Positions 1 to 64,000 of a stretch of DNA of 64,000 nt are shown here, one piece after another; position 1 is the stretch's first letter; every line of letters begins with the position of its first letter. The notes under the pieces were generated by a model that had not been told where the DNA came from, searched no databases, and was given only the letters and a program-made list of their open reading frames with translations. Source of the DNA: Thermoplasmatales archaeon (GTDB lineage Archaea; Thermoplasmatota; Thermoplasmata; Thermoplasmatales; Thermoplasmataceae); the NCBI GenBank assembly GCA_027310185.1, contig DAIDBH010000006.1:1-64000 (forward strand), written 5' to 3'. Made by a program: the position numbers and the translations under genes.

Positions 1-120
1 CTCTTTCGAGGCATGGTGTCGATCCGTAAGCTGCCAACCTTTTACACGAGTTCAGGACTCAAAGAACAAATCGGCAGCCTTTCCCGGACCCGTACTCCAC
101 ACGTTATGGAGTACGATCAA
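1..120 (-). other. GC-rich structured segment, probably the end of an inserted mobile element or ncRNA (truncated by the window edge)
   Basis: CGTACTCCA/TGGAGTACG hairpin, GCTGCC/GGCAGC stem and CCUC-GAAA-GAG tetraloop on the minus strand; much higher GC than the flank. Confidence 0.45.
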
Positions 121-223
121 AAAACTTCTTTCATAGTAGAACATAGTATTAAATGGGAGTTTTTTTTCCTACTCTAAAGAGTTTATTGGACAAAATATAG
201 AAAAAGAAAAATTTGATTTAACT

Positions 224-2713
224 ATGAACGATCTTAATATTTTAAGAAGAAAAATAGCTCATGCAAAACTTTCTTTCACTTATGAAAATTTACAAAGTCT
301 GATTGAAAAAATATTAATAGTTTCTCAGGGACCAGCCTCAAAAGAAATAGTAACGTATATAGAGTTAGAGAAATACAAATCCGCCGGAGATATACCACAA
401 ACGTTCTATGAGGAATATACCATCCCAAATAACCTACCCTTTGAGGACTTCGATATAGATGGGGGATTTGTCGGGAGAGAAAAGGAAATTAGAGATATTA
501 AAAAGCTCATCTATTCAAACGAAGATAGAATATTGACAATAATAGGTGCTGGTGGAGTGGGAAAAACTGCAATTGCTCTAAAACTTGCACACGAGACTAT
601 TTTAGCTACAGATAATCCGTTCACCGCAATTATGTGGTTTAGTGCAAAAGAAAGTAAGCTTACTGATTCCGGAATTTTACCATTGGAAACTGGAATTAGG
701 AGTGAGATGCAATTCGCTAAAGAGATCTCTCATATCATAGACGCAAAGCAGGAGGAAGCCTTAGATACTGCCAAAGTAGATTTTAATGCGTATAGAAACT
801 TCATTTACAACGCATTTAAAAAAAATAGAGTTCTTCTGGTAGTTGATAATTTAGAGACAGTCTATAAAAATCAAGCTATAATAGAATTTATTAAAAACAT
901 TCCAAGACCAAGTCAAGTTCTTGTGACAAGTAGAAAAGGACTTGGAGAGATAGAGCGTCGCTACCAGTTGAGTAACATGAATGATAAAGACGCAATAAAA
1001 CTTTTCAAGACAATATCAAAAGAGAAAAATAGACTTGATCTGGTATCTATGAATGAAGACGCTATAAGGCAGTTATGTAGGAAAGTTAAGAACTATCCTT
1101 TGCTTATAAAGTGGTCTATAGGGCAGGTGTGCATGGGAAAAGATATTGATAAGGCATTTTCTGTAATTCTTGAAGGTTCAAGTGACATTGCAAGTTTTGT
1201 CTTTAACGATGTCTTTTTGCTATTATCCAGCACTTCAAAAGTTGTTTTGTACAGTATGATTGTATACGAAAATAAACCTATGAAAATGGCTATTCTTGCA
1301 AATATATCTAAGCTAGATGAAGATGAACTTAATGATGCGATTAAGGAACTTAACTTGAGTTCTCTAATAATATCTGAGGTAGTAGAAGATTCTGGTTCAC
1401 CAGAAACTGTTTATTATATGCTTGACTTAACGATGGGATTCGTGGAGACAAAGCTTCAAAGTGAAGAAAAGCTACTAATGCAACTACAAAATAATAAGTA
1501 CCACCTGATTGATCAAATCAAGGGAGAGGAATCAGCAAAAAGTGGGTATGCGCAATCACTCATTTCATTTGGAGTGAAAACAGAGAGCGACAGGATTGCG
1601 TTCTTAAACGTAAAATCTGCAAAAAATTACCAGCTTAAAGGTGAATTTAAAGAAACAGAGAATTACTTTAAAGAGGCTATAAAGGCATCTCCACATTTTG
1701 CATATGCACTTACTGAATATGCTAAATTCGAATTTTATAGAGGTTTCCATCATCAGGCATTGGACAAAATGAAACAAGCTATCGAATTTGATCAGGAAAA
1801 TTTTCTTGTCTTCTTTTCATACGGAAAGATGCTAAGCATTGCCAGGAAACACGAAGAAGCAGTAGTGATTCTTCAGAAAGCTAAAGAGTTAAACCCTCAG
1901 TATCTTCCAATTTATAATGAATTAGGAAGAGTTTACTCAATTACCGGAGAGTATGACAAAGCAGAAATTGAATTCAGACAAGCATTGACCGAACAGAAAT
2001 ATCCAAACATTCGCCATAAAGTAATGACTCTTCAATTTTTAGGAGAGAATTTTAGAAGAAAGAGTCAGGCATGTCGAGATAGAAAAGACGTAACAGGAGA
2101 AATCCAAAATCTAAATAGAGGTTTAGAAACCGTTCTAGATGGCATGGAACTTTCTCCTAGTGATTTAAAATTATCGAAACTTCGTGCTGCCATACTAATT
2201 GATTTAGGAATAGCTTATTCCAAATCAGGTAATTTAAAAGATGGAAATGAATATTTTGAAATGGCAATGAAACCATTGATTATTGGTAATATTACATTAC
2301 AGCCTAGTGAAAAAACAATGTGCGAAGCAACTTACTATAGTGTTGCTTTTTATGGAAAAGCTGGACAAATTTCTAAAAGCAGCATTAAAGGTCTTATAAG
2401 AAGAGGATGTAGTTATTGTCAAACGAATTCAAAATTTTTGAACAAGTTCAAGAATTTGGAGAAAGAACTCTTCAAAGTTGATGAAACGATTAAAAATGAC
2501 CTTGAGTTGTTAGGTCTAATTAAATATTATAAGCAAGAAAGAAAATTTGGAGTGATTGAAGCAAGTGGAAAAGGATTCATATTCTTTCCAAACTCATTTT
2601 CAGAATATATCAACCAGAATGATATCCATGATCTTGTAGGGAAGTCTGTGAGTTTTATACCTATCCAGCAAAATGAAAAACAAGTTGCTAGTATGATAAG
2701 ATTGCTGAATTAG
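224..2713 (+). CDS. NLR-like STAND (NB-ARC-type) ATPase with TPR repeats, an N-terminal HEPN remnant and a C-terminal cold-shock/OB domain; probably 5'-truncated
   Basis: FVGRE motif, Walker A GAGGVGKT, Walker B LLVVDNLE, VLVTSR sensor, TPR-like repeats, RRKIAH (Rx4H) at the N-terminus, GLIKYYKQERKFGVI cold-shock-like C-terminus. Confidence 0.85.
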   Translation: MNDLNILRRKIAHAKLSFTYENLQSLIEKILIVSQGPASKEIVTYIELEKYKSAGDIPQTFYEEYTIPNNLPFEDFDIDGGFVGREKEIRDIKKLIYSNEDRILTIIGAGGVGKTAIALKLAHETILATDNPFTAIMWFSAKESKLTDSGILPLETGIRSEMQFAKEISHIIDAKQEEALDTAKVDFNAYRNFIYNAFKKNRVLLVVDNLETVYKNQAIIEFIKNIPRPSQVLVTSRKGLGEIERRYQLSNMNDKDAIKLFKTISKEKNRLDLVSMNEDAIRQLCRKVKNYPLLIKWSIGQVCMGKDIDKAFSVILEGSSDIASFVFNDVFLLLSSTSKVVLYSMIVYENKPMKMAILANISKLDEDELNDAIKELNLSSLIISEVVEDSGSPETVYYMLDLTMGFVETKLQSEEKLLMQLQNNKYHLIDQIKGEESAKSGYAQSLISFGVKTESDRIAFLNVKSAKNYQLKGEFKETENYFKEAIKASPHFAYALTEYAKFEFYRGFHHQALDKMKQAIEFDQENFLVFFSYGKMLSIARKHEEAVVILQKAKELNPQYLPIYNELGRVYSITGEYDKAEIEFRQALTEQKYPNIRHKVMTLQFLGENFRRKSQACRDRKDVTGEIQNLNRGLETVLDGMELSPSDLKLSKLRAAILIDLGIAYSKSGNLKDGNEYFEMAMKPLIIGNITLQPSEKTMCEATYYSVAFYGKAGQISKSSIKGLIRRGCSYCQTNSKFLNKFKNLEKELFKVDETIKNDLELLGLIKYYKQERKFGVIEASGKGFIFFPNSFSEYINQNDIHDLVGKSVSFIPIQQNEKQVASMIRLLN

Positions 2714-2843
2714 AACAATTTAGAAAACTAAATGAGAGATAAAATGTTCCCAACAATAAGGTATTATTAACAATACTATTAACATGAGTTATTATTATAA
2801 ATTTTTTTTAATTGTTGTTGCGAAGGTAATTGTAATCTATAAT

Positions 2844-2865
2844 ATTACAGCTTAGTCTGACACCC
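2844..2865. mobile_element. Possible orphan IS256-type terminal inverted repeat
   Basis: ATTACAGCTTAGTCTGACACCC resembles the TTACA-Nx-TGACA-CCC pattern of IS256 ends; no partner repeat or transposase seen. Confidence 0.25.
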
Positions 2866-3511
2866 TTTATAAATATTATACAACAACCATATAGACATCA
2901 AAAGTATAGGTGAAATAAATGCGATTCAAAACTTCTTTCCTTTAACATTCATATGACTAGAAAATGACAGCCAAAATATCAGTTCTTTTGACATTGAAAT
3001 AACGGAACCGATAATAATAAATATTTCATTGACTGCTTCTATATAGGATAGTGGAAGAATTTTAATGTAAGGAGGGAAAGAAAATCATGGAGTTATAAAT
3101 CTCTCGAGAGTACTTAGGTTAAATCATCAAGGTTTTTCAATATTGTTGGAAGTTAGAATTTGTACATGAGACATAGTTTATCACTCAATAGATCATTCAG
3201 ATTAGCAGCGTTTTTTATAATAGTACTGTTGATTCGCAAATGAACATTAATATCTGTGATCATTAAAATGAACACTTAAAAACGCAGTATAAGTGATTTG
3301 TAATAATAAATCAGATAAGGCTGATTTCGAGCGAAATTTATTTTTATAAAAGATTTACTTTATCAAGGTAAGATTAAATTTTTTGCTTAGTACAAAACTG
3401 ATGTAATTGAGAACTATAAACTAGATTTCCTTTTGAAAGTTTGTTATTATAACGATTCTTTTGATATTTATACACTATTAAAATTTAATAGAAGAAATTT
3501 CCACAAAAAAA

Positions 3512-4669
3512 TTACTTGAGTAAACTATTTTCTTTCCTCTTATGTCTTTGTAGAAGGGATGTTGATGTCGAGTTTAAATACACGTTTCGAAAGCTTGGAT
3601 CATTGATCAAGTTCCAGTTTTTTATTCTATCCATTAAGTCTGAGAGGTCAATAAGCATGAAGTTTGTTCCTTCATGGGTAGCTACTGCCTTATCATCATC
3701 CTCTATTTGTGAGCGTTGCCTGGAATTCTCTATTTTCTTCTTCATATTAGAGTTTTCAAATAGTTCAACTAGAAGATTAACCAAGTCTTTTCCTGGATCT
3801 GATGAGGTTAATTCAAACAGAAGACCGATCCATTCTGGCAAGAGATCAAAGAATTCACCTATTTCTTTAGTAAAACCGCTTTCCATAACATAGTCGCATA
3901 AATCATTTATTGAACCAAAAACTATGGGTCCACTTTCATATTTTTCCCAGGTATTTGCCAAATCATGCTTTTTCCCTAAGAACTTCGATAATGAAGTAAC
4001 ATTATCCTTGAACCTGTATAGACTTTGGAGTGATAATTGAAACTCGTCACTCCCATTCACGTTTCTATCAGAATCTAAATCAGTCTCTTCCCTTAAGGAA
4101 AATAAATCTTCTGATTCTCCTCCAGTGTATATATATCTTGGTTGTCTGTTTAGGCTCTTTGTTTTTTTAATGATACCTAACTTTTCCATCTCCTTTGCAA
4201 CATTTCTAATCAAAGTTCGGTTCTTCACTTCTACTATTGCGATCTCCCGCAAATCCCTCAAGGTATATCCACCATCTCTTTGGCTATTCACCCCGATTAA
4301 AGATAGACATAGCCATACCCTTTTCAGGTGCTTGCCCGAACTTTTGAAGACTGGACTCAACAATGGTTCAATAGCAATAAACATGTTTGTTTCGTCATTA
4401 CTTATAAACCTGTTTTTCTCATTCTTTTTCTTAATTGGAATTAGCTCATTGATCCTTTTTAACATTTTTTTCACGTATTCAAGTTGCTTGGCTGATGGAG
4501 GGATCGAAAGGTAAAGTTCACATAATTGATCAATTTCTGAGCCTGATGTAGTTAGGTATTCAATTAAAGGATTTTTATTGGGAAAAGATCTAATAGAACC
4601 CCAGTCAATATCGAAACTGAGTCCGTATTTTTTTCGTTTTAAACGCATTATATCACTATTAAGTGGCAT
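3512..4669 (-). CDS. Hypothetical protein with a central winged-HTH; putative element regulator
   Basis: 385-aa ORF; YTLRDLREIA...EMEKLGIIKK...YIY resembles a wHTH; divergent from the replication operon. Confidence 0.6.
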   Translation of the reverse strand: MPLNSDIMRLKRKKYGLSFDIDWGSIRSFPNKNPLIEYLTTSGSEIDQLCELYLSIPPSAKQLEYVKKMLKRINELIPIKKKNEKNRFISNDETNMFIAIEPLLSPVFKSSGKHLKRVWLCLSLIGVNSQRDGGYTLRDLREIAIVEVKNRTLIRNVAKEMEKLGIIKKTKSLNRQPRYIYTGGESEDLFSLREETDLDSDRNVNGSDEFQLSLQSLYRFKDNVTSLSKFLGKKHDLANTWEKYESGPIVFGSINDLCDYVMESGFTKEIGEFFDLLPEWIGLLFELTSSDPGKDLVNLLVELFENSNMKKKIENSRQRSQIEDDDKAVATHEGTNFMLIDLSDLMDRIKNWNLINDPSFRNVYLNSTSTSLLQRHKRKENSLLK

Positions 4670-4719
4670 ATTATAACATTACATATAACTTATTCTATGT
4701 CATTTGTAATAACCAGATC

Positions 4720-4899
4720 ATGATAGCAGGAAGGAGAAAAGTTGTCAAGGTGGGGAATAGCCATGTCTTCAGTATACCAGCCAATTTTGTCAAAGGTACT
4801 GAAGCTACTTTTGCAGGGTCTGAGCTTATTTTGCTGGATCCAACGGGAAAAAGGGAACTTGTGGAATTGGTGGAATTATTAAGGAAGGTTGAGGGATAA
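4720..4899 (+). CDS. AbrB/MazE-like swapped-hairpin DNA-binding protein
   Basis: RKVVKVGNSHVFSIP motif; ATG at 4720; heads the replication operon. Confidence 0.7.
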   Translation: MIAGRRKVVKVGNSHVFSIPANFVKGTEATFAGSELILLDPTGKRELVELVELLRKVEG

Positions 4900-4900
4900 G

Positions 4901-5005
4901 ATGAGCTTGGCCAAGGTTTTTGAATTGTGGAGCAAAATTAAACAGGAAAAGGTTTGTAAAAATAGCGTTAATATTTCCAGACAAGCAAAGGAGGGCAAAA
5001 AATGA
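4901..5005 (+). CDS. Small hypothetical protein (34 aa)
   Basis: MSLAKVFELWSKIKQEK...; GAGGG upstream; ATGA overlap with the next ORF. Confidence 0.4.
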   Translation: MSLAKVFELWSKIKQEKVCKNSVNISRQAKEGKK

Positions 5006-5208
5006 CAGATGTGGACCTAGGGAAGCTAAAGGCAAAGGCAGTTAAGTTCCCTGAACCAGTTAAAACATTGATATTGAGCGAACCTGATATATTAGATCCA
5101 TCAGAATTCATTACAAAGCTTGGAACATGGGAAAAACTTCTTGAAATAGGATATAGAGACAATTCTGTAAAGATTGTTCAGATGCAAAGAGCGGGTGGTA
5201 AAAGATGA
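5002..5208 (+). CDS. Small hypothetical protein of the replication operon
   Basis: 68-aa ORF with GGAGG RBS, translationally coupled. Confidence 0.65.
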   Translation: MTDVDLGKLKAKAVKFPEPVKTLILSEPDILDPSEFITKLGTWEKLLEIGYRDNSVKIVQMQRAGGKR

Positions 5209-5227
5209 TCCAATATGACATGGAGGA

Positions 5228-6208
5228 TTGGTAAAATTGTATACCCCCAACTTTACCAATAAATATAGTTGTTCCAGCCTAATAGATTTTATGGATACAA
5301 TCAAGGAACCCACTCAACAGGGATTGGCTATGGAATTTGCTAAAATGGGAATTCCGGTGATCCCTTGCAAACAGGATAAAACGCCCATAATTGACTCTGA
5401 GCTTTGTTTAATACACTGGAATCAGGATGCTACAACTGACATGCGCATGATTGCAAAAATCTGGCACAAATATCAGAATGCTGCCATCGGACTTGTACTC
5501 CCATCTGGATTGATCGTGATTGATTGCGACGTGCTGAAAGACGGTAAAAAAGTCCCTATTTTAAGGAATGGCATACCCATTCAAATAGGTATAGAGTCAC
5601 TACAGCAGATAATGCTTGAATTGAACTTGTCCAAGGAGGACCTCAACACACTGAGCTGGGACACGCAATCTGGTGGACGACAATTCCTTTTTAAGATGCC
5701 TCCTGGCTCCTCTTCTTTCAACCTCACACGTTTACTTGATGGACTCGATGTGAAAGGCTTTGGCGGGTATGTAATTGCACCAAATTCTATTGGGAAATTT
5801 GGACAATACAAGTTTAGAAATCTTACTGAAATCAATGAAATACCTATTCCACTGTTAAATTACATCAACTCAAAGACAAAGCAATGTAGTATTGTAAATT
5901 CATCTGGTATTAAAGCTCCAGGAATGGTTAAAATCGATTGTGATACACTGGTTGAAATTTTAACTCCGTACTGGTCAAAAGCTGATGGCAGGCGAAATGA
6001 TTTCATGCTTGCCATAGCTGGTGCTATCAGAAGGGCTGGAGGTGTGGAGAGTGATGCTATATACATTATTTCTAAGCTCTCAGAAATCTCAGGAAAAGGA
6101 CGCGATCATATCAAAGGCGTAAGTTATGCATTTAGAAGAGAGGGTCCGCTAAAGGGATTCAACTCATTGGAGAAGTTGATGGAGGAACTCGGAAATGTCA
6201 AGGAATAA
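5228..6208 (+). CDS. Bifunctional DNA primase/polymerase (prim-pol, AEP superfamily)
   Basis: GIPVIPC..DKTP, IVIDCD, TQSGGRQ, DVKGFGGYVIAPNS; C-terminal GRRNDF PriCT-like region. Confidence 0.9.
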   Translation: MVKLYTPNFTNKYSCSSLIDFMDTIKEPTQQGLAMEFAKMGIPVIPCKQDKTPIIDSELCLIHWNQDATTDMRMIAKIWHKYQNAAIGLVLPSGLIVIDCDVLKDGKKVPILRNGIPIQIGIESLQQIMLELNLSKEDLNTLSWDTQSGGRQFLFKMPPGSSSFNLTRLLDGLDVKGFGGYVIAPNSIGKFGQYKFRNLTEINEIPIPLLNYINSKTKQCSIVNSSGIKAPGMVKIDCDTLVEILTPYWSKADGRRNDFMLAIAGAIRRAGGVESDAIYIISKLSEISGKGRDHIKGVSYAFRREGPLKGFNSLEKLMEELGNVKE

Positions 6209-8159
6209 AGTTAAAAGAGATATTAAGAAGATAAAGGAATCGCTGAGTAGGAAAGAGGAAAAAGTAAATGAATTAGAAATCGTATATAAATCGCATTTCA
6301 CTTATGATAAATGGCACTATGCTGAATGCGATGATAATGGTAAACTAATGTTCATCAAATACAGGAATGGGCAAAGTGAAATAGTGGGCAGTATAAAAAT
6401 ATCTAACCCTGATGACCCTGATCGTGAAATCTCGGTTTTTCCAGCTCCACAGATAGCACAAACCAGAATCGATAGAGTCCTTCAGGAAGAACAGCAAGAA
6501 GTGATTAAATTTCCACCAAAACCGGTTGCTTATGTTTCTGAGTATGATCTTTACTGTGAGATCAAGGATTTCATCCATCAATTTATTGAATTGATGCCTG
6601 AGGACGAGATCATACTTGCCTTATATATTTTGAGATCCTCAGTATACGATATTCTAAAAGATTCATCATTTCCCTTTATACATGTCCTAGCACCCTTTGG
6701 GAAGGGCAAATCAAGATTGCTTACGGTAATGAGCGAAATAACACCATACGGATTCTATTCAGTTGATATAAAATCAGCAGCACTTAAAAGGGTTTCAGAC
6801 ATATACGGCGTTGTCGTATTTGTGGATGAAAAAGGGGACATGGATAGTGAACTTGCATCAATTCTTAATGGCAAATACAATGCTAACTCTGTCATACTTA
6901 ATGCCAATAATGAGGTTCAACAGGGAGTTTCAGCAATTATCGGATATAGAATTTATGGCCCTCTTGTGATGGCCGGCCGCTCCCCATTTAAGGATGATGC
7001 CATAGAATCAAAGAGTTTCCAGGTAAACATGGATTTTGAGATGACCCGTGATGATGTGCCCAGGAAGATCAAGGGAAGACTACATGATGATTTCCGGGAA
7101 ATAGGGCTTAAAATAAGAGGACAGCTACTTAATTTCAGAATTAAATGGCATGATAGGATAAACGAAATAGAGGAGGGGCAATTCTTGAAACTGTATGAGG
7201 ATCATACAGAACCAAGGCTTTTTGAGGTAATTTCATTTTTTGAGGACTTGATTGAGATCATTCCCCAAATAAAACATGAAATTGGCAAAGTACTGAAATC
7301 TCAGATAATACGGAATGTAGAAGTTGCATCCCAGACACCTAACGGCATTATTGCAAACGAAGTACTGACACTAATGCAATCAGAGGATGAAATAGATCAA
7401 TACAGTGTTAATGGAAGGAACTACCGGGGCATATATTTGAGCGCAATTTACGATGAACTTGGCAAGAATTATGCCAAGCAAGTGGGTAAGATTCTTTCAG
7501 CATTAGGCCTTAAGACCGATCGCCCAAGAATAAGAAAAACCAGAAAAGGCCAAAATGGGCAGACACAAGAGTACACTAAAAGATATTCAATGGTAAGGTT
7601 CCCTGACGAAAAAAAGATGCGGGAACTTAGATCAAGATATGACCCAGAATTCGTTATTGCTAAATTAACCACTATAGAGCAGGGTCCTCATAGAACCTTG
7701 GACGTTGAGGACTATGAGGACAATGATCTGCGAGGAGGTAACAGCAAAGATGATGATGAAAAGAACGATGAAAGTATGAATTTACATGAACAGTTTACAG
7801 AGAATACAGAAAAATCGCTAACCATATCTAAGAATGATAGTCCACATAGTCCTCTTAATCCAGAGATTAATGAGGAGATAGTAAAATCCGATGTTCAGAA
7901 TGAAATTCAAATAACGGAGGAAGAGGCCAATCAACTCAAAGACTCGCTACTCAAACAGGGAATTCATTTAAATGTATCTGATACTAGTGTTTCTAGCTAT
8001 GGTGACAAATACAATTTAGCAGTCCCAGTTAACTTCTACCATCAAAACACTGAAAAAGTGGACAAGTTGATGGCAGAATTAGGATTCAAGAAGGGAAACA
8101 ATGGAACTTTACATAACGTGTTTTTCAGCCGACCATTGAAGGGGGGCAAATTCACATGA
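6195..8159 (+). CDS. P-loop ATPase, putative replicative helicase partner of the prim-pol (DUF3631-like)
   Basis: Walker A APFGKGKS, Walker B VVFVDE; overlaps the prim-pol stop and has a GGAGG RBS. Confidence 0.7.
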   Translation: MSRNKVKRDIKKIKESLSRKEEKVNELEIVYKSHFTYDKWHYAECDDNGKLMFIKYRNGQSEIVGSIKISNPDDPDREISVFPAPQIAQTRIDRVLQEEQQEVIKFPPKPVAYVSEYDLYCEIKDFIHQFIELMPEDEIILALYILRSSVYDILKDSSFPFIHVLAPFGKGKSRLLTVMSEITPYGFYSVDIKSAALKRVSDIYGVVVFVDEKGDMDSELASILNGKYNANSVILNANNEVQQGVSAIIGYRIYGPLVMAGRSPFKDDAIESKSFQVNMDFEMTRDDVPRKIKGRLHDDFREIGLKIRGQLLNFRIKWHDRINEIEEGQFLKLYEDHTEPRLFEVISFFEDLIEIIPQIKHEIGKVLKSQIIRNVEVASQTPNGIIANEVLTLMQSEDEIDQYSVNGRNYRGIYLSAIYDELGKNYAKQVGKILSALGLKTDRPRIRKTRKGQNGQTQEYTKRYSMVRFPDEKKMRELRSRYDPEFVIAKLTTIEQGPHRTLDVEDYEDNDLRGGNSKDDDEKNDESMNLHEQFTENTEKSLTISKNDSPHSPLNPEINEEIVKSDVQNEIQITEEEANQLKDSLLKQGIHLNVSDTSVSSYGDKYNLAVPVNFYHQNTEKVDKLMAELGFKKGNNGTLHNVFFSRPLKGGKFT

Positions 8160-8769
8160 TACCTCCAATATCTATGAACAAAATTAAGATTACAACAACT
8201 AGTGTTAATATCTTACGGAACAAAGAGTACACCATATACCTCAACTGGTGAACTGTCCAAACGTATTTACATACGCGAACACACATTAATAAACCAAATA
8301 CCTTTTTTTCATGACGGTTTGGAGACCATGTTCAATCGCAATGTGGGAGAGCAAAAGGATGAAAACAAAAGGGATACCTTTCACAGTTCTCTTGAGTAAT
8401 ATTCTGTAAATCATAATTATAATTTCGGTTCAAGAATGAAAATTAGAGTGGCACACAACCGATGACATCCCGTAAAATGCCAACTAATGAATGATAATAG
8501 CTACGTCTTACCCTCATCAACTTAATATTCAAGCCAATTATCACGTGACTTGTCACGGAGTTGATTATAAGATATAGCAATTCTCTCTAGTTTCATTTTG
8601 TTCCCTATTTTAAACGCTCTTAATAGTTAAGACACTGCGGAGGTAAGCTCGACATAAAGTCAATCTAAAAAGATGATATTGCTTGATCTATAAATTTCCT
8701 TTTTCAAGTCATCAGAATTATCCTAATTTTTGAACCCTGTGAAGAAATAGAAAGGCTAAATGAATAATA

Positions 8770-9687
8770 TTAAAGATTTAATCTCTTCAATATAATATCG
8801 CTAGCCTCCCATATTCTTTCATATTCCTGAACTATGCCAAGTTCAGTATTGTAGTCTTCATGTCCAATCTGCTCACATTGTTCGCTAGGATATCTTGTAA
8901 ATGCTTCATGAGGATAAGTGATTATGCTTAATATATACAATGGTATAGATATTAAAATTAGGTTTATTAGACTTTTATCTATGTCTTTGATTGTACCGTA
9001 CAGTATTCCTTTCCAATCTACATTTTCAAATTGAGATTCGATTTCAGGATAATCTGAGGTTAAGTCTTTTGAAATCTCCTTAATGGAAGTTTCAAAGTCA
9101 TTTCCGTAAAATGATCTTAAAATCTGAGATGAGTCCGTCATATTCCATTGCTGTATAAAAAAATTACTAAAATCTAACAGAGCACTAATTTCTGATGATG
9201 ACAGCTTAGCAATACTGGACTTAAATTCATTTTTTCTCGAATTAGAAATAGTTTCGTCAATAATACCAAGCTTGGCAAAATCTAGTGATACAAACATATT
9301 TAAAGATTGCAAATGCCTCAACAGGGAATTAAGTGATGGTTCTTTAAATAGAATTAAATAAATTTCAGGAGAATTGTGGCGGGTATTTATAATTGAATGA
9401 TATTTAAGAGGAAAAAATTTAAGAGCTAGGGCTTTTACCATCTTCTCAATGGCTTGTTGAAGGTGGTATGTGGAATTGGCATAATCTTTCATTTTGTAGA
9501 GAGCCATACTTGCTTTCATATCTGCTTCTGCCTTGGTTAGAAATTCCTTAATCTTCCTTACTTCATCTTTGTTTGGTGAAGAGTAAAGATTTTGAGTATC
9601 GCCACTACTTGTTACTTCTATGATTTTATTTATAAAATTCTTTAGATCTTTTGTATTAAAATTGTTATTTTTGCTTTTTTCAGCCAT
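8770..9687 (-). CDS. HEPN-domain protein (RYP type) without an adjacent MNT
   Basis: AEADMKAS...YHLQQAIEKMVKA and HEAFTRYP motifs. Confidence 0.8.
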   Translation of the reverse strand: MAEKSKNNNFNTKDLKNFINKIIEVTSSGDTQNLYSSPNKDEVRKIKEFLTKAEADMKASMALYKMKDYANSTYHLQQAIEKMVKALALKFFPLKYHSIINTRHNSPEIYLILFKEPSLNSLLRHLQSLNMFVSLDFAKLGIIDETISNSRKNEFKSSIAKLSSSEISALLDFSNFFIQQWNMTDSSQILRSFYGNDFETSIKEISKDLTSDYPEIESQFENVDWKGILYGTIKDIDKSLINLILISIPLYILSIITYPHEAFTRYPSEQCEQIGHEDYNTELGIVQEYERIWEASDIILKRLNL

Positions 9688-9852
9688 TCATATCATCTTA
9701 CGACAATATATGTTATTTCTTATAAAAACTTTGTAATTCTCAATTTCAGAAAGCTCTGTATAAAGTTCTCAATTTTAATTACAATTCCTCAAACTAAATT
9801 TCTTCTCTCTTGAAACAATAAAAAAACAAGATTTTGATGAATTTATAGCAAA

Positions 9853-10587
9853 TTAAACATCACATATCCATTCTTTGTCTCCAGAGATAAATTCATTTAG
9901 TTCTTCCCTGTACATTTTCCAATTTGGCATTGCAGAAGAAACAATATCTCTGAAGTGTTCATTGTGTTTTCGTTCAATCAGGTGAGTCAATTCGTGGAGA
10001 ACTACATAGTTTAGGCAATTCTGTGACTTTTTTGCAAGTTCAAGATTAAACCAAATTCTTTTCTCTTGAATATTTGCAGAACCCCATTTTGTTTTCATTC
10101 TTTTTATTTTGATCTCAGAAGCTTTAACCCCAAGTAACTTTTCAATATTTGGTACAACAGTATCTAGAGTTTTTTTAAGTTCTCTCCTGTAAAAATCTTC
10201 TAAAACTCTACGTCTTCCTTGAGCATCTGTTCCAGGCTCAACGAATAATAACATGTTCTTTCTACCTTCAATCTGCACCTTACAAGGAGCATTTTTCTCG
10301 ATAATTTTGAGTAAATAACGCTGACCACGAAAATAATGGCTTTCCCCAGCGACATACTCTCTTGGCGCTTCCCTTTTCTGACTAATGAATTTATCTTGTT
10401 GTTTTTTGATCCATGGAATCTTGGAAATAACGATTAACCTTATTTTGTCATCAGTTGTGAATTCAGGAGCAGCCACACGTATTCTGCCATTAGGTGGATA
10501 AACTCCTATATGGATATTCTTTATATTTTTTCTCACAGTCTGAATTTCAAGGCCGGCTAACTTAATATTACTCTTTCTAGTACTCAT
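9853..10587 (-). CDS. M48/SprT (YgjP, DUF45) metallopeptidase associated with type I RM
   Basis: MKTKWGS, YVVLHELTHL..RKHNEHF. Confidence 0.92.
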   Translation of the reverse strand: MSTRKSNIKLAGLEIQTVRKNIKNIHIGVYPPNGRIRVAAPEFTTDDKIRLIVISKIPWIKKQQDKFISQKREAPREYVAGESHYFRGQRYLLKIIEKNAPCKVQIEGRKNMLLFVEPGTDAQGRRRVLEDFYRRELKKTLDTVVPNIEKLLGVKASEIKIKRMKTKWGSANIQEKRIWFNLELAKKSQNCLNYVVLHELTHLIERKHNEHFRDIVSSAMPNWKMYREELNEFISGDKEWICDV

Positions 10588-13500
10588 CTTGATTTCTCAC
10601 CAGGTTCATCACCTTCTCAATCTCTTTTTCATCGGTTATACCAAATTGCGTTAGAGTATTCTTTATTTGGATTCTTACTGCCCTTTCCTTAATCTCGCTC
10701 CCTCTCCATGAATCGTATGAATTATTCCTTATATTGTAGTCAAGAGTAACTGCTAAAGCTTCGTTATTAGACAGGTTATCATAGAGAGCTTTCTTACCCT
10801 TAGTATCTATTGACTTAGGATAATTGTTTCCAAATTCACCCTTAAGATTCCTGGATATTTCGACTAATTGATTGAGATAATTTTCATACACTATAGATTT
10901 ATTTTTCCTTTCTTTGATTAGATCGTCAAGTAACTTTGACATTCTTTCATAATAAACTGGATTTTTAGGATTCATGTCTACTATGATTCTCCTCACATTA
11001 TTCTCTATGGTTTGGCTCACAGCTTCCCTGTTTTTCGCAATCCCACTTGGTAGACATTTAGTAGCCGGAATGCCGTCTTCTACCAAAAGGTCTAGGATAG
11101 TGAGATTGTCAAACCTAGAAACAACTTTACTTTCCTTGGCATCTATGTATGAATCAATAAGATGTCTCATTGCTGGTTCATAAGCCTTAAGATCTATGTA
11201 GTCACCGCTTGCAATTTTAATCTCTGATCTTACTTTCTCAAAACGTGAAATTTCTTCTTTTATCATTTCTGCTTGTTGTTGACTATATCCTATTCTATTC
11301 ATGTCATTTGCAACATCTGCATAGGAACGTACAAGTTTCGATGTTAACCTATAAAGATTAACTCTTTTTTCTTCATTATTCTTTAAGTCAGTGGGATTTT
11401 CTGTATCACCGCAAAAATACTCAATGTATGAAATAGAGTCTTTGGGCGTTTTCACTGGTTCGCACAGTGACCTTATCTTCTCCAATGAATTTTCGAGATT
11501 TCCCCTAGAAGTTTTAAGCCAGTCTTTTATTAGACCATTGACATCCTGCTTATCAAATCCATCGAATGCTCCAGAAGTATAGTCTTGCACTGCCTGATCA
11601 AGACTCTTAAACAGATCCTTGTAATCAATTATATAGCCATAGGCTTTGTCCTCCCCATCAAGCCTGTTTACCCTACATATTGCTTGAAATAGCCCATGAT
11701 CCCTCATGCTTTTGTCTATGTATAGATATGTAGCAGGTGGCGCATCGAACCCAGTTAGAAGTTTATCAACCACAATTAGAAGTTTCATTTGCCCAGGTTC
11801 CTTTATGAATTTCCTCTTCACCTCTTGCTCAAACAGATCTTGAGTTTTTCCCTTCAGCATTCCTTCATATACATTCTCCTTATACTGCTTTTCTGTTTCC
11901 TCTTCGTCGCTTACGACCCCTCCTGTCAGGTTTTTTGCTCCTGAGTCATACGATGATACTATAGCGCATTTCTTGAGCCCTTCGTCTTGAAATAGCTCGT
12001 AGTACTTGCATGCTTCATATATAGATCCGGCAACAAGTATTGCGTTGCCAGTTCCGCTTTTCAATCTATCCTTTGTTTCCATGTCAAGCATTATGTCTGA
12101 TACAATACGGTTGAGCCTTGATTTTGAACTCAACACTTTTTGCATTGTACCCCATCTGTTTTTAAGCACTGCTTTGGCCACATTAGTCAAACCACTCGTC
12201 TTGGATTCAAACCATTTGTCAATCTTTTCTTTAGATGTAAGTTCCTGGTCTATGTCTCTAGCCTCATATTGTAAATCAAGAACGACTCCATCTCTAACTG
12301 CCTCATTATATTTATATGTGTGAATGTAAGGACCGAAAACCTCAATGCTTCTCTTTTTGTCACTCTTGAGCAGAGGAGTCCCTGTAAACCCAATAAAAAC
12401 TGCTTTTGGTAGGAGTTCCGACATCGCATCGTGAAGATCACCAGATTGAGATCTGTGGCACTCATCAACAAAAGCATATATATTTCCCTTTGGCTCAAAC
12501 CCGGCTGGAATTCCACTCTCTATCCCCTTTATGAATGCCTCATAATCTGGTTCTTCCGCTGACATGAATTTGTGTATCAGAGAGCACATTAATGAAGGTG
12601 AAGGATTGTTAATTTGGTTGATAAGATCTCTGCCACTCTTTGTACGATATATATTCTCATCGACTCCTTTGAAAAACCTTTCAATCTGGTCGTCGAGCTC
12701 TTCACGGTCTGTTATTATAAGAACTCTGGCGTTTTCCAGATTTTCCCTGATCCACTGTGCAAGCCATATCATTATGAGACTTTTCCCACTTCCCTGTGTA
12801 TGCCAAATAATACCATCCCTATTGTGACCTTTATTCTCCAGAATGTGTTTCTGTACCATCTTGATTCCAAAATATTGGTTGTATCTGCATATCTTTTTTA
12901 TACCACTGTCGAAAGCAATAAAATCATGTATAATTTCCAGCAGCCTTTCTTTCCTGCATAACGCATAAAGATATTTATCCAACATATGCCTAATATTTAT
13001 TTCCTCTCTCCATTTTAGATAATATTTCTCCGGAGTCTCAGTAGTAGCATACCTGAGACCTTCTGTATCATTTCCAGCCATGACGAGCTGAATTGTGTTG
13101 AAGAACCACCTAATAAATCTTTCATTCTGGTTTTCAACATTCTGCCTTATGCCCTCTGAAACTGAGACAGTGCTTCTCTTCAGTTCTAAAACTCCAAGAG
13201 CAATCCCATTTACATATAGTATAATATCAGGTATTTTTTTATTGGCACCCCGTATTGAAACTTCTTCAGCTATATAGAAATGATTTTTTTGAGGTTCTTC
13301 CCAGTTCAAAGGCCACACAGTCTGATAGTTTTCTCCCTTTGACTCCTTTACCTTTATGCCATATCTCAGCAAATTGTAAATTTCTTTGTTCACTTCATAT
13401 AAGTCTCTACTGTTGTCATTTGCAGATTTTTGTAAATAAAAAAATGCTTGATTTATGGATGTGTCACTATATCCATTTTCCCTTAAGAATTTTCTAAAAA

Positions 13501-13627
13501 GGTTTTCCACTACATTGCCATTTTCTCCTCGTCTCAAATTGCCAATATATTCATATCCCATTTGCTCGACGAATAACTTTAACACACGTTCTTGAGTTAC
13601 TTTTTCTTTCTGTCCAACATCAATCAT
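10577..13627 (-). CDS. hsdR: Type I restriction endonuclease subunit R
   Basis: PDIILYVNGIALGVLELK, WHTQGSGKS, DECHRS, GFTGTP, LLTGFDAP, QAICRVNR. Confidence 0.97.
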   Translation of the reverse strand: MIDVGQKEKVTQERVLKLFVEQMGYEYIGNLRRGENGNVVENLFRKFLRENGYSDTSINQAFFYLQKSANDNSRDLYEVNKEIYNLLRYGIKVKESKGENYQTVWPLNWEEPQKNHFYIAEEVSIRGANKKIPDIILYVNGIALGVLELKRSTVSVSEGIRQNVENQNERFIRWFFNTIQLVMAGNDTEGLRYATTETPEKYYLKWREEINIRHMLDKYLYALCRKERLLEIIHDFIAFDSGIKKICRYNQYFGIKMVQKHILENKGHNRDGIIWHTQGSGKSLIMIWLAQWIRENLENARVLIITDREELDDQIERFFKGVDENIYRTKSGRDLINQINNPSPSLMCSLIHKFMSAEEPDYEAFIKGIESGIPAGFEPKGNIYAFVDECHRSQSGDLHDAMSELLPKAVFIGFTGTPLLKSDKKRSIEVFGPYIHTYKYNEAVRDGVVLDLQYEARDIDQELTSKEKIDKWFESKTSGLTNVAKAVLKNRWGTMQKVLSSKSRLNRIVSDIMLDMETKDRLKSGTGNAILVAGSIYEACKYYELFQDEGLKKCAIVSSYDSGAKNLTGGVVSDEEETEKQYKENVYEGMLKGKTQDLFEQEVKRKFIKEPGQMKLLIVVDKLLTGFDAPPATYLYIDKSMRDHGLFQAICRVNRLDGEDKAYGYIIDYKDLFKSLDQAVQDYTSGAFDGFDKQDVNGLIKDWLKTSRGNLENSLEKIRSLCEPVKTPKDSISYIEYFCGDTENPTDLKNNEEKRVNLYRLTSKLVRSYADVANDMNRIGYSQQQAEMIKEEISRFEKVRSEIKIASGDYIDLKAYEPAMRHLIDSYIDAKESKVVSRFDNLTILDLLVEDGIPATKCLPSGIAKNREAVSQTIENNVRRIIVDMNPKNPVYYERMSKLLDDLIKERKNKSIVYENYLNQLVEISRNLKGEFGNNYPKSIDTKGKKALYDNLSNNEALAVTLDYNIRNNSYDSWRGSEIKERAVRIQIKNTLTQFGITDEKEIEKVMNLVRNQDEY

Positions 13628-14898
13628 TTCACTCTAATCCTCCCGGTAAATAGCTGTTGTAACAAGCCTATCTTTATCTTTGTAAACTTTTCTCTCTTTA
13701 ACTTGAGTAATTCAATTTCTTCATCGGCATCGGAGAGAATTTTAGCAATATCCTGCTGTTCTGAAAGAGGTGGAATTGCTACTGTTAACCTCTTGACAAT
13801 CTCTGCGTTAAGGTTATTTTGTGTAGTCGTTTGTAGATAGCGATTCAAAAACCTTTTTAGGTATTTTAGTTGGTAATAAAGGAAATTAAGATCAACGGTT
13901 TTATTATTTGGAATTATGGAAATTATAGCTTGATTTGTCGCAACTGGGAGCGTATTAATACAGACTTCTCCATAACTGGCGTACATTGAGAAAAGGATGG
14001 AATCTTTTGGCGTTAACCATGAACTACTCTTATTTAATCCCTCTTCAGTGATTCTATAGATAGTGTCATTTAAAAATTTTGAGACTTTTACCACATCTTC
14101 TATTTTAACAAATAGTACTGTCCCATTTTCATAAAAATGATTATCCGACCTTAATGGAGTGCCACCAGCTTTCATCTTTTTAACTATTGCTGGGTCACCT
14201 AAGTTATAAATTCTCCAATCGTTAGGAACGTTACCTATTTCTGCCTTTTTAAATTTTTCATTTCCTATACCTTTTGTTAAGAGTTTTTGCATCAAACCTT
14301 GCTTTATGCTCTTTTTTTTCTCTATTTTTTTTTCAAGTAAGTATATGAGACTATCCATATCAGAGAGAATTTTAGCAACTTTTAGTTGCTGAGTTTGGGG
14401 TGGGAGTGGAACTAAAATTTTTGCAAGCAACTTTGCATTGATTCCTCCTTGGGCACTTCCAGAGATATTTTGCCTTATTTGTTTCCAATAGGCATCAGAA
14501 TTTAAATACATAAAGAGAAATTCCGGATTAATTGAATCTTTTGTTCTAATTTTTATAAGGTATGATGCAAAAATTGAAGGAGGTGGGTCTTTTACTATGA
14601 ATGATTTACCTGTAGTAGCACCGGTTCTCGCGAATAATATATCTCCATTATCTAATTTATATTTTTCCTCTACCTCTTTACTACATTTACAAAAAGGTAC
14701 CGTGTCCCAATTCACAACTCCATTTTGAATGTCACTTATTCTAAGAAATTTAATTGAATTATAGTTAAAAGAAGCACTAGTTGTGAGTCCATATTGTGGT
14801 TTATGGCAAATTTGTCCAATATTGCTTAAATTCCAATCTTCTGGTATTTCGCCTATTTCTGTGTTTTTGTATTTAAAATGAAATGACCTTTCTACCAT
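13624..14898 (-). CDS. hsdS: Type I RM specificity subunit
   Basis: Two TRDs, GEIPEDW, PLPP..QQ and PPLSEQQDIAKIL conserved regions, LFTG C-terminus. Confidence 0.96.
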   Translation of the reverse strand: MVERSFHFKYKNTEIGEIPEDWNLSNIGQICHKPQYGLTTSASFNYNSIKFLRISDIQNGVVNWDTVPFCKCSKEVEEKYKLDNGDILFARTGATTGKSFIVKDPPPSIFASYLIKIRTKDSINPEFLFMYLNSDAYWKQIRQNISGSAQGGINAKLLAKILVPLPPQTQQLKVAKILSDMDSLIYLLEKKIEKKKSIKQGLMQKLLTKGIGNEKFKKAEIGNVPNDWRIYNLGDPAIVKKMKAGGTPLRSDNHFYENGTVLFVKIEDVVKVSKFLNDTIYRITEEGLNKSSSWLTPKDSILFSMYASYGEVCINTLPVATNQAIISIIPNNKTVDLNFLYYQLKYLKRFLNRYLQTTTQNNLNAEIVKRLTVAIPPLSEQQDIAKILSDADEEIELLKLKREKFTKIKIGLLQQLFTGRIRVK

Positions 14899-17297
14899 TT
14901 AAACCCCAATTCCCTAAGATGTGTCTCAACATCTTCTTCCAAAGATCTAACGGCATTGGTAATTTCTGGCAAAGGTTTTTCATATCTACTTTCTAATTCA
15001 CCAATTATTGAAGCAAATCTATAGAAGGTCTGTTCAACACTGGCAACAAAAGAGCTTATAAGTTTGTCATGCCATTTGCTATCTATTACTAAGCTTCTAG
15101 TTTCGTTATAGCTAAGAGTTCTATATTTCTCTATCAATTTTTCATTCAGAATGTCTTCTTGTATTACTTTTTCCATCTTCAATTGACTTTCCTTCTCTAT
15201 GAGAATTAAATATTGGTTTATTGCGTCAATTTCTTCCTTGTATGATGGATTGTTTTTAATTTCCATTCTTCTTTTTTTTAGTAAAGTTTTGCTAATCTTT
15301 ACTACCTCGTCAACTCTAACTTCTGAATATAGATCCTCTTCACCCATATTTTCTTCTTCCATTGCCTGCATTTCTTCCTGAACCGCTTTCAAATCTACAT
15401 CAAATTTTTCTAATCTTTCTTCACATTCTTTGAAGTATAATCTAGTGACTATTTCCTTTGGTAATAATGGACATTCCCATCCAATGACCTTTTCTTTCTG
15501 GTTTTTAAGTATCTCAATGTTACTCTTCCAACCATCTGACGAAACCAGATAGAGATCATCTTGCATTGTTTCATCCCAATAATTCATGAACTCCTGATAG
15601 ACATCATAGTTTTCTATCAATTCATATCCTTTAAATTCTTCCAGAAGTGATTCCGAAAGTTTATTACCGACTATTTTAGGGTTGTTTCCAATGTCAAATT
15701 CTTTAAGTAACTTTAGGTTTTTCTCCCACCATCTCTGGAAACTTTCTTCAACCCTATGTTTTAGAACTGCGTGTTCTTCACTTTCAAAGATGTAATCACG
15801 AATCTTTTCAGAGTTTATTTTAATATCATAATATCCCCGCCTAGAGTTTTTAATGAACAGTCTGTTCCTTAATTCTGGGAATGTTGTCCAATACTTATTA
15901 AGATTTTCTAAATCTTTTTCAGGTATTCCTCCATTCAGGTGTGCGTCAATATCCTGAATTTCTTCCTCAGGGCTACTGTCAATATACAGCGAAATATTTA
16001 AATTAAAATTATTTTTCTCAATTTCTTCATATTTGACTAATCTCGAATATTTGGGAATTTCAGTTTGTTTGTTGAAAACATCAACAATCTTATGAATGTC
16101 CCTAGCTCTCAGCCGGTTTTTGTTTCCATCCTTGGCATACCCTTCCTCTGCGGAAACCATGAATATTGATCTTTGATGAATAGCATTCTCTTTATCCATC
16201 ACAATGATACAGGCAGATATCCCAGTTCCGAAGAACAGATTTGGCGGTAACCCTATTATTCCCTTAATATACCCTCTTTCCACTATGTTCATTCTAATTG
16301 TTCCTTCAGAATTACCTCTGAATAATACACCTAAGGGCAAAATGATGGCACCTTTGCCACTGCTTTTCATTGATTTAATTAAGTGAAGAAGAAAGGCATA
16401 ATCCCCGTTCTTCTCAGGGGGGATATCTCCAAAATCTTGAAATCTTCCAAATTGATCATATTTAGGGTTTAAGCCATTTGACCAGGATTTTGTTGAGAAT
16501 GGTGGATTGGCAATAACAAAATCAAACGTTTTAAGTTTTCCCTCCTCTATCCAGTGAGGACTCGTAAGAGTGTTTCCTCTCCATATTTCAGCGGTTGGAT
16601 ACCCATGTAACCACATATTCATAGTAGCTAGTGCTTTAGTGGCGACATCATTCTCCTGACCAAAGATACTTATCCCATTTGAGGTTTCATAGGCTGCCCT
16701 CAGCAAAAGAGAACCTGACCCGCAAGTAGGGTCGTATACAGTTTGTGACATGGTTGCTTCCTTAATACCAATGACCTTTGCGATTATTTGAGATACTTCT
16801 GCAGGTGTATAAAACTGCCCCTTGCTTTTTCCAGATTCAGTAGCAAAGTTCTTCATTAGGTACTCATAGGCGTCTCCAAGAAGGTCATCACCGTCTGCCC
16901 TGTTCTTACTTAAGTTGAATTCCTGTTTCTCAAAGATGGAAACTAAATTGGAAAGTTTCTGCTGCATTTCCTTATCGTCACCTAATTTGCTCTTATCATT
17001 GAAATCTGCTTCTCTGAAGACATCCTGTAAACCATTTGCATCAGCAAATTTTGTTATTATTTTGTTAATTCTGTCTCCAATATCTGGTTTGTTTTTCAAT
17101 GCCACTATGTCTCGAAAACTGCCTCCTTCAGGAACATGAACGATTGAATCTGGTTTACTATAATATTTATCAGTGACATATCTCATAAATAAAAGCACAA
17201 GAACGTAATCCTTATACTGAGATGCATCCATACCCCCACGCAACTCATCACAACTTTTCCATAATGAACTGTAAAGTTGACTCTTCTTCACTGCCAT
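14892..17297 (-). CDS. hsdM: Type I RM methyltransferase subunit
   Basis: GQFYTP, YDPTCGSGSLL, ANPPF. Confidence 0.97.
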   Translation of the reverse strand: MAVKKSQLYSSLWKSCDELRGGMDASQYKDYVLVLLFMRYVTDKYYSKPDSIVHVPEGGSFRDIVALKNKPDIGDRINKIITKFADANGLQDVFREADFNDKSKLGDDKEMQQKLSNLVSIFEKQEFNLSKNRADGDDLLGDAYEYLMKNFATESGKSKGQFYTPAEVSQIIAKVIGIKEATMSQTVYDPTCGSGSLLLRAAYETSNGISIFGQENDVATKALATMNMWLHGYPTAEIWRGNTLTSPHWIEEGKLKTFDFVIANPPFSTKSWSNGLNPKYDQFGRFQDFGDIPPEKNGDYAFLLHLIKSMKSSGKGAIILPLGVLFRGNSEGTIRMNIVERGYIKGIIGLPPNLFFGTGISACIIVMDKENAIHQRSIFMVSAEEGYAKDGNKNRLRARDIHKIVDVFNKQTEIPKYSRLVKYEEIEKNNFNLNISLYIDSSPEEEIQDIDAHLNGGIPEKDLENLNKYWTTFPELRNRLFIKNSRRGYYDIKINSEKIRDYIFESEEHAVLKHRVEESFQRWWEKNLKLLKEFDIGNNPKIVGNKLSESLLEEFKGYELIENYDVYQEFMNYWDETMQDDLYLVSSDGWKSNIEILKNQKEKVIGWECPLLPKEIVTRLYFKECEERLEKFDVDLKAVQEEMQAMEEENMGEEDLYSEVRVDEVVKISKTLLKKRRMEIKNNPSYKEEIDAINQYLILIEKESQLKMEKVIQEDILNEKLIEKYRTLSYNETRSLVIDSKWHDKLISSFVASVEQTFYRFASIIGELESRYEKPLPEITNAVRSLEEDVETHLRELGFKW

Positions 17298-17879
17298 TTA
17301 TATTCACCCTTATAAGAAATGCAATGAAAATTTGTTATTACATATAAAATACTCATCATTGAGAATATAACACTTATCCACTAATAATTTTTTTGGAAGG
17401 TATAACTACGTTTCATTGATTCATTCTTTGTATTAAGTTAAGGGTGCTAAACGTTATCAATCCATATTATGTTATTACGCCGGCCTAAAGAATCCTTCAG
17501 ATATTATAGTAAGGCTTTTCATTCGCAATTAACTCAGATGACATGAAAAGGAAAGATTACTTTGTGAGGAGCTGAAAAGACTAAAAAAATTATATTAAAC
17601 ATCTGGGACATTTCTTATTCGATATTCACATGAGAAGGTTTTTATGAATTCCAATATTATTTTGATCAGGAATCCTATCATCCTTGATCTAAGCGATGCT
17701 CTATGCCTGTGAACTCTTTCATAAATCCAAAACAAATTCTGTTTGAAGTGCACTTTGAATTTATATCTAACTTTTAAACGAATATTATTGCATTTTATTA
17801 AATAACGATTCTATTTGAATCCTAATAAATGACACTTTCAAGTCATTCATCAAAGTTATATCTGATAAATTTATGCTGA

Positions 17880-18413
17880 ATGATGAAAACAATAAGGATA
17901 TTTCATCTCATAGAAGAGGAAATGGAATATTTTGGTGGACCAGAGAATTTTTTCTGTAAACATCTCCCTACTGAATTTAAGAGAATCATTAATATAAAAC
18001 TGCAGACCAAGGGAATGACGGATACTATGAAAAATGCGTTTAAATCAGGCAAACTTCCCCAGCCTTATTTCCCTAAGATGATTGATCCAGGTTCAAAGAT
18101 ATATTTTCATTACACAGGAAATCTGATGGCGTATGCAGAAGTTGAAGAGACTATCATTAACTACCCAAACGGAAATAGAAGGAACTTTAGGTTAAAGTCC
18201 AAGGAGCAGTATTCCACTTATCCGTTCTCTTTCAAGATTAAAGAGGGGACTTTCAGTTGCTGGAACCATGAGGAATTACCTTGGGAAAAGTGGATATGGG
18301 TAATAAATGAGAGTGGTAGAAAGCCGAAGAACAACTCATATACTAAATTAAACGATGTTGAGGATTCTAAAATTATGGATCTGATTCCAAAGCATAAATT
18401 ATGTCATTGGTGA
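17880..18413 (+). CDS. Hypothetical protein, possibly a stand-alone PUA/EVE-like domain
   Basis: PGSKIYFHYTGNLMAYAEV and YPFSFKI resemble PUA-superfamily strands. Confidence 0.55.
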   Translation: MMKTIRIFHLIEEEMEYFGGPENFFCKHLPTEFKRIINIKLQTKGMTDTMKNAFKSGKLPQPYFPKMIDPGSKIYFHYTGNLMAYAEVEETIINYPNGNRRNFRLKSKEQYSTYPFSFKIKEGTFSCWNHEELPWEKWIWVINESGRKPKNNSYTKLNDVEDSKIMDLIPKHKLCHW

Positions 18414-18577
18414 TATTGTTTCCCTACTATGAACATAAGTGATTTATCAAACTGAGTGCCCATATGTGGTATAACCATGATTGTGAAGATTAGAGAATCA
18501 CTATATCTGTATAAGTTTACAAGTGAGAAATAAATGAAAAGTGAGAAAATTTAACTTGTTTCACTTATCACCCCTTC

Positions 18578-18739
18578 ATGCCGGAAAAACTAATCGCTGT
18601 AGCTAAGACATCTTCAAAAGGGTCATCACTAAGGATCACAATACCAGGGGAAATCGCTGAGAAGTTAAACGTTTCAGAATCTGAACATATTGGATTTTAT
18701 GAAATTAATAGCGAGATTGTGATCAAGAAGATTGAATAA
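18578..18739 (+). CDS. AbrB/MazE-like small protein (53 aa, absent from the ORF track)
   Basis: MPEKLIAVAKTSSKGSSLRITIPGEIAEKLNVSESEHIGFYEINSEIVIKKIE. Confidence 0.85.
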   Translation: MPEKLIAVAKTSSKGSSLRITIPGEIAEKLNVSESEHIGFYEINSEIVIKKIE

Positions 18740-18778
18740 ATTAACTATCCAGTTGGGAGTCAATCATTCTTCCTTTGA

Positions 18779-19639
18779 CTATTTCAGAGATAGTTGAAAT
18801 TGTAGCTTAGCAGAATTATTTAAGTCGCTTGTGAAGTAAATGCACTCTAGATTATGCTCAATGGACTTATCCTTTAGAGTACGATCAGCAGTGATTAGGA
18901 TTGAATGTGTTTTTGTCGCAAAATCAAATATTTTATCATCTTCAATTTTTCCTTCCTCGTTACAATTTTCAATTGAACTACCTCCATAAGGATAAGTTTG
19001 AATTCTAATCATGCCTTGTTTAGCTAGTTTCGACAGATTCTCTCTTTCAGATAAGAAACTAGTGCGTCTTTTCCCTCTACCGAAGCATTGATCAATGAAC
19101 TTATCAAAATACTCGGGGATAATAATTTCAAAACCATTGAAATATCCAATCTGTATTAATCGTGACAGCGTTCTTGATATTAAGATATTCAAATCTGGAA
19201 GTATTCTATTTCTAGCAATTAGAATTGGTGAATTTGTCATGAGTTCATGACCGCAGCTGCATTTGAACATTGGGTTTTCAGAAGAGTCGGATACCCCTTC
19301 TATAACCTCACTTGGTTGTCCACAGTCTTGGCATATAATTAGCCCATTATTTGGTTGAAAAATTTCTTCATACTTTTTTATGTACTTTGGGTCAAGTGTC
19401 AATTGATTAAGAGCCGTCATTTTGGATATAAGATCTTTTGTTTCCTTATTTAATTGCCCTTGGATAGTAATCCTATACTTATGAATTAATATTGTAGTTC
19501 CTATTGATTCTATTTTGCATGATGTTGTTTCATTTTTATCCTCACATGTGACTTTATAACTGTTTTTAAGAAATTGAATGAACACACTTTTCTCGAAATT
19601 ATCCTTTTTGTTAAACACGATTGGCAAGCTACCAGTCAT
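18779..19639 (-). CDS. Putative RNase HIII-N/TBP-like domain + Zn ribbon + PIN-domain nuclease
   Basis: TILIHKYRITIQG, CQDC...CSCGH, and PIN motifs ILPDLN, EDDKI, LITAD. Confidence 0.75.
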   Translation of the reverse strand: MTGSLPIVFNKKDNFEKSVFIQFLKNSYKVTCEDKNETTSCKIESIGTTILIHKYRITIQGQLNKETKDLISKMTALNQLTLDPKYIKKYEEIFQPNNGLIICQDCGQPSEVIEGVSDSSENPMFKCSCGHELMTNSPILIARNRILPDLNILISRTLSRLIQIGYFNGFEIIIPEYFDKFIDQCFGRGKRRTSFLSERENLSKLAKQGMIRIQTYPYGGSSIENCNEEGKIEDDKIFDFATKTHSILITADRTLKDKSIEHNLECIYFTSDLNNSAKLQFQLSLK

Positions 19640-19677
19640 AAACTATAATTATAACAATGGTATATAAATAAGATCAA

Positions 19678-20532
19678 ATGCCAAAGTCGATGAAGTTGTC
19701 TCCTACTGAGATAAATAAATTGAGATCTTATTTAGTGGACCATAAAATAAAGACGGTCTCTGGAAATGAGTATGAATTATTCCGGGTAAAGACAAGCGAC
19801 ATTTTTATGGTTCTTTATAAAAGTGGAACTCTCGTCTTTGATGAGTCACCATCTATGTTAGAAATTCTGAACTTTGTGATGGAAGATAAAAGTGGATCAA
19901 AGTTTTACATAGGAACTGATGAAACAGGAAAAGGCGAATGGTATGGTCCACTAGTAGTAGTTGGTACATTGTTATCTTCAGAGCAAATTAAGGAATTGAG
20001 AAAGATAGGAGTAAAAGATAGTAAACTTCTTTCTGCGGATCAGATAACACTCATTTCCGAAAAGTTATTACAAATGAAGATTGAGAGATGTAGCAGAATA
20101 TTATTACCAGAAACGTATAACAGATTGTTTAAAGAATTTTCTTTAGAAGGAAAAAACGGAAATGATATGTTGGCTTGGGCTCATTCCGAAGTTGTAAAGG
20201 ATTTAATAGATAAGGCAAATACTGATAAGATTGAAGTAATTATTGATAAATTCGATTTCACGAAAATGGATTCAAGATTATCATCTAAAGAAAGAGAGAG
20301 AAAAGTTGATCAGTCTAGAATTAGAGTTATTCAAATGGAAAAGGGAGAGCGTGAAATTCCGGTAGCGACAGCAAGTATAATTGCAAAGCATATCTTTGAA
20401 GATGAAGTCAAAAAGATGTCTGAAAAATATAAAATAGATCTGAAAGCGGTAACACCTGAAAAGGTTCCAAGGGATTTATTGCCAAGTGTAGCAAAGACAA
20501 ATTTTAAGAATATCAAAAAGCTATTGATATAA
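19678..20532 (+). CDS. rnhC: Ribonuclease HIII-like protein
   Basis: N-terminal LYKSGTLVF (DUF3378/TBP-like), IGTDETGKG, GVKDSKLL, IIDKF, KGE..VATASIIAK (DEDE-type active site). Confidence 0.85.
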   Translation: MPKSMKLSPTEINKLRSYLVDHKIKTVSGNEYELFRVKTSDIFMVLYKSGTLVFDESPSMLEILNFVMEDKSGSKFYIGTDETGKGEWYGPLVVVGTLLSSEQIKELRKIGVKDSKLLSADQITLISEKLLQMKIERCSRILLPETYNRLFKEFSLEGKNGNDMLAWAHSEVVKDLIDKANTDKIEVIIDKFDFTKMDSRLSSKERERKVDQSRIRVIQMEKGEREIPVATASIIAKHIFEDEVKKMSEKYKIDLKAVTPEKVPRDLLPSVAKTNFKNIKKLLI

Positions 20533-20809
20533 AGTTGAAAAGAACGGATTTGTGTTGAATATTTCTATATATACTACGAACACAAATTACCCTTCCGCTT
20601 TCCATCCTCTCTGTTCTGTAATTGTTCATAAGACACACTTCTAATTGGTTATTTAATATATATCTATCACTATATAGCAACTTTGTCTCATTATTTAAGG
20701 GGTAGACCACTATCTATTGCAATTAACCAACCACCTTAAGGCAATTGAATCTTAGTAATTGAAATGCTTTTGTAATAATAATTGCGTTTAGGATAGAGGA
20801 TAAAGATAT

Positions 20810-21067
20810 CTAAAAATCCCGTTCATGATCATGGCACGCATCCCCAGATTGATATGGTTCTCTGTCCATTTCAAATTCAATTCCTCCCAAATGTGGGATA
20901 CCTAACCATGCCTTGACTTTGTAGCTATTTCTTTTAGTGGGCACTGGATCGCGTTTCTTTTTGCAATGAGCGTTTACATATACACCGTCACTTCTTGTAT
21001 ATGCCTTGACATACTCCTTTTCAGGCGGACAGCTTAAATTTTGATTCACCTTATCAATTATACCCAT
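20810..21067 (-). CDS. Small basic hypothetical protein
   Basis: VKAYTRSDGVYVNAH motif of a widespread small-protein type. Confidence 0.6.
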   Translation of the reverse strand: MGIIDKVNQNLSCPPEKEYVKAYTRSDGVYVNAHCKKKRDPVPTKRNSYKVKAWLGIPHLGGIEFEMDREPYQSGDACHDHERDF

Positions 21068-21150
21068 ATTTGTTATAATGGTGATTTAATACTAATTTTT
21101 TGTCTTGTTCTGATTTTTTTTCTTATATAATTTCCGGTCAATCGTTTAGA

Positions 21151-23637
21151 CTATTCATAAGGTCCTAAGAACCGGTCTCCATTGAAGTGGATCATGTGAT
21201 CTGGGGTCTCTGCCAACCAGACCTCACTTTCCCATGAAATCTCTTTTAGGTATTTTACCATCGCACTCCTATCCATGAAAGCAGTAACATAAATCAGCCC
21301 TGCACTTGACTTTCCGAAGATGTCGGATAATTCATTTCTCCTCTTCTTGTTGATAGGGCCATGACTTGTAACGGCTTCAATAAGATAGAGCCAATTCATC
21401 TCGTCATCCAAGATTATTACATCCGGAATCTTTCCGTGAACATCCAATTCTATGTTGATAGATTTAAAGCCGTTCTCATCAAAATACAGGAACTTTTTCT
21501 CTGTGTCACCTATGTAGAGTATCCTTGGTTTATTTATAAATCTTGGAATGAACAGTGAAATAATCTTCTTAACGAGTACATTTTGTCCACCAGGGGACAG
21601 TTTAATATCCATTGTGGGAGAAATGCTGACACGTATCCTCTTCTTATCCTTTATCCCCCTATAATCTTCTTCCAGAGGAGGAGCTTCTTTTAAATACTTT
21701 TTTAGTTCATCATCCCAATCTAAAGAGCTGAAGGTTCTTATTAATTGGAGAGCATTGTTTTTAATCTGATATACTGCTTTTGGGCTATTAGTGGGACGGG
21801 TCGGATCGTCTGGATTTTCATTGATTAAATGAGATTGCAGGAACTGGTGGACTGTAAATCTGCGAACGGTCTCCCTACTGTTTGGGGCATATTTTTTCCC
21901 ATAGTTTTCCTCAAAAAATTTCATCATAGGAGTAATTCCCATTAGAGGGTTAGATGAATTTTTCCACGATTCTGTTGGTTTTAGATTCAACAATGCCAGT
22001 AAGGTTAACGCAGACCTTTCATTCTGTTGTTCCCTCGGCATGCCTATTCTTTTCAATATTTCTAAAGCTTCGCCAATTTTCTTTTTTACTTCTACAGGAT
22101 CAATTTCGTTTCCATCCATTAAAAACACCGTTTTTCTAATTATATTATCGATTTCAGACTGCACAGGCAATTCGTCCGAATACATATTCCCAAGAATCAT
22201 TAATGTGTCCAAGTCGGGATACCGTAGCCTTTCCAAATCAGATGCATTTACTTGAGTGTGTCCACTCATTTGCCTAAAGTAAGAATCGACAACAGTGGAG
22301 TTGAGGTAGACCGTTAGGCCCTTAGCCAGTTCCAATTTAAGACCATTCCCATTCTGGTGGATATAATTAACTCTGTTTTCAAATCCAACCAATCCATTAT
22401 GTGTGTGTAGAGGTTTATAAACTGATGCGACGATTCTTTTTCTTTCCTCATTGCTGCTGAATCTTTTCACGATGACGTATATTTCGTCCTTTACAAGAAA
22501 ATTAATTGTTTCATCTGTTACCTTTACAAAAGGTGCTTTTCTCATTGCAGAAGGATTCCATTTGATGTATCCACTAGGATTTACACACTCGGGTTGAATA
22601 AGAGGTACCATTTCCTTAGACTCATCTCTCCCCATATCTTTTATGGTACGAAAATCTACGATTGGGCCTGTTGATGCTTTCAATCCTAAATCACTAATCT
22701 TATAGGGGAGTTTGTTTACCAGCCTCATTATTTTTTCTTCATTACTATCTACAACAATTCTTATTACGTGCTCTTTGTCGCCTGGAACAACGATCTCCTC
22801 TTGCTGAACTTCACTCTGAGTAAAGACAGTGTCTTCAGGTCCATTACTTGAAAATATCTTTACCATTCTGCTTGAAGTTTTTGACTTTACCCATTTTATT
22901 ATAATATTTTCCTGCAAAACCTTGTCTATACTGAATGCTTTATTTCTGGACATAAAAATGTGTATGGCAGAAATATCAAATTTTCCAAGAAAGTCCTCTC
23001 TAAATCTTTTAAAATAAACACCATTGCAGAAACTACGCGGAGTGATGCTGATTAATTCACCCCCATCATTTAGGTAAGTTCCTGCCATAGATAGAAATGC
23101 AGTATAAAGATTCGGACTAGCTTTACCTGCCATTTTCAATAAATGATAAGTGTCAGTTGAAGTGTTCAGTTTCTTATATGGAGGGTTTACAATTATGTGT
23201 GTGAAGTTTTCCTTAGGTCCATTGAATAGTTCATTTCTTCTTACAGAGGCCTCAATAAAGTCCTCATTTCTTATATGACCAACAAATTTAATGCCCTTTC
23301 TCTTACAAGCTTCTTCGCACGATTCAATAGCTAATTTTAGAGGTTCTAGCAGTGTGGTATCAGCTTCGAATGCTACAACCTCTATACTTTTCACATCTTT
23401 ATGTTCTAATAATACCCTATTAACACATGCTGTGAAAAGGATACCGCACCCCGCCCCTGGATCGAGAATCCGTATATTATCACTTACGAAATTGAATCCT
23501 GAAGCCATTAACTTAGCTACGGAACTCGGCGTAAAGTATTGTTTAAATCTATCTTTAACGGCATAGTGTTCTCTGTCTTTTCTTTGAAGCTGGTTATATT
23601 CTACGTAAGAAACTAAGTCGTATTCACTGGTTAACAT
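21151..23637 (-). CDS. Fused type II RM: Eco57I/PstI-like adenine methyltransferase + BsuBI/PstI-family endonuclease
   Basis: QYFTP, LDPGAGCG, NPPY, GHTQVNA, then YAPNSRETVR, HGKIPD, IEAVTSHGP, HMIHFNGDRFLGPY in one ORF. Confidence 0.92.
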   Translation of the reverse strand: MLTSEYDLVSYVEYNQLQRKDREHYAVKDRFKQYFTPSSVAKLMASGFNFVSDNIRILDPGAGCGILFTACVNRVLLEHKDVKSIEVVAFEADTTLLEPLKLAIESCEEACKRKGIKFVGHIRNEDFIEASVRRNELFNGPKENFTHIIVNPPYKKLNTSTDTYHLLKMAGKASPNLYTAFLSMAGTYLNDGGELISITPRSFCNGVYFKRFREDFLGKFDISAIHIFMSRNKAFSIDKVLQENIIIKWVKSKTSSRMVKIFSSNGPEDTVFTQSEVQQEEIVVPGDKEHVIRIVVDSNEEKIMRLVNKLPYKISDLGLKASTGPIVDFRTIKDMGRDESKEMVPLIQPECVNPSGYIKWNPSAMRKAPFVKVTDETINFLVKDEIYVIVKRFSSNEERKRIVASVYKPLHTHNGLVGFENRVNYIHQNGNGLKLELAKGLTVYLNSTVVDSYFRQMSGHTQVNASDLERLRYPDLDTLMILGNMYSDELPVQSEIDNIIRKTVFLMDGNEIDPVEVKKKIGEALEILKRIGMPREQQNERSALTLLALLNLKPTESWKNSSNPLMGITPMMKFFEENYGKKYAPNSRETVRRFTVHQFLQSHLINENPDDPTRPTNSPKAVYQIKNNALQLIRTFSSLDWDDELKKYLKEAPPLEEDYRGIKDKKRIRVSISPTMDIKLSPGGQNVLVKKIISLFIPRFINKPRILYIGDTEKKFLYFDENGFKSINIELDVHGKIPDVIILDDEMNWLYLIEAVTSHGPINKKRRNELSDIFGKSSAGLIYVTAFMDRSAMVKYLKEISWESEVWLAETPDHMIHFNGDRFLGPYE

Positions 23638-23785
23638 CTTTTAACTACCTATAGAGCTATCTCTTTACACTGTACAGAATATTTGTTAAAAAGCTTTCGT
23701 TGGTTCGTCAACACATTATGTTTAACCTAGAATCTCTATAAAACATTTTCAGGTTATGTGTTTAATTTGCGTTAAGCAGAGAAGT

Positions 23786-23986
23786 ATGGCAATTAATAAA
23801 ACTGCAAAGAAGAATACTGAAACCCTGCAAGAATACATAATCACAGAAAACAACCGTGGGAAAAACCTCTTTGGCGTCATAGTTGTTCCTGTAGGTGAAG
23901 GTGAAACATCATGGAATATTAACAGTTCTGATATATACTCTGACGATCTTAAAGACCTATCGCAGTGGAGGAATTTTCTCCTATAA
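23786..23986 (+). pseudogene. Probable C-terminal remnant of a type III RM Res / DEAD-box subunit
   Basis: AKKNTETLQEYI..ENNRGKNLFGVIVV...W..N...DL..W resembles the C-terminal tail of type III Res proteins; no upstream body. Confidence 0.5.
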
Positions 23987-24100
23987 AATTCAAAATTTAT
24001 GAGCAAAGTTTCGTAAAACTTCACAGGACCTAAAATAAATTAACATTACAGGCATATTTTGCAAATCATTAATAGCGATTTACTCTTATTTATTTTCATT

Positions 24101-25306
24101 ATGGCTCAAAAGTGTATAATTATCGGTGCTGGCGCCTCTTATGGCTATGACAGCAATATGATTGATGAAGAAAAACCACCACTGGGTAAGGACGTTCTTC
24201 GACGGGCAGTCGAAATAGGTGCACTTACGGAGTGGAAATATCCAATGATAAGTTCAACACTTACCGACTATGCAAACAAATTTACGAAAGATTCCGAAAA
24301 ATTTTCTGACATAGACATTGAAGAGTATCTAGAATATCTAGCTGACCAGCTGGTAGAAATCTATACCAAAATAGATTCTAATAATCCACCACATACTAAA
24401 GAACAGTTAGATACAGTGTTATCCAAATTTCAAAACGACTTTGAGGGGACTTGGAGAAAAATTAAAAATGAAATTCAAAGCAATCCCGACCCATATTTTA
24501 ATATTAAGAATATTGCAAGTAAACTTCAGAGCGCTATTGGTGAGAGTTGGTATCTTATGTTTGAGGTTTTTAAGAAGTATTCACTAGCTTACAGACCGAA
24601 TCTTGATGCTTACCAGCGCTTGGTATTAAGCCACATCAGAGATGATTATAATGTTGTTTCTCTTAACTATGATGTTCTTTTTGAAATGGCCGCCATAGCA
24701 TCAGGCATGATTTTTCAATACCCTCCTGAAAATAGCAGTATTGTCAATAATTTCCAATTAGTTGACCCAAGGAAAATAATAAAAATCGCAAAGGTTCATG
24801 GTTCCATTAACTGGCTTAATAGTTATTCCAGAGGAATATCATTAGGCAGTGGAAAAGAAAGAGGCTACAGATTGATGCGTATTGTTAGTGGTCTTATCTA
24901 TACTAACCGAGTACAGATGGAGCCAATAGTCACAATCAATCCGCTTCAATTACAACAGATAGACATACAGGATATACTTCTATCTGGAACTAAATATTAT
25001 GAACCAGCTCTGTTACCGCCCGTTGGAAAGTATAAAGATTACCAAAAAGTAAAATATTTTGAATCTAACTGGAAGGCGGCAGAAGGATATGTCAAATCAT
25101 CAGATGAACTGGTTTTTATTGGAACAAGCATAAGAGATCAAGACACAAAACTTAAGGATATGATAGAGATGAACGTAACAAAGTCTGTAAAAATTACGAT
25201 TGTAGGTTCACAAGAGGCCGAAACTAAAATACGGAAAATATTAGGTAATAAAATCTCTGATCTGTGTTTTTATTGCAATTTTGAGGAGTATGCAAAGCAA
25301 TTATGA
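24101..25306 (+). CDS. SIR2-like (SIR2_2/AbiH-type) protein, putative NADase defence effector
   Basis: IIIGAGAS, SLNYD, KVHGS, LVFIGTS..DQD. Confidence 0.88.
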   Translation: MAQKCIIIGAGASYGYDSNMIDEEKPPLGKDVLRRAVEIGALTEWKYPMISSTLTDYANKFTKDSEKFSDIDIEEYLEYLADQLVEIYTKIDSNNPPHTKEQLDTVLSKFQNDFEGTWRKIKNEIQSNPDPYFNIKNIASKLQSAIGESWYLMFEVFKKYSLAYRPNLDAYQRLVLSHIRDDYNVVSLNYDVLFEMAAIASGMIFQYPPENSSIVNNFQLVDPRKIIKIAKVHGSINWLNSYSRGISLGSGKERGYRLMRIVSGLIYTNRVQMEPIVTINPLQLQQIDIQDILLSGTKYYEPALLPPVGKYKDYQKVKYFESNWKAAEGYVKSSDELVFIGTSIRDQDTKLKDMIEMNVTKSVKITIVGSQEAETKIRKILGNKISDLCFYCNFEEYAKQL

Positions 25307-25355
25307 GAACCAATAAATTTGGACTTAGGATAACGTATCAAGAACCTCAATATCA

Positions 25356-26288
25356 CTATAGAATGGAGAACACATTTTCATAGTGCCATTTTAGGTAAAC
25401 ATCAGATTCATTTTTTCTGGGAAGAATGAGGTCTTCTCTTTCAACAAGTTTTTTATATTGACTAACCATGTATTCGCTGCTCAATTTTTTCATTTTCTCA
25501 TTTACAACAATTCTGTTGTTGAAAATAGAGACGAACCCCTCGTCAAAAAGTTTATGATGAATAGAGCATAGACAGAGCCCGTTGGCAAATTTCCCAGCCG
25601 ATTTCAGATCTTTATTAACTGGTATTATGTGGGCTGCTTCAAGCAAAATATCCGAATCAACATCACAAAATAAACAATGGTTATTGAAAATGGCCATAAT
25701 GTTTCTTCTGAACTCAGCTTGAAAATGCCTAGAGTTTACTACGACTTTTCTCATTGAGGGATCGACCCCATCAATCTCAATCCCGCTGTCCTCTTTCTTA
25801 AGGGAGTAAATGATTTTATTTCCTCGCCGATCTTTCATAATAGATGTAGCTTTACCATTATATTCTTCCATCATCGTATCATACATGAATTTAAACAGCT
25901 TCCATTTTGGAGTCTGTGTTTTTCCAAAATTTTCTAATCCAGGGATTTTTTGTATAATGCTCAGCGATATTTCGGGTTCAAATATTTTTATATCATTCAG
26001 TTTAAACTTATTTCTATAAGGATAATTGCCATTTTCCTTCACTGTATCAAATATATGAAGTTCAATTGTTATGCCTTTCCGATCCTTATCGTATAGCAAT
26101 AGAATTCCCTTTTTTTCATTATTTAAATAGTCACTTGGGGTGCCCCATTCATCCCATTCACCATTCTTGAACTCGTTTATATAAGAATCGCTGTAAACAC
26201 CCGATTTATCCCCAAACTGAATATACGCTATTTTCCCGATAGGATGAGCGGGTCCCTGTTTTCTAGGTTTATTCATAATATTTCTCAC
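25356..26288 (-). CDS. HNH endonuclease with an N-terminal PUA/EVE-like domain (type IV restriction-like); start may be ATG 26276
   Basis: QAEFRR..CLFC..LEAAHIIP..NGLCLC..HHKLFD. Confidence 0.85.
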   Translation of the reverse strand: MRNIMNKPRKQGPAHPIGKIAYIQFGDKSGVYSDSYINEFKNGEWDEWGTPSDYLNNEKKGILLLYDKDRKGITIELHIFDTVKENGNYPYRNKFKLNDIKIFEPEISLSIIQKIPGLENFGKTQTPKWKLFKFMYDTMMEEYNGKATSIMKDRRGNKIIYSLKKEDSGIEIDGVDPSMRKVVVNSRHFQAEFRRNIMAIFNNHCLFCDVDSDILLEAAHIIPVNKDLKSAGKFANGLCLCSIHHKLFDEGFVSIFNNRIVVNEKMKKLSSEYMVSQYKKLVEREDLILPRKNESDVYLKWHYENVFSIL

Positions 26289-26621
26289 TTTCTATCATAA
26301 CTAAGACAACCATGTTCCATCTATCTATTATTCTTAAATTTTTCTTAATTTGATATGGTCCACAATCTTCGCTAGTACGATGGTTATGACTTTACGAGAA
26401 ATTCTACTGAATTCGTTTTAACTTGGCCATACAAAAATAGTGAAATAGAGATTCTTATATTTCATTATAATCAAATGATTTATTTCGATCCTGGAATTAC
26501 GGATTGTTGCAGACATGAATCATATCTAAAAATTGAGGATGTTGTTGTACAACACTCATTATAGTAGTTACAAAATGAAGGTAGCAACATTTATGAGAGT
26601 TAGTGTTATGATTAATCTTAG

Positions 26622-27275
26622 ATGAAAAGCTCTAGGATTAAAATGACCTATGAAGGAAACGACATTCTTTCAATGTTTGCGTCTCCAACAAAAGACCGTG
26701 GTTTATCAATCGGTTTTACAGACCCTTCATTTGGAAATATCCATCTCACAACATTTCTCAGTCCAAAGGACAATAGGATACACTCACACATTACAGACAA
26801 ATTCCGTAAATCAAAGCCTTACAGTCAACAGATAGACCCAAGTTTGTACAAGGCAGTTATAAACAAAATAACCAAAAATTGGTACACATCAATCGATTCA
26901 CTGGGAAAGTGCTACATGCCTAAGGGATCGCTTCACGACAAACTGTCAAAACTGCTTCCACAGCGCCTGCGGGATGGTTCCTTAAGCTATCCTATTGAGA
27001 TGAATTATACATTGATTAAAACGGACTTTAACAATACTCGAAGATGGGAAGAATTAGATTCATCAGAAATCTTCAAGAAATCAGGATCGCTAATCTTCAC
27101 AATATACCATAAACGACTATGTATAGTCTCTCTATTGGAAGAAAACACAAAAAAAGTTTTGTGTTATACTGATAAACAGTACCAGCGATTCATAAATAAG
27201 ACAATGAGATTAATGGGTGTGGATATTTTTCTTGCTTACCTAGAACTAGCGGTAACTGATAAGGTAAAGCGGTAA
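26622..27275 (+). CDS. Hypothetical protein
   Basis: 217-aa ORF with no recognised motif. Confidence 0.65.
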   Translation: MKSSRIKMTYEGNDILSMFASPTKDRGLSIGFTDPSFGNIHLTTFLSPKDNRIHSHITDKFRKSKPYSQQIDPSLYKAVINKITKNWYTSIDSLGKCYMPKGSLHDKLSKLLPQRLRDGSLSYPIEMNYTLIKTDFNNTRRWEELDSSEIFKKSGSLIFTIYHKRLCIVSLLEENTKKVLCYTDKQYQRFINKTMRLMGVDIFLAYLELAVTDKVKR

Positions 27276-27346
27276 TTTTTAATTTATTTCTTCTCTTAAT
27301 CGAAATAAAATAATTACATTAGTTATTTCTAGGCAGCGATAATGAA

Positions 27347-28099
27347 TTACTGTAGCCTGTTTTGCAAGGAATTGAAATCTCCTTTGATATTTTTAATATT
27401 GAGTTCACTTTTGAATTTCACTTGAGTGGATTCTGCAATTTGTAAAAGTGTATATATTAAAGCGAATAAGAAACCTGATAAATCCTTAATAGTCTTTGTC
27501 CCGACACTAGGGAACTTGAACAAATGATTGTCGCAATCTACATAAAAACCCTGTTCCTTTATTTTGCTAGAAAAGTTTCTTGAAGCTCGACCAATAGCTT
27601 CAATTCTTTCTTTTGTATCTAACATCGCTTTTGGATCGGAAAGTCTTCTATTAATCTCTGTTTCTTCGAACTTTGGCTCAAAATCTTTAAGAGATCGTAC
27701 TGCAGAATTTCTTATACTCTCATTGCTTAGTTGCGTGTCTATTTCTTGTAAAAAAGTACCCAATTTTCTTATTAATTTCGTTTTCACATCGTGGTGTATG
27801 AATAAGTCCCCTATGTCTGCAAAGCAATTGAATTCATCAGTAAATTCCTTAATTTTTTGTTTCAAATTTAAACTTTGTTTGATACCATCACTCTTATCTT
27901 TGTCTTGATATTCATTAATGATCCCGTTCTTCATTAGACAGAACATTATAAGAAAAGCCTTTGCTGCTTCTTCAAGGCCTATTTCGATTAAAGCCCCTAC
28001 AGTAGGCAAGGATAAATCCCTTTTACTGCTATCTTTTAGCAATCGAATGCTATTTTTTATGCACATTTCAAGCCCATCTGTAGTTAGCTCACAATTCAT
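27347..28099 (-). CDS. AbiV-like HEPN protein
   Basis: NSIRLLKDS, LEEAAKA, HDVK, KEQGFYVD. Confidence 0.75.
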   Translation of the reverse strand: MNCELTTDGLEMCIKNSIRLLKDSSKRDLSLPTVGALIEIGLEEAAKAFLIMFCLMKNGIINEYQDKDKSDGIKQSLNLKQKIKEFTDEFNCFADIGDLFIHHDVKTKLIRKLGTFLQEIDTQLSNESIRNSAVRSLKDFEPKFEETEINRRLSDPKAMLDTKERIEAIGRASRNFSSKIKEQGFYVDCDNHLFKFPSVGTKTIKDLSGFLFALIYTLLQIAESTQVKFKSELNIKNIKGDFNSLQNRLQ

Positions 28100-28209
28100 A
28101 TAAATGCCTCTTTGAGAGTGAGAAGTTTTAACTAATTATATTTTCCTTTTCAAGGGATAATTAAAAAAATTTACCTTATTTATCCTTTTATCATTCATAT
28201 CAGAAAGGT

Positions 28210-28298
28210 AAATCGCAGAGAAATTAAACGTATCAGAATCTGAACATATCGGTTTTTATGAAATTAATGGAAAAGTCTTAGTAAGGAAAATTGTTTGA
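28210..28298 (+). pseudogene. 3' half remnant of an AbrB gene paralogous to 18578-18739
   Basis: IAEKLNVSESEHIGFYEINGKVLVRKIV*; 54/59 nt identical to 18651-18709. Confidence 0.85.
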
Positions 28299-28351
28299 TA
28301 CCTATTTAACTGATAGAAAAGCATTATTGTTCCTCTACACTATATTAAAAT

Positions 28352-29014
28352 ATGGATGAAAACCTCGGGATGAATAAAAGTAAAGATTGGTTTGCAACGA
28401 TTATTGAAAATTTCTACAATGATTTATTAGATGGCGAAAATGTTAGGTACCTGGAACTTTTTTCAAAACTACAAATACAAATTGAAGGATGGTTTCGTGG
28501 TGAACTTATGAATTATATTGACAAGAATCATTGTGAAATGAAAGTTGAAAACAGAGAAGTGCCAATTCCAAATGACAAAAGAAAAAAAGTGGACATCAAA
28601 GTAAAATGTCCCAAGCATGAGAATTATTGGATTGAGCTGAAACATATCCTTGTAGGTTGCCAAAAAGTGAGTCGGTTCAACCTCAATTCTTATTTTTATA
28701 ATGGGAAAACGGGTTCCAATATAGCCAATGATATAATCAAACTTAGGAAATTGGATAACTCTACTGATTCTAAGAATAAGTTAATTATTGTTTTTGTGTC
28801 CACTAATGAACAATTTGAAGACGAATGTAAAAAGAAAAATGGTAGTCTTGAAAATTACATAATTAAAGATAATAAAGACCTACAATCCAAGATTAAAGCT
28901 ATAAAGAATGAAGATTCAAAGAATAATCATCGTTATGATGATGCAGATTTGGAAGATAGCAATTACAACGGCAAGGCTCATTTTGGATATTTTATTCTAA
29001 GGATCAGAGATTAA
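28352..29014 (+). CDS. PD-(D/E)XK nuclease-fold protein
   Basis: EGWFRGE..RE..KVDI..YWIELK. Confidence 0.7.
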   Translation: MDENLGMNKSKDWFATIIENFYNDLLDGENVRYLELFSKLQIQIEGWFRGELMNYIDKNHCEMKVENREVPIPNDKRKKVDIKVKCPKHENYWIELKHILVGCQKVSRFNLNSYFYNGKTGSNIANDIIKLRKLDNSTDSKNKLIIVFVSTNEQFEDECKKKNGSLENYIIKDNKDLQSKIKAIKNEDSKNNHRYDDADLEDSNYNGKAHFGYFILRIRD

Positions 29015-29139
29015 ATTTTTGAAAATATTTATCTAAAAGTGTAAAAATTTAATTTGCTTTCATATTCTGAACATAAATTTATATCCATTCAGACTTCTAT
29101 CCTCCAACTATAAAGAAACAAATATGAGAATTATATATG

Positions 29140-30290
29140 CATTGGTTACAGTTGTATGTAGCATTTTATAGCATGTTATGTTACATGCTACATAGATGTA
29201 ACGTTTACATTTCTATAAGTGTAAACATACAAAAATACTGTTAAACAGGGTATTTTTGGAGTTGTTAGTCCTGTTTGATATATAACATTACAGTACACTT
29301 TGTCTAATGCTTGTATACGTTGCTCTAATTATATATACGTTTGTTACATGTTACACAACTGTTAAAGAGTCGATATAACCCATGCTATAACGAGTGTATA
29401 CGTGTAGATATAAGAAATATAACTTTTAATACAACAGCCCGTGTTGTTTACATGCAACAAGCAATTTTATCTATCATATCATCTCTCTGGGAATACGTGT
29501 TAATCAGGCTCTAAGACATAATCTGCATTGACCTATCCAGTAATAGAGTGTTGATAGATACGGATACAGTTAGCATATACCATGTAATACCATGTTATCT
29601 ATCATGTATCTAAGACGTATCTAAGACGTATCTAAGTGATCTATCTCGTTAGATCAAAGTTGTGTACCTTAAAAAGTGATGTATCTAAGAATATACATAG
29701 CATACAGACCACGTTTTTTACGTCTTCCTGAGACCGTACTTACATGTAACGTACTTGTATAGATGTGACTTTTTTGTGTACATGTAGCCGTATTTTTGCA
29801 CTACCCTAAAAATCACCCCCTATAGACCCCCTTATAGAGTATAAAATGACCCTAAAAACGACTACCGTCTTAGTAGAATTAACTAAGATGAAGATTTTAG
29901 ACGATGCAAAAAATGAGTGGTAAAAAATAGATGTTACATGTAACATACAAAACTTAGACAGAATTGATCTGCTCCTGATCTGCTCCCCTTAATACTGGAC
30001 ACATTTTTGAAGTGCGATTATGTTTGATTATTAGCCTACAATACAATGTCTCCTAATTGCCGTACTCTCACTCCATTCCAGGGTAATCATGTGATTTTTT
30101 TGATACATATCTGTCATAATTTCAGTGAATAAGATCATCATTGCCCAGTTGTAAATATCCCAGGATAAACAAATTTTCGTCCTTTACCGCATTCAGCGTG
30201 CTCACAAACAAACTGTCAAAACCTATAGGGAGCAGATCAATGGTGCAACAGTCGCTTTGATCAGACGAAAGAAATGATTACATGGTACAA
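29140..30290. repeat. Repeat- and palindrome-rich non-coding region (putative origin or protein-binding array)
   Basis: Many TACATG/CATG motifs, tandem GTATCTAAGAC x~3, tandem TGATCTGCTCC x2 with an inverted copy at 30228-30240, perfect palindrome ATGTTACATGTAACAT at 29931-29946. Confidence 0.7.
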
Positions 30291-30437
30291 TCAAAATTTG
30301 AATCTTTGGTCTATTATGAGGATGAAGAATAAGCAGTTATATTATTATGTGGCTTCTGTTAAACTTTCATAACATTATCATGTAAGTGGAGTGATGAATA
30401 TGTTGAAAAATAGAAAAAATTATCACGATTGCGATCT

Positions 30438-31538
30438 CTAATTTCTATTGCTGGTTACCTGCGTGTAACTCTCACTCAATATCACCTGAAATGAAACTAT
30501 GGATTTCAAGATGGTAGAATTTTCTTCAAGTTTTAAAAAATATGGTGGATATACATTTACTTCAATCAATTTGAGATCTGGAAATAAGTGTTCCGCTAAA
30601 AAATCGTAAATATAATCAAATATTTGGCTTGTTGTGAAGCCATCCTGTTCCATGGATGAAACATTATTTGATAAAACAGAAATTTCCCTATTATGTGATC
30701 TTAGCATATTTATCAGCATATTTCTTAATTCTGTATCTGTGCAATTAGGAATTACTTTTATTTTTCCATCCTTCATGTATATGACTCTCAAATCCATATA
30801 ATTCATAATGCGGAGGGGATCGTAAACAATTCTTGCCTTGTAACCTGTGGATCGAAGTCGGTTTCTTATGTCATCTGGCGTGACTGATTCATCCACATCC
30901 TTCAGATCATAACCGTCGAATTCCACATGTCCTTCCTTAATTAAATCCTTAAGGAATAACCTCATTTCTTCCTGTTCGATTTCTCGGTAGACTGTAAAGA
31001 ATGTTTTGCTTAACTGTTTCATATCATCAATATGGCTTGATGAATAGGAATACATGATCCTTATTTCGATGGGCGACTCATTGCTGTCAACATTCTTCTT
31101 CAATTCCAGGAAGAACCCATGATATAATAGGTTCAATGAAAGTATTGGGAATTTTACATCCTCGGATATGTATATCCTTGAATTCTGTTTATCGAACAGT
31201 AGCTCATCACCATATTCCTTGGAAAGAATGAACTCTAGGGCATCCCATGTTTCATTGTCTATGAGATAATCAAACAGACCCTGTTTTGGCCCCTTTCTCT
31301 CATCATCGATCCTCTTTCTTTTGATCTGTTCTTCATGCAATTCTTTTTCCTTTCTAAGTCTCTTCCTTTCCTCTTCCTCCCTTATCTTAATTTCCACTTC
31401 CCTGTTCCATCTCTCAATGGAGTGTCTAACACTCTGTACAGAGTTGCTATTTATTCTTTCTGCAATTTCTTCGTAGCTCATTCCCTGTTTATACAGTTCA
31501 AGCATCTGCTTCTTGTTGTATTTCTTGCTCTTTGGCAT
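30438..31538 (-). CDS. HTH-containing hypothetical protein with a coiled coil
   Basis: MLELYKQGMSYEEIAERINSNSVQSVRH HTH followed by a charged helix. Confidence 0.7.
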   Translation of the reverse strand: MPKSKKYNKKQMLELYKQGMSYEEIAERINSNSVQSVRHSIERWNREVEIKIREEEERKRLRKEKELHEEQIKRKRIDDERKGPKQGLFDYLIDNETWDALEFILSKEYGDELLFDKQNSRIYISEDVKFPILSLNLLYHGFFLELKKNVDSNESPIEIRIMYSYSSSHIDDMKQLSKTFFTVYREIEQEEMRLFLKDLIKEGHVEFDGYDLKDVDESVTPDDIRNRLRSTGYKARIVYDPLRIMNYMDLRVIYMKDGKIKVIPNCTDTELRNMLINMLRSHNREISVLSNNVSSMEQDGFTTSQIFDYIYDFLAEHLFPDLKLIEVNVYPPYFLKLEENSTILKSIVSFQVILSESYTQVTSNRN

Positions 31539-31654
31539 AACACTCGATTAATATAGGATGTGTTTAAATATAAAGTTTTGTGCTTTAATTTATACTTGAT
31601 GCAGTTACATGAACTTTTTTAAATGCTTTTAATTAACAAAGATACATGAACAAT

Positions 31655-31920
31655 TGCTTGCATTATTTTGCATTATAATTGAATTATTCTGTAGCATGTT
31701 TGTATTATTGTTGTATTATTATTGCATTACCTTTGCATTATAATTGAATTAAAATTGCATTATTTCCTGAAAAGTGGAGGGTGAAAAGCTTCAAAAATTT
31801 ACATGATCAGTGGGATAAAAACAGGGAAATATGCCACTTTGACTTAGTAGAATCTACTAAGCACTAGATTTCAGGATGCAAATAGGAAAAAGAAAAGTGG
31901 TGATGTATTTACATGTAAAT
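31655..31920. repeat. TTGCATTATAATTGAATTA direct repeats and second copy of the two-palindrome module
   Basis: 19-mer present twice plus several TGCATTA; CTTAGTAGAATCTACTAAG at 31843-31861; ATTTACATGTAAAT at 31907-31920. Confidence 0.7.
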
Positions 31921-32144
31921 GCACCAATTGGAAGGCTAGACACAGAGTTAATACAATGGTATGGATGTTATGTGATTATGTTCAATTGCAAGATCTAATA
32001 ACATTGTTTGAGCCTTATGGTTACATCAAAATTCCTGATTAGAATTTCATTAGTTCTCCTTTGTTTTGGGAGATAATGGCTAATCAGGAACCCATTGCCA
32101 TTACAATTTTCTTTTTTTATTTACCTGGACACATCCCTTAGAAT

Positions 32145-33479
32145 TCATTCATGAAGCTTTATAACTGCCTTATCACCATTTGGATATATCTGGATCAGGT
32201 CCCATCCTGAGTTCAGGTATGAAGATAGTTCACCTTCAGGTATTGTCTTGTACCTGTTCCCGTTGTTAAGGATCTCTGCCTTCCTGTTGCTGAATATATC
32301 CTTCAGCCTCTTCTGCAATTCCTCAGTATCCAGTTTCATCAGCTCTTCCTTCTCCTCATCTGTCAGTTTCACACTGTATGCAGTTTCAAGGATCATGATG
32401 GCAGTCTCCCTCATGGTATCTGAAGTGATCTTTGCAACATCCTCTTCCTTCAACCCATGATCCTCTGTTTCAAGGAATCTTGATGCCTTTGAATACTGCT
32501 CCCTCATGTCTTCAATTACTGTTTCTGGAAGAATTCCATGATTGAGTGTGTATTCATGCTCCATATCACCGGTATGGCCCATCCAGAATACCCTGTAATC
32601 CCTCTTCAGGTTTGTCTTTGATTCTGCCTGTAGCAGCTGCGTATCAAAGTATTTCCTAAGCACATATGGCCTCTGCCTCAATCCTGATCTTCTGATGGTG
32701 TTCCTTATGAGATCGCCAATGTTTGTTGTTGTTATGAAATGCACATTAGCCCTGATCCCCTGTTTTGCCGGTGTTATGATGGGAGACTCTGATCTTATTG
32801 TCTCACCCTGTTTTATCCGCCCTTCAATGTATATCTTCAGGTAATTTGCACCTTCATTGCCAATGAATGAGAAATACTCATTTTCTTTCTTGCTGAGTTC
32901 TGATCTTATAATAATCCTTACCGGTATCTTTGTAAAGGAAACAATGCCATCCCTGATGTCCATATCAGGTATATCTGAAATCCTCAGGCCGTCTGTTCCC
33001 CTGTAATTGCCCAATACCTGAGGCCTGACACCTGCAAATGCCATGATGGAACATGCAAGCCTTTCCCTCGTATCCCCTGCAAGGAATATGCTCTTCAATT
33101 CATCCTGCGTTGGCACTCTTTCATTCTTCAACGATGGCCTGGAATTTGATCCCTTGATCTTGATCTTCCTCGTGATCTGTATGCCATTGAACAGGTACCA
33201 TGATTTGACAGGCTTTATCAGTGCTTCAAGGTAGGTACCTGACCTTTCCCTGCCATCATGATTCCTGAACTCACTTACGAAATCTACAAGAAGATCATTC
33301 CTTTCCTTATCATCCAGTTTCAACAGCTCCTTAGGAGTCTTTTTAACAAATTCACAGAATAATCCAAGACGCCTTATGCTAGTATCAGCGGTTGTCTGTG
33401 AACCCTCCTTTACATTGTTATACCATCTTCTTATGTCCTGGTCATGTAAAAGATCAAAATGCCTGTGCTTTCCAACCAT
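32145..33479 (-). CDS. Tyrosine recombinase / site-specific integrase
   Basis: Catalytic set GVRP (R), YVLRKYF (YxxR in place of HxxR), MGH, EYT. Confidence 0.92.
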   Translation of the reverse strand: MVGKHRHFDLLHDQDIRRWYNNVKEGSQTTADTSIRRLGLFCEFVKKTPKELLKLDDKERNDLLVDFVSEFRNHDGRERSGTYLEALIKPVKSWYLFNGIQITRKIKIKGSNSRPSLKNERVPTQDELKSIFLAGDTRERLACSIMAFAGVRPQVLGNYRGTDGLRISDIPDMDIRDGIVSFTKIPVRIIIRSELSKKENEYFSFIGNEGANYLKIYIEGRIKQGETIRSESPIITPAKQGIRANVHFITTTNIGDLIRNTIRRSGLRQRPYVLRKYFDTQLLQAESKTNLKRDYRVFWMGHTGDMEHEYTLNHGILPETVIEDMREQYSKASRFLETEDHGLKEEDVAKITSDTMRETAIMILETAYSVKLTDEEKEELMKLDTEELQKRLKDIFSNRKAEILNNGNRYKTIPEGELSSYLNSGWDLIQIYPNGDKAVIKLHE

Positions 33480-33536
33480 ATATGGAAAGCATTAATTTGT
33501 TAATAAAACTTACTAACCTATACCCAATTAGGTATT

Positions 33537-33552
33537 AATCCGGCCAGGCCCA
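33537..33552 (+). other. attR-like site (duplicated tRNA 3' end)
   Basis: AATCCGGCCAGGCCCA reads as T-loop end + T-stem + acceptor 3' strand + discriminator; 58 bp from the integrase start. Confidence 0.75.
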
Positions 33553-33953
33553 TTATGAGTGAATTCCTTTGTTTTTTAATGCGGTTTGGCATACCCTTTC
33601 AGTACACAACAGCGATTCTGAGTTTTTATTCATATTGATAAGTTTTTTGGTAGAATAATTCAGGAAAGTCACAGAGACCGATCTATGTTCCGGACTTTCG
33701 AACGGATAGCTTTCTTGAATTGCTAAAATTGAACGTAAGAACCGACGATATAGGCGTACCGTACTACCCATATTTCTATTCTAACGATATGCTTATCGTT
33801 GCCTTTCTGGATCGGGTGTTCCACGCCGAATCTAACAAAGAAACGTGGAAACCAGTCATAGACTGTGATTTGTCCATGGGTATTCCAACGAACCTACTTG
33901 ATTTTTTCCCAAATTGTTTTGAAGATGGATATTTTTAGAATGATGATTCGCAT

Positions 33954-34190
33954 TTATTTCAGGTACCTTTTAGTATCTGTGGTTCTATATGCTGTGATTA
34001 TGAAAGGTATATTATTTATATCTTTGTAGACCACAACGATGACGCTGTCATCAAATTTCTTTAAAGCCTTCTTCAGTTCTCCAATTTCAACCAGCCTGTC
34101 TGGATTGGAAATTACCTTCCCGATTATTTCTTTAGATAGCCCTCTTTCACGTATGCGCTTGAGAGAGTGCGTGGAATAGTTGATAATCAT
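33954..34190 (-). CDS. DUF4258-family putative toxin (RelE-like)
   Basis: YSTHSLKRIRERGLS..I..PD..VVY..IITAY. Confidence 0.85.
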   Translation of the reverse strand: MIINYSTHSLKRIRERGLSKEIIGKVISNPDRLVEIGELKKALKKFDDSVIVVVYKDINNIPFIITAYRTTDTKRYLK

Positions 34191-34414
34191 TTGGCCATCG
34201 ATACTACGTTCCCAATTTGCTTAGTTATCAATTGGTTGATGCTGACCTTGTTGTTCGAGAAATTAAGAATTTCCATTCCTAAGATTCTGTTATCCTTGTC
34301 AAGATCGACAAAAGTGTATTCGTCCAACTCTATAGTTCGAGAAACCTTACCTTTGACCATTCGTATATAAGCAGCATCCGCCTGGGAATCATACTCCAAT
34401 AGGTATTTGTTCAC
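34187..34414 (-). CDS. DUF2283-family putative antitoxin
   Basis: YDSQADAAYI..VDLD..ILGMEIL; ATGA overlap with the toxin. Confidence 0.88.
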   Translation of the reverse strand: MNKYLLEYDSQADAAYIRMVKGKVSRTIELDEYTFVDLDKDNRILGMEILNFSNNKVSINQLITKQIGNVVSMAK

Positions 34415-34516
34415 GGTGGTTGTATAACTAAGAGTAGCTATAAACTTTTCCTTCTAACTAAAACTATCATGTTATGGGACTTTGTTGAAATATCTTGAAT
34501 GGATTGGGGAATTAAG

Positions 34517-34532
34517 CAAATCCGACCAGGCC
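34517..34532 (+). other. Second, degenerate att copy
   Basis: CAAATCCGACCAGGCC versus AATCCGGCCAGGCC. Confidence 0.55.
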
Positions 34533-34732
34533 TTTCGTACTATTTGTCATACCCCAGCATTCATTTAAACTTTATTGCACTGCGCAGTTCCGTGGGACGT
34601 TGTGCAATTAGGGCGTTTTTTAGACTTCATCTGCACTCACCTACTGAAAATGACCTGCGTAACCGGGGTCAATACTCTGCTGCGGATGAGCAGGTCAAGT
34701 ATAGGACATCGTTCCTAATACAGCACATACGA

Positions 34733-35323
34733 CTATTGTTTTCCCTTTGTTAGAGGTTTGATTCTATACCCAGAGTAAAATCCTCTCTCAACCATGCCAG
34801 TATCAAGATTAATAACTGACAGATCAGGCATCTTCAGTGTTTTCCAGCTGATTGGGTCAAATGCCGTGCCTATGAGATGCCTGTACAGTACGGTGATCAC
34901 CACTCCGTGTGAAACAATCATTACCGATTTTCCCATGGATTCTCTCAGTATATCCATCATACAACTGACTATTCTTTCCCTGACATCATTGTACCTTTCA
35001 AAGTTTTTATCGTCGTGTCCAGACAGGTATTGGTCCACGTAGCGGGTGAATGTACCATGCTCAACATATGGAAAATGCCGTTCAACCTCTTTCAGGCAGT
35101 CTCGTTCCACCTTTACAATTCCATAAATATCGCTTATTATGTCTGCAGTCTGGGACGCTTTTTTGAGAGGACTGTAATAAATGCAATCAATGCTGTCAGT
35201 AGATATTCCGTCAAACATCTTCACAACAGCACCATAAGCGTTATCTGTAAGTTCCCATCTATCTGGCGCCGCGTCTGCATCTATCCTTGTCTCTGCATGT
35301 CTTACAAAATATAGCTTAGTCAT
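34733..35323 (-). CDS. Histidine phosphatase family protein
   Basis: FVRHAET, SPLKKASQTA, IVSHG. Confidence 0.9.
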   Translation of the reverse strand: MTKLYFVRHAETRIDADAAPDRWELTDNAYGAVVKMFDGISTDSIDCIYYSPLKKASQTADIISDIYGIVKVERDCLKEVERHFPYVEHGTFTRYVDQYLSGHDDKNFERYNDVRERIVSCMMDILRESMGKSVMIVSHGVVITVLYRHLIGTAFDPISWKTLKMPDLSVINLDTGMVERGFYSGYRIKPLTKGKQ

Positions 35324-35489
35324 ACGTCAGGACCTTATGGGAACTGCTCTTATTATTCTTGCATAATCTACCTGGTCAATGAATATGACAAATGTTATCA
35401 TATATAGAGCCGGATAATTATGGTGGTTTTACCCTGGCGGGATACCCTGTCATGAATTGCAGAAGGGAGCAGGCATTCAATAATTATAT

Positions 35490-35855
35490 TTTGCCTATAA
35501 CCCCTTCATTTTCCAATGTTGGGCTTGAATTCTCATTTGCAATATTCATATCAAACCTCGCAACTTTGCCATTAAATTTATCCAAATACCTTAAACCACC
35601 TTAAATCTAGCAATATATGAACCTGTTTTGCCTTCATCCTCTAATTTCCTAACAAAATCCATAAAATTGTCTCTAAATTCTGTTTTTACATATTTTCCAG
35701 AATAATATTAGAGGTAGTATTCTCTAATTAACATTAATAACCTAATGTCCTTCTATAAACGGTGGCTGTCAATATACATTTACCTTTAAATGCTCAAATC
35801 GTAACTTTATTTTCTCGCTTTCTAACATTCCTTCATATTTATCTATGAGAGTCAT
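35490..35855 (-). pseudogene. Degraded N-terminal fragment of a tyrosine integrase
   Basis: Across frames: MTLIDKYEGMLESEKI.., ILTATVYRRTLG, FRDNFMDFVRKLEDEGKTGSYIARFK, KFNG..NIANENSSPTLENE; colinear with the N-terminus of 32145-33479; stops and frameshifts. Confidence 0.8.
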
Positions 35856-35905
35856 GTAAAATATTTTTAATATGCTATTAGGATATTCTATTACGTCTCT
35901 AATCT

Positions 35906-35921
35906 AATCTGGCTAGGCCTA
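35906..35921 (+). other. Third, degenerate att copy
   Basis: AATCTGGCTAGGCCTA (three C>T changes), 51 bp from the fossil integrase start. Confidence 0.65.
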
Positions 35922-36071
35922 CTGTACGAGGATTCCTTTTTTTACTTGTGTAACTAACGTAACCATTAAGTACACAAATCAGAAAGAATGTTCCATGGGT
36001 GTATCATATTTATCATATGATCCTGGACAAAATTTCAATAAAATATAGATCTAATATTCACAAAGTCTTTC

Positions 36072-36542
36072 CTACATCTGTATCAAAATATTTCTTTCTA
36101 GCTCCGAAGTCATATTTTTGATCCAGCTTTTCATCTCGTGTCTCAATATGTTATATTTGATGGGAGGGTTGGGCAAGGGAGAAGCGTACTTCATGTTTTG
36201 AACCAGTGTATTCTTCAGGAATTTTCCTGGTTCGGAGTGCATCATTAATTTCCTGATTTCTTTCCAGAATTTTTTATTTAGTGCTTTGACCCTCCTTTCA
36301 CCAAGTTCTGGTACCATGATGGTAATATTGTAACCAGGGACTTTCTCTATCCTGTTTCCATTCAAAACTACCCATTTACTGATTTCCTGCTCGAAGATGA
36401 CATTTGCTAAATGGAGCGCTATAATACGAACGTTGTTAAAGTCAAAACCGATTTTCAGATTATAGATTACTGAAGAATCATTGGAAGAGATACTTCTTCG
36501 CTGCTGAATATGCTCCCATAATGCTTCATCTCTGGTTTTCAT
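36072..36542 (-). CDS. Hypothetical protein
   Basis: 156-aa ORF with ATG and upstream TATA-like element. Confidence 0.6.
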   Translation of the reverse strand: MKTRDEALWEHIQQRRSISSNDSSVIYNLKIGFDFNNVRIIALHLANVIFEQEISKWVVLNGNRIEKVPGYNITIMVPELGERRVKALNKKFWKEIRKLMMHSEPGKFLKNTLVQNMKYASPLPNPPIKYNILRHEMKSWIKNMTSELERNILIQM

Positions 36543-36676
36543 ATAATAAAGTGAAGTCGGGTGGATATATTATTTTTTGCCAATTAAAGAATGAGTGTTA
36601 AAAACAGGTCTTTTGATTCCAAATTATATGCTCTCACTAAATTTCAGTTAATTTCCAGAAATATTTATGAAGTAGA

Positions 36677-37822
36677 TCATTTTTTAAGCTCTTTTGAACC
36701 CCGGTATCTTATTTCCCTTATTACTTCAGGTATATTTATCTCCATTGGACATACAACCTTACACCCACCGGAATGAACACAGTAACTGGCAGGCCACGGG
36801 TCCTTATTTGTTATGTAATTCCACATGACTCCAGTTGGGCCGTTATATGGGGATGCCCTTGAAACCCAGTCTGTCCCCATTACCCTGTATGTTGGACATG
36901 AGAAATAACACCTGCCGCATTTTATGCACAGTAGGCTTTCTTTCAATGCAGGATCCTTGCTTGCCTCAGTTCTTCCATCATCAATCAGGATCAGGTGAAA
37001 ATTCTTTGGTCCGGTGGCGGGTGAGACACGGTGTGACTCAATGTCCGCTGTTGAACTGGGTCCTGTTGTAACATTGACGTATGTTGGTGGGAATATACCT
37101 GCATATGCGGCCTGGACAATGGCTTCATCCATGGCATCCCTCATTGTTGGAACTATCTTATCAATACCTGTTATGGCAATATGAGTTTGAGGCATTACAG
37201 TATCCATCCTGATGTTTCCCTCGTTTTCAACAAGAACTACGGAGCCACTATCTGCTGCAACCGCATTGGCTCCTGTTATTCCTATATCGGCCTTGAGATA
37301 TTTCGACATCAGGAATTTTCTCACCCCAGCCACAACCTCTTCAATGCTTGAGCTCTTGTTTATTGTCTTATCGTACTTATTTACTGCTTCAGATGCCTGC
37401 TGGAGTGTCATCCCGATTGCAGGTTCCACTATGTGTGCTGGCCAGCTCCTGGATATCTGCACTAGAAATTCACCAAGATCGGTTTCCCAGACCTCATTAT
37501 TTAGCTTTTCCAGATATTCCCTGAGTCCGATCTCATACGCCACATTTGTCTTCGAGAAAACTATGGTCTTGTTCTGCCCTGTTAGTTCTCCAAGGATCTT
37601 CCTTGCCTCTTCCTTGTCCCTGGCCATATGAACTTCCCCACGCACACTTTCAACGCTTTTAACTGTCATTTTTATGTATGTGTCAAGATCGTCAAGCACC
37701 TTCATCTTCTGTTCCCTGAGATGCTTCGTGATTTCCTCTATGTAAGGATACTGCTTCAGGACCCTTTCAACTTCTGCATTATTTCCCTTTGCTATTGGAC
37801 CGATCGTCTGTTCCCAGGTCAT
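36677..37822 (-). CDS. LUD-domain Fe-S protein (LutB/LldF-like)
   Basis: ETDLGE, ENEGN, TGPSSTADIE, CIKCGRC...CP. Confidence 0.88.
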   Translation of the reverse strand: MTWEQTIGPIAKGNNAEVERVLKQYPYIEEITKHLREQKMKVLDDLDTYIKMTVKSVESVRGEVHMARDKEEARKILGELTGQNKTIVFSKTNVAYEIGLREYLEKLNNEVWETDLGEFLVQISRSWPAHIVEPAIGMTLQQASEAVNKYDKTINKSSSIEEVVAGVRKFLMSKYLKADIGITGANAVAADSGSVVLVENEGNIRMDTVMPQTHIAITGIDKIVPTMRDAMDEAIVQAAYAGIFPPTYVNVTTGPSSTADIESHRVSPATGPKNFHLILIDDGRTEASKDPALKESLLCIKCGRCYFSCPTYRVMGTDWVSRASPYNGPTGVMWNYITNKDPWPASYCVHSGGCKVVCPMEINIPEVIREIRYRGSKELKK

Positions 37823-38721
37823 GCTATCACCTCTGCAATATCCTTCACGCTTGCAAACTCTGATAGATTGGCGTAACATAGTGGGCACGCCACAAGTATG
37901 TTTTCGCTTACCTTCTTCAGGTCTTCTGCCCTGGCCCTTGCCATCTCATTACTCAGGCGATCACTCAATGGACCCATGGGTGCACCGCAACATAAACCAC
38001 TCCCCTTTCCTGTTACAACCGGATCTTCCTTCAATTCCACGCCTGAATCTTTCAGCAGTACCCTCACGCTGTCATACATATCAAGGAAACGGGAATAGAG
38101 GCATGAGTCATGGAGAACGAACGACCCCTTGCCACTACCGTTCCTTATGATTTTGAGATATGATGTGAATGGTATATCAAAACCGATGTATCTTTTCAGG
38201 TTGTTCAGTGTGTTGGTTGTATGAGGATCCACGGTTATTATGGATTCTACGCCCTTCTGCTTCAAAAATGATTCCACCTTCAGTCCATATTCCTTGAACT
38301 CATCAATAAGCCCCAGTTCCAGCAGCAGGGAACCACTGTAAGGTTCATCTTCATACAGATATCCAACATTCGCAACATTTTTTGAAACCATTCTGTATAT
38401 GTTTCTAAGTATGCTGTTTGCCCTTTCCACATCCTCTCCCTTTGGTTTTATCGGCTTAGCCCCTATTGATGCAACTATTTTTGAAGTCCCCAGCGACCCG
38501 AAAGTGGGAATATATTTCTCATATGACTTGAACATTGTTGCCATCTGGTACATGAATGATGTATAAATTATTACCTTGCCTCCCCTTGGGATATTCATCT
38601 GATCTGCCCACTGAGTTGCCAGTTTCCTGTCCATTGGAAATGGGATGTATGATTCCATCAGATTCTTATACAGAACATTTCTTACAGTTGCTTCCTGTTT
38701 TCTTACCTGATCTTCGTCCAT
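37819..38721 (-). CDS. CCG-domain (Fe-S)-binding protein (LutA/GlpC-like)
   Basis: HDSC, LCCG, ACPLC. Confidence 0.85.
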   Translation of the reverse strand: MDEDQVRKQEATVRNVLYKNLMESYIPFPMDRKLATQWADQMNIPRGGKVIIYTSFMYQMATMFKSYEKYIPTFGSLGTSKIVASIGAKPIKPKGEDVERANSILRNIYRMVSKNVANVGYLYEDEPYSGSLLLELGLIDEFKEYGLKVESFLKQKGVESIITVDPHTTNTLNNLKRYIGFDIPFTSYLKIIRNGSGKGSFVLHDSCLYSRFLDMYDSVRVLLKDSGVELKEDPVVTGKGSGLCCGAPMGPLSDRLSNEMARARAEDLKKVSENILVACPLCYANLSEFASVKDIAEVIA

Positions 38722-38855
38722 TAAAACACCATGATTATAAAATCCAGTTTCATTCTTAAACGTATAGCCTCACATGTTTAATGCATATTTCAATCCCATT
38801 TTTGTTTAAAATTCTTATCAACAAACCTTAATTAAAATGTTTCGATATCTGACAC

Positions 38856-39050
38856 GCCCTGAGATTAGTATAAATGATCTCATGAGTTTATATGACGACA
38901 CAGGGCAATAAATCGCCTCGCCATATGGGCCTCTGCACTAGTAAAGGATCTAATTCCTGCTATGAAATGCCGATCAGAGGCTGGCGAAAAATTCCCCGGG
39001 GGTCAGAGGAACCAGGAAAATGAATGGGTCCCGTTAGAACGGGGAAAAGA
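38856..39050 (+). ncRNA. Putative multi-hairpin box H/ACA guide RNA
   Basis: Hairpin 1 GCCCUG/CAGGGC with pocket, UGA-N5-UGAG K-loop and AUA box 14 nt from the pocket; two further hairpins; upstream TTAATTAA box. Confidence 0.65.
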
Positions 39051-39064
39051 TCAAGAGGTTATTC

Positions 39065-40153
39065 ATGGAAAGCGATCAGAATGTTGAACTCGAAAACCCC
39101 AAGGTTCGAGAAGTAGTGGATATAGTTAAGAATTACATTTATAGCTATGAAATAGAGGTGAATCCACTTTCCATTAAGTTCATGTTTCTGGACTCGGATA
39201 ACCCAATGATTACAAAGAAATTTGCTGAATTAAGCCAGAAGCTTGTATCCATGGGATATATTCCACAGATGGTTAATAGCTATGAGCATTATGTTCAGGT
39301 TTCAATGGGACAGCAAAGGAAATTTGTGTCCAACAAGGTAAATCTCATAATGCTTATTCTAACCATATTTTCCACCCTGTATGCAGGATATTACTTTACC
39401 GGAGATTTCATAAAACCAGGGGCAGATGTATTCTGGAGAACTGTTCTTTATGGCTTTGTATTTTTTACCCTTCCACTCCTGACCATACTTGGTGTTCATG
39501 AATTTGGCCATTTCATAGTGGCAAGACATTACAAGGTCAGGGCTTCCCTTCCATTCTTCATTCCATTCATCCCGCTAGCGTATTCCATTGGTACATTCGG
39601 TGCTTTTATATCATTAAGAGACCCTTTCCCAAACAGGAAGGTAATGACAAATATAGGAGCTGCTGGACCAATAGCAGGTTTTGCGACTGCTTTCCCACTA
39701 CTTTTTGTTGCAAACTATCTTCAGAAGACTATGCCGCTTTATCATCATTTCATCCCCTATTTCCTTCATTACCCGCTGGTTTATCACGTTCTCGGCCTGC
39801 TAATGCCCGTTACCACCCCGTTCTTCCCAATGACAATCTCGGTATGGGTTGGGATATTTGCAACCGCCCTTAACCTGTTTCCCGTTGGCCAGCTGGATGG
39901 GGGCCACATTGTAAGGGGGATGCTTGGAAGAAAGGCTATTTATCTGAGTTACTTCTTCATTCTCGTCCTGTTTTATCTAGGGTTGAGCTATACAGGTTGG
40001 TTGCTGATAGCAATTCTAGTCCTGTTCCTCGGACTTAATCATCCACCTGCCCTTGATGATACATCTCCCATAGGTGCTCTTGAAATTGGAGTTGGAATAC
40101 TTGTTCTTATACTGTTCATACTTTCATTCACGCCTGTCCCAATATATCTGTAG
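39065..40153 (+). CDS. Site-2 protease (peptidase M50)
   Basis: HEFGH, AGP, NLFPVGQLDGGH, TM helices. Confidence 0.95.
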   Translation: MESDQNVELENPKVREVVDIVKNYIYSYEIEVNPLSIKFMFLDSDNPMITKKFAELSQKLVSMGYIPQMVNSYEHYVQVSMGQQRKFVSNKVNLIMLILTIFSTLYAGYYFTGDFIKPGADVFWRTVLYGFVFFTLPLLTILGVHEFGHFIVARHYKVRASLPFFIPFIPLAYSIGTFGAFISLRDPFPNRKVMTNIGAAGPIAGFATAFPLLFVANYLQKTMPLYHHFIPYFLHYPLVYHVLGLLMPVTTPFFPMTISVWVGIFATALNLFPVGQLDGGHIVRGMLGRKAIYLSYFFILVLFYLGLSYTGWLLIAILVLFLGLNHPPALDDTSPIGALEIGVGILVLILFILSFTPVPIYL

Positions 40154-40208
40154 TTTTAAGTAGATAACATATGACAATCTTTATTATCAGAATTATATAT
40201 TTGCCATC

Positions 40209-41363
40209 ATGGCAGAGGATTTGTCTATCGACAGGTATGTAATAACCATGAGGAGACAGTTTCATGAGTTTCCAGAGTTGAGTTTTCAGGAAGAGCAGAC
40301 AGAGGGACGAATAATTGAGGAACTTGAAGACATGGGACTGAGACCCCATGTTGTTCCTAAAGGTGGCCTGTATGCAGACATAAAGGGGAGTTCGGAGGGA
40401 AAAACAGTTGCTCTGAGAGCTGATATGGATGCACTACCCATCAGGGAAGAAAATGATATACCATTCAAGTCAAGGAACGATGGAGTCATGCATGCCTGTG
40501 GTCATGACTCTCACATGGCAATGCTGCTTGGTGTTGCAAAATCACTGGTCCAGAAGAGGGATCAGTTTAATGGAACCGTGAGGCTTCTTTTTCAGAGAGC
40601 AGAGGAGATGCCACCGGGTGGAGCTGTTGAGCTGATAAAGGCCGGTGCCCTCAAGAATGTTGATTACGTTGTCGGCCAGCATGTAATGTCTGGAGCTCCC
40701 AGCGGTACAGTTGCAATCTTCCCGAAGGAATGCATGGCTAATGCAGATGAATTCAGGATCAGGATACACAGCAAGGGAGGTCATGGTGCCTATCCGCACA
40801 CAGGTGTGGACACCCTGATGATTGGTGCCATGATGGTTGTGCAGGCACAGACAATAGTTTCCAGAATACTGGATCCAACTGAAGCCTCAGTGATTACTTT
40901 CGGCACAATGGACTCCGGATTCCGGTACAATGTCATCGCACCTCATACAGAACTCAGGGGTACAGTCAGGACATTCACTGAGGAGGGAAGGGTAAAGAGC
41001 GAGAATTTCCTAAGGGAGATGATCAGCAACCTGTGCAAGACCTATGGCGCTGAATTTGAATTTGAATTTATGCGTGGATACCCTGCGTTGATAAATAACC
41101 CGGAGGTTATATCGGTCATAGAGAGCGTTGCCAGGAAAGTCGTTGGAGAGAAAAACATAATACATCCAAAACCCCAGATGGGTGGTGAAGATTTTGCATA
41201 CTACGTGCAGCAGGTTCCAGGGGCATTCTATTTCCTGGGAGTGACTGATAAGAACGAAAAGAACCCTGGAGCAAATCATTCTCCTCAGTTCACCATCGAT
41301 GAGTCAGCACTTTCAAAGGGTACGAAGCTGATGGAAGAGGTAGCACTGAAACTCCTCTCATAA
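40209..41363 (+). CDS. M20 amidohydrolase / carboxypeptidase
   Basis: LRADMDAL, MHACGHD, AEE, GGHGAYPH, GEDF. Confidence 0.95.
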   Translation: MAEDLSIDRYVITMRRQFHEFPELSFQEEQTEGRIIEELEDMGLRPHVVPKGGLYADIKGSSEGKTVALRADMDALPIREENDIPFKSRNDGVMHACGHDSHMAMLLGVAKSLVQKRDQFNGTVRLLFQRAEEMPPGGAVELIKAGALKNVDYVVGQHVMSGAPSGTVAIFPKECMANADEFRIRIHSKGGHGAYPHTGVDTLMIGAMMVVQAQTIVSRILDPTEASVITFGTMDSGFRYNVIAPHTELRGTVRTFTEEGRVKSENFLREMISNLCKTYGAEFEFEFMRGYPALINNPEVISVIESVARKVVGEKNIIHPKPQMGGEDFAYYVQQVPGAFYFLGVTDKNEKNPGANHSPQFTIDESALSKGTKLMEEVALKLLS

Positions 41364-41419
41364 AATTACCAAAGAGTAAAGACTGAAAAATGATATAATA
41401 CAGTAACCCATATTTGACC

Positions 41420-42421
41420 ATGGATTTTGTTGAAAAATATACTGCCTTTCTCCAGAATAACAGGGACATGATAAGGAGGAGCCTTGTTTTGCATGAAGAG
41501 GATCCTGCATACGTTTATTTCAGGGATAAGATCCAGAGATTATTTCATGAATTACCAGAACAGAAGAAACCAGAACTCAGGCTCAGTGCAACGGATGGCT
41601 CAGAATTTTCAAGGGAACTGTATAACGGCCAGAAACTTGTTGTTGCAAGGGCTGTTTCCCAGATAGATGGAGATGAACTTGAGGAAGATGCCTTCCATCT
41701 GATACGTGTGGACAGGGAGCAGAAAAGTGAACTCATAAAGAGGATAATGGAGAACCTGGAGCATTTGGCTGCGACCAGATCAATTCTGGAGAAGGACGCT
41801 CAGGTTTGCCTGATGGATGGATCACTGTCCGGCAGGCTTTACTGGGGGACAACAAAATTTGATACAGATCTTCCTGATATTTACTCTTTGTATACAGAAA
41901 ATCTGGTGAACTTCGTGAGAGCCATTAAAGAAAAAAGGATAGTGCTGATCTTCATAGGCAAGAGTTCAGAAACCATGATCCTGAAGAGAACCATACTGGA
42001 ATCTGATACCAATGCACCTGACAACATCAGGAAACAGGCAATAACTGATCATCTCTTAATCAAGTCAATAGTGCAGAATCCCGGATTCACAGAACCCATA
42101 TTCGTGGAAAAGGAGATAGTGAAAGGTCAGAAGATATCATTTTATACAATGCATGTTCTTCCATCCATGGATGATACACCGATGAAGGTTGATTTTATCA
42201 TACCAGAGGATTCTGTCATAGATCACAGAGATATAGTTTCATGGATTATGTGGGGCTATACAGGTTTGAAGAATCACAACCTGTGGATATCGCTCGCTGA
42301 TAAGAGGGTCAAGTTCCACAGAGAAGAAACAGAGGATATTATCATGAAGCAGTTCATAAAGATGGCTGGATCGGAAAATGTTGAGACCAGGGGTGAAAGA
42401 CGTGCAAGAATCAGATTTTGA
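41420..42421 (+). CDS. nurA: DNA double-strand break repair nuclease NurA
   Basis: ATDGS, MDGSL, IGK; position in the operon. Confidence 0.9.
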   Translation: MDFVEKYTAFLQNNRDMIRRSLVLHEEDPAYVYFRDKIQRLFHELPEQKKPELRLSATDGSEFSRELYNGQKLVVARAVSQIDGDELEEDAFHLIRVDREQKSELIKRIMENLEHLAATRSILEKDAQVCLMDGSLSGRLYWGTTKFDTDLPDIYSLYTENLVNFVRAIKEKRIVLIFIGKSSETMILKRTILESDTNAPDNIRKQAITDHLLIKSIVQNPGFTEPIFVEKEIVKGQKISFYTMHVLPSMDDTPMKVDFIIPEDSVIDHRDIVSWIMWGYTGLKNHNLWISLADKRVKFHREETEDIIMKQFIKMAGSENVETRGERRARIRF

Positions 42422-43925
42422 TATGGGATACGTAACGGGACAGAGCGAGAGCGAATATTTTCAGTTCGTTATCAGCCCAGACGCAGTGCTTAAAAGATGG
42501 GAGTACATAACAGTGGTACAGCATGGAAGAAGTATTATTGGGAGGGTGGAAAAACTACTTTCCTTCAGCGATCTCATCGGGCAGGGCATAGATTTTGAGA
42601 CAGTTAAGAAATTGAACAGCACTAAGATCAGGGAGATAGTTGATGTTGCAAGGGCAAGGACTGTAGGATCAATTACGGATGATGGAAGGGTTCTGAAGAG
42701 CAACAGGGAGCTTATAAGACCGGGAACACCGGTAAAGAGATCAACTGAGGAAGAGATGAAGACACTCTTCGGTTACAGTGATGAAGGAAACCTTGAACTT
42801 GGAACACTGACGGATTACGATAATGTAAAGACTGGAATTTCCATAAATGGAATGAGAAGGCATGTGGCAATCATGGCCCAGACAGGTGCAGGAAAAAGCA
42901 ACACAGCTGCAGTTCTTATAGAGGAGCTTGCAAAGGCAGGTGCTACCATAGTTGTGCTTGATCCTCATGCAGACTATTCTCTGATGAAGGCAAGTAAGTC
43001 CATGGCTGACATAACGAAAGTATTCAAGACTCCAATGAGTACAGGCAGGTATGGAACTGAACTCAATTCACTGACAGAACGTTTCTCGCTTAGATTCCAG
43101 GACCTTGAGGAAGATGACCTGTTCAATATAATGAGGATCGATGAGCAGTGGACAAATATGAGGGAAATAGTGAGGCGATTATATGCCAATATCAAGGGGA
43201 AGGGAAATTTTGAGGATTTCATGCGTGCCTATGAATCCATGCCGTTGCAGGACAAGTCAAAGATTTCAGGAAGAATCGCCCTGCTAAAGGCAGTAAAGGA
43301 CATATTCACAGATGTAACGACACCAGTTACATCTTACCTGAGGCCGGGACAGCTTTCCATTCTTGACCTTTCAGGACTGGATCAGGACATAATCTCATAT
43401 TTCTGCCTGAAGGTCCTGGATGAGATATATGATCAGAAGACCTCTGGAAATTTCAAGTACCCCGTGTTTTTCTTCATAGAGGAAGCGCATAACTTCGTTG
43501 GAAGAGAGACCGTGGGAAAATTGCCAGTACTGATCAAGAAGATAGCAGCAGAGGGCAGGAAATTTGGAACATTTCTTGTTGTGATCACCCAGAGGCCGGG
43601 AAAAATAGATCAGGATGTGCTGAGCCAGTGCAATTCCCAGATCATTTTGCGTGTAACCAATCCAATGGATCAGAAGGCAATTGAGGAATCCTGCGAGAGT
43701 GTGAGCGAATCAATTATAAATGATCTCCCATCCCTTAATACGGGAGAGGCAGTACTGGTTGGAGAATTCGTCAGGTTTCCGGTGATCATAAAGGTAAGAA
43801 GAAGGGAAACACGTGAGGGTGGCGGTGATATTGACATACTGCCACTGATGAGGGAATCTATAAAACTAAGGGAAAAAGCTTCATCACCGGAAAAGAACAG
43901 GGATTTCATAAAGGGGCTGGTCTGA
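42402..43925 (+). CDS. herA: Bipolar DNA helicase HerA
   Basis: RHVAIMAQTGAGKS, DPHADY, IEEAHNF, EGRKFG, TQRP. Confidence 0.95.
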   Translation: MQESDFDMGYVTGQSESEYFQFVISPDAVLKRWEYITVVQHGRSIIGRVEKLLSFSDLIGQGIDFETVKKLNSTKIREIVDVARARTVGSITDDGRVLKSNRELIRPGTPVKRSTEEEMKTLFGYSDEGNLELGTLTDYDNVKTGISINGMRRHVAIMAQTGAGKSNTAAVLIEELAKAGATIVVLDPHADYSLMKASKSMADITKVFKTPMSTGRYGTELNSLTERFSLRFQDLEEDDLFNIMRIDEQWTNMREIVRRLYANIKGKGNFEDFMRAYESMPLQDKSKISGRIALLKAVKDIFTDVTTPVTSYLRPGQLSILDLSGLDQDIISYFCLKVLDEIYDQKTSGNFKYPVFFFIEEAHNFVGRETVGKLPVLIKKIAAEGRKFGTFLVVITQRPGKIDQDVLSQCNSQIILRVTNPMDQKAIEESCESVSESIINDLPSLNTGEAVLVGEFVRFPVIIKVRRRETREGGGDIDILPLMRESIKLREKASSPEKNRDFIKGLV

Positions 43926-43937
43926 ACGGTCAGGTTC

Positions 43938-45053
43938 ATGCATATTTCTGACACCCATCTAGGGTCGGTACAGTATGGAATCCCTGAAAGGGAATCTGAT
44001 TTCTATGACGCCTTCAGAGAGGGCATACAGATCGGCATAGACAGGGATGTAGATTTCATAGTTCACTCCGGTGATCTTTTTGATTCGGCAAGGCCATCCA
44101 ACAGGGCACTGAGGGTTGCAGAGGAATCGATGATGCTTTTACAGAAGAATAACATACCCGTATTCTCAATAGCAGGTGATCATGACAGGCCAAAGGTAAG
44201 GGATAATCCGTCACATATCCTCTTCGATCTCTTTGGCCTCAGAATACTGGGACTTGAAGGCTTTGAAAGCACATTATTCAGGAAGGGTGGTGAGGAAGTG
44301 TTCATAGGAGGCGTCAGCAATATGAAGCTGTTCAAGAGGGACCAGTTGAAGGAAGAATATGACAGGGCAAGCAGGGAGGCATCGGACCACAAGATATCTG
44401 TCTTCATGTCGCACCAGGCAATATCCCCTTTATTTCCACCTGAAAGCTCAGAGGCAAGAGAGGAAGACCTTCCTGTAAACTACAACTACCTGGCATTCGG
44501 CCATATCCACCAGTTCATAAAGAAGAAGTATGGCAGATCCCTTTTCTGTTATGCTGGTTCAACTGAAGTGAAGAGCACCAATGAAATATCTGGATTGACG
44601 AGACAGGGAAAGGGAGTGAATATAGTTGATACTGATGGTGATGAAACTGAAATGGAAAGGGTGATCCTGAGGAGCGTCAGGGTCCAGCGGGACCTCACTG
44701 GAACTCTGGATGAATGCCTTGAGAAACTTGACGGGCTGAACAGGGAGGAATATGAAAAGAAACCAGTGATCACCATGCATATCCATGGCAAGCCAAATGT
44801 AGAATACATGAGAAAAAAACTGGGTGAATACAGGGAGAAATTCATAATAAGGCAACCCATAATAGAGGAAAATGCAGAAGCAGTGGAAATGTCACCATCA
44901 TTTGAGGAAAGTATAGGTTCCATATTCACCAAGTATTTTGCCGATGAGAAGAAAGGCAACATGGCACTTTCTATATACAATTTGATAAAGGATGGAAAAC
45001 ACAGTGACGAAGACATACTAAAGATCTGTGAGGAGATATTGAATGATAATTGA
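43938..45053 (+). CDS. mre11: Mre11 nuclease
   Basis: HISDTHLG, GDLFD, GDHD, GHIH. Confidence 0.95.
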   Translation: MHISDTHLGSVQYGIPERESDFYDAFREGIQIGIDRDVDFIVHSGDLFDSARPSNRALRVAEESMMLLQKNNIPVFSIAGDHDRPKVRDNPSHILFDLFGLRILGLEGFESTLFRKGGEEVFIGGVSNMKLFKRDQLKEEYDRASREASDHKISVFMSHQAISPLFPPESSEAREEDLPVNYNYLAFGHIHQFIKKKYGRSLFCYAGSTEVKSTNEISGLTRQGKGVNIVDTDGDETEMERVILRSVRVQRDLTGTLDECLEKLDGLNREEYEKKPVITMHIHGKPNVEYMRKKLGEYREKFIIRQPIIEENAEAVEMSPSFEESIGSIFTKYFADEKKGNMALSIYNLIKDGKHSDEDILKICEEILNDN

Positions 45054-47748
45054 GAATGTTAAGATGGAGAATTTCCTCTCCCACAGGAACAGTGACATAT
45101 ACCTGGGCACAGGTATAAACATCATACTGGGACAGAACGGTTCTGGCAAATCATCCATATTTGAGGCCATAAAAGTTGCATTCTTTGGCCAGGGGGAGAG
45201 CGAGAGAAAAAGGGTTGTTTCATATAATTCAACAATGGCAAGCATACAGGTCAGGTTCAGGATAGGCTCTCATGAGTATGAGGTATCTAGGCAGATAGAG
45301 AATAAGAAGGACAGGGAAACGACCAGAAACGCAACCTTGCACATGGATGGCCAGAAATTGGCAGAAGGTGCAGGTGCTGTTTCTGCTGAAATTCAGAACA
45401 TCATGGGTATTTCAAAAAGTGCATTCATAAATTCAATATATGTTGATCAGGGGCAGATAGACTCCCTGGTTAAGGAAACTCCTGCAGAAAGGAAGGATGT
45501 CTTCAATGAAATTATAGGTTTGAAGAATTATGACAGGGCATTCAATGAAGTTGACAGAATCGTGAAGGATATGTCAGCAAAGATCGGCCAGTTTGAATTT
45601 ATCACGGATGGATTGAGGAATTCCGAAGAAGAGATAGGCAGAAAGAGGGAAGAGCTTGAAAAAGTGGAACGGGATGAAAAGAAAAACGATCAGGATATGA
45701 AGCAAACAGATGCTCTAATGAAAGAAATAAACGGGAGGCACCTGAAATTTGTTGAGCTCAATGGCACCCTGAAATCACAAACGGATTACATGTTGAGTGC
45801 AGTGAGGGAAAGGAACGATGTGGAGAAAGTGATCAGGGAAGTAGGCGATTCACTGAAAAATCTTGGTTCACTGAGGAAAACACTAACTGAACTGGAAAAC
45901 AGTGAACTGTACCTAAATGGAGATAAGATAGCCCTTATTGAACAGAATCATAGGCAGATAGAAGATATTAAAACTCAGGTGGTGCAGCTGGAAAGAAATC
46001 TCCAGAGCCTTAGAACCTCAGAGAGTAATATACAACAATTATATAGTAAATATAATGAAATGAAATTGAAGATAGATGATATGGAGAAGAAGGAGAAGGA
46101 AAAAGAACTGGTTTCAGAGGAAAATTATAAATATATTACAGTTGAGAAGGAGATAAAGAAAAAACAGTCAGAAGTCGATAATGATAAAAATAAGCTGGAA
46201 GAGATACGAAAGAGCATTCCAGAGATGATAGTGTCAGGAAAGATGTCATCTGATGATACTGACCGCGAAATCATGAAGCTGAGATCTGAAGAAAATGAAC
46301 AGGTCTCGAGAATTGGTTCCTGCAGAACCGAAATCGCAAGACTCAATGATGAAATAAAGAGATTAGGCATCAAGATTGAGGAACTGCAAGATGCAGGGGA
46401 GTGCCCCCTTTGTGGTCAGGAACTCACCCACGAGCACAGGTCAAGGGTGATGGAAGAATACAGAAACCAGATTGAGAAGTCTAGATTGGATATAGAATCT
46501 AATGAAAGTATGCTGGGAGCACTTACAAGAAAGATCGATAACATAAAGAAGAGTATTGATTCACTTTCCTCCAATTCAGTGAAAACTTATTACCGGATAA
46601 TGGAGAATATTGCCAGGAATGAAAAAGACCTGAATTCAATGTTAATTGAACTTAGCACCATGAAAGAATCACATACAAGATATGAGGAAATCACTTCTTT
46701 CCTGCATGATCATGAGAGTCTCAGGAAAGAATTCAAGGAAATAGATAATGAACTCCAGAAATTGCGCGGAACGGTGGATCTTCTCAAGGAACAGAAAATA
46801 CCTGAAAATATTGAAGCAATGAAAAAGAAGATTGAAAATCTTGAACGGGTTGATAGAGCCAATGAAAAATCTTTCCTGCTGTGGAAGGAAGGTAAAAGAT
46901 CACAGGACTTTGAGCAGTTAAGGAAAAGAATTGCCGATACAAGAAAAGAGATAGAATCCTATGCTGAAAAGGAGGATGAGTTGAAAAGGGCAGGTACAAG
47001 GCTTGTTTCCCTCAATGAATCCATTGAAAATATGAAAAAAGATACAGAAAGACTGACTGATGAAATCAGAAAATTTGGGGGCGTAGAAAGGGAGCTGTCA
47101 GAAATAAATGCCAGATACAGTGAACTTATGGAAAGAAAGGTCTATCTTACAGGACAGAAATCATCCCTGGAAACATCCCTTAAGGATCTTGAAAAAAGTA
47201 CGGATAAGTTGAGGCAGGAACTGGATGAAATTGGCAGAATTAAGAAGATCAATGATTTTCTTGTTCTTGTTAAAAAAGCTTTCAACAGGGACGGTATCCC
47301 GCAGCTGATAAGGCAGATGGCCCTGGAGTCTATAAACTCCATAACCAGGAACCTTATATCAAGATTCAATCTGAACATAGAGGACATTAGGATTTCTGAT
47401 GATCTGGATGTTGATATAATGCAGTATGGGCAAATCAAGAACATAACCCAGCTTAGCGGTGGGGAAAAGACATCAGTTTCCATTGCTATGAGGCTTGCCA
47501 TAGCCAAATATCTAGGCAGGAACATAAGCACAATAATGATGGATGAACCTACAATTTACCTGGATGAGGAGAGACGTAATGATCTCCGCGAAATACTCCA
47601 GTATGCCATGAAGGATCTGAGCGATGAGGGCATATTCCCGCAGATAGTAATAATAACACATCACACCGAACTTGAAACTGCTGCAGACATTTCACTGCAT
47701 GTCAGCAAGGTTGGCGGAGAATCAGTTGTTGAAAACAGTGCTTACTGA
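45043..47748 (+). CDS. rad50: Rad50 ATPase
   Basis: GQNGSGKSS, CPLCG zinc hook, LSGGE, MMDEPT. Confidence 0.96.
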   Translation: MIIENVKMENFLSHRNSDIYLGTGINIILGQNGSGKSSIFEAIKVAFFGQGESERKRVVSYNSTMASIQVRFRIGSHEYEVSRQIENKKDRETTRNATLHMDGQKLAEGAGAVSAEIQNIMGISKSAFINSIYVDQGQIDSLVKETPAERKDVFNEIIGLKNYDRAFNEVDRIVKDMSAKIGQFEFITDGLRNSEEEIGRKREELEKVERDEKKNDQDMKQTDALMKEINGRHLKFVELNGTLKSQTDYMLSAVRERNDVEKVIREVGDSLKNLGSLRKTLTELENSELYLNGDKIALIEQNHRQIEDIKTQVVQLERNLQSLRTSESNIQQLYSKYNEMKLKIDDMEKKEKEKELVSEENYKYITVEKEIKKKQSEVDNDKNKLEEIRKSIPEMIVSGKMSSDDTDREIMKLRSEENEQVSRIGSCRTEIARLNDEIKRLGIKIEELQDAGECPLCGQELTHEHRSRVMEEYRNQIEKSRLDIESNESMLGALTRKIDNIKKSIDSLSSNSVKTYYRIMENIARNEKDLNSMLIELSTMKESHTRYEEITSFLHDHESLRKEFKEIDNELQKLRGTVDLLKEQKIPENIEAMKKKIENLERVDRANEKSFLLWKEGKRSQDFEQLRKRIADTRKEIESYAEKEDELKRAGTRLVSLNESIENMKKDTERLTDEIRKFGGVERELSEINARYSELMERKVYLTGQKSSLETSLKDLEKSTDKLRQELDEIGRIKKINDFLVLVKKAFNRDGIPQLIRQMALESINSITRNLISRFNLNIEDIRISDDLDVDIMQYGQIKNITQLSGGEKTSVSIAMRLAIAKYLGRNISTIMMDEPTIYLDEERRNDLREILQYAMKDLSDEGIFPQIVIITHHTELETAADISLHVSKVGGESVVENSAY

Positions 47749-48131
47749 GGATTCCTGCTCCTGTAATCCTTTATCATTTTGATCAGGGCATCGTATGACA
47801 GAAGTGCACATTTTTCTCTTGCAGGTCCAAGGGTCAATCCAAGATTACCAAGGACATCAGTTTTTTTCATGTCCATAACACTTTCAACGCTCTTTCCCTC
47901 CACATTCTCTGAAAGAATGGACGCTGCAGCCACGCTGATAAGACAGCCTTTTGCAACATATTTTATGTCCTTGATCCTGCCATCACCGATCTTCACATAC
48001 ATGGCAATGGTGTCACCACACGTGGGATTTGTTTCCATTATCTGTTCATCTGGATTCTCGATCTTGCCGAAATTTCTTGGCTCCTGATAGTGCTCATCTA
48101 TTATTGCGCTGTAAACTATATCATCACTCAT
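47742..48131 (-). CDS. sufU: SufU/IscU-type scaffold
   Basis: NPTCGD, GCLIS, KCALL. Confidence 0.9.
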   Translation of the reverse strand: MSDDIVYSAIIDEHYQEPRNFGKIENPDEQIMETNPTCGDTIAMYVKIGDGRIKDIKYVAKGCLISVAAASILSENVEGKSVESVMDMKKTDVLGNLGLTLGPAREKCALLSYDALIKMIKDYRSRNPQ

Positions 48132-49390
48132 CTTACAATCATCCTCTTTTCTATTTTTTCTATGGAATCAAAAAGGTGATCCACGTCCTTCCTGTCATTG
48201 TATATGTAGAAGGAGGCCCTTGCTGTTGCATATACTCCGAGTGCGACTGTCATGGGCATGGCACAGTGGTGACCTGATCTGAGTTCCACACCCTCAATCC
48301 TGTCAGCCATGTGGGAGATATCATGTGGATGCACCTCGTTTCCAAAGGGCCTGTCACCTGGAACCTTCTTCTGTATATTGAATGTGAATATTCCAGCCTT
48401 GATATCTGGATCTCTGGGACCATAACTTATGAGGTCATCCATATTCATTTCGTCCTCCCTCTTCAGGACATATGAAATGATGTCTCTTTCATGTTCACGA
48501 ATATTTTCCATTCCCAGTCTCCTCAAATAATCAGCTGCTGCAGAAAGACCTATCGCTCCTTCTATGTTTGGTGTGCCCGCCTCAAATTTCTCTGGCACAT
48601 CTGCAGGAACGAAATGATCTTCATACACCTCTTTAATCATCTCTCCACCTCCCATGTATGGTGGCATTTCATTGAGTATTTCCTCTGTTCCGTAAAGGCA
48701 TCCTATACCTGAGGGACCGAGCATCTTGTGCCCGGAAAATGCCATCAGATCACACTGTAGTTTATTCACGTCAACAGGCATGTGCGGAACGCTCTGTGCA
48801 CCGTCAACTACGAACTTTATTCCCATATTGTGAAGATGTCTGCCCATGTCATTGAGGTCATTGAACGTCCCGAGAATGTTTGAACAATGCGTAAGCGAGA
48901 CAATTTTTGTCCTTTCGCTTATGTGTTCCTCCACCATCTTCCAGTCGATCCTGTCCTTCTCACCATTCTCTATGAATTTCAATCTTACTTTCCTGTTTGC
49001 AGACTGTATCTGCCATGGAACTATGTTTGAATGATGCTCCATTCTTGAAATGAGCACCTCGTCACCCTCATTTAGCTTGGAAGTTAGCCCTGATGCTGCA
49101 AGGTTTAGTCCTTCTGTCGCATTCCTCACAAAAACTATATTGTTTGCTGATGCACCTATGAATTTAGCAACGTTCTCCCTTGATTTGTTATACAGATCTG
49201 TCGCCTCTTCTCCTACCCTGTAAACACCCCTATGAACATTAGAATTATGATTCTCATAAAAATCCACTATGGAATCTATAACAGCTTTTGGTTTCTGTGT
49301 CGTTGCAGCGTTGTCAAGATATATTATTCCATCCCTCTCAAATCTTCTGAAAATTGGAAAATCCTTTCTGATTTCTTCAACATTGATCAA
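48128..49390 (-). CDS. sufS: Cysteine desulfurase (class II)
   Basis: YLDNAATTQKP, SGHKM, RSGHHCA. Confidence 0.96.
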   Translation of the reverse strand: MINVEEIRKDFPIFRRFERDGIIYLDNAATTQKPKAVIDSIVDFYENHNSNVHRGVYRVGEEATDLYNKSRENVAKFIGASANNIVFVRNATEGLNLAASGLTSKLNEGDEVLISRMEHHSNIVPWQIQSANRKVRLKFIENGEKDRIDWKMVEEHISERTKIVSLTHCSNILGTFNDLNDMGRHLHNMGIKFVVDGAQSVPHMPVDVNKLQCDLMAFSGHKMLGPSGIGCLYGTEEILNEMPPYMGGGEMIKEVYEDHFVPADVPEKFEAGTPNIEGAIGLSAAADYLRRLGMENIREHERDIISYVLKREDEMNMDDLISYGPRDPDIKAGIFTFNIQKKVPGDRPFGNEVHPHDISHMADRIEGVELRSGHHCAMPMTVALGVYATARASFYIYNDRKDVDHLFDSIEKIEKRMIVR

Positions 49391-49421
49391 ATAAGTCGCC
49401 CTGTTAAATAATGTATGTGTT

Positions 49422-50633
49422 TTAAAAATTTATATCCTTTGAATATTCCTGTACCGTTTCGATGAATTTCCTGTTGTTGGATTTCTCTATGATGGATTCA
49501 ATGAAACCTCCAGTTATGAGAGTCGTGGCTGTTTTCTCATCAATTCCCCTGCTTTCCAGGTACAGGATCTGTTCTTTGTCCACACTGCTTATGGCGGAAC
49601 CATGCTTTGATCTCGTGTTATTGTTCCTGATAATCAGTCCGGGTTTTGAGTTTGCATAACCTTCCTTTGAAAGTAAGAGTATCTTTGAATCATAGAATCC
49701 TGTGGAGAGAATACTTGGTAATTCAATGTCTATATTACCCCTGTGAATTGTTGAACTTGAACCCTTGACCACTCCCCTGACCTTAATATCTGCGGCAGTA
49801 CTCTTTCCGATCTGGAAGCTGCTGTCCCTTATATCTATGGACTGATGTCCATTGCTGAAGCTAGCTCCAAATACCCTGTAATCAGATTCATCGCCTTCCT
49901 GTGTTGATTCATTGACAAATAGTAATTTTCCTGAACCATGATTCACGTGGAATATCTTGAAGTTGGAAGACTTTTCCTGGAATGTTCGTATGAATGTTAT
50001 ATCATTCACTGCTGTGTTCTTATCCTGAAGATAGTTATATTCAAGGGATGCACCCTCGTCAAGGAATATGTATGTAACTTTTCCCTGTGTTGGGTTACCC
50101 GATGCTTCTCCGTCCGTATATCTTGATTCAACTAGGTTCACCTTTGAGAATTTCCCTATGAATATGATGTTCTTCTCTGACCCTGAGTCATTGCCGTCAT
50201 TGAAGGCGTCGATGGTAAGTTTAACATTCTTTTCCCTTCCTACCTCTATGAAATAACCTCCACTCCATGATGCATTAATCAGGAATTCTTCCCTTTCCTT
50301 TCCCTTCTTCTCCCAGACAATCCGAGGAAGCTGGCTGAGTACTTCCGTAATATTACTTATCTTGATCCCTGCCTGTTCCTTTTTAGCAAGGATCCTGCCA
50401 TTACCGATCAATACATCAGATTCCTTTCTCTCTATTGCTGTTTTAAGTGGCCGGTACAGTCCAGTTGCCATTTTCTCAAGATCCTTTTCAGTAATATCCA
50501 TATAGTCCTTGACTGTTGGACTTTCCTTATATGATCTTCTCGGTGTCTTCAGGTAGTTCAGGAATGAATCCTGCCTGAAATCGTAGGCAGGATCTTTCAG
50601 TCTTGTTTTTAAAAGATCAGAAAACTGTTCCAT
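49422..50633 (-). CDS. sufD: Fe-S assembly protein SufD
   Basis: Beta-helix region, SKPGL, HGSA, YLESRG. Confidence 0.88.
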   Translation of the reverse strand: MEQFSDLLKTRLKDPAYDFRQDSFLNYLKTPRRSYKESPTVKDYMDITEKDLEKMATGLYRPLKTAIERKESDVLIGNGRILAKKEQAGIKISNITEVLSQLPRIVWEKKGKEREEFLINASWSGGYFIEVGREKNVKLTIDAFNDGNDSGSEKNIIFIGKFSKVNLVESRYTDGEASGNPTQGKVTYIFLDEGASLEYNYLQDKNTAVNDITFIRTFQEKSSNFKIFHVNHGSGKLLFVNESTQEGDESDYRVFGASFSNGHQSIDIRDSSFQIGKSTAADIKVRGVVKGSSSTIHRGNIDIELPSILSTGFYDSKILLLSKEGYANSKPGLIIRNNNTRSKHGSAISSVDKEQILYLESRGIDEKTATTLITGGFIESIIEKSNNRKFIETVQEYSKDINF

Positions 50634-50639
50634 GGAAGA

Positions 50640-52082
50640 TCATCCTACTGCTCCTAGTTTGTTCATTTCAAGCTTGACGAGTCTGTTCATCTCAATGGCA
50701 AATTCCATCGGGATCTCCTTCATTACATCGTCCAGGAAACCGAGAACAATCATTGAGCTTGCCTCATCCTCAGAAAGTCCCCTTGATCTAAGATAGGTCA
50801 GTTCTTCTGTTCCTATCTTTCCTACACTTGCCTCGTGGGAGAATGTTGCTGTTGGTTCATATATCTCATCGTGCGGGAATGTCAGAGACTGGGAATCATC
50901 GTTGATCAGGAGAGCATCACACTGTACCTTGCTTTTTGAATCAATTGCTCCCTTGTTCATTCTAAGAAGGCCTCTGTATATGGCCTTTCCATCCTCAATG
51001 CTTATGCTCTTCGCAATTATTTTCGATGTTGTGTGAGGTGCAAGATGTATTGCTTTTGCGCCTGTATCCTTTATTGTACCTGCACCGGCAAGGGAGATAT
51101 TCAGGTTCGATGTGGATGCATATGGCCCTCTTAGGTAGGAGGATGGATATATCATTGTTATCTTTGATCCAAGCGATCCACCAACCCATTCCATCTTTGC
51201 CCTTTCATCTACCCATGCCCTTTTTGTTGGCATATTGTACACGCTTTTTGACCAGTTCTGGACACTTGTGTATCTTACATCTGAATCTCTCTGTGCATAT
51301 ATTTCAACAATTGCGCTGTGAAGTGAATCCTTGTCCCATCTTGGTGCTGTGCATCCCTCGATGTAATGTACCTTGGAGCCCTCATCTCCTACAACTATTG
51401 TATGCTCAAACTGCCCTGTGCTTTCATTGTTCATCCTGAAGTATGTCTGCAGTGGCATATCAATGTGAACTCCCTTTGGCACATACAGGAATGAACCTCC
51501 ACTCCATACTGCACCATTGAGTGCTGCAAACTTGTTATCAGTGAAAGGTACCGCCTTGCAGAAATAATCCTTGACAAGATCGGGATGATTCTTAACCGCT
51601 GAGTCAAGATCCATGAAAACCACACCCTTGTCTTCCCATACCTTTTTCAGTGAGTGATAAACACCTTCACTCTCATACTGGGCAACTGATCCTGCAAGAT
51701 ATTTCTGCTCCATTTCAGGTATGCCAAGTTTCTGGAATGTATCCTTTATCTGATCTGGCACATCATCCCAGTTCTGGGATGTTCTCTCATCTGGCCTGTT
51801 GTAGTATGTGGTGTTTTCCCAGTCTATTCCTGACAGGTCTGGTCCCCATGTTGGCATGGGCTTGGACTGGAATATTTCCAGTGCCTTCAATCTCATCCTT
51901 CTCATCCAGTCCGGTTCCTTCTTTATCTCTGAAATCTCCTCTACTACAGCTTTATTCAGACCCTTTCCCGTAGAATATATAGGACTGAATTTGTCATGAA
52001 ATTCCCAGTCCGATGCTTTGGAACCCTTCAGGCTTTCTACTAATCTTTCTATTTCTTCTTCCTTTGTTAATTCAACTTCCAT
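50640..52082 (-). CDS. sufB: Fe-S assembly protein SufB
   Basis: HYIEGCTAP, QNWS, CDALL, HEASVGKI. Confidence 0.96.
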   Translation of the reverse strand: MEVELTKEEEIERLVESLKGSKASDWEFHDKFSPIYSTGKGLNKAVVEEISEIKKEPDWMRRMRLKALEIFQSKPMPTWGPDLSGIDWENTTYYNRPDERTSQNWDDVPDQIKDTFQKLGIPEMEQKYLAGSVAQYESEGVYHSLKKVWEDKGVVFMDLDSAVKNHPDLVKDYFCKAVPFTDNKFAALNGAVWSGGSFLYVPKGVHIDMPLQTYFRMNNESTGQFEHTIVVGDEGSKVHYIEGCTAPRWDKDSLHSAIVEIYAQRDSDVRYTSVQNWSKSVYNMPTKRAWVDERAKMEWVGGSLGSKITMIYPSSYLRGPYASTSNLNISLAGAGTIKDTGAKAIHLAPHTTSKIIAKSISIEDGKAIYRGLLRMNKGAIDSKSKVQCDALLINDDSQSLTFPHDEIYEPTATFSHEASVGKIGTEELTYLRSRGLSEDEASSMIVLGFLDDVMKEIPMEFAIEMNRLVKLEMNKLGAVG

Positions 52083-52087
52083 TTTTA

Positions 52088-52825
52088 TCACTCCTTTATC
52101 CAATCGTATCCTTCTTCCTCTATCTTCAGAGCAAGATTCTTGTCTCCATTCCTGACTACTTTTCCGTCAACCATTATGTGAACGAAATCCGGGTCGATAT
52201 TCTTGAGAATCCTCTGGTAGTGCGTGATAATAAGGAACCCCACTTCTTTGCTGTGATATTTTATTATCTCCTCTGCAACAAGCCTCAGTGCATCAACATC
52301 AAGTCCAGAGTCTATTTCATCAAGTACCACTATCTTTGGCTTAAGGATCGCCATCTGGAGTATTTCGAATCTCTTTCTTTCACCGCCGGAGAATCCATCG
52401 TTAACAGACCTTGACATGAAAGATTCATCCAGTCCAACAAACTTCAGGTGTTCCTTTACCCTGTTGAAAAATTCTGTGACCGTTACCTTATCTTCTGGAT
52501 GAAGCTGCTTGTATGCAGTTCGCAGGAAGGATGAAATCTTGACACCCGGTATGGAGATCGGGCTCTGGAATGCAAGAAACAGTCCAGCCCTCGCCCTCTC
52601 TTCTGGCGTCTTATCTGTAAGATCTTTACCGTCCAGTATAATTGATCCACCATCAATGACGTAGTTCGGATGGCCTATGAGAACGTTTCCCAATGTACTT
52701 TTACCGGCTCCATTAGGTCCCATCAGTGCGTGGATTTCTCCTCCTTTAACATCGATATCAACCCCTTTCAGGATCTTCTTTCCCTCCACACTGGCGGAGA
52801 GATTGCTAATTTTCAGCTCAACCAT
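52088..52825 (-). CDS. sufC: Fe-S assembly ATPase SufC
   Basis: MGPNGAGKST, GFSGGERKR, LDEIDSGLD; likely start MVELKI. Confidence 0.96.
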   Translation of the reverse strand: MVELKISNLSASVEGKKILKGVDIDVKGGEIHALMGPNGAGKSTLGNVLIGHPNYVIDGGSIILDGKDLTDKTPEERARAGLFLAFQSPISIPGVKISSFLRTAYKQLHPEDKVTVTEFFNRVKEHLKFVGLDESFMSRSVNDGFSGGERKRFEILQMAILKPKIVVLDEIDSGLDVDALRLVAEEIIKYHSKEVGFLIITHYQRILKNIDPDFVHIMVDGKVVRNGDKNLALKIEEEGYDWIKE

Positions 52826-52847
52826 AATACTAAATTGGTTTAACCTA

Positions 52848-52871
52848 TTTAAACACTTACTTATGTTTAAA
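52848..52871. promoter_or_regulatory. Inverted repeat, candidate SufR-like operator
   Basis: TTTAAACA-N8-TGTTTAAA between sufC and the divergent regulator. Confidence 0.6.
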
Positions 52872-52910
52872 GTCAATAAACTTAATATAAGTAATTTCAC
52901 TACTATACTC

Positions 52911-53582
52911 ATGGAAAACGAACTTGCAGTAAGTCCTCTCCTTGGAAAGGTAAAGACAAGTATCCTTATGCTTCTTGAAAATGGGGAGAAAAGCATGGCT
53001 TATCTTGCAGATACACTGGACATGAACAAGACTGCCGTAAAAGAGCATATGGACACCCTGGAAAAAATGGGCTATGTAAAGCCATTCTTCAAGAAGGAAG
53101 GTACCGGAAGACCTTCTAAATATTATGAAATCAGCCAGTCTGGCATGGAACTGTTCCCAAAAAAATATTCAGAGCTCATGGCTACCTTCCTCGATGAATT
53201 CAGAACTGAATTCGGTGAGATGAAATTGAATCTTCTTCTCGGCCATGTTGCAGACAGATTGATGGAGAAAGCTGGTTTCAAGAATTCAGAAGGTGCTCTG
53301 GATGGGAGGGAGAAGAAAATTCAGAGGCTCCAGAGCTTTGTGAATGCACTGAATAAGCTTGGATACTATGCAAAAATGGAAGTTGACGGAGAGACTGTAA
53401 GGATCATAAGGCATAACTGTATCTTCTATGAGATGGCAAAGAACAATGGAAAGGTAATATGCGATGTCCTTGGAAAGGACATAATTCAAAGATCAGGAGA
53501 GAATAATTTCACCCTGGTTGAAAAGTTCTCTGATGGGGGAAACAAATGTGTTGTAGAAGTTGACCTCAATCAGATTGACTGA
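52911..53582 (+). CDS. SufR-like ArsR/HTH transcriptional regulator
   Basis: HTH, GRPSKYY, C-terminal HNC..IC..C cysteines; divergent from the suf operon. Confidence 0.85.
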   Translation: MENELAVSPLLGKVKTSILMLLENGEKSMAYLADTLDMNKTAVKEHMDTLEKMGYVKPFFKKEGTGRPSKYYEISQSGMELFPKKYSELMATFLDEFRTEFGEMKLNLLLGHVADRLMEKAGFKNSEGALDGREKKIQRLQSFVNALNKLGYYAKMEVDGETVRIIRHNCIFYEMAKNNGKVICDVLGKDIIQRSGENNFTLVEKFSDGGNKCVVEVDLNQID

Positions 53583-54517
53583 TTCCTGAAATTTTTAAAC
53601 ATGTCAGAAACAGTGGCCTTCAGGTCGTATTCTGGCTTGAAGTCCCAGTCTTTCACAGCATCTTTTGTATCAATAGACCACGGCCATGAATCTGCTATTT
53701 TCTGCCTGAAATCAGGATTGTATTTTACCCTGAAGTCTGGGTTTAGCTCCCTCACTGCCTCTTCCAGTTCCTTTGGTGAGAAGCTATATGCCATCACATT
53801 ATAGGCTGTTCTTATCTTAATGCTCTCCTCTGGAGAAGTCATCAGGTGAAGTGTTGCCTTCATTGCATCTGGCATATAGAGCATGGGCAGTTTAGTTTCC
53901 TCCTTCAGGTAGCATTCATAAGAATTCCCCTGGGCTGCGTGTTTTATCATGTCAACCGCATAATCGGTTGTTCCAGCAGTTGGTGCTACCTTATAACTAA
54001 GCAGTCCCGGGTATCTCAGGCTCCTGACATCAAGGTTGTATTTGTTGAAATAATACTGGAACAGCATTTCAGATGTAAATTTTGTTATCCCATACATGGT
54101 TGTGGGTACGGAATCATGCCTGATTGGTGCATCAATTTTCTGTACCTCTGGACCATATACACCAATTGTTGAAGGAATGAATACCTTCTTTACGCTTCTT
54201 GTAACACACGCATTCAATATATTGACGGTCCCTGTCAGATTTACATTGTAAGCCAGATATGGATCCTTTTCTCCAGTTGCTGACAGGATTGATGCCAGAT
54301 GGTAGACCTCGTCTATTTTTCTTTCCATAAGTATGTTATCCACTGCTTCCCTATCTCTCACATCAAGAATTTCGTAGTTGATCCTGCTGTTTTCCTTAAT
54401 CTTTGGTTCCTTCTGTATATCAGTTGCGTATATGGTTCCCCCATAGCTCGCCATGAGATAATCAATTAATTCAGAACCTACCTGTCCCAGAGAGCCGGTG
54501 ATCAAAATATTGGCCAT
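53570..54517 (-). CDS. SDR-type L-threonine 3-dehydrogenase / NAD-dependent epimerase
   Basis: ITGSLGQVG, LSATGE, YGITK, GTTDY, DSWP. Confidence 0.88.
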   Translation of the reverse strand: MANILITGSLGQVGSELIDYLMASYGGTIYATDIQKEPKIKENSRINYEILDVRDREAVDNILMERKIDEVYHLASILSATGEKDPYLAYNVNLTGTVNILNACVTRSVKKVFIPSTIGVYGPEVQKIDAPIRHDSVPTTMYGITKFTSEMLFQYYFNKYNLDVRSLRYPGLLSYKVAPTAGTTDYAVDMIKHAAQGNSYECYLKEETKLPMLYMPDAMKATLHLMTSPEESIKIRTAYNVMAYSFSPKELEEAVRELNPDFRVKYNPDFRQKIADSWPWSIDTKDAVKDWDFKPEYDLKATVSDMFKNFRNQSI

Positions 54518-54625
54518 GTTATGTGTATTGATTATAGGTTAAAAAATATAATCTTGTCATTATTCCTTTAATAACACTATTGGAAGATATACAAGATTAA
54601 CAAAATCGTGCTATACAGGAAAATC

Positions 54626-55129
54626 TTACCTGGACCTGATCCTCTTGATATACATCCTCTGGATTACACTTCCGGCTACCAGGCTCACAATGAATACGAC
54701 AAAGATCAGAATATTAAACAGGGTATCACTTGTAAGATACCCAAGATAACCTAGAAGGTACAGTGACCCATATCCAAGCATCAGAATTATGAGCCCCATG
54801 AATCTGATATATATGGGGATAGACATTCGACCCTGCATGTATGGATTCTGGAGGGCGGCTCCCGTTGGCCCACCCATTATGAAGGAAAGCTGGTTGAGAA
54901 CTCTTCTTTTCTCTCTGGATTCCGGACACATAGGATCCGTTAATGCATTTTTTGCATCTTCAAGCAGCTGGTTGGCTTTCTCCTTATCACCTTTTTTGTT
55001 ATACAGTGTGGCAAGTTCTATTTCCATCCTGGCAAGATTTGCACAGTTGGATATGGGCATCATCTTTTCGTAATCAACCTGGTTCTGAAGATTCTGTATT
55101 TTTTCGTCTATCGCTTCCAATTTATCCAA
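54626..55129 (-). CDS. Hypothetical membrane protein
   Basis: Two C-terminal TM helices. Confidence 0.75.
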   Translation of the reverse strand: MDKLEAIDEKIQNLQNQVDYEKMMPISNCANLARMEIELATLYNKKGDKEKANQLLEDAKNALTDPMCPESREKRRVLNQLSFIMGGPTGAALQNPYMQGRMSIPIYIRFMGLIILMLGYGSLYLLGYLGYLTSDTLFNILIFVVFIVSLVAGSVIQRMYIKRIRSR

Positions 55130-55328
55130 CCCCTTTAAATTAAGTCGTTATTTCCATAATTCATTTATACTCTTGCCATTTTAATATGATTCTGTGTTAT
55201 TCCTTCCTTTAATATCAGGAAAGACGTTATTTCTCTTCTAATTCATGTTGGTTGATGCCAGTTTTCCTATCCTTTAATCCACAGTATTTCTTTCTTTAAA
55301 TTTTATAGGCAATCTGACATATAGAACT

Positions 55329-57137
55329 GTGAAAGATAAGGAAAGCTCTGTTGATATCTATGCATTTGTTAACAATAAAAGAAAGGATCTTCAGGACAGC
55401 TTCATAAAGAAGATATATGATCTTGGTGGTGGAAAGTTCATTTTCCAGGTTCACAGTCCCACCCTGAAAAAGGGCTCGTTCTATATTGATGTGAAGAAGG
55501 GAATTTGTCTAATGGATGCGGAGAGAGGCCAGGATGCCGGAAATCTGGCAATGTTCCTGAGAAAGAAATTCACAGACAAGAAAATTAAGGCAATCTACCA
55601 GATAAATTTTGACAGGGTTGTAAGAGTTGATTTTTACAACGGTTCATCATTCGTGATGGAACTTTTCAGGGATGGGAATCTGATAACGCTTCAGGACGAC
55701 ATCATTGAATATGCCCTGAATCCAAGGGAATGGAAAAACAGAAAAATAATCAAGGGTGAAAAATACATTCCTCCGTCCCTGGTTGACCCACTATCGTTAA
55801 CGGCCAAAAATAAGACTGATATACTGGAAAAGAGCAAGGCGTCAATTGTTCAAACGATGGCGACGAGGTTCAACCTTGGTGGTGAATTATCTGAAGAAGT
55901 CCTGAAGAGAGCTGGGATTGATAAGAACCTGAGTGCGGTTGAGTGCACCGAAATGATCGACCAGATTGAAGAAAAACTGAATGAGTGCCTCCGTGAGACT
56001 GAGGAAAACAAGGGATATTTCTATGAAGAAGAGCAACTTGTAAGCCCCATGAGATTGACCTTCCTGAACAGGGAGCCTGATAGGGTTGTGGAAGATTTCA
56101 ACGATGCACTTCAGATTATGATGGAGACTGAGATAAATGACACTCCAGAGAATTTGAGAATAAAGAGAATTGTGGAGAATCAGGAAAAAACCATCGAGGA
56201 ATACAAGAAAGCCTCTGAAGAGAGCAGGGAGTCAGGTGTCATGATCTCCTCTCACTTTCAGACTATGAAGAAGGTTCTTGAACACCTTAAGAATTCTGAT
56301 CAGGAGAAGCTGTCCTTTGATGGTTTTGTCATAGAGGTGAAGTCAAAGAATAAGGCAGAAAAGAGCGCGGAAATAATCTTTGAAGACAGGACATTCAAAT
56401 TATTCTACGACAAGAGTGTTGGAGAGAACATGACCTATTATTTTGATACGTCAAAAGATTACCTTGAAAGAATAGAGGGTGCAAAGGTTGCAATGGAGAA
56501 TTCCATAAAGGGAATACAGGAGCAACAGGTCAGGAAGAAGAAGGAAAGGCCCAGATTCTGGTTTGAGACATACCACTGGTTTTTCACCCCTGCCAATCAT
56601 CTTGTCATCTCCGGGAAGAATACTGATACAAACGAGAAGGTGGTGAAAAAGCATATGGGTGAGAAAGACCTCTATATTCACGCGGATATGTACGGCGCAC
56701 CCAGTACGGTAATCAGGAATGAGGATAATGCAGAAATAACAGAGGACGAAATCCGGGAAGCAGCCATATTCGCTGTTTCATTTTCGAGGGCGTGGCAGAA
56801 TGGTCTGACGTCAGGGTCAGCCTACTGGGTCAGCCCATTGCAGGTGAGCAAGACGCCAGAATCAGGACAGTACGTTAGAAAAGGTTCATGGATTGTCAGG
56901 GGAAAGAGGAACTATCTCTTTAACCTCCCACTTAAACTCAGCATAAGGATGATCGACTACAGGGAAGCCAGGATTGCAATGATCTATCCATTCCGGGAAA
57001 ATGATTCGGATTGTGTCACCATCATTCCGGGAAGCCGAAAAAGGGATAAGGCAGCCCAGGAAATCGCAAAAAAACTAGAAACAGATACTGAGGAAATCAT
57101 GAGGGTCCTTCCAACTGGGAATCTTGATATTATTTAA
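55329..57137 (+). CDS. rqcH: Ribosome rescue protein RqcH (NEMF/NFACT)
   Basis: FDRVV, ELFRDGN, HADMYGAP, VSKTPESG..GKRNY. Confidence 0.93.
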   Translation: MKDKESSVDIYAFVNNKRKDLQDSFIKKIYDLGGGKFIFQVHSPTLKKGSFYIDVKKGICLMDAERGQDAGNLAMFLRKKFTDKKIKAIYQINFDRVVRVDFYNGSSFVMELFRDGNLITLQDDIIEYALNPREWKNRKIIKGEKYIPPSLVDPLSLTAKNKTDILEKSKASIVQTMATRFNLGGELSEEVLKRAGIDKNLSAVECTEMIDQIEEKLNECLRETEENKGYFYEEEQLVSPMRLTFLNREPDRVVEDFNDALQIMMETEINDTPENLRIKRIVENQEKTIEEYKKASEESRESGVMISSHFQTMKKVLEHLKNSDQEKLSFDGFVIEVKSKNKAEKSAEIIFEDRTFKLFYDKSVGENMTYYFDTSKDYLERIEGAKVAMENSIKGIQEQQVRKKKERPRFWFETYHWFFTPANHLVISGKNTDTNEKVVKKHMGEKDLYIHADMYGAPSTVIRNEDNAEITEDEIREAAIFAVSFSRAWQNGLTSGSAYWVSPLQVSKTPESGQYVRKGSWIVRGKRNYLFNLPLKLSIRMIDYREARIAMIYPFRENDSDCVTIIPGSRKRDKAAQEIAKKLETDTEEIMRVLPTGNLDII

Positions 57138-58074
57138 TTCTGGAAAGTTCAGCCTTGAGGTTTTCCAGTACCTTCACATCCTCTGGATCAAAGGATAATC
57201 TCAAACTTACTTCCACTGTCAGGATGTCAATATAATGCAGGATATAGAACAGCTTCTCCAGGTAAGTCTCACCTTTTGGCTTTATCTTTATGATTTCAGA
57301 TGAGAATTTACTTTCCATTATATCAAGCCGCACCTTGCATCTTGAACTGGAATCACCTTCAATAGCAAGGAAGATAAATTTTTCAGCCATTCCACTGTTT
57401 ACAAGCTGCGGAACGAGTTCATTATGATTCTGTTCAGACAGGTTATGATTCAGGGCGAAAAGCTTTGAGTTCTCATTAAATTGTGTCTTGAACCTGTAAC
57501 TGAGACTGCTGAAAGGTTCCCATGAAAGGATGTATGGAATCTTCCTTGAATCCACTATCTTCTGAGCAAGTTGCCAGATAGGACTCCTCTCCTTTTCCAG
57601 GTTTTCAAGAATTGAAATGATCCTCTTTCTCTCTTCCCCTTTAATCCCGATAAAAGTGTTTAAAAGTGGCATTAAGAGGTACCCTATTGCTTCCCTTGGC
57701 TGCAATCCTGAGGGTATTTTTATGAGATTGTCACAAATCGTGGAAAGTTCGCCACCAGAAGTTATGGCATTTACGGTGATTCCCCGTGACTTTGCTTCCC
57801 TTACTGTACTGAGTGTTTCTTCTGTGTTACCAGAATAACTTACTGCAATGAAGCAGTAGTTCCTGTCTACATATTTTGGAAGTTTGTATGAATCCACCAC
57901 TATTACGGGAAGTTCCTGGAATGCCTCGGAAAATATTCTCCCGGATACTCCTGAGCCACCCATACCTGAAATTACAATAGCATGAACATCTCCTATATCT
58001 ATGGAAAATTTTTCTTTGAAATTGATCTGTTCCTTGATTGAATAGACCTGATTGTAGAATTTGTCTTCAGCCAT
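57130..58074 (-). CDS. Bifunctional phosphoglucose/phosphomannose isomerase
   Basis: GMGGSG, SYSGNTEET, NENSK, HNE. Confidence 0.93.
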   Translation of the reverse strand: MAEDKFYNQVYSIKEQINFKEKFSIDIGDVHAIVISGMGGSGVSGRIFSEAFQELPVIVVDSYKLPKYVDRNYCFIAVSYSGNTEETLSTVREAKSRGITVNAITSGGELSTICDNLIKIPSGLQPREAIGYLLMPLLNTFIGIKGEERKRIISILENLEKERSPIWQLAQKIVDSRKIPYILSWEPFSSLSYRFKTQFNENSKLFALNHNLSEQNHNELVPQLVNSGMAEKFIFLAIEGDSSSRCKVRLDIMESKFSSEIIKIKPKGETYLEKLFYILHYIDILTVEVSLRLSFDPEDVKVLENLKAELSRIK

Positions 58075-58085
58075 AAATCACACCC

Positions 58086-58178
58086 TCAGATTGGAGCGAG
58101 AGCGAGGAAAAATCCCCATACGGCAGGAAGCAATGCAGCAAGTCCTACAAGAATATATATCATGGTTTTTGTAGACAT
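58086..58178 (-). CDS. Small single-TM protein (30 aa, absent from the ORF track)
   Basis: MSTKTMIYILVGLAALLPAVWGFFLALAPI*; TATA-like box ~25 bp upstream; stop overlaps the RBS of the next gene. Confidence 0.6.
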   Translation of the reverse strand: MSTKTMIYILVGLAALLPAVWGFFLALAPI

Positions 58179-58342
58179 ACGCTCAGTATTTATTTGTTTT
58201 TAATTAACCTTTGCTATATGAATTGACTATGAAAATTTCAATCTTTATGACGTATTTGTTTATATTTATTACAACCTAAAATTAAAGTTCTTCCAGAATG
58301 TTTTGAATTTGTAAAAGTTAGCCATGGGAGTTAACTTGCAGA

Positions 58343-59602
58343 TCAATTCCTCTGAAGTGTAAATGTCATGCAGTGGGCACCACCATATCCACCCGTTATT
58401 TCTTCGAGATTGATCTTTACGAAGTCAAGTCCGAAATCCCGCATCTTTGAAGTGGATGGGAACATTGTCCCGCTTTTAAGTTCTGATTCTTTTGCTCCTG
58501 CTTCTTCCTTTACTTTTTTTGTTATGACACCGTTGCTTTCAAGTTTTTTAAGAACGGAGAATGAGTCTATGCATATGATCCTGTTGTCCTTTACAGTCAG
58601 GAAATTGGATGAATAACATAGCTGTTCAATGGGAGAGATATCCATTATGTTATATCCTTTATTCTTCAGGTAATCGTACAGTGTTATGTCCTCTGCATAT
58701 GAATAACCCTCACCATTCTTCTGATATAACTTTCCCCTTGCTGCTTTCACCAGATCCATGGAGCCTATGGCAGTCCCATTTCCTGCAATATTGAAATATG
58801 TGTCAAGATGCATGTTATTGAGGAGATCGTTGACCATGAACGGATATCGTGGGTTTTCCACAACAAGTACCTCGTCATGTGCCATCATGCCAGAATTCAT
58901 TGCTGATATGGCTCCTGCAAGATCAGTACGCGGTCCCGTACCTATTAAACCAAAATCACCACACGGTATGTAATCTCCGCCTTCGAAATACGAATTTTCC
59001 ACAACTCTTTTCAGATGATCCTTTCCAAGTATCTTCTCCATTATAAATCCGGTAATTTCTGGTTCCATCTTTCTCTGGGGCAGTTTCATTCTACCAAGAA
59101 TGACACCATTTGAACTGACTGCCTGCTGATCCCTCATGAAATACAGGTTGGTCAGAGGTACGTTAGAGAATATCTTTGGATACGACATATGATTGTCCCG
59201 ATCAACAGTTATATCGATTGAAGGTACCAGTATGGATATATTGAAAAGGGTATCTGCATCCATGAATGGAAGATTTCTCTGAAAATCCTTCTTCAACTTT
59301 TCAACCTCGGAAATATCACCATAAAACTGAACTTCGGCTACTAGCTTTTCTTCCATTGCTTTTCTGAAGTTACTGTCTGTGTTGCACCTGTTCACAACAA
59401 TTTCTCTAAGCTGGGTTACCTTTGCCCCATTCTCCTTCATTATTTCTTCCAGTTTCTCATGTTCCCTTAACGCTTTTGTCTTGTTGAATGGTCTTTCAAA
59501 GAGAAAGGCCCTCGGTGAGATCATTGCATAATCTATTTCTGTTCCTGGCCTGTGTACAATCACTTCCTTCAGATTTTCCCATTCCGCTCTTACAAACATC
59601 AA
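58343..59602 (-). CDS. arcA: Arginine deiminase
   Basis: VHRPG, YFMRD, EGGD, MHLDT, GGAHCMT. Confidence 0.93.
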   Translation of the reverse strand: MMFVRAEWENLKEVIVHRPGTEIDYAMISPRAFLFERPFNKTKALREHEKLEEIMKENGAKVTQLREIVVNRCNTDSNFRKAMEEKLVAEVQFYGDISEVEKLKKDFQRNLPFMDADTLFNISILVPSIDITVDRDNHMSYPKIFSNVPLTNLYFMRDQQAVSSNGVILGRMKLPQRKMEPEITGFIMEKILGKDHLKRVVENSYFEGGDYIPCGDFGLIGTGPRTDLAGAISAMNSGMMAHDEVLVVENPRYPFMVNDLLNNMHLDTYFNIAGNGTAIGSMDLVKAARGKLYQKNGEGYSYAEDITLYDYLKNKGYNIMDISPIEQLCYSSNFLTVKDNRIICIDSFSVLKKLESNGVITKKVKEEAGAKESELKSGTMFPSTSKMRDFGLDFVKINLEEITGGYGGAHCMTFTLQRN

Positions 59603-60615
59603 ATATCACCTAAAATTTCATAATAGTTGTCTTCGTAGAAGAACAGTTCTACCTGATCTTCCTTTATAACCCTCTTCAGGGTTATCTGAATATACGTCCT
59701 CTCATTCATCAGGTTCGTTTCATTTTCTGTCCTATGCAATACAATGAACCTTTCCCGTGACGCTTTTTCTCCAGTTTCCTTTAGTTTATCAAAATCTATG
59801 AGCCTCTTGTTGATAAGAGTTGTCTTTCCATTTTTCAGATCTGTCACATATATGCCCCCCGGCCTCTTTCCCTGGTAAATATATTTTATGTTATCAAAAA
59901 ATATCAGAGAACCGGGTTCGATATCCAGTATCCTGATCATGTAAGTGAACCTGAAAAACTGTTTGCCATCCTTGATTCCAGCCAGTGAACTTGAGACCAC
60001 AACGTTGCATATTGTTTTGGACTGTATTTCCCTGGCAAAGGTGTCCCCATCCTTCTTCTTGCCAAGATATATATCAATACCTTCCTTCAATTGAACTGAC
60101 TTTGAGACGAATGATTCAGGATCTTTCTTCTGGTTGCTCTCCACCATCCTGAGAAGTTCCTGGTGAATTGTATCTATCTCCGGACTCATTTTCTCTGAGA
60201 ATCCCCTGAGTTGAACCTTGGATTCATAATATGATCCGGTTACCTTATTACACGTTGGACAGCTGATTGACTCTTTCCTGTATGGAATTTCAAGTAGAAA
60301 CTCCTTCTCTTCAGCATCATCTCTTTTAATTCTTATCCTGATGTAGGCTGTATCCTCGATCTTGTTCAGTTCTATAGGGCCGAACGATTCAATCTTAAAT
60401 GGTTCATTTACGCTGAAAAGTTCGTACACCTTCTTTGCCCATCTTTCCTGTGCATCGTGATGAGCCCAGTAGTTACCCACCTTCACAGCACCACATTTTG
60501 GACAGCTCGTGAACGTTATTGAACCTGGTTTTTCAATCACAAGTGTTTCCCATATACAGTCTTCACAGAGCCCCTTGTATATGGCTTCTCGAGTTCCACA
60601 TTTTATACATAACAT
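59599..60615 (-). CDS. nmd3: NMD3 family protein
   Basis: Four CxxC pairs, YYESKVQLR. Confidence 0.9.
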   Translation of the reverse strand: MLCIKCGTREAIYKGLCEDCIWETLVIEKPGSITFTSCPKCGAVKVGNYWAHHDAQERWAKKVYELFSVNEPFKIESFGPIELNKIEDTAYIRIRIKRDDAEEKEFLLEIPYRKESISCPTCNKVTGSYYESKVQLRGFSEKMSPEIDTIHQELLRMVESNQKKDPESFVSKSVQLKEGIDIYLGKKKDGDTFAREIQSKTICNVVVSSSLAGIKDGKQFFRFTYMIRILDIEPGSLIFFDNIKYIYQGKRPGGIYVTDLKNGKTTLINKRLIDFDKLKETGEKASRERFIVLHRTENETNLMNERTYIQITLKRVIKEDQVELFFYEDNYYEILGDI

Positions 60616-60618
60616 AAT

Positions 60619-61779
60619 TCAATCAATTTTCCTTCCTTCCCGGAAATCCTTTATCAGTGCCCCCGATATGAGCTTTTTTCTTATTTCTGTAGTTCCTGCT
60701 CCTATCTGCCCCAGTATTGCATCCCTGTTTAGTCTGTCGATACCAGTATCGTGCATATATCCTGCTCCCCCGAAAATCTGGATACACTCCCGTGATATAT
60801 ACTCGGAAACCTGTGCAGAATAAAGAATTGAAGCTGCGGCATTCTTCACATCCATCCTGTTCTTATCAAGATGCTCCAGGGTTTCATAAGCCAGTAATTT
60901 TGCAGCCCTGTATTGGGTATACATTGTTGCCAGCTTGTCCTGTATCATTTCGAATTTATACAGTGATTCGCCAAATTGTTTCCTTTCCACTGAGTATTTT
61001 ATAGCCTCCTCCAGCGATCTCCTCGCAAGTCCTACGAATATGAATGACAGGATAGCCCTTTCTGAATTTAATCCGCCCAGTATTATGTGTTTACCATGAT
61101 TTTCCTTTCCAATGAGTCTCTTTTCAGAGACTTTCAGATCCTGGAAATATATTTCACCAGTTGGTGATCCCCGCATTCCCATCTTATCAAACTTTTTTCC
61201 TTTTGAGAAACCATCATCTGTTGCAAGAATAATGAAGGCGGAATGTTCCTTTCCTGTCCTGCAGTAGGTTAGGAACAGATCTGCGTAAGGTGCATTTGTT
61301 ATGTATGTTTTGGAGCCATTAATTATATAACTGTCTCCTTCTCTTTGAGCGCTTGTTTTCATGTTCAATGCATCAGAGCCAGATTCTGGTTCAGTCAGGC
61401 CAAGTGAACCGATCCAATCGCCTGATACCAGTTTTGGCACATAAGATTCTTTCTGTTCATCATTCCCATTCCGGTACAGATTATCAAGTGTGAGATTACT
61501 GTGAGCTCCATAGCTCAAAGCCAGTGAAGGAGATGAATAACCTACTTCTTCCTCTATAATTGCCTGTCCAAGATATCCCAGGTTTGCACCTCCAAACTCC
61601 TCACCTACAGTAATGCCCAGATAACCCATTTTTCCCATATTCCTGAAGACCTTTTCTGGAAAATAATCCTCCAGGTCCATCTTCTTTGCTATGGGTTCAA
61701 CTTCACGCTGAACAAATTCCCTGACATTGTTCCTTAATTCATCATATATTTCTTCTTCAACCATGAATGGGTTAATCAT
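60619..61779 (-). CDS. Acyl-CoA dehydrogenase (isovaleryl-CoA type)
   Basis: LSYGAHSNL, TEPESGSD, GMRGS, IGAGTTEI. Confidence 0.92.
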   Translation of the reverse strand: MINPFMVEEEIYDELRNNVREFVQREVEPIAKKMDLEDYFPEKVFRNMGKMGYLGITVGEEFGGANLGYLGQAIIEEEVGYSSPSLALSYGAHSNLTLDNLYRNGNDEQKESYVPKLVSGDWIGSLGLTEPESGSDALNMKTSAQREGDSYIINGSKTYITNAPYADLFLTYCRTGKEHSAFIILATDDGFSKGKKFDKMGMRGSPTGEIYFQDLKVSEKRLIGKENHGKHIILGGLNSERAILSFIFVGLARRSLEEAIKYSVERKQFGESLYKFEMIQDKLATMYTQYRAAKLLAYETLEHLDKNRMDVKNAAASILYSAQVSEYISRECIQIFGGAGYMHDTGIDRLNRDAILGQIGAGTTEIRKKLISGALIKDFREGRKID

Positions 61780-62186
61780 TCCTTAAAATAACCTTATTTC
61801 TCTTTTATAAACATTCCAGTTTTTCTAATCAGCTATTGATTCCTGCATAGTGAGATATACGGCACAATTACCTTTGTGCCAGTGGATCACCTTTCAGATG
61901 GTGGTTGGATTCTATCACTCAAGAATTGCTTTTATTCTCAACATTTTGGATTATTCTATCTTCCTCTAAAAATTCATTCAGTTTTCCTATGCTGTCCCAT
62001 GGAAATCCTCATGATTAGATATTATAGAGTTAATGGATTGTGACCAGCCTCCAGATTGTTTTTTGCTATTTTTATGCCTACAGGTCATGGGGCTTGGCCA
62101 TTTTATTTTCAGATTTTAAATCCGAATTATATCGCACATAGGGTTTCTTACGAAAGAATTTAATTACATAATCCTGATGATATTGT

Positions 62187-62672
62187 ATGAATGATGACAA
62201 ATTTGGGATGGATCAGGAATCTCACAGAAAAATTGCATCTGCGCTGTTCAATCACACCTGGAACCTGATGGAAAAAACCAGAACGCCCTATGAGGATGAA
62301 ATTATGATTAGCGAAGCTCAAGCATCATTATTCCACTGGAGATATGCAGGCGATAATCTTGAATTTTCAAGAGGTCACTGGATTATTTCAAGGGTATATT
62401 CTATTCTCTCAATGCCTGAATCTGCTATATATCACGGGAGAAGATGCCTGGAATTTTGTAAGATTGGCAATCTGAATGATTTCGATTTTGGATTTGCTTA
62501 TGAAGCATTAGCCAGGGCATATTATATAGAAGGTGACTTCAATGAATTTGAAAAAAACTTTAGAATTGCAAAAGAATTTGCAAAAAAAATAAAAAGTACA
62601 GATGACAGGAAATGGCTGGAGACAAATCTCAATAGTATTAGTGAAAATAAAGGAGATAAGCATGATGTTTAA
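62187..62672 (+). CDS. Hypothetical helical protein
   Basis: FNHTWNL, ASLFHW, AYEALARA. Confidence 0.75.
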   Translation: MNDDKFGMDQESHRKIASALFNHTWNLMEKTRTPYEDEIMISEAQASLFHWRYAGDNLEFSRGHWIISRVYSILSMPESAIYHGRRCLEFCKIGNLNDFDFGFAYEALARAYYIEGDFNEFEKNFRIAKEFAKKIKSTDDRKWLETNLNSISENKGDKHDV

Positions 62673-62871
62673 GTATTCACAGCTTAACTTATGCACAATA
62701 TGCTTCCTTACTTTTAAGATCAGGTATCAAACTGAACTGTGTTATTCCTGTAAACTTATTGCAATGTTAACTTTGAAACCAAGGATATAACATATTAGCC
62801 CGCATTTTAATCCAATCAATGATCGCATAAATAAAAACAGGCGGCTTGGTTTCAGCCTGATGATCAAGTAG

Positions 62872-62956
62872 TGCGAGGGATGGGATTTGAACCCACGAAC
62901 GCCTACGCGACTGAATCTTAAGTCCAGCACCTTTGGCCAAGCTCAGCAACCCTCGC
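62872..62956 (-). tRNA. tRNA-Leu(TAA)
   Basis: GCGAGGG acceptor stem, CTGGA-CT-TAA-GA-TTCAG anticodon arm, long variable arm, GTTCAAATC T-loop. Confidence 0.97.
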
Positions 62957-63039
62957 TTAAATTCCGTAGTTCATAATGGATAAAATAGATTTTCATATTA
63001 AGCCAATCTGATTTATATATTCTTAATACATTCATGATT

Positions 63040-63318
63040 ATGGTGTTTCAGGGAGGTCTTCCAGATAACGGGGAGATAATTAATTTTGAAATAGAAGAAG
63101 AACCAAAATGGGTAAAGGTAAAGCTGGAAGATGGTTCTGTAATCCAGATTAAGATGGAAATCGTTGCAATAATGAAAGGTGGCAATGATCCAAATACGGG
63201 GCTTCCAATTTATATGGTTCAGGCAACCAACATTATTAGAATGAATCAGGTTCCTAAGGAATTGATCAAGAAAAATCCAGCAAAGGAAAAAGGGGCGGAT
63301 GGAACACTTTACAGATAA
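63040..63318 (+). CDS. Hypothetical protein
   Basis: LEDGSVI..DPNTGLPIY; first gene of an apparent operon. Confidence 0.75.
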   Translation: MVFQGGLPDNGEIINFEIEEEPKWVKVKLEDGSVIQIKMEIVAIMKGGNDPNTGLPIYMVQATNIIRMNQVPKELIKKNPAKEKGADGTLYR

Positions 63319-63721
63319 AAAGAATAAAAGCATAGATCTTCTGGATGAAAAGATCCTTGAATTGCTTCGAATAAACAGTAGGTTTACTAACAAGGCTATT
63401 GCAACTGTCATTAATGTTTCAGAAGGAACCGTAAGAAGGAGGATAAAGAACCTTCAGGAAAGGAAAGTAATAAGCAGGTTTACCATAGAAACAACAGAAA
63501 TGAAGGAGGCCATCATCCTTTCCAGGTACGATCCTTCCAGCAAGTCCAATATATTGCAGGAACTGAAGAGGATATCAGCGAAGGTTTACGAGGTTGCTGG
63601 AAAATCGGATATGGCAATAATGGTTTCGTACAGGAACCTCATTGAACTGAATGAATTTATAGACAGGATAAGGGAGATTAGAGGAATAAAGAATACAGAA
63701 ACAATGATAAGACTAAAATGA
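63299..63721 (+). CDS. Lrp/AsnC family regulator
   Basis: LDEKILELLRINSR..SEGTVRRRI..L, C-terminal RAM domain. Confidence 0.92.
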   Translation: MEHFTDKKNKSIDLLDEKILELLRINSRFTNKAIATVINVSEGTVRRRIKNLQERKVISRFTIETTEMKEAIILSRYDPSSKSNILQELKRISAKVYEVAGKSDMAIMVSYRNLIELNEFIDRIREIRGIKNTETMIRLK

Positions 63722-63804
63722 TCTATCCTTCTTATAATAGCCTGTGCCAATAATTGAGATATGATTAAATACCTTTTTTTGATTTACAGCATAAGTGATT
63801 CGCA

Positions 63805-64000
63805 ATGTCAGAAGAAAATAACATCATTTACGTAGGAAAAAAGCCGACAATGAATTATGTGCTAGCTGTAGTTACCCAGTTCAACACCAACAATGTGGAA
63901 AAAATAGTAATAAAGGCTAGAGGAAAATCCATAAGCAAGGCCGTGGATATAGCAGAAATTACCAAGAACAAATTCATGCCAAATGCAAAGTACTCAGACA
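63805..64000 (+). CDS. albA: Chromatin protein Alba (truncated by the window end)
   Basis: [28 protein letters not shown]. Confidence 0.95.

Follow-up and report, generated by a model that had tools for sequence, protein, structure and literature searches.

We identified, in a Thermoplasmatales archaeon, two divergently transcribed genes encoding an RNase HIII-type protein and a PIN nuclease (hereafter the partner) that carries its own TBP-like N-domain and a zinc ribbon. Comparison across genomes supports the pair as a conserved, co-inherited two-nuclease unit, and it is accessory in its host; its most likely role, to which we give about an even chance, is in genome conflict, i.e. defence against viruses or other invading replicons. 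The locus lies within a stretch of 64,000 nucleotides of contig DAIDBH010000006.1 (the window), flanked by a complete type I and a fused type II restriction-modification (R-M) system (Table 1). An earlier, sequence-only reading had placed two head-to-head nuclease genes inside a defence island, and both open reading frames, their 38-bp separation and the island setting were borne out.

Table 1. Features of the nuclease pair and its flanking restriction systems, in positions of the window.
Feature	Position	Strand	Description	Basis
Type I R-M system, complete	10577-17297	-	hsdR, hsdS, hsdM	Pfam and PADLOC
Partner gene	18779-19639	-	286 aa; TBP-like N-domain, CCCH zinc ribbon and PINA-like PIN nuclease	ORF
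PIN nuclease domain	18782-19213	-	partner residues 143-286	structure, sequence profile and conserved columns
Zinc ribbon	19241-19342	-	partner residues 100-133; C103-x2-C106...C129-x-H131	alignment
HIII-type TBP-like domain	19349-19639	-	partner residues 1-97; beta-alpha-beta4-alpha	predicted secondary structure
Divergent spacer	19640-19677	.	38 bp, AT-rich	sequence
RNase HIII-type gene	19678-20532	+	284 aa; TBP-like N-domain (~residues 1-70) and type-2 RNase H core	
Fused methyltransferase and BsuBI/PstI-type endonuclease	21151-23637	-	type II R-M	Pfam and PADLOC

The HIII-type protein matched the Pfam model RNase_HII (PF01351; E = 2e-24) and, under the gathering score, DUF3378 (3.6e-5). Its closest solved relatives were RNase H3 structures, with a full-length match to 4py5 (1.4e-23) and a further match to 2d0a (5.6e-17), and the sequence-based alignment to 4py5 and 3vn5 took in residues 4-70, corresponding to the TBP-like N-domain. 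Residues D81, E82, D190 and E224 match acidic residues of 2d0a and are invariant across the family alignments. Specifically, the 2d0a counterparts of D81, E82 and D190 are D97, E98 and D202, and E224 falls within two residues of E232, these four being what we take to be the acidic residues of the Bst enzyme, with a numbering that agrees with the alignment. A GKG motif is also present. The original assignment to RNase HIII, with a TBP-like N-domain and an intact D-E-D-E set, therefore holds, and the protein would be expected to cleave the RNA strand of hybrids. Against the NCBIfam rnhC model TIGR00716 it scored 138.8 bits, missing the curated equivalog cut-off of 161.2, and because it represents a divergent archaeal branch under that cut-off we refer to it as HIII-type rather than as an rnhC equivalog. 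It groups in a separate archaeal clade, apart from bacterial RNase HIII. The initial statement that HIII is mainly bacterial while archaea normally use HII needs softening, as one-genome-per-species contigs contained 184 HIII relatives of the archaeal type, the majority in housekeeping neighbourhoods.

A search of 1.84 billion entries gave 30 representatives of the partner family at E<=1e-30, and the structure of the partner was predicted with a pLDDT of 87.1, falling to 65-77 in the zinc ribbon region. Within the zinc ribbon, which had been read as CxxC...CxCxH, 27 sequences show no variation at C103, C106, C129 or H131, whereas C127 of the "CxCxH" portion is not conserved. In the PIN domain, invariance is complete at D149 and D252 and nearly so at E198 and D234, and T250-x-D252 is present. 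Structural comparison related this domain to 3i8o (Z 14.8, rmsd 2.1 over 130 aa), to PINA (5f4h; Z 12.8) and to 3ix7 (Z 11.9). The match to 3i8o was also recovered by sequence profile (6.7e-8), as was a match to NCBIfam PRK13764 (6.6e-11) covering positions 4-142 of the 613 in that profile. Although Pfam PIN models matched the partner weakly only, these comparisons confirm a PINA-like PIN domain; no HEPN match was found in Pfam.

A resemblance between the N-terminus of the partner and that of RNase HIII had also been proposed. We found that an HMM built from partner residues 1-97 retrieved, from 2,711 local sequences, 75 HIII-family proteins and no unrelated protein at E<=0.1, with 74 of the 75 matches falling within the first 100 residues. 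The predicted fold is similar to the N-domain of Aquifex RNase H3 (3vn5; Z 7.2, rmsd 2.2 over 66 aa), and the NRD of RnlA was among the best structural matches (7aex; Z 8.0, 20% identity). An hhalign comparison with the HIII N-domain was in register and weak (P 0.0014, prob 17%), Pfam detected DUF3378 weakly in 2 of 27 partner sequences (best E 0.02), and an ESM Atlas search with the partner N-domain gave top scores of 0.78-0.80, at chance level. Based on the local HMM test and the fold, the homology of the two N-domains is real at the sequence level.

Beyond the window, all 17 further loci with a partner homologue (partner identity 29-35%) possess an RNase HIII gene alongside in head-to-head orientation, consistent with the conserved pairing across genomes that had been suggested as a check. 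Among metagenome loci, 10 of 10 partner homologues (29-35% identity) adjoin a head-to-head HIII of 39-47% identity. Among named HIII loci, the partner was present in seven of the 80 best, every one divergent and adjacent, in hosts assigned to Bathyarchaeota, Borrarchaeum, Methanobacterium and Methanoregula and in one "Bacteroidota" bin; these seven were recovered through the HIII scan, and had been missed by a peptide-pattern scan with the partner alignment. No third gene was common to the 17 loci compared (window included, L048 omitted). Evolutionary distances among partners and among their HIIIs were correlated (r=0.91, 16 pairs), also outside the clade of the window (r=0.76, 12 pairs), where none of 2000 permutations gave a value as high. 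In a quick tree the paired HIIIs occurred at two places, the label requiring at least four changes, and one paired group formed a grade at the base of Methanobacterium HIIIs of housekeeping context. As to whether the RNase groups with housekeeping orthologues, paired HIIIs form no single clade apart from the housekeeping-context Methanobacteriaceae and other HIIIs. Complex prediction for HIII and partner returned "no answer" (score 0.00), which weighs neither way on binding.

Two other candidates were discarded during these surveys. A 522-aa open frame around the HIII match in L123, considered as a fusion, proved to be a spurious high-GC extension. In Altiarchaeota, HIII lies divergent to tRNA-synthetase genes (362-386 aa) that were weighed as another possible partner; these are housekeeping genes of the TrpRS/TyrRS type.

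We also identified a family of fused proteins (13 representatives, 485-525 aa) in which an RNase_HII region at approximately residues 90-310 is followed by a zinc ribbon and a PIN domain, presenting the same parts in the same order as the pair. Profile comparison by hhalign linked this family to both the partner (99.5%, E 2e-22) and the HIII-type protein (99.5%, E 1.4e-22), HIII aligning to the N-terminal 300 aa and the zinc ribbon and PIN of the partner to the C-terminal 170 aa of the fused proteins. The zinc ribbons of the two families are homologous, and the overall identity between partner and fused family is only ~16-22% (alignment A5). In one member of the fused family the N-domain matches Pfam RnlA_toxin (7e-4). 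Unlike the fused family, the window locus comprises two divergent genes, and its PIN half carries a TBP-like domain copy of its own, such that the partner resembles a fused protein minus the RNase H core. Given that the head-to-head arrangement is kept in distant archaea and that the two parts are fused elsewhere, the pair very probably works jointly.

The spacer between the genes is AT-rich as first described, whereas the TATA-like boxes reported to overlap within it do not: a pattern search located one perfect copy of TTTATATA on the minus strand (19661-19668), 22-29 nt upstream of the partner ATG, adjacent to a weaker AT-rich element upstream of the HIII ATG (~19644-19654). Both are putative promoters, judged by sequence and position. 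At 13 other paired loci the spacers measure 14-49 bp, a range that varies with start-codon calls, and Rfam gave no match in 17200-21300. Two metatranscriptome runs of a single sample yielded contigs covering both genes, which hints only weakly at expression. The contigs of either run leave 19629-19684 uncovered, a gap spanned by the DNA contig, and in both RNA runs a contig starts at 19685, in X3 preceded by adapter letters. Such a gap would fit two divergent transcripts starting near the start codons, and is discounted here as evidence because the contigs derive from a single sample.

Several observations bear on the accessory status of the module. The genome of the window encodes a separate RNase HII (151.7 bits), as do four of five other pair-bearing genomes, with one additionally possessing an unpaired HIII; the HIII of the pair is therefore an extra copy beside the housekeeping RNase HII, and PINA homologues likewise occur separately in pair-bearing genomes. 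Full-length partners were absent from the 400 sampled genomes of the phylum, and no close HIII was found in them either, the protein of the window scoring 428 bits and the next best 183, with none in the 26 genomes of the family. The first 32 kb of the window also show lower GC. Taken together, the distribution is patchy and looks transferred. Relatives of either protein were not found in viral contigs by a pattern-based scan, which does not prove their absence.

In the window, the type I R-M system ends 1.5 kb from the partner gene and the type II R-M gene lies 0.6 kb from the HIII gene, with SIR2-like, HNH, HEPN/AbiV and STAND genes near the pair and a PrimPol gene (5228-6208) in the same island. 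R-M genes occurred within 3 kb at 3 of 10 paired loci (window, L004 and L009) and at none of 28 unpaired HIII loci (those scanned of 56 at least 6.5 kb long), a contrast that is statistically weak because paired loci are scarce and some are related to one another (L004/L009, L114/L115, L044/L048); within ~8 kb, they were found at 5 of 10 paired loci. Transposases were present in L004 and L009, a TPR/cold-shock "TOTE" protein lay tail-to-tail with HIII in L114 and L115, and L114 also contained an LmuB-like ATPase. Conversely, the Borrarchaeum pair (L113) sits amid the housekeeping genes CDC48, Obg-like GTPase and phosphoglucomutase, and L010 and L006, both short contigs, show no defence-like neighbours. 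On the suggested link to defence islands, restriction genes or candidate conflict genes adjoin the pair at several loci besides the window, and the Borrarchaeum locus weakens the defence interpretation. No PADLOC-DB 2.0 family matched either protein at E<=0.1, and we found no paper describing the pair, although the supplements of PMC3597702 (archaeal HIII TBP domains), PMC3710099 and PMC5499597 might.

We favour a role for the module in genome conflict by analogy with RnlA and RNase HI. In such a scheme the TBP-like domain of HIII would grip an RNA:DNA hybrid, allowing the protein to recognise it and its type-2 RNase H core to nick the RNA strand, while the single strand or transcript flanking it would be cleaved by the PIN domain. 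Both proteins would act on one hybrid-containing substrate, for instance invader replication primers, R-loops or reverse-transcription intermediates; we infer this substrate, the cooperation, physical contact between the proteins and the defence role itself. Evidence against a defence function includes the housekeeping surroundings of the Borrarchaeum pair, the failure of paired HIIIs to form one clade and the lack of a PADLOC model for either protein, and, to the extent of the pattern-based scan, the link to mobile elements is absent from the side of viral contigs. In addition, the nearest PIN relatives are those of PINA, a DNA-repair ATPase, and this favours DNA transactions over immunity. 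A bolder form of the defence proposal, which we consider unlikely, holds that the TBP-like domains of HIII and PIN protein pair on the hybrid as a two-lobed saddle like that of TBP and thereby assemble a hetero-nuclease, an archaeal immune sensor-effector. The assembled enzyme would cut the RNA strand through HIII and the neighbouring single strand through PIN, sensing invader primers, R-loops or reverse-transcription intermediates as a type-2 RNase H counterpart of RnlA-RNase HI, and the split and fused forms would record repeated recruitment of housekeeping RNase H into immunity.

A serious rival, less probable than a general defence role though a genuine contender, is an accessory replication or repair module in which HIII strips off RNA primers or excises embedded ribonucleotides and PIN serves as a flap- or structure-specific nuclease, in the manner of RNase H2 and FEN1. 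Here the TBP-like domain would recruit the PIN protein to the same hybrid, serving replication of the host or of a mobile element. This would accord with the partner PIN having its nearest counterpart in PINA, an ATPase that processes Holliday junctions and forks, with the PrimPol in the same island, with the DnaG-type zinc finger protein that adjoins the pair in L116, with the Borrarchaeum setting, and with the tRNA synthetase, FeoB, BirA and TBP genes beside unpaired HIII relatives; the 5' nucleases FEN and T4 RNase H are also counted among PIN-like folds in PMC5499597. On the other hand, the transferred-looking distribution, with no full-length partner among the 400 genomes of the phylum, and the RNase HII already in these genomes argue against it, as do the 13 kb to the PrimPol with the type I R-M system in between, the lack of a replication gene conserved beside the pair, and recurrent neighbours that are restriction genes. 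A toxin-guard or toxin-antitoxin unit, with a toxic PIN RNase restrained by HIII via TBP-like contact (or the reverse) and freed on infection, strikes us as quite improbable. PIN domains are the commonest toxins of the VapBC type, the common N-domain could mediate hetero-dimerisation, and an AbrB/MazE-type 53-aa ORF begins 39 bp past the partner 3' end; RNase HI, moreover, both activates RnlA and recruits its antitoxin, according to the abstract of PMC5308261. However, that ORF is convergent and is not conserved at other paired loci, the divergent genes form no operon with a small upstream antitoxin, and full catalytic sites are kept family-wide in both proteins, unlike a simple antitoxin. The presence of both parts in one chain in the fused family also fits cooperation better than neutralisation. 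Finally, the two genes could be chance neighbours with no joint function, one encoding an additional housekeeping RNase H and the other a PIN protein unrelated to it, as archaeal-type HIII is widespread as a single gene and the partner is absent from 73 of the 80 best loci. This reading is very unlikely given the head-to-head HIII at every one of the 17 partner loci, at a partner identity of ~30%, the co-divergence of the two proteins, their homologous N-domains and the existence of a fusion family.

The usual view casts RNase H enzymes in housekeeping roles and treats RNase HIII as an essentially bacterial enzyme. Our results point to a widespread archaeal-type HIII, one branch of which is tied firmly to a PIN nuclease with a substrate-binding domain borrowed from HIII, in a pair that is often, though not always, found among restriction systems and that also exists in fused form. 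If the defence reading is true, the module would represent a nuclease-only system targeting RNA:DNA hybrids, and would extend to archaea and to type-2 RNase H a logic which, to our knowledge, has so far been known only for RnlA and RNase HI in E. coli and its relatives. As a simple system of two proteins, the pair also lends itself to asking if TBP-like domains are able to gather two nucleases on a single hybrid. Should its function lie in repair, an RNase H and PIN "primer-removal cassette" moving between archaeal phyla would still be new.

Comparison with known systems places the pair close to several without matching any of them. Bacterial RNase HIII (RNase H3, rnhC; 4py5, 2d0a, 3vn5) shares the TBP-like N-domain, type-2 core, DEDE residues and GKG motif, but characterised rnhC enzymes are stand-alone housekeeping genes, whereas the HIII of the window is an extra gene beside RNase HII, lies within a defence island and is tied to a PIN protein. 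PINA (PRK13764; 5f4h, 3i8o), described in PMC6061704 as a Holliday-junction- and fork-processing DNA-repair ATPase of all archaea, provides the nearest PIN domain by profile and structure; the partner, at 286 aa compared to ~600 aa, lacks its RecA-type ATPase and KH domains, ends after the PIN domain, and carries the TBP-like domain and zinc ribbon instead. VapBC-type toxin-antitoxin systems comprise a small antitoxin upstream in one operon, in contrast to a divergent pair whose neighbour is a 284-aa enzyme. A further parallel is RnlA/RnlB with RNase HI of E. coli, with which the pair has in common only the TBP-like domain and the link to RNase H. RnlA is described in the abstract of PMC5308261 as a phage-defence RNase with TBP-like domains that is stimulated by RNase HI, which it binds through its NRD. 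In PMC3710099, RNA in RNA:DNA duplexes is predicted to be the target of those HEPN RNases of the RNase LS family that are fused either with RNase H or with a TBP domain resembling that of HIII. The effector of the pair is, however, a PIN rather than a HEPN nuclease, its RNase H, a type-2 HIII, is dedicated to it and encoded by the adjacent gene, in place of a type-1 RNase HI with housekeeping duties, an RnlB-like antitoxin is not conserved beside it, and its hosts are archaea, RnlA being known from E. coli. The likeness to RnlA is one of architecture and logic, and not of family.

The plus-strand gene of the pair is predicted to encode an RNase HIII-type enzyme. It matched Pfam RNase_HII over residues 78-255 (2e-24) and, slightly below the gathering score, the HIII N-domain DUF3378 over residues 5-54 (3.6e-5); against NCBIfam models it scored 138.8 bits with rnhC (positions 1-258 of 284, the equivalog cut-off of 161.2 not being reached) and 72.8 bits with archaeal HII. 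Its top PDB sequence matches were RNase H3 structures (4py5, 1.4e-23 over residues 4-256; 2d0a, 5.6e-17; 3vn5, 2.4e-15), which outranked those of RNase HII. The sequence-only reading had regarded the D-E-D-E residues as intact, and D81, E82 and D190 indeed aligned with catalytic residues of 2d0a, with E224 lying at most 2 residues from its fourth acidic residue; all four were invariant in alignments of 17 and 24 relatives. The start codons of this gene and of its divergent partner, as read from the ORF listing and raw sequence, face each other across 19640-19677, the 38 bp originally described.

For the partner, Pfam returned weak PIN-type matches alone (Mut7-C, 0.011), and residues 144-281 matched only the PIN part of the PINA ATPase model PRK13764 of NCBIfam (6.6e-11); PADLOC gave no match for either protein of the window's pair. 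An AlphaFold2 model generated from a 27-sequence alignment (mean pLDDT 87.1) comprises an N-domain of beta-alpha-beta-beta-beta-beta-alpha topology at residues 7-76 with a further strand and helix to 94, a beta-ribbon of lower confidence at about 100-131, and an alpha/beta domain at 143-286. The last of these adopts a PIN fold, its nearest counterparts being PINs of PINA type (3i8o, Z 14.8; 5f4h, Z 12.8; 3ix7, Z 11.9), with which Foldseek and a profile match to 3i8o (6.7e-8) concur, bearing out the PINA-like PIN domain that had been proposed. Across the 27 sequences C103, C106, C129, H131, D149, E171, E233 and D252 were invariant, and E198 and D234 nearly so.

The partner's N-terminus (TILIHKYRITIQG) had also been likened to the HIII N-domain. 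In structural comparisons the modelled N-domain resembled TBP-like and helix-grip-type domains at middling Z, a range that is common in itself: the top score was for a triphosphate-tunnel protein (Z 9.2), and the matches included the NRD of RnlA (7aex, Z 8.0, 20% identity; 6y2r, Z 7.7), the N-domain of Aquifex RNase H3 (3vn5, Z 7.2, rmsd 2.2 over 66 residues), and Mediator Med18/20, KA1 and adaptin-platform domains. Profile-profile alignment placed the partner and HIII N-domains in register, weakly (P 0.0014, probability 17%), and 2 of the 27 partner members touched DUF3378 in Pfam. What decided the question was an HMM of partner residues 1-97, searched against 2,711 sequences, namely all ORFs of the compared loci and the window plus retrieved proteins, 236 of them HIII-like. 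Beyond the partner family its first 113 matches were all HIII-family proteins, and at E<=0.1 it recovered 75 HIII proteins and 0 others, 74 of the 75 being aligned inside the first 100 residues. Because only HIII proteins were picked out at this threshold outside the partner family, we judge the partner N-domain to be truly homologous to the HIII substrate-binding domain.

Members of the partner family are rare: among 5.8 billion proteins a word-based search retrieved 22 relatives (18 at 63-90% identity, 4 at 31-36%), and a HMMER scan of 1.84 billion representatives yielded 116 matches at E<=1e-3, with 30 at E<=1e-30, about 26 of them full-length (roughly 280 aa). For both window proteins, a number of close relatives come from contigs of matching length (4982, 5517, 5811, 2186, 18005 and 41413), so that the two genes probably lie on common contigs there as well. 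Metagenome contigs contributed 10 loci with a partner homologue (29-35% identity), and at all 10 an HIII homologue (39-47% identity) started 37-49 bp away on the other strand. An HIII-alignment scan of one genome per species identified 184 HIII relatives, and at 7 of the best 80 loci a partner lay directly upstream and divergent, in a Bathyarchaeota MAG, Borrarchaeum weybense, two Methanobacterium MAGs, two Methanoregula MAGs and a 'Bacteroidota' bin. Conserved pairing was observed in both surveys. The contig of the 'Bacteroidota' bin (L048) is nearly identical at the paired locus to that of one Methanobacterium MAG (L044), probably reflecting a binning error or recent transfer; the same MAG also carries an unpaired HIII in a housekeeping context (L057).

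All-against-all comparison of flanking ORFs at 17 loci, with the window included and L048 left out, found the two genes only in common, the next cluster being a generic N6-methylase at 4 loci. Pairwise distances of partner and HIII were correlated (r=0.91 over 16 pairs), also outside the window's clade (r=0.76, 12 pairs; 0/2000 label permutations as high). Divergence is faster in the partner, whose window copy shares about 30% identity with those of the other loci; for HIII the figure is about 43%.

Among the representatives we also identified proteins of 485-525 aa matching only the Zn ribbon and PIN of the partner, and 13 of 14 such long proteins scanned possessed Pfam RNase_HII at about residues 90-310. 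By hhalign, partner residues 99-269 matched the C-terminal 170 residues of this fused family (99.5%, E 2e-22), and HIII family residues 9-284 its N-terminal 300 residues (99.5%, E 1.4e-22); in a joint alignment the partner resembles the fused protein minus the RNase H core. The N-domain of one fused member matched Pfam RnlA_toxin (7e-4). Gene fusion is a classical sign of two proteins working together, and a functional link between HIII and the partner is very probable. The 14th long protein (P0184, 622 aa) is not RNase_HII; it comprises a protein-L-isoaspartate O-methyltransferase (PCMT) domain (PF01135, 8e-50, residues 193-400) followed by Zn ribbon and PIN at 447-621, and the Zn ribbon-PIN cassette is hence also joined to other N-terminal parts.

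The claim that archaea normally use RNase HII held for the window's genome (1.88 Mb, 19 contigs, 99.5% complete), which encodes a separate HII on another contig (151.7 bits), and for 4 of 5 other pair-bearing genomes, the fifth being a 1.4-Mb MAG; it is qualified by the 184 archaeal-type HIII relatives. In a sample of 400 genomes from the window's phylum, no full-length partner was found, only its PIN part being matched in PINA proteins of roughly 600 aa, and no close HIII either (next best 183 bits versus 428 for the window's own; 0/26 in the same family, 0/4 in the same genus). The left 32 kb of the window has a GC content of 30-38% and most of the right half 39-44%. Given this patchy distribution and the low GC of the left 32 kb, the pair looks to have been acquired by transfer.

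Archaeal-type HIIIs are mostly single (73 of the best 80 loci lack the partner), with tRNA synthetase, FeoB, amino-acid kinase, biotin ligase or TBP genes as neighbours. A quick maximum-likelihood tree of 95 HIIIs (short search, midpoint root) did not unite the paired HIIIs in one clade, and the paired/unpaired label required at least 4 changes: the window's clade (7 rows) fell in a starred group with Methanosphaera and Promethearchaeota enzymes, and the other 14 paired HIIIs formed a grade at the base of an unpaired Methanobacterium clade. Grouping with housekeeping orthologues, which had been held to count against a dedicated system, was therefore found in part. The tree implies repeated loss of the partner or more than one gain of it, and the co-divergence of partner and HIII favours the former, with the pair as an old unit. 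Separately, six Altiarchaeota-type MAG loci possess a full TBP gene (Pfam TBP, 1e-26 to 1e-28) directly upstream of an unpaired HIII, in the same direction and with gaps of -32 to +32 bp. A TATA-binding protein adjoining an RNase with a TBP-like N-domain may bear on the origin of that domain.

Positions of the pair, its surroundings and related features (window coordinates unless prefixed; L, compared loci in other contigs; G000:C18 and G000:C19, contigs of the window's genome)
Feature	Position	Strand	Remarks
Low-GC island	1-32000		
STAND NTPase with TPRs	224-2713		low-GC island
PrimPol and 654-aa protein without assignment	5228-8159		low-GC island
HEPN protein	8770-9687		low-GC island
Complete type I R-M system	10577-17297		flanks pair
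AbrB/MazE-type ORF	18578-18739	+	53 aa; PF04014, 2.5e-7
Partner gene	18779-19639	-	286 aa; ORF listing and raw sequence
RNase HIII-type gene	19678-20532	+	284 aa; ORF listing and raw sequence
~65-nt element	20650-20715	+	just downstream of HIII
Copies of ~65-nt element	G000:C18:12887-12944, G000:C19:22867-22936		83-90% identity
Fused methylase/BsuBI-PstI endonuclease	21151-23637		flanks pair on other side
SIR2-like gene	24059-25306		low-GC island
HNH nuclease	25356-26288		low-GC island
AbiV-like HEPN	27347-28099		low-GC island
Repeat of 62-nt piece of AbrB/MazE-type ORF	28207-28268	+	90% identity
YgjP peptidase			low-GC island
ORFs without family	3512-4669, 17880-18413, 20810-21067, 26622-27275, 28352-29014, 32145-33479		low-GC island
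TBP upstream of HIII	L066:2357-2908, L072:2445-2990, L077:2442-2996	+	Pfam TBP
TBP upstream of HIII	L079:2442-2996, L080:2442-2996, L083:1585-2136	+	Pfam TBP
TPR/DUF7017 protein	L114:7510-8811, L115:5536-6837		433 aa

The spacer holds TTTATATA, which we take to be a perfect archaeal TATA consensus, at 19661-19668 on the partner's strand, 22-29 nt ahead of its ATG; with 15 occurrences across the window the motif is at chance level overall, and is notable for its position only. Of the overlapping TATA-like boxes originally reported, that of HIII amounts to a second AT-rich stretch about 29 nt ahead of the ATG. Spacers at other paired loci measure 14-49 bp, varying with start-codon calls, and most contain a TATA-like run; these features would fit leaderless divergent transcripts. 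Two metatranscriptome runs, both of a single sample that is probably the source sample, have contigs covering both genes (in the set X3 one contig covers 17895-19628 and a second runs from 19685 to beyond 21200); as RNA libraries can contain DNA, this hints only weakly at expression. In a metagenome of a different study HIII and a portion of the partner are present, with 15 differences over 1.8 kb.

Two small elements adjoin the pair. The ~65-nt element, in which a conserved stretch follows an AT-rich TATA-like run, has two further copies in the genome, shows extra copies and higher depth in metagenome contigs, and had no Rfam match; it could represent a miniature mobile element, or else the promoter or 5' end of a small RNA. 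The AbrB/MazE-type ORF is convergent to the partner, 39 bp past its 3' end, and was not conserved at other paired loci; no ORF of at least 35 aa covers its partial repeat.

The pair had been placed inside a defence island, and in the window it does lie between a type I and a fused type II R-M system, with SIR2-like, HNH, HEPN and STAND genes nearby. The context of nine other paired loci was read by Pfam and PADLOC. L004 has two transposases besides a type IIG-like methylase and a specificity subunit, and L009 has a transposase, three methylases, a type IIG enzyme and a nicking endonuclease directly adjoining HIII. L114 (Methanoregula) carries hsdM, two hsdS, hsdR, a TPR/cold-shock 'TOTE'-type protein and an LmuB-like SMC ATPase; this TPR protein recurs in L115 (Methanoregula), together with a Csa3-like regulator. 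In L116 there are a NERD nuclease, a DnaG-zinc-finger protein and, 7 kb away, a type III restriction enzyme, and in L117 NYN and nucleotidyltransferase genes. Neighbours were plain housekeeping genes in L113 (Borrarchaeum), and nothing telling was found on the short contigs L010 and L006. The TPR/DUF7017 protein of L114 and L115 contains an S1/cold-shock domain of the 'TOTE conflict system' (PADLOC PDLC01170, 4e-21) and is arranged tail-to-tail with HIII, at a distance of 9 bp in each locus; these related loci represent one observation.

The control comprised 28 unpaired HIIIs, every second of 56 long-enough loci, with the 142 ORFs that lie within 3 kb of them. PADLOC at E<=1e-10 marked 5 loci, with four ABC-transporter ATPases and one PDC-S09, and no restriction gene. 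Restriction genes within 3 kb at 3/10 paired versus 0/28 unpaired loci favour a defence reading, as support and not proof, the loci being few and partly related (L004/L009, L114/L115); the proposed defence-island enrichment is accordingly upheld in part, with L113 speaking against it. Among viral contigs no relative of the partner or of HIII was found.

The pair combines two intact nuclease active sites, and both proteins have a domain of the hybrid-binding type. For RNase H3, the TBP-like domain is described as binding RNA:DNA hybrid (Miyashita et al. 2011, cited in PMC3710099), and PIN domains are described as metal-dependent nucleases mostly of single-stranded RNA (PMC5499597). HIII and partner might thus both be drawn to the same hybrid, where HIII would cut the RNA strand and the PIN domain the adjoining single strand, of invader primers, R-loops or reverse-transcription intermediates. 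We give a defence role about an even chance. Its main rival is a primer-removal or repair cassette of RNase H and a FEN-like PIN, for which the affinity of the PIN domain to PINA and the housekeeping context in Borrarchaeum speak, and against which stands the recurrence of restriction genes beside the pair. A toxin-guard pair is less likely because both enzymes retain their active sites and are fused into one chain elsewhere.

Full-text literature searches yielded no description of an HIII-PIN pair or fusion. The text of the PIN superfamily classification (PMC5499597) does not mention TBP, DUF3378 or PINA, its RNase H mentions being T4 RNase H and references; the main sections of the TBP-domain survey of 2013 give only two archaeal HIIIs and no PIN architecture; and Kochiwa et al. 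2007 found HIII in 1/27 archaea. The domains are known; their combination, its split and fused forms, and the link to restriction islands appear undescribed. We read the pair as a candidate nuclease module of conflict systems targeting RNA:DNA hybrids. RnlA is a phage-defence RNase with a TBP-like NTD and NRD whose NRD binds RNase HI, which stimulates RnlA and recruits its antitoxin (PMC5308261), and RnlA relatives carrying a fused RNase H or HIII-like TBP domain were predicted to attack RNA in RNA:DNA duplexes (PMC3710099). With its TBP-like domains and RNase H partner, RnlA is the nearest functional precedent for the pair.
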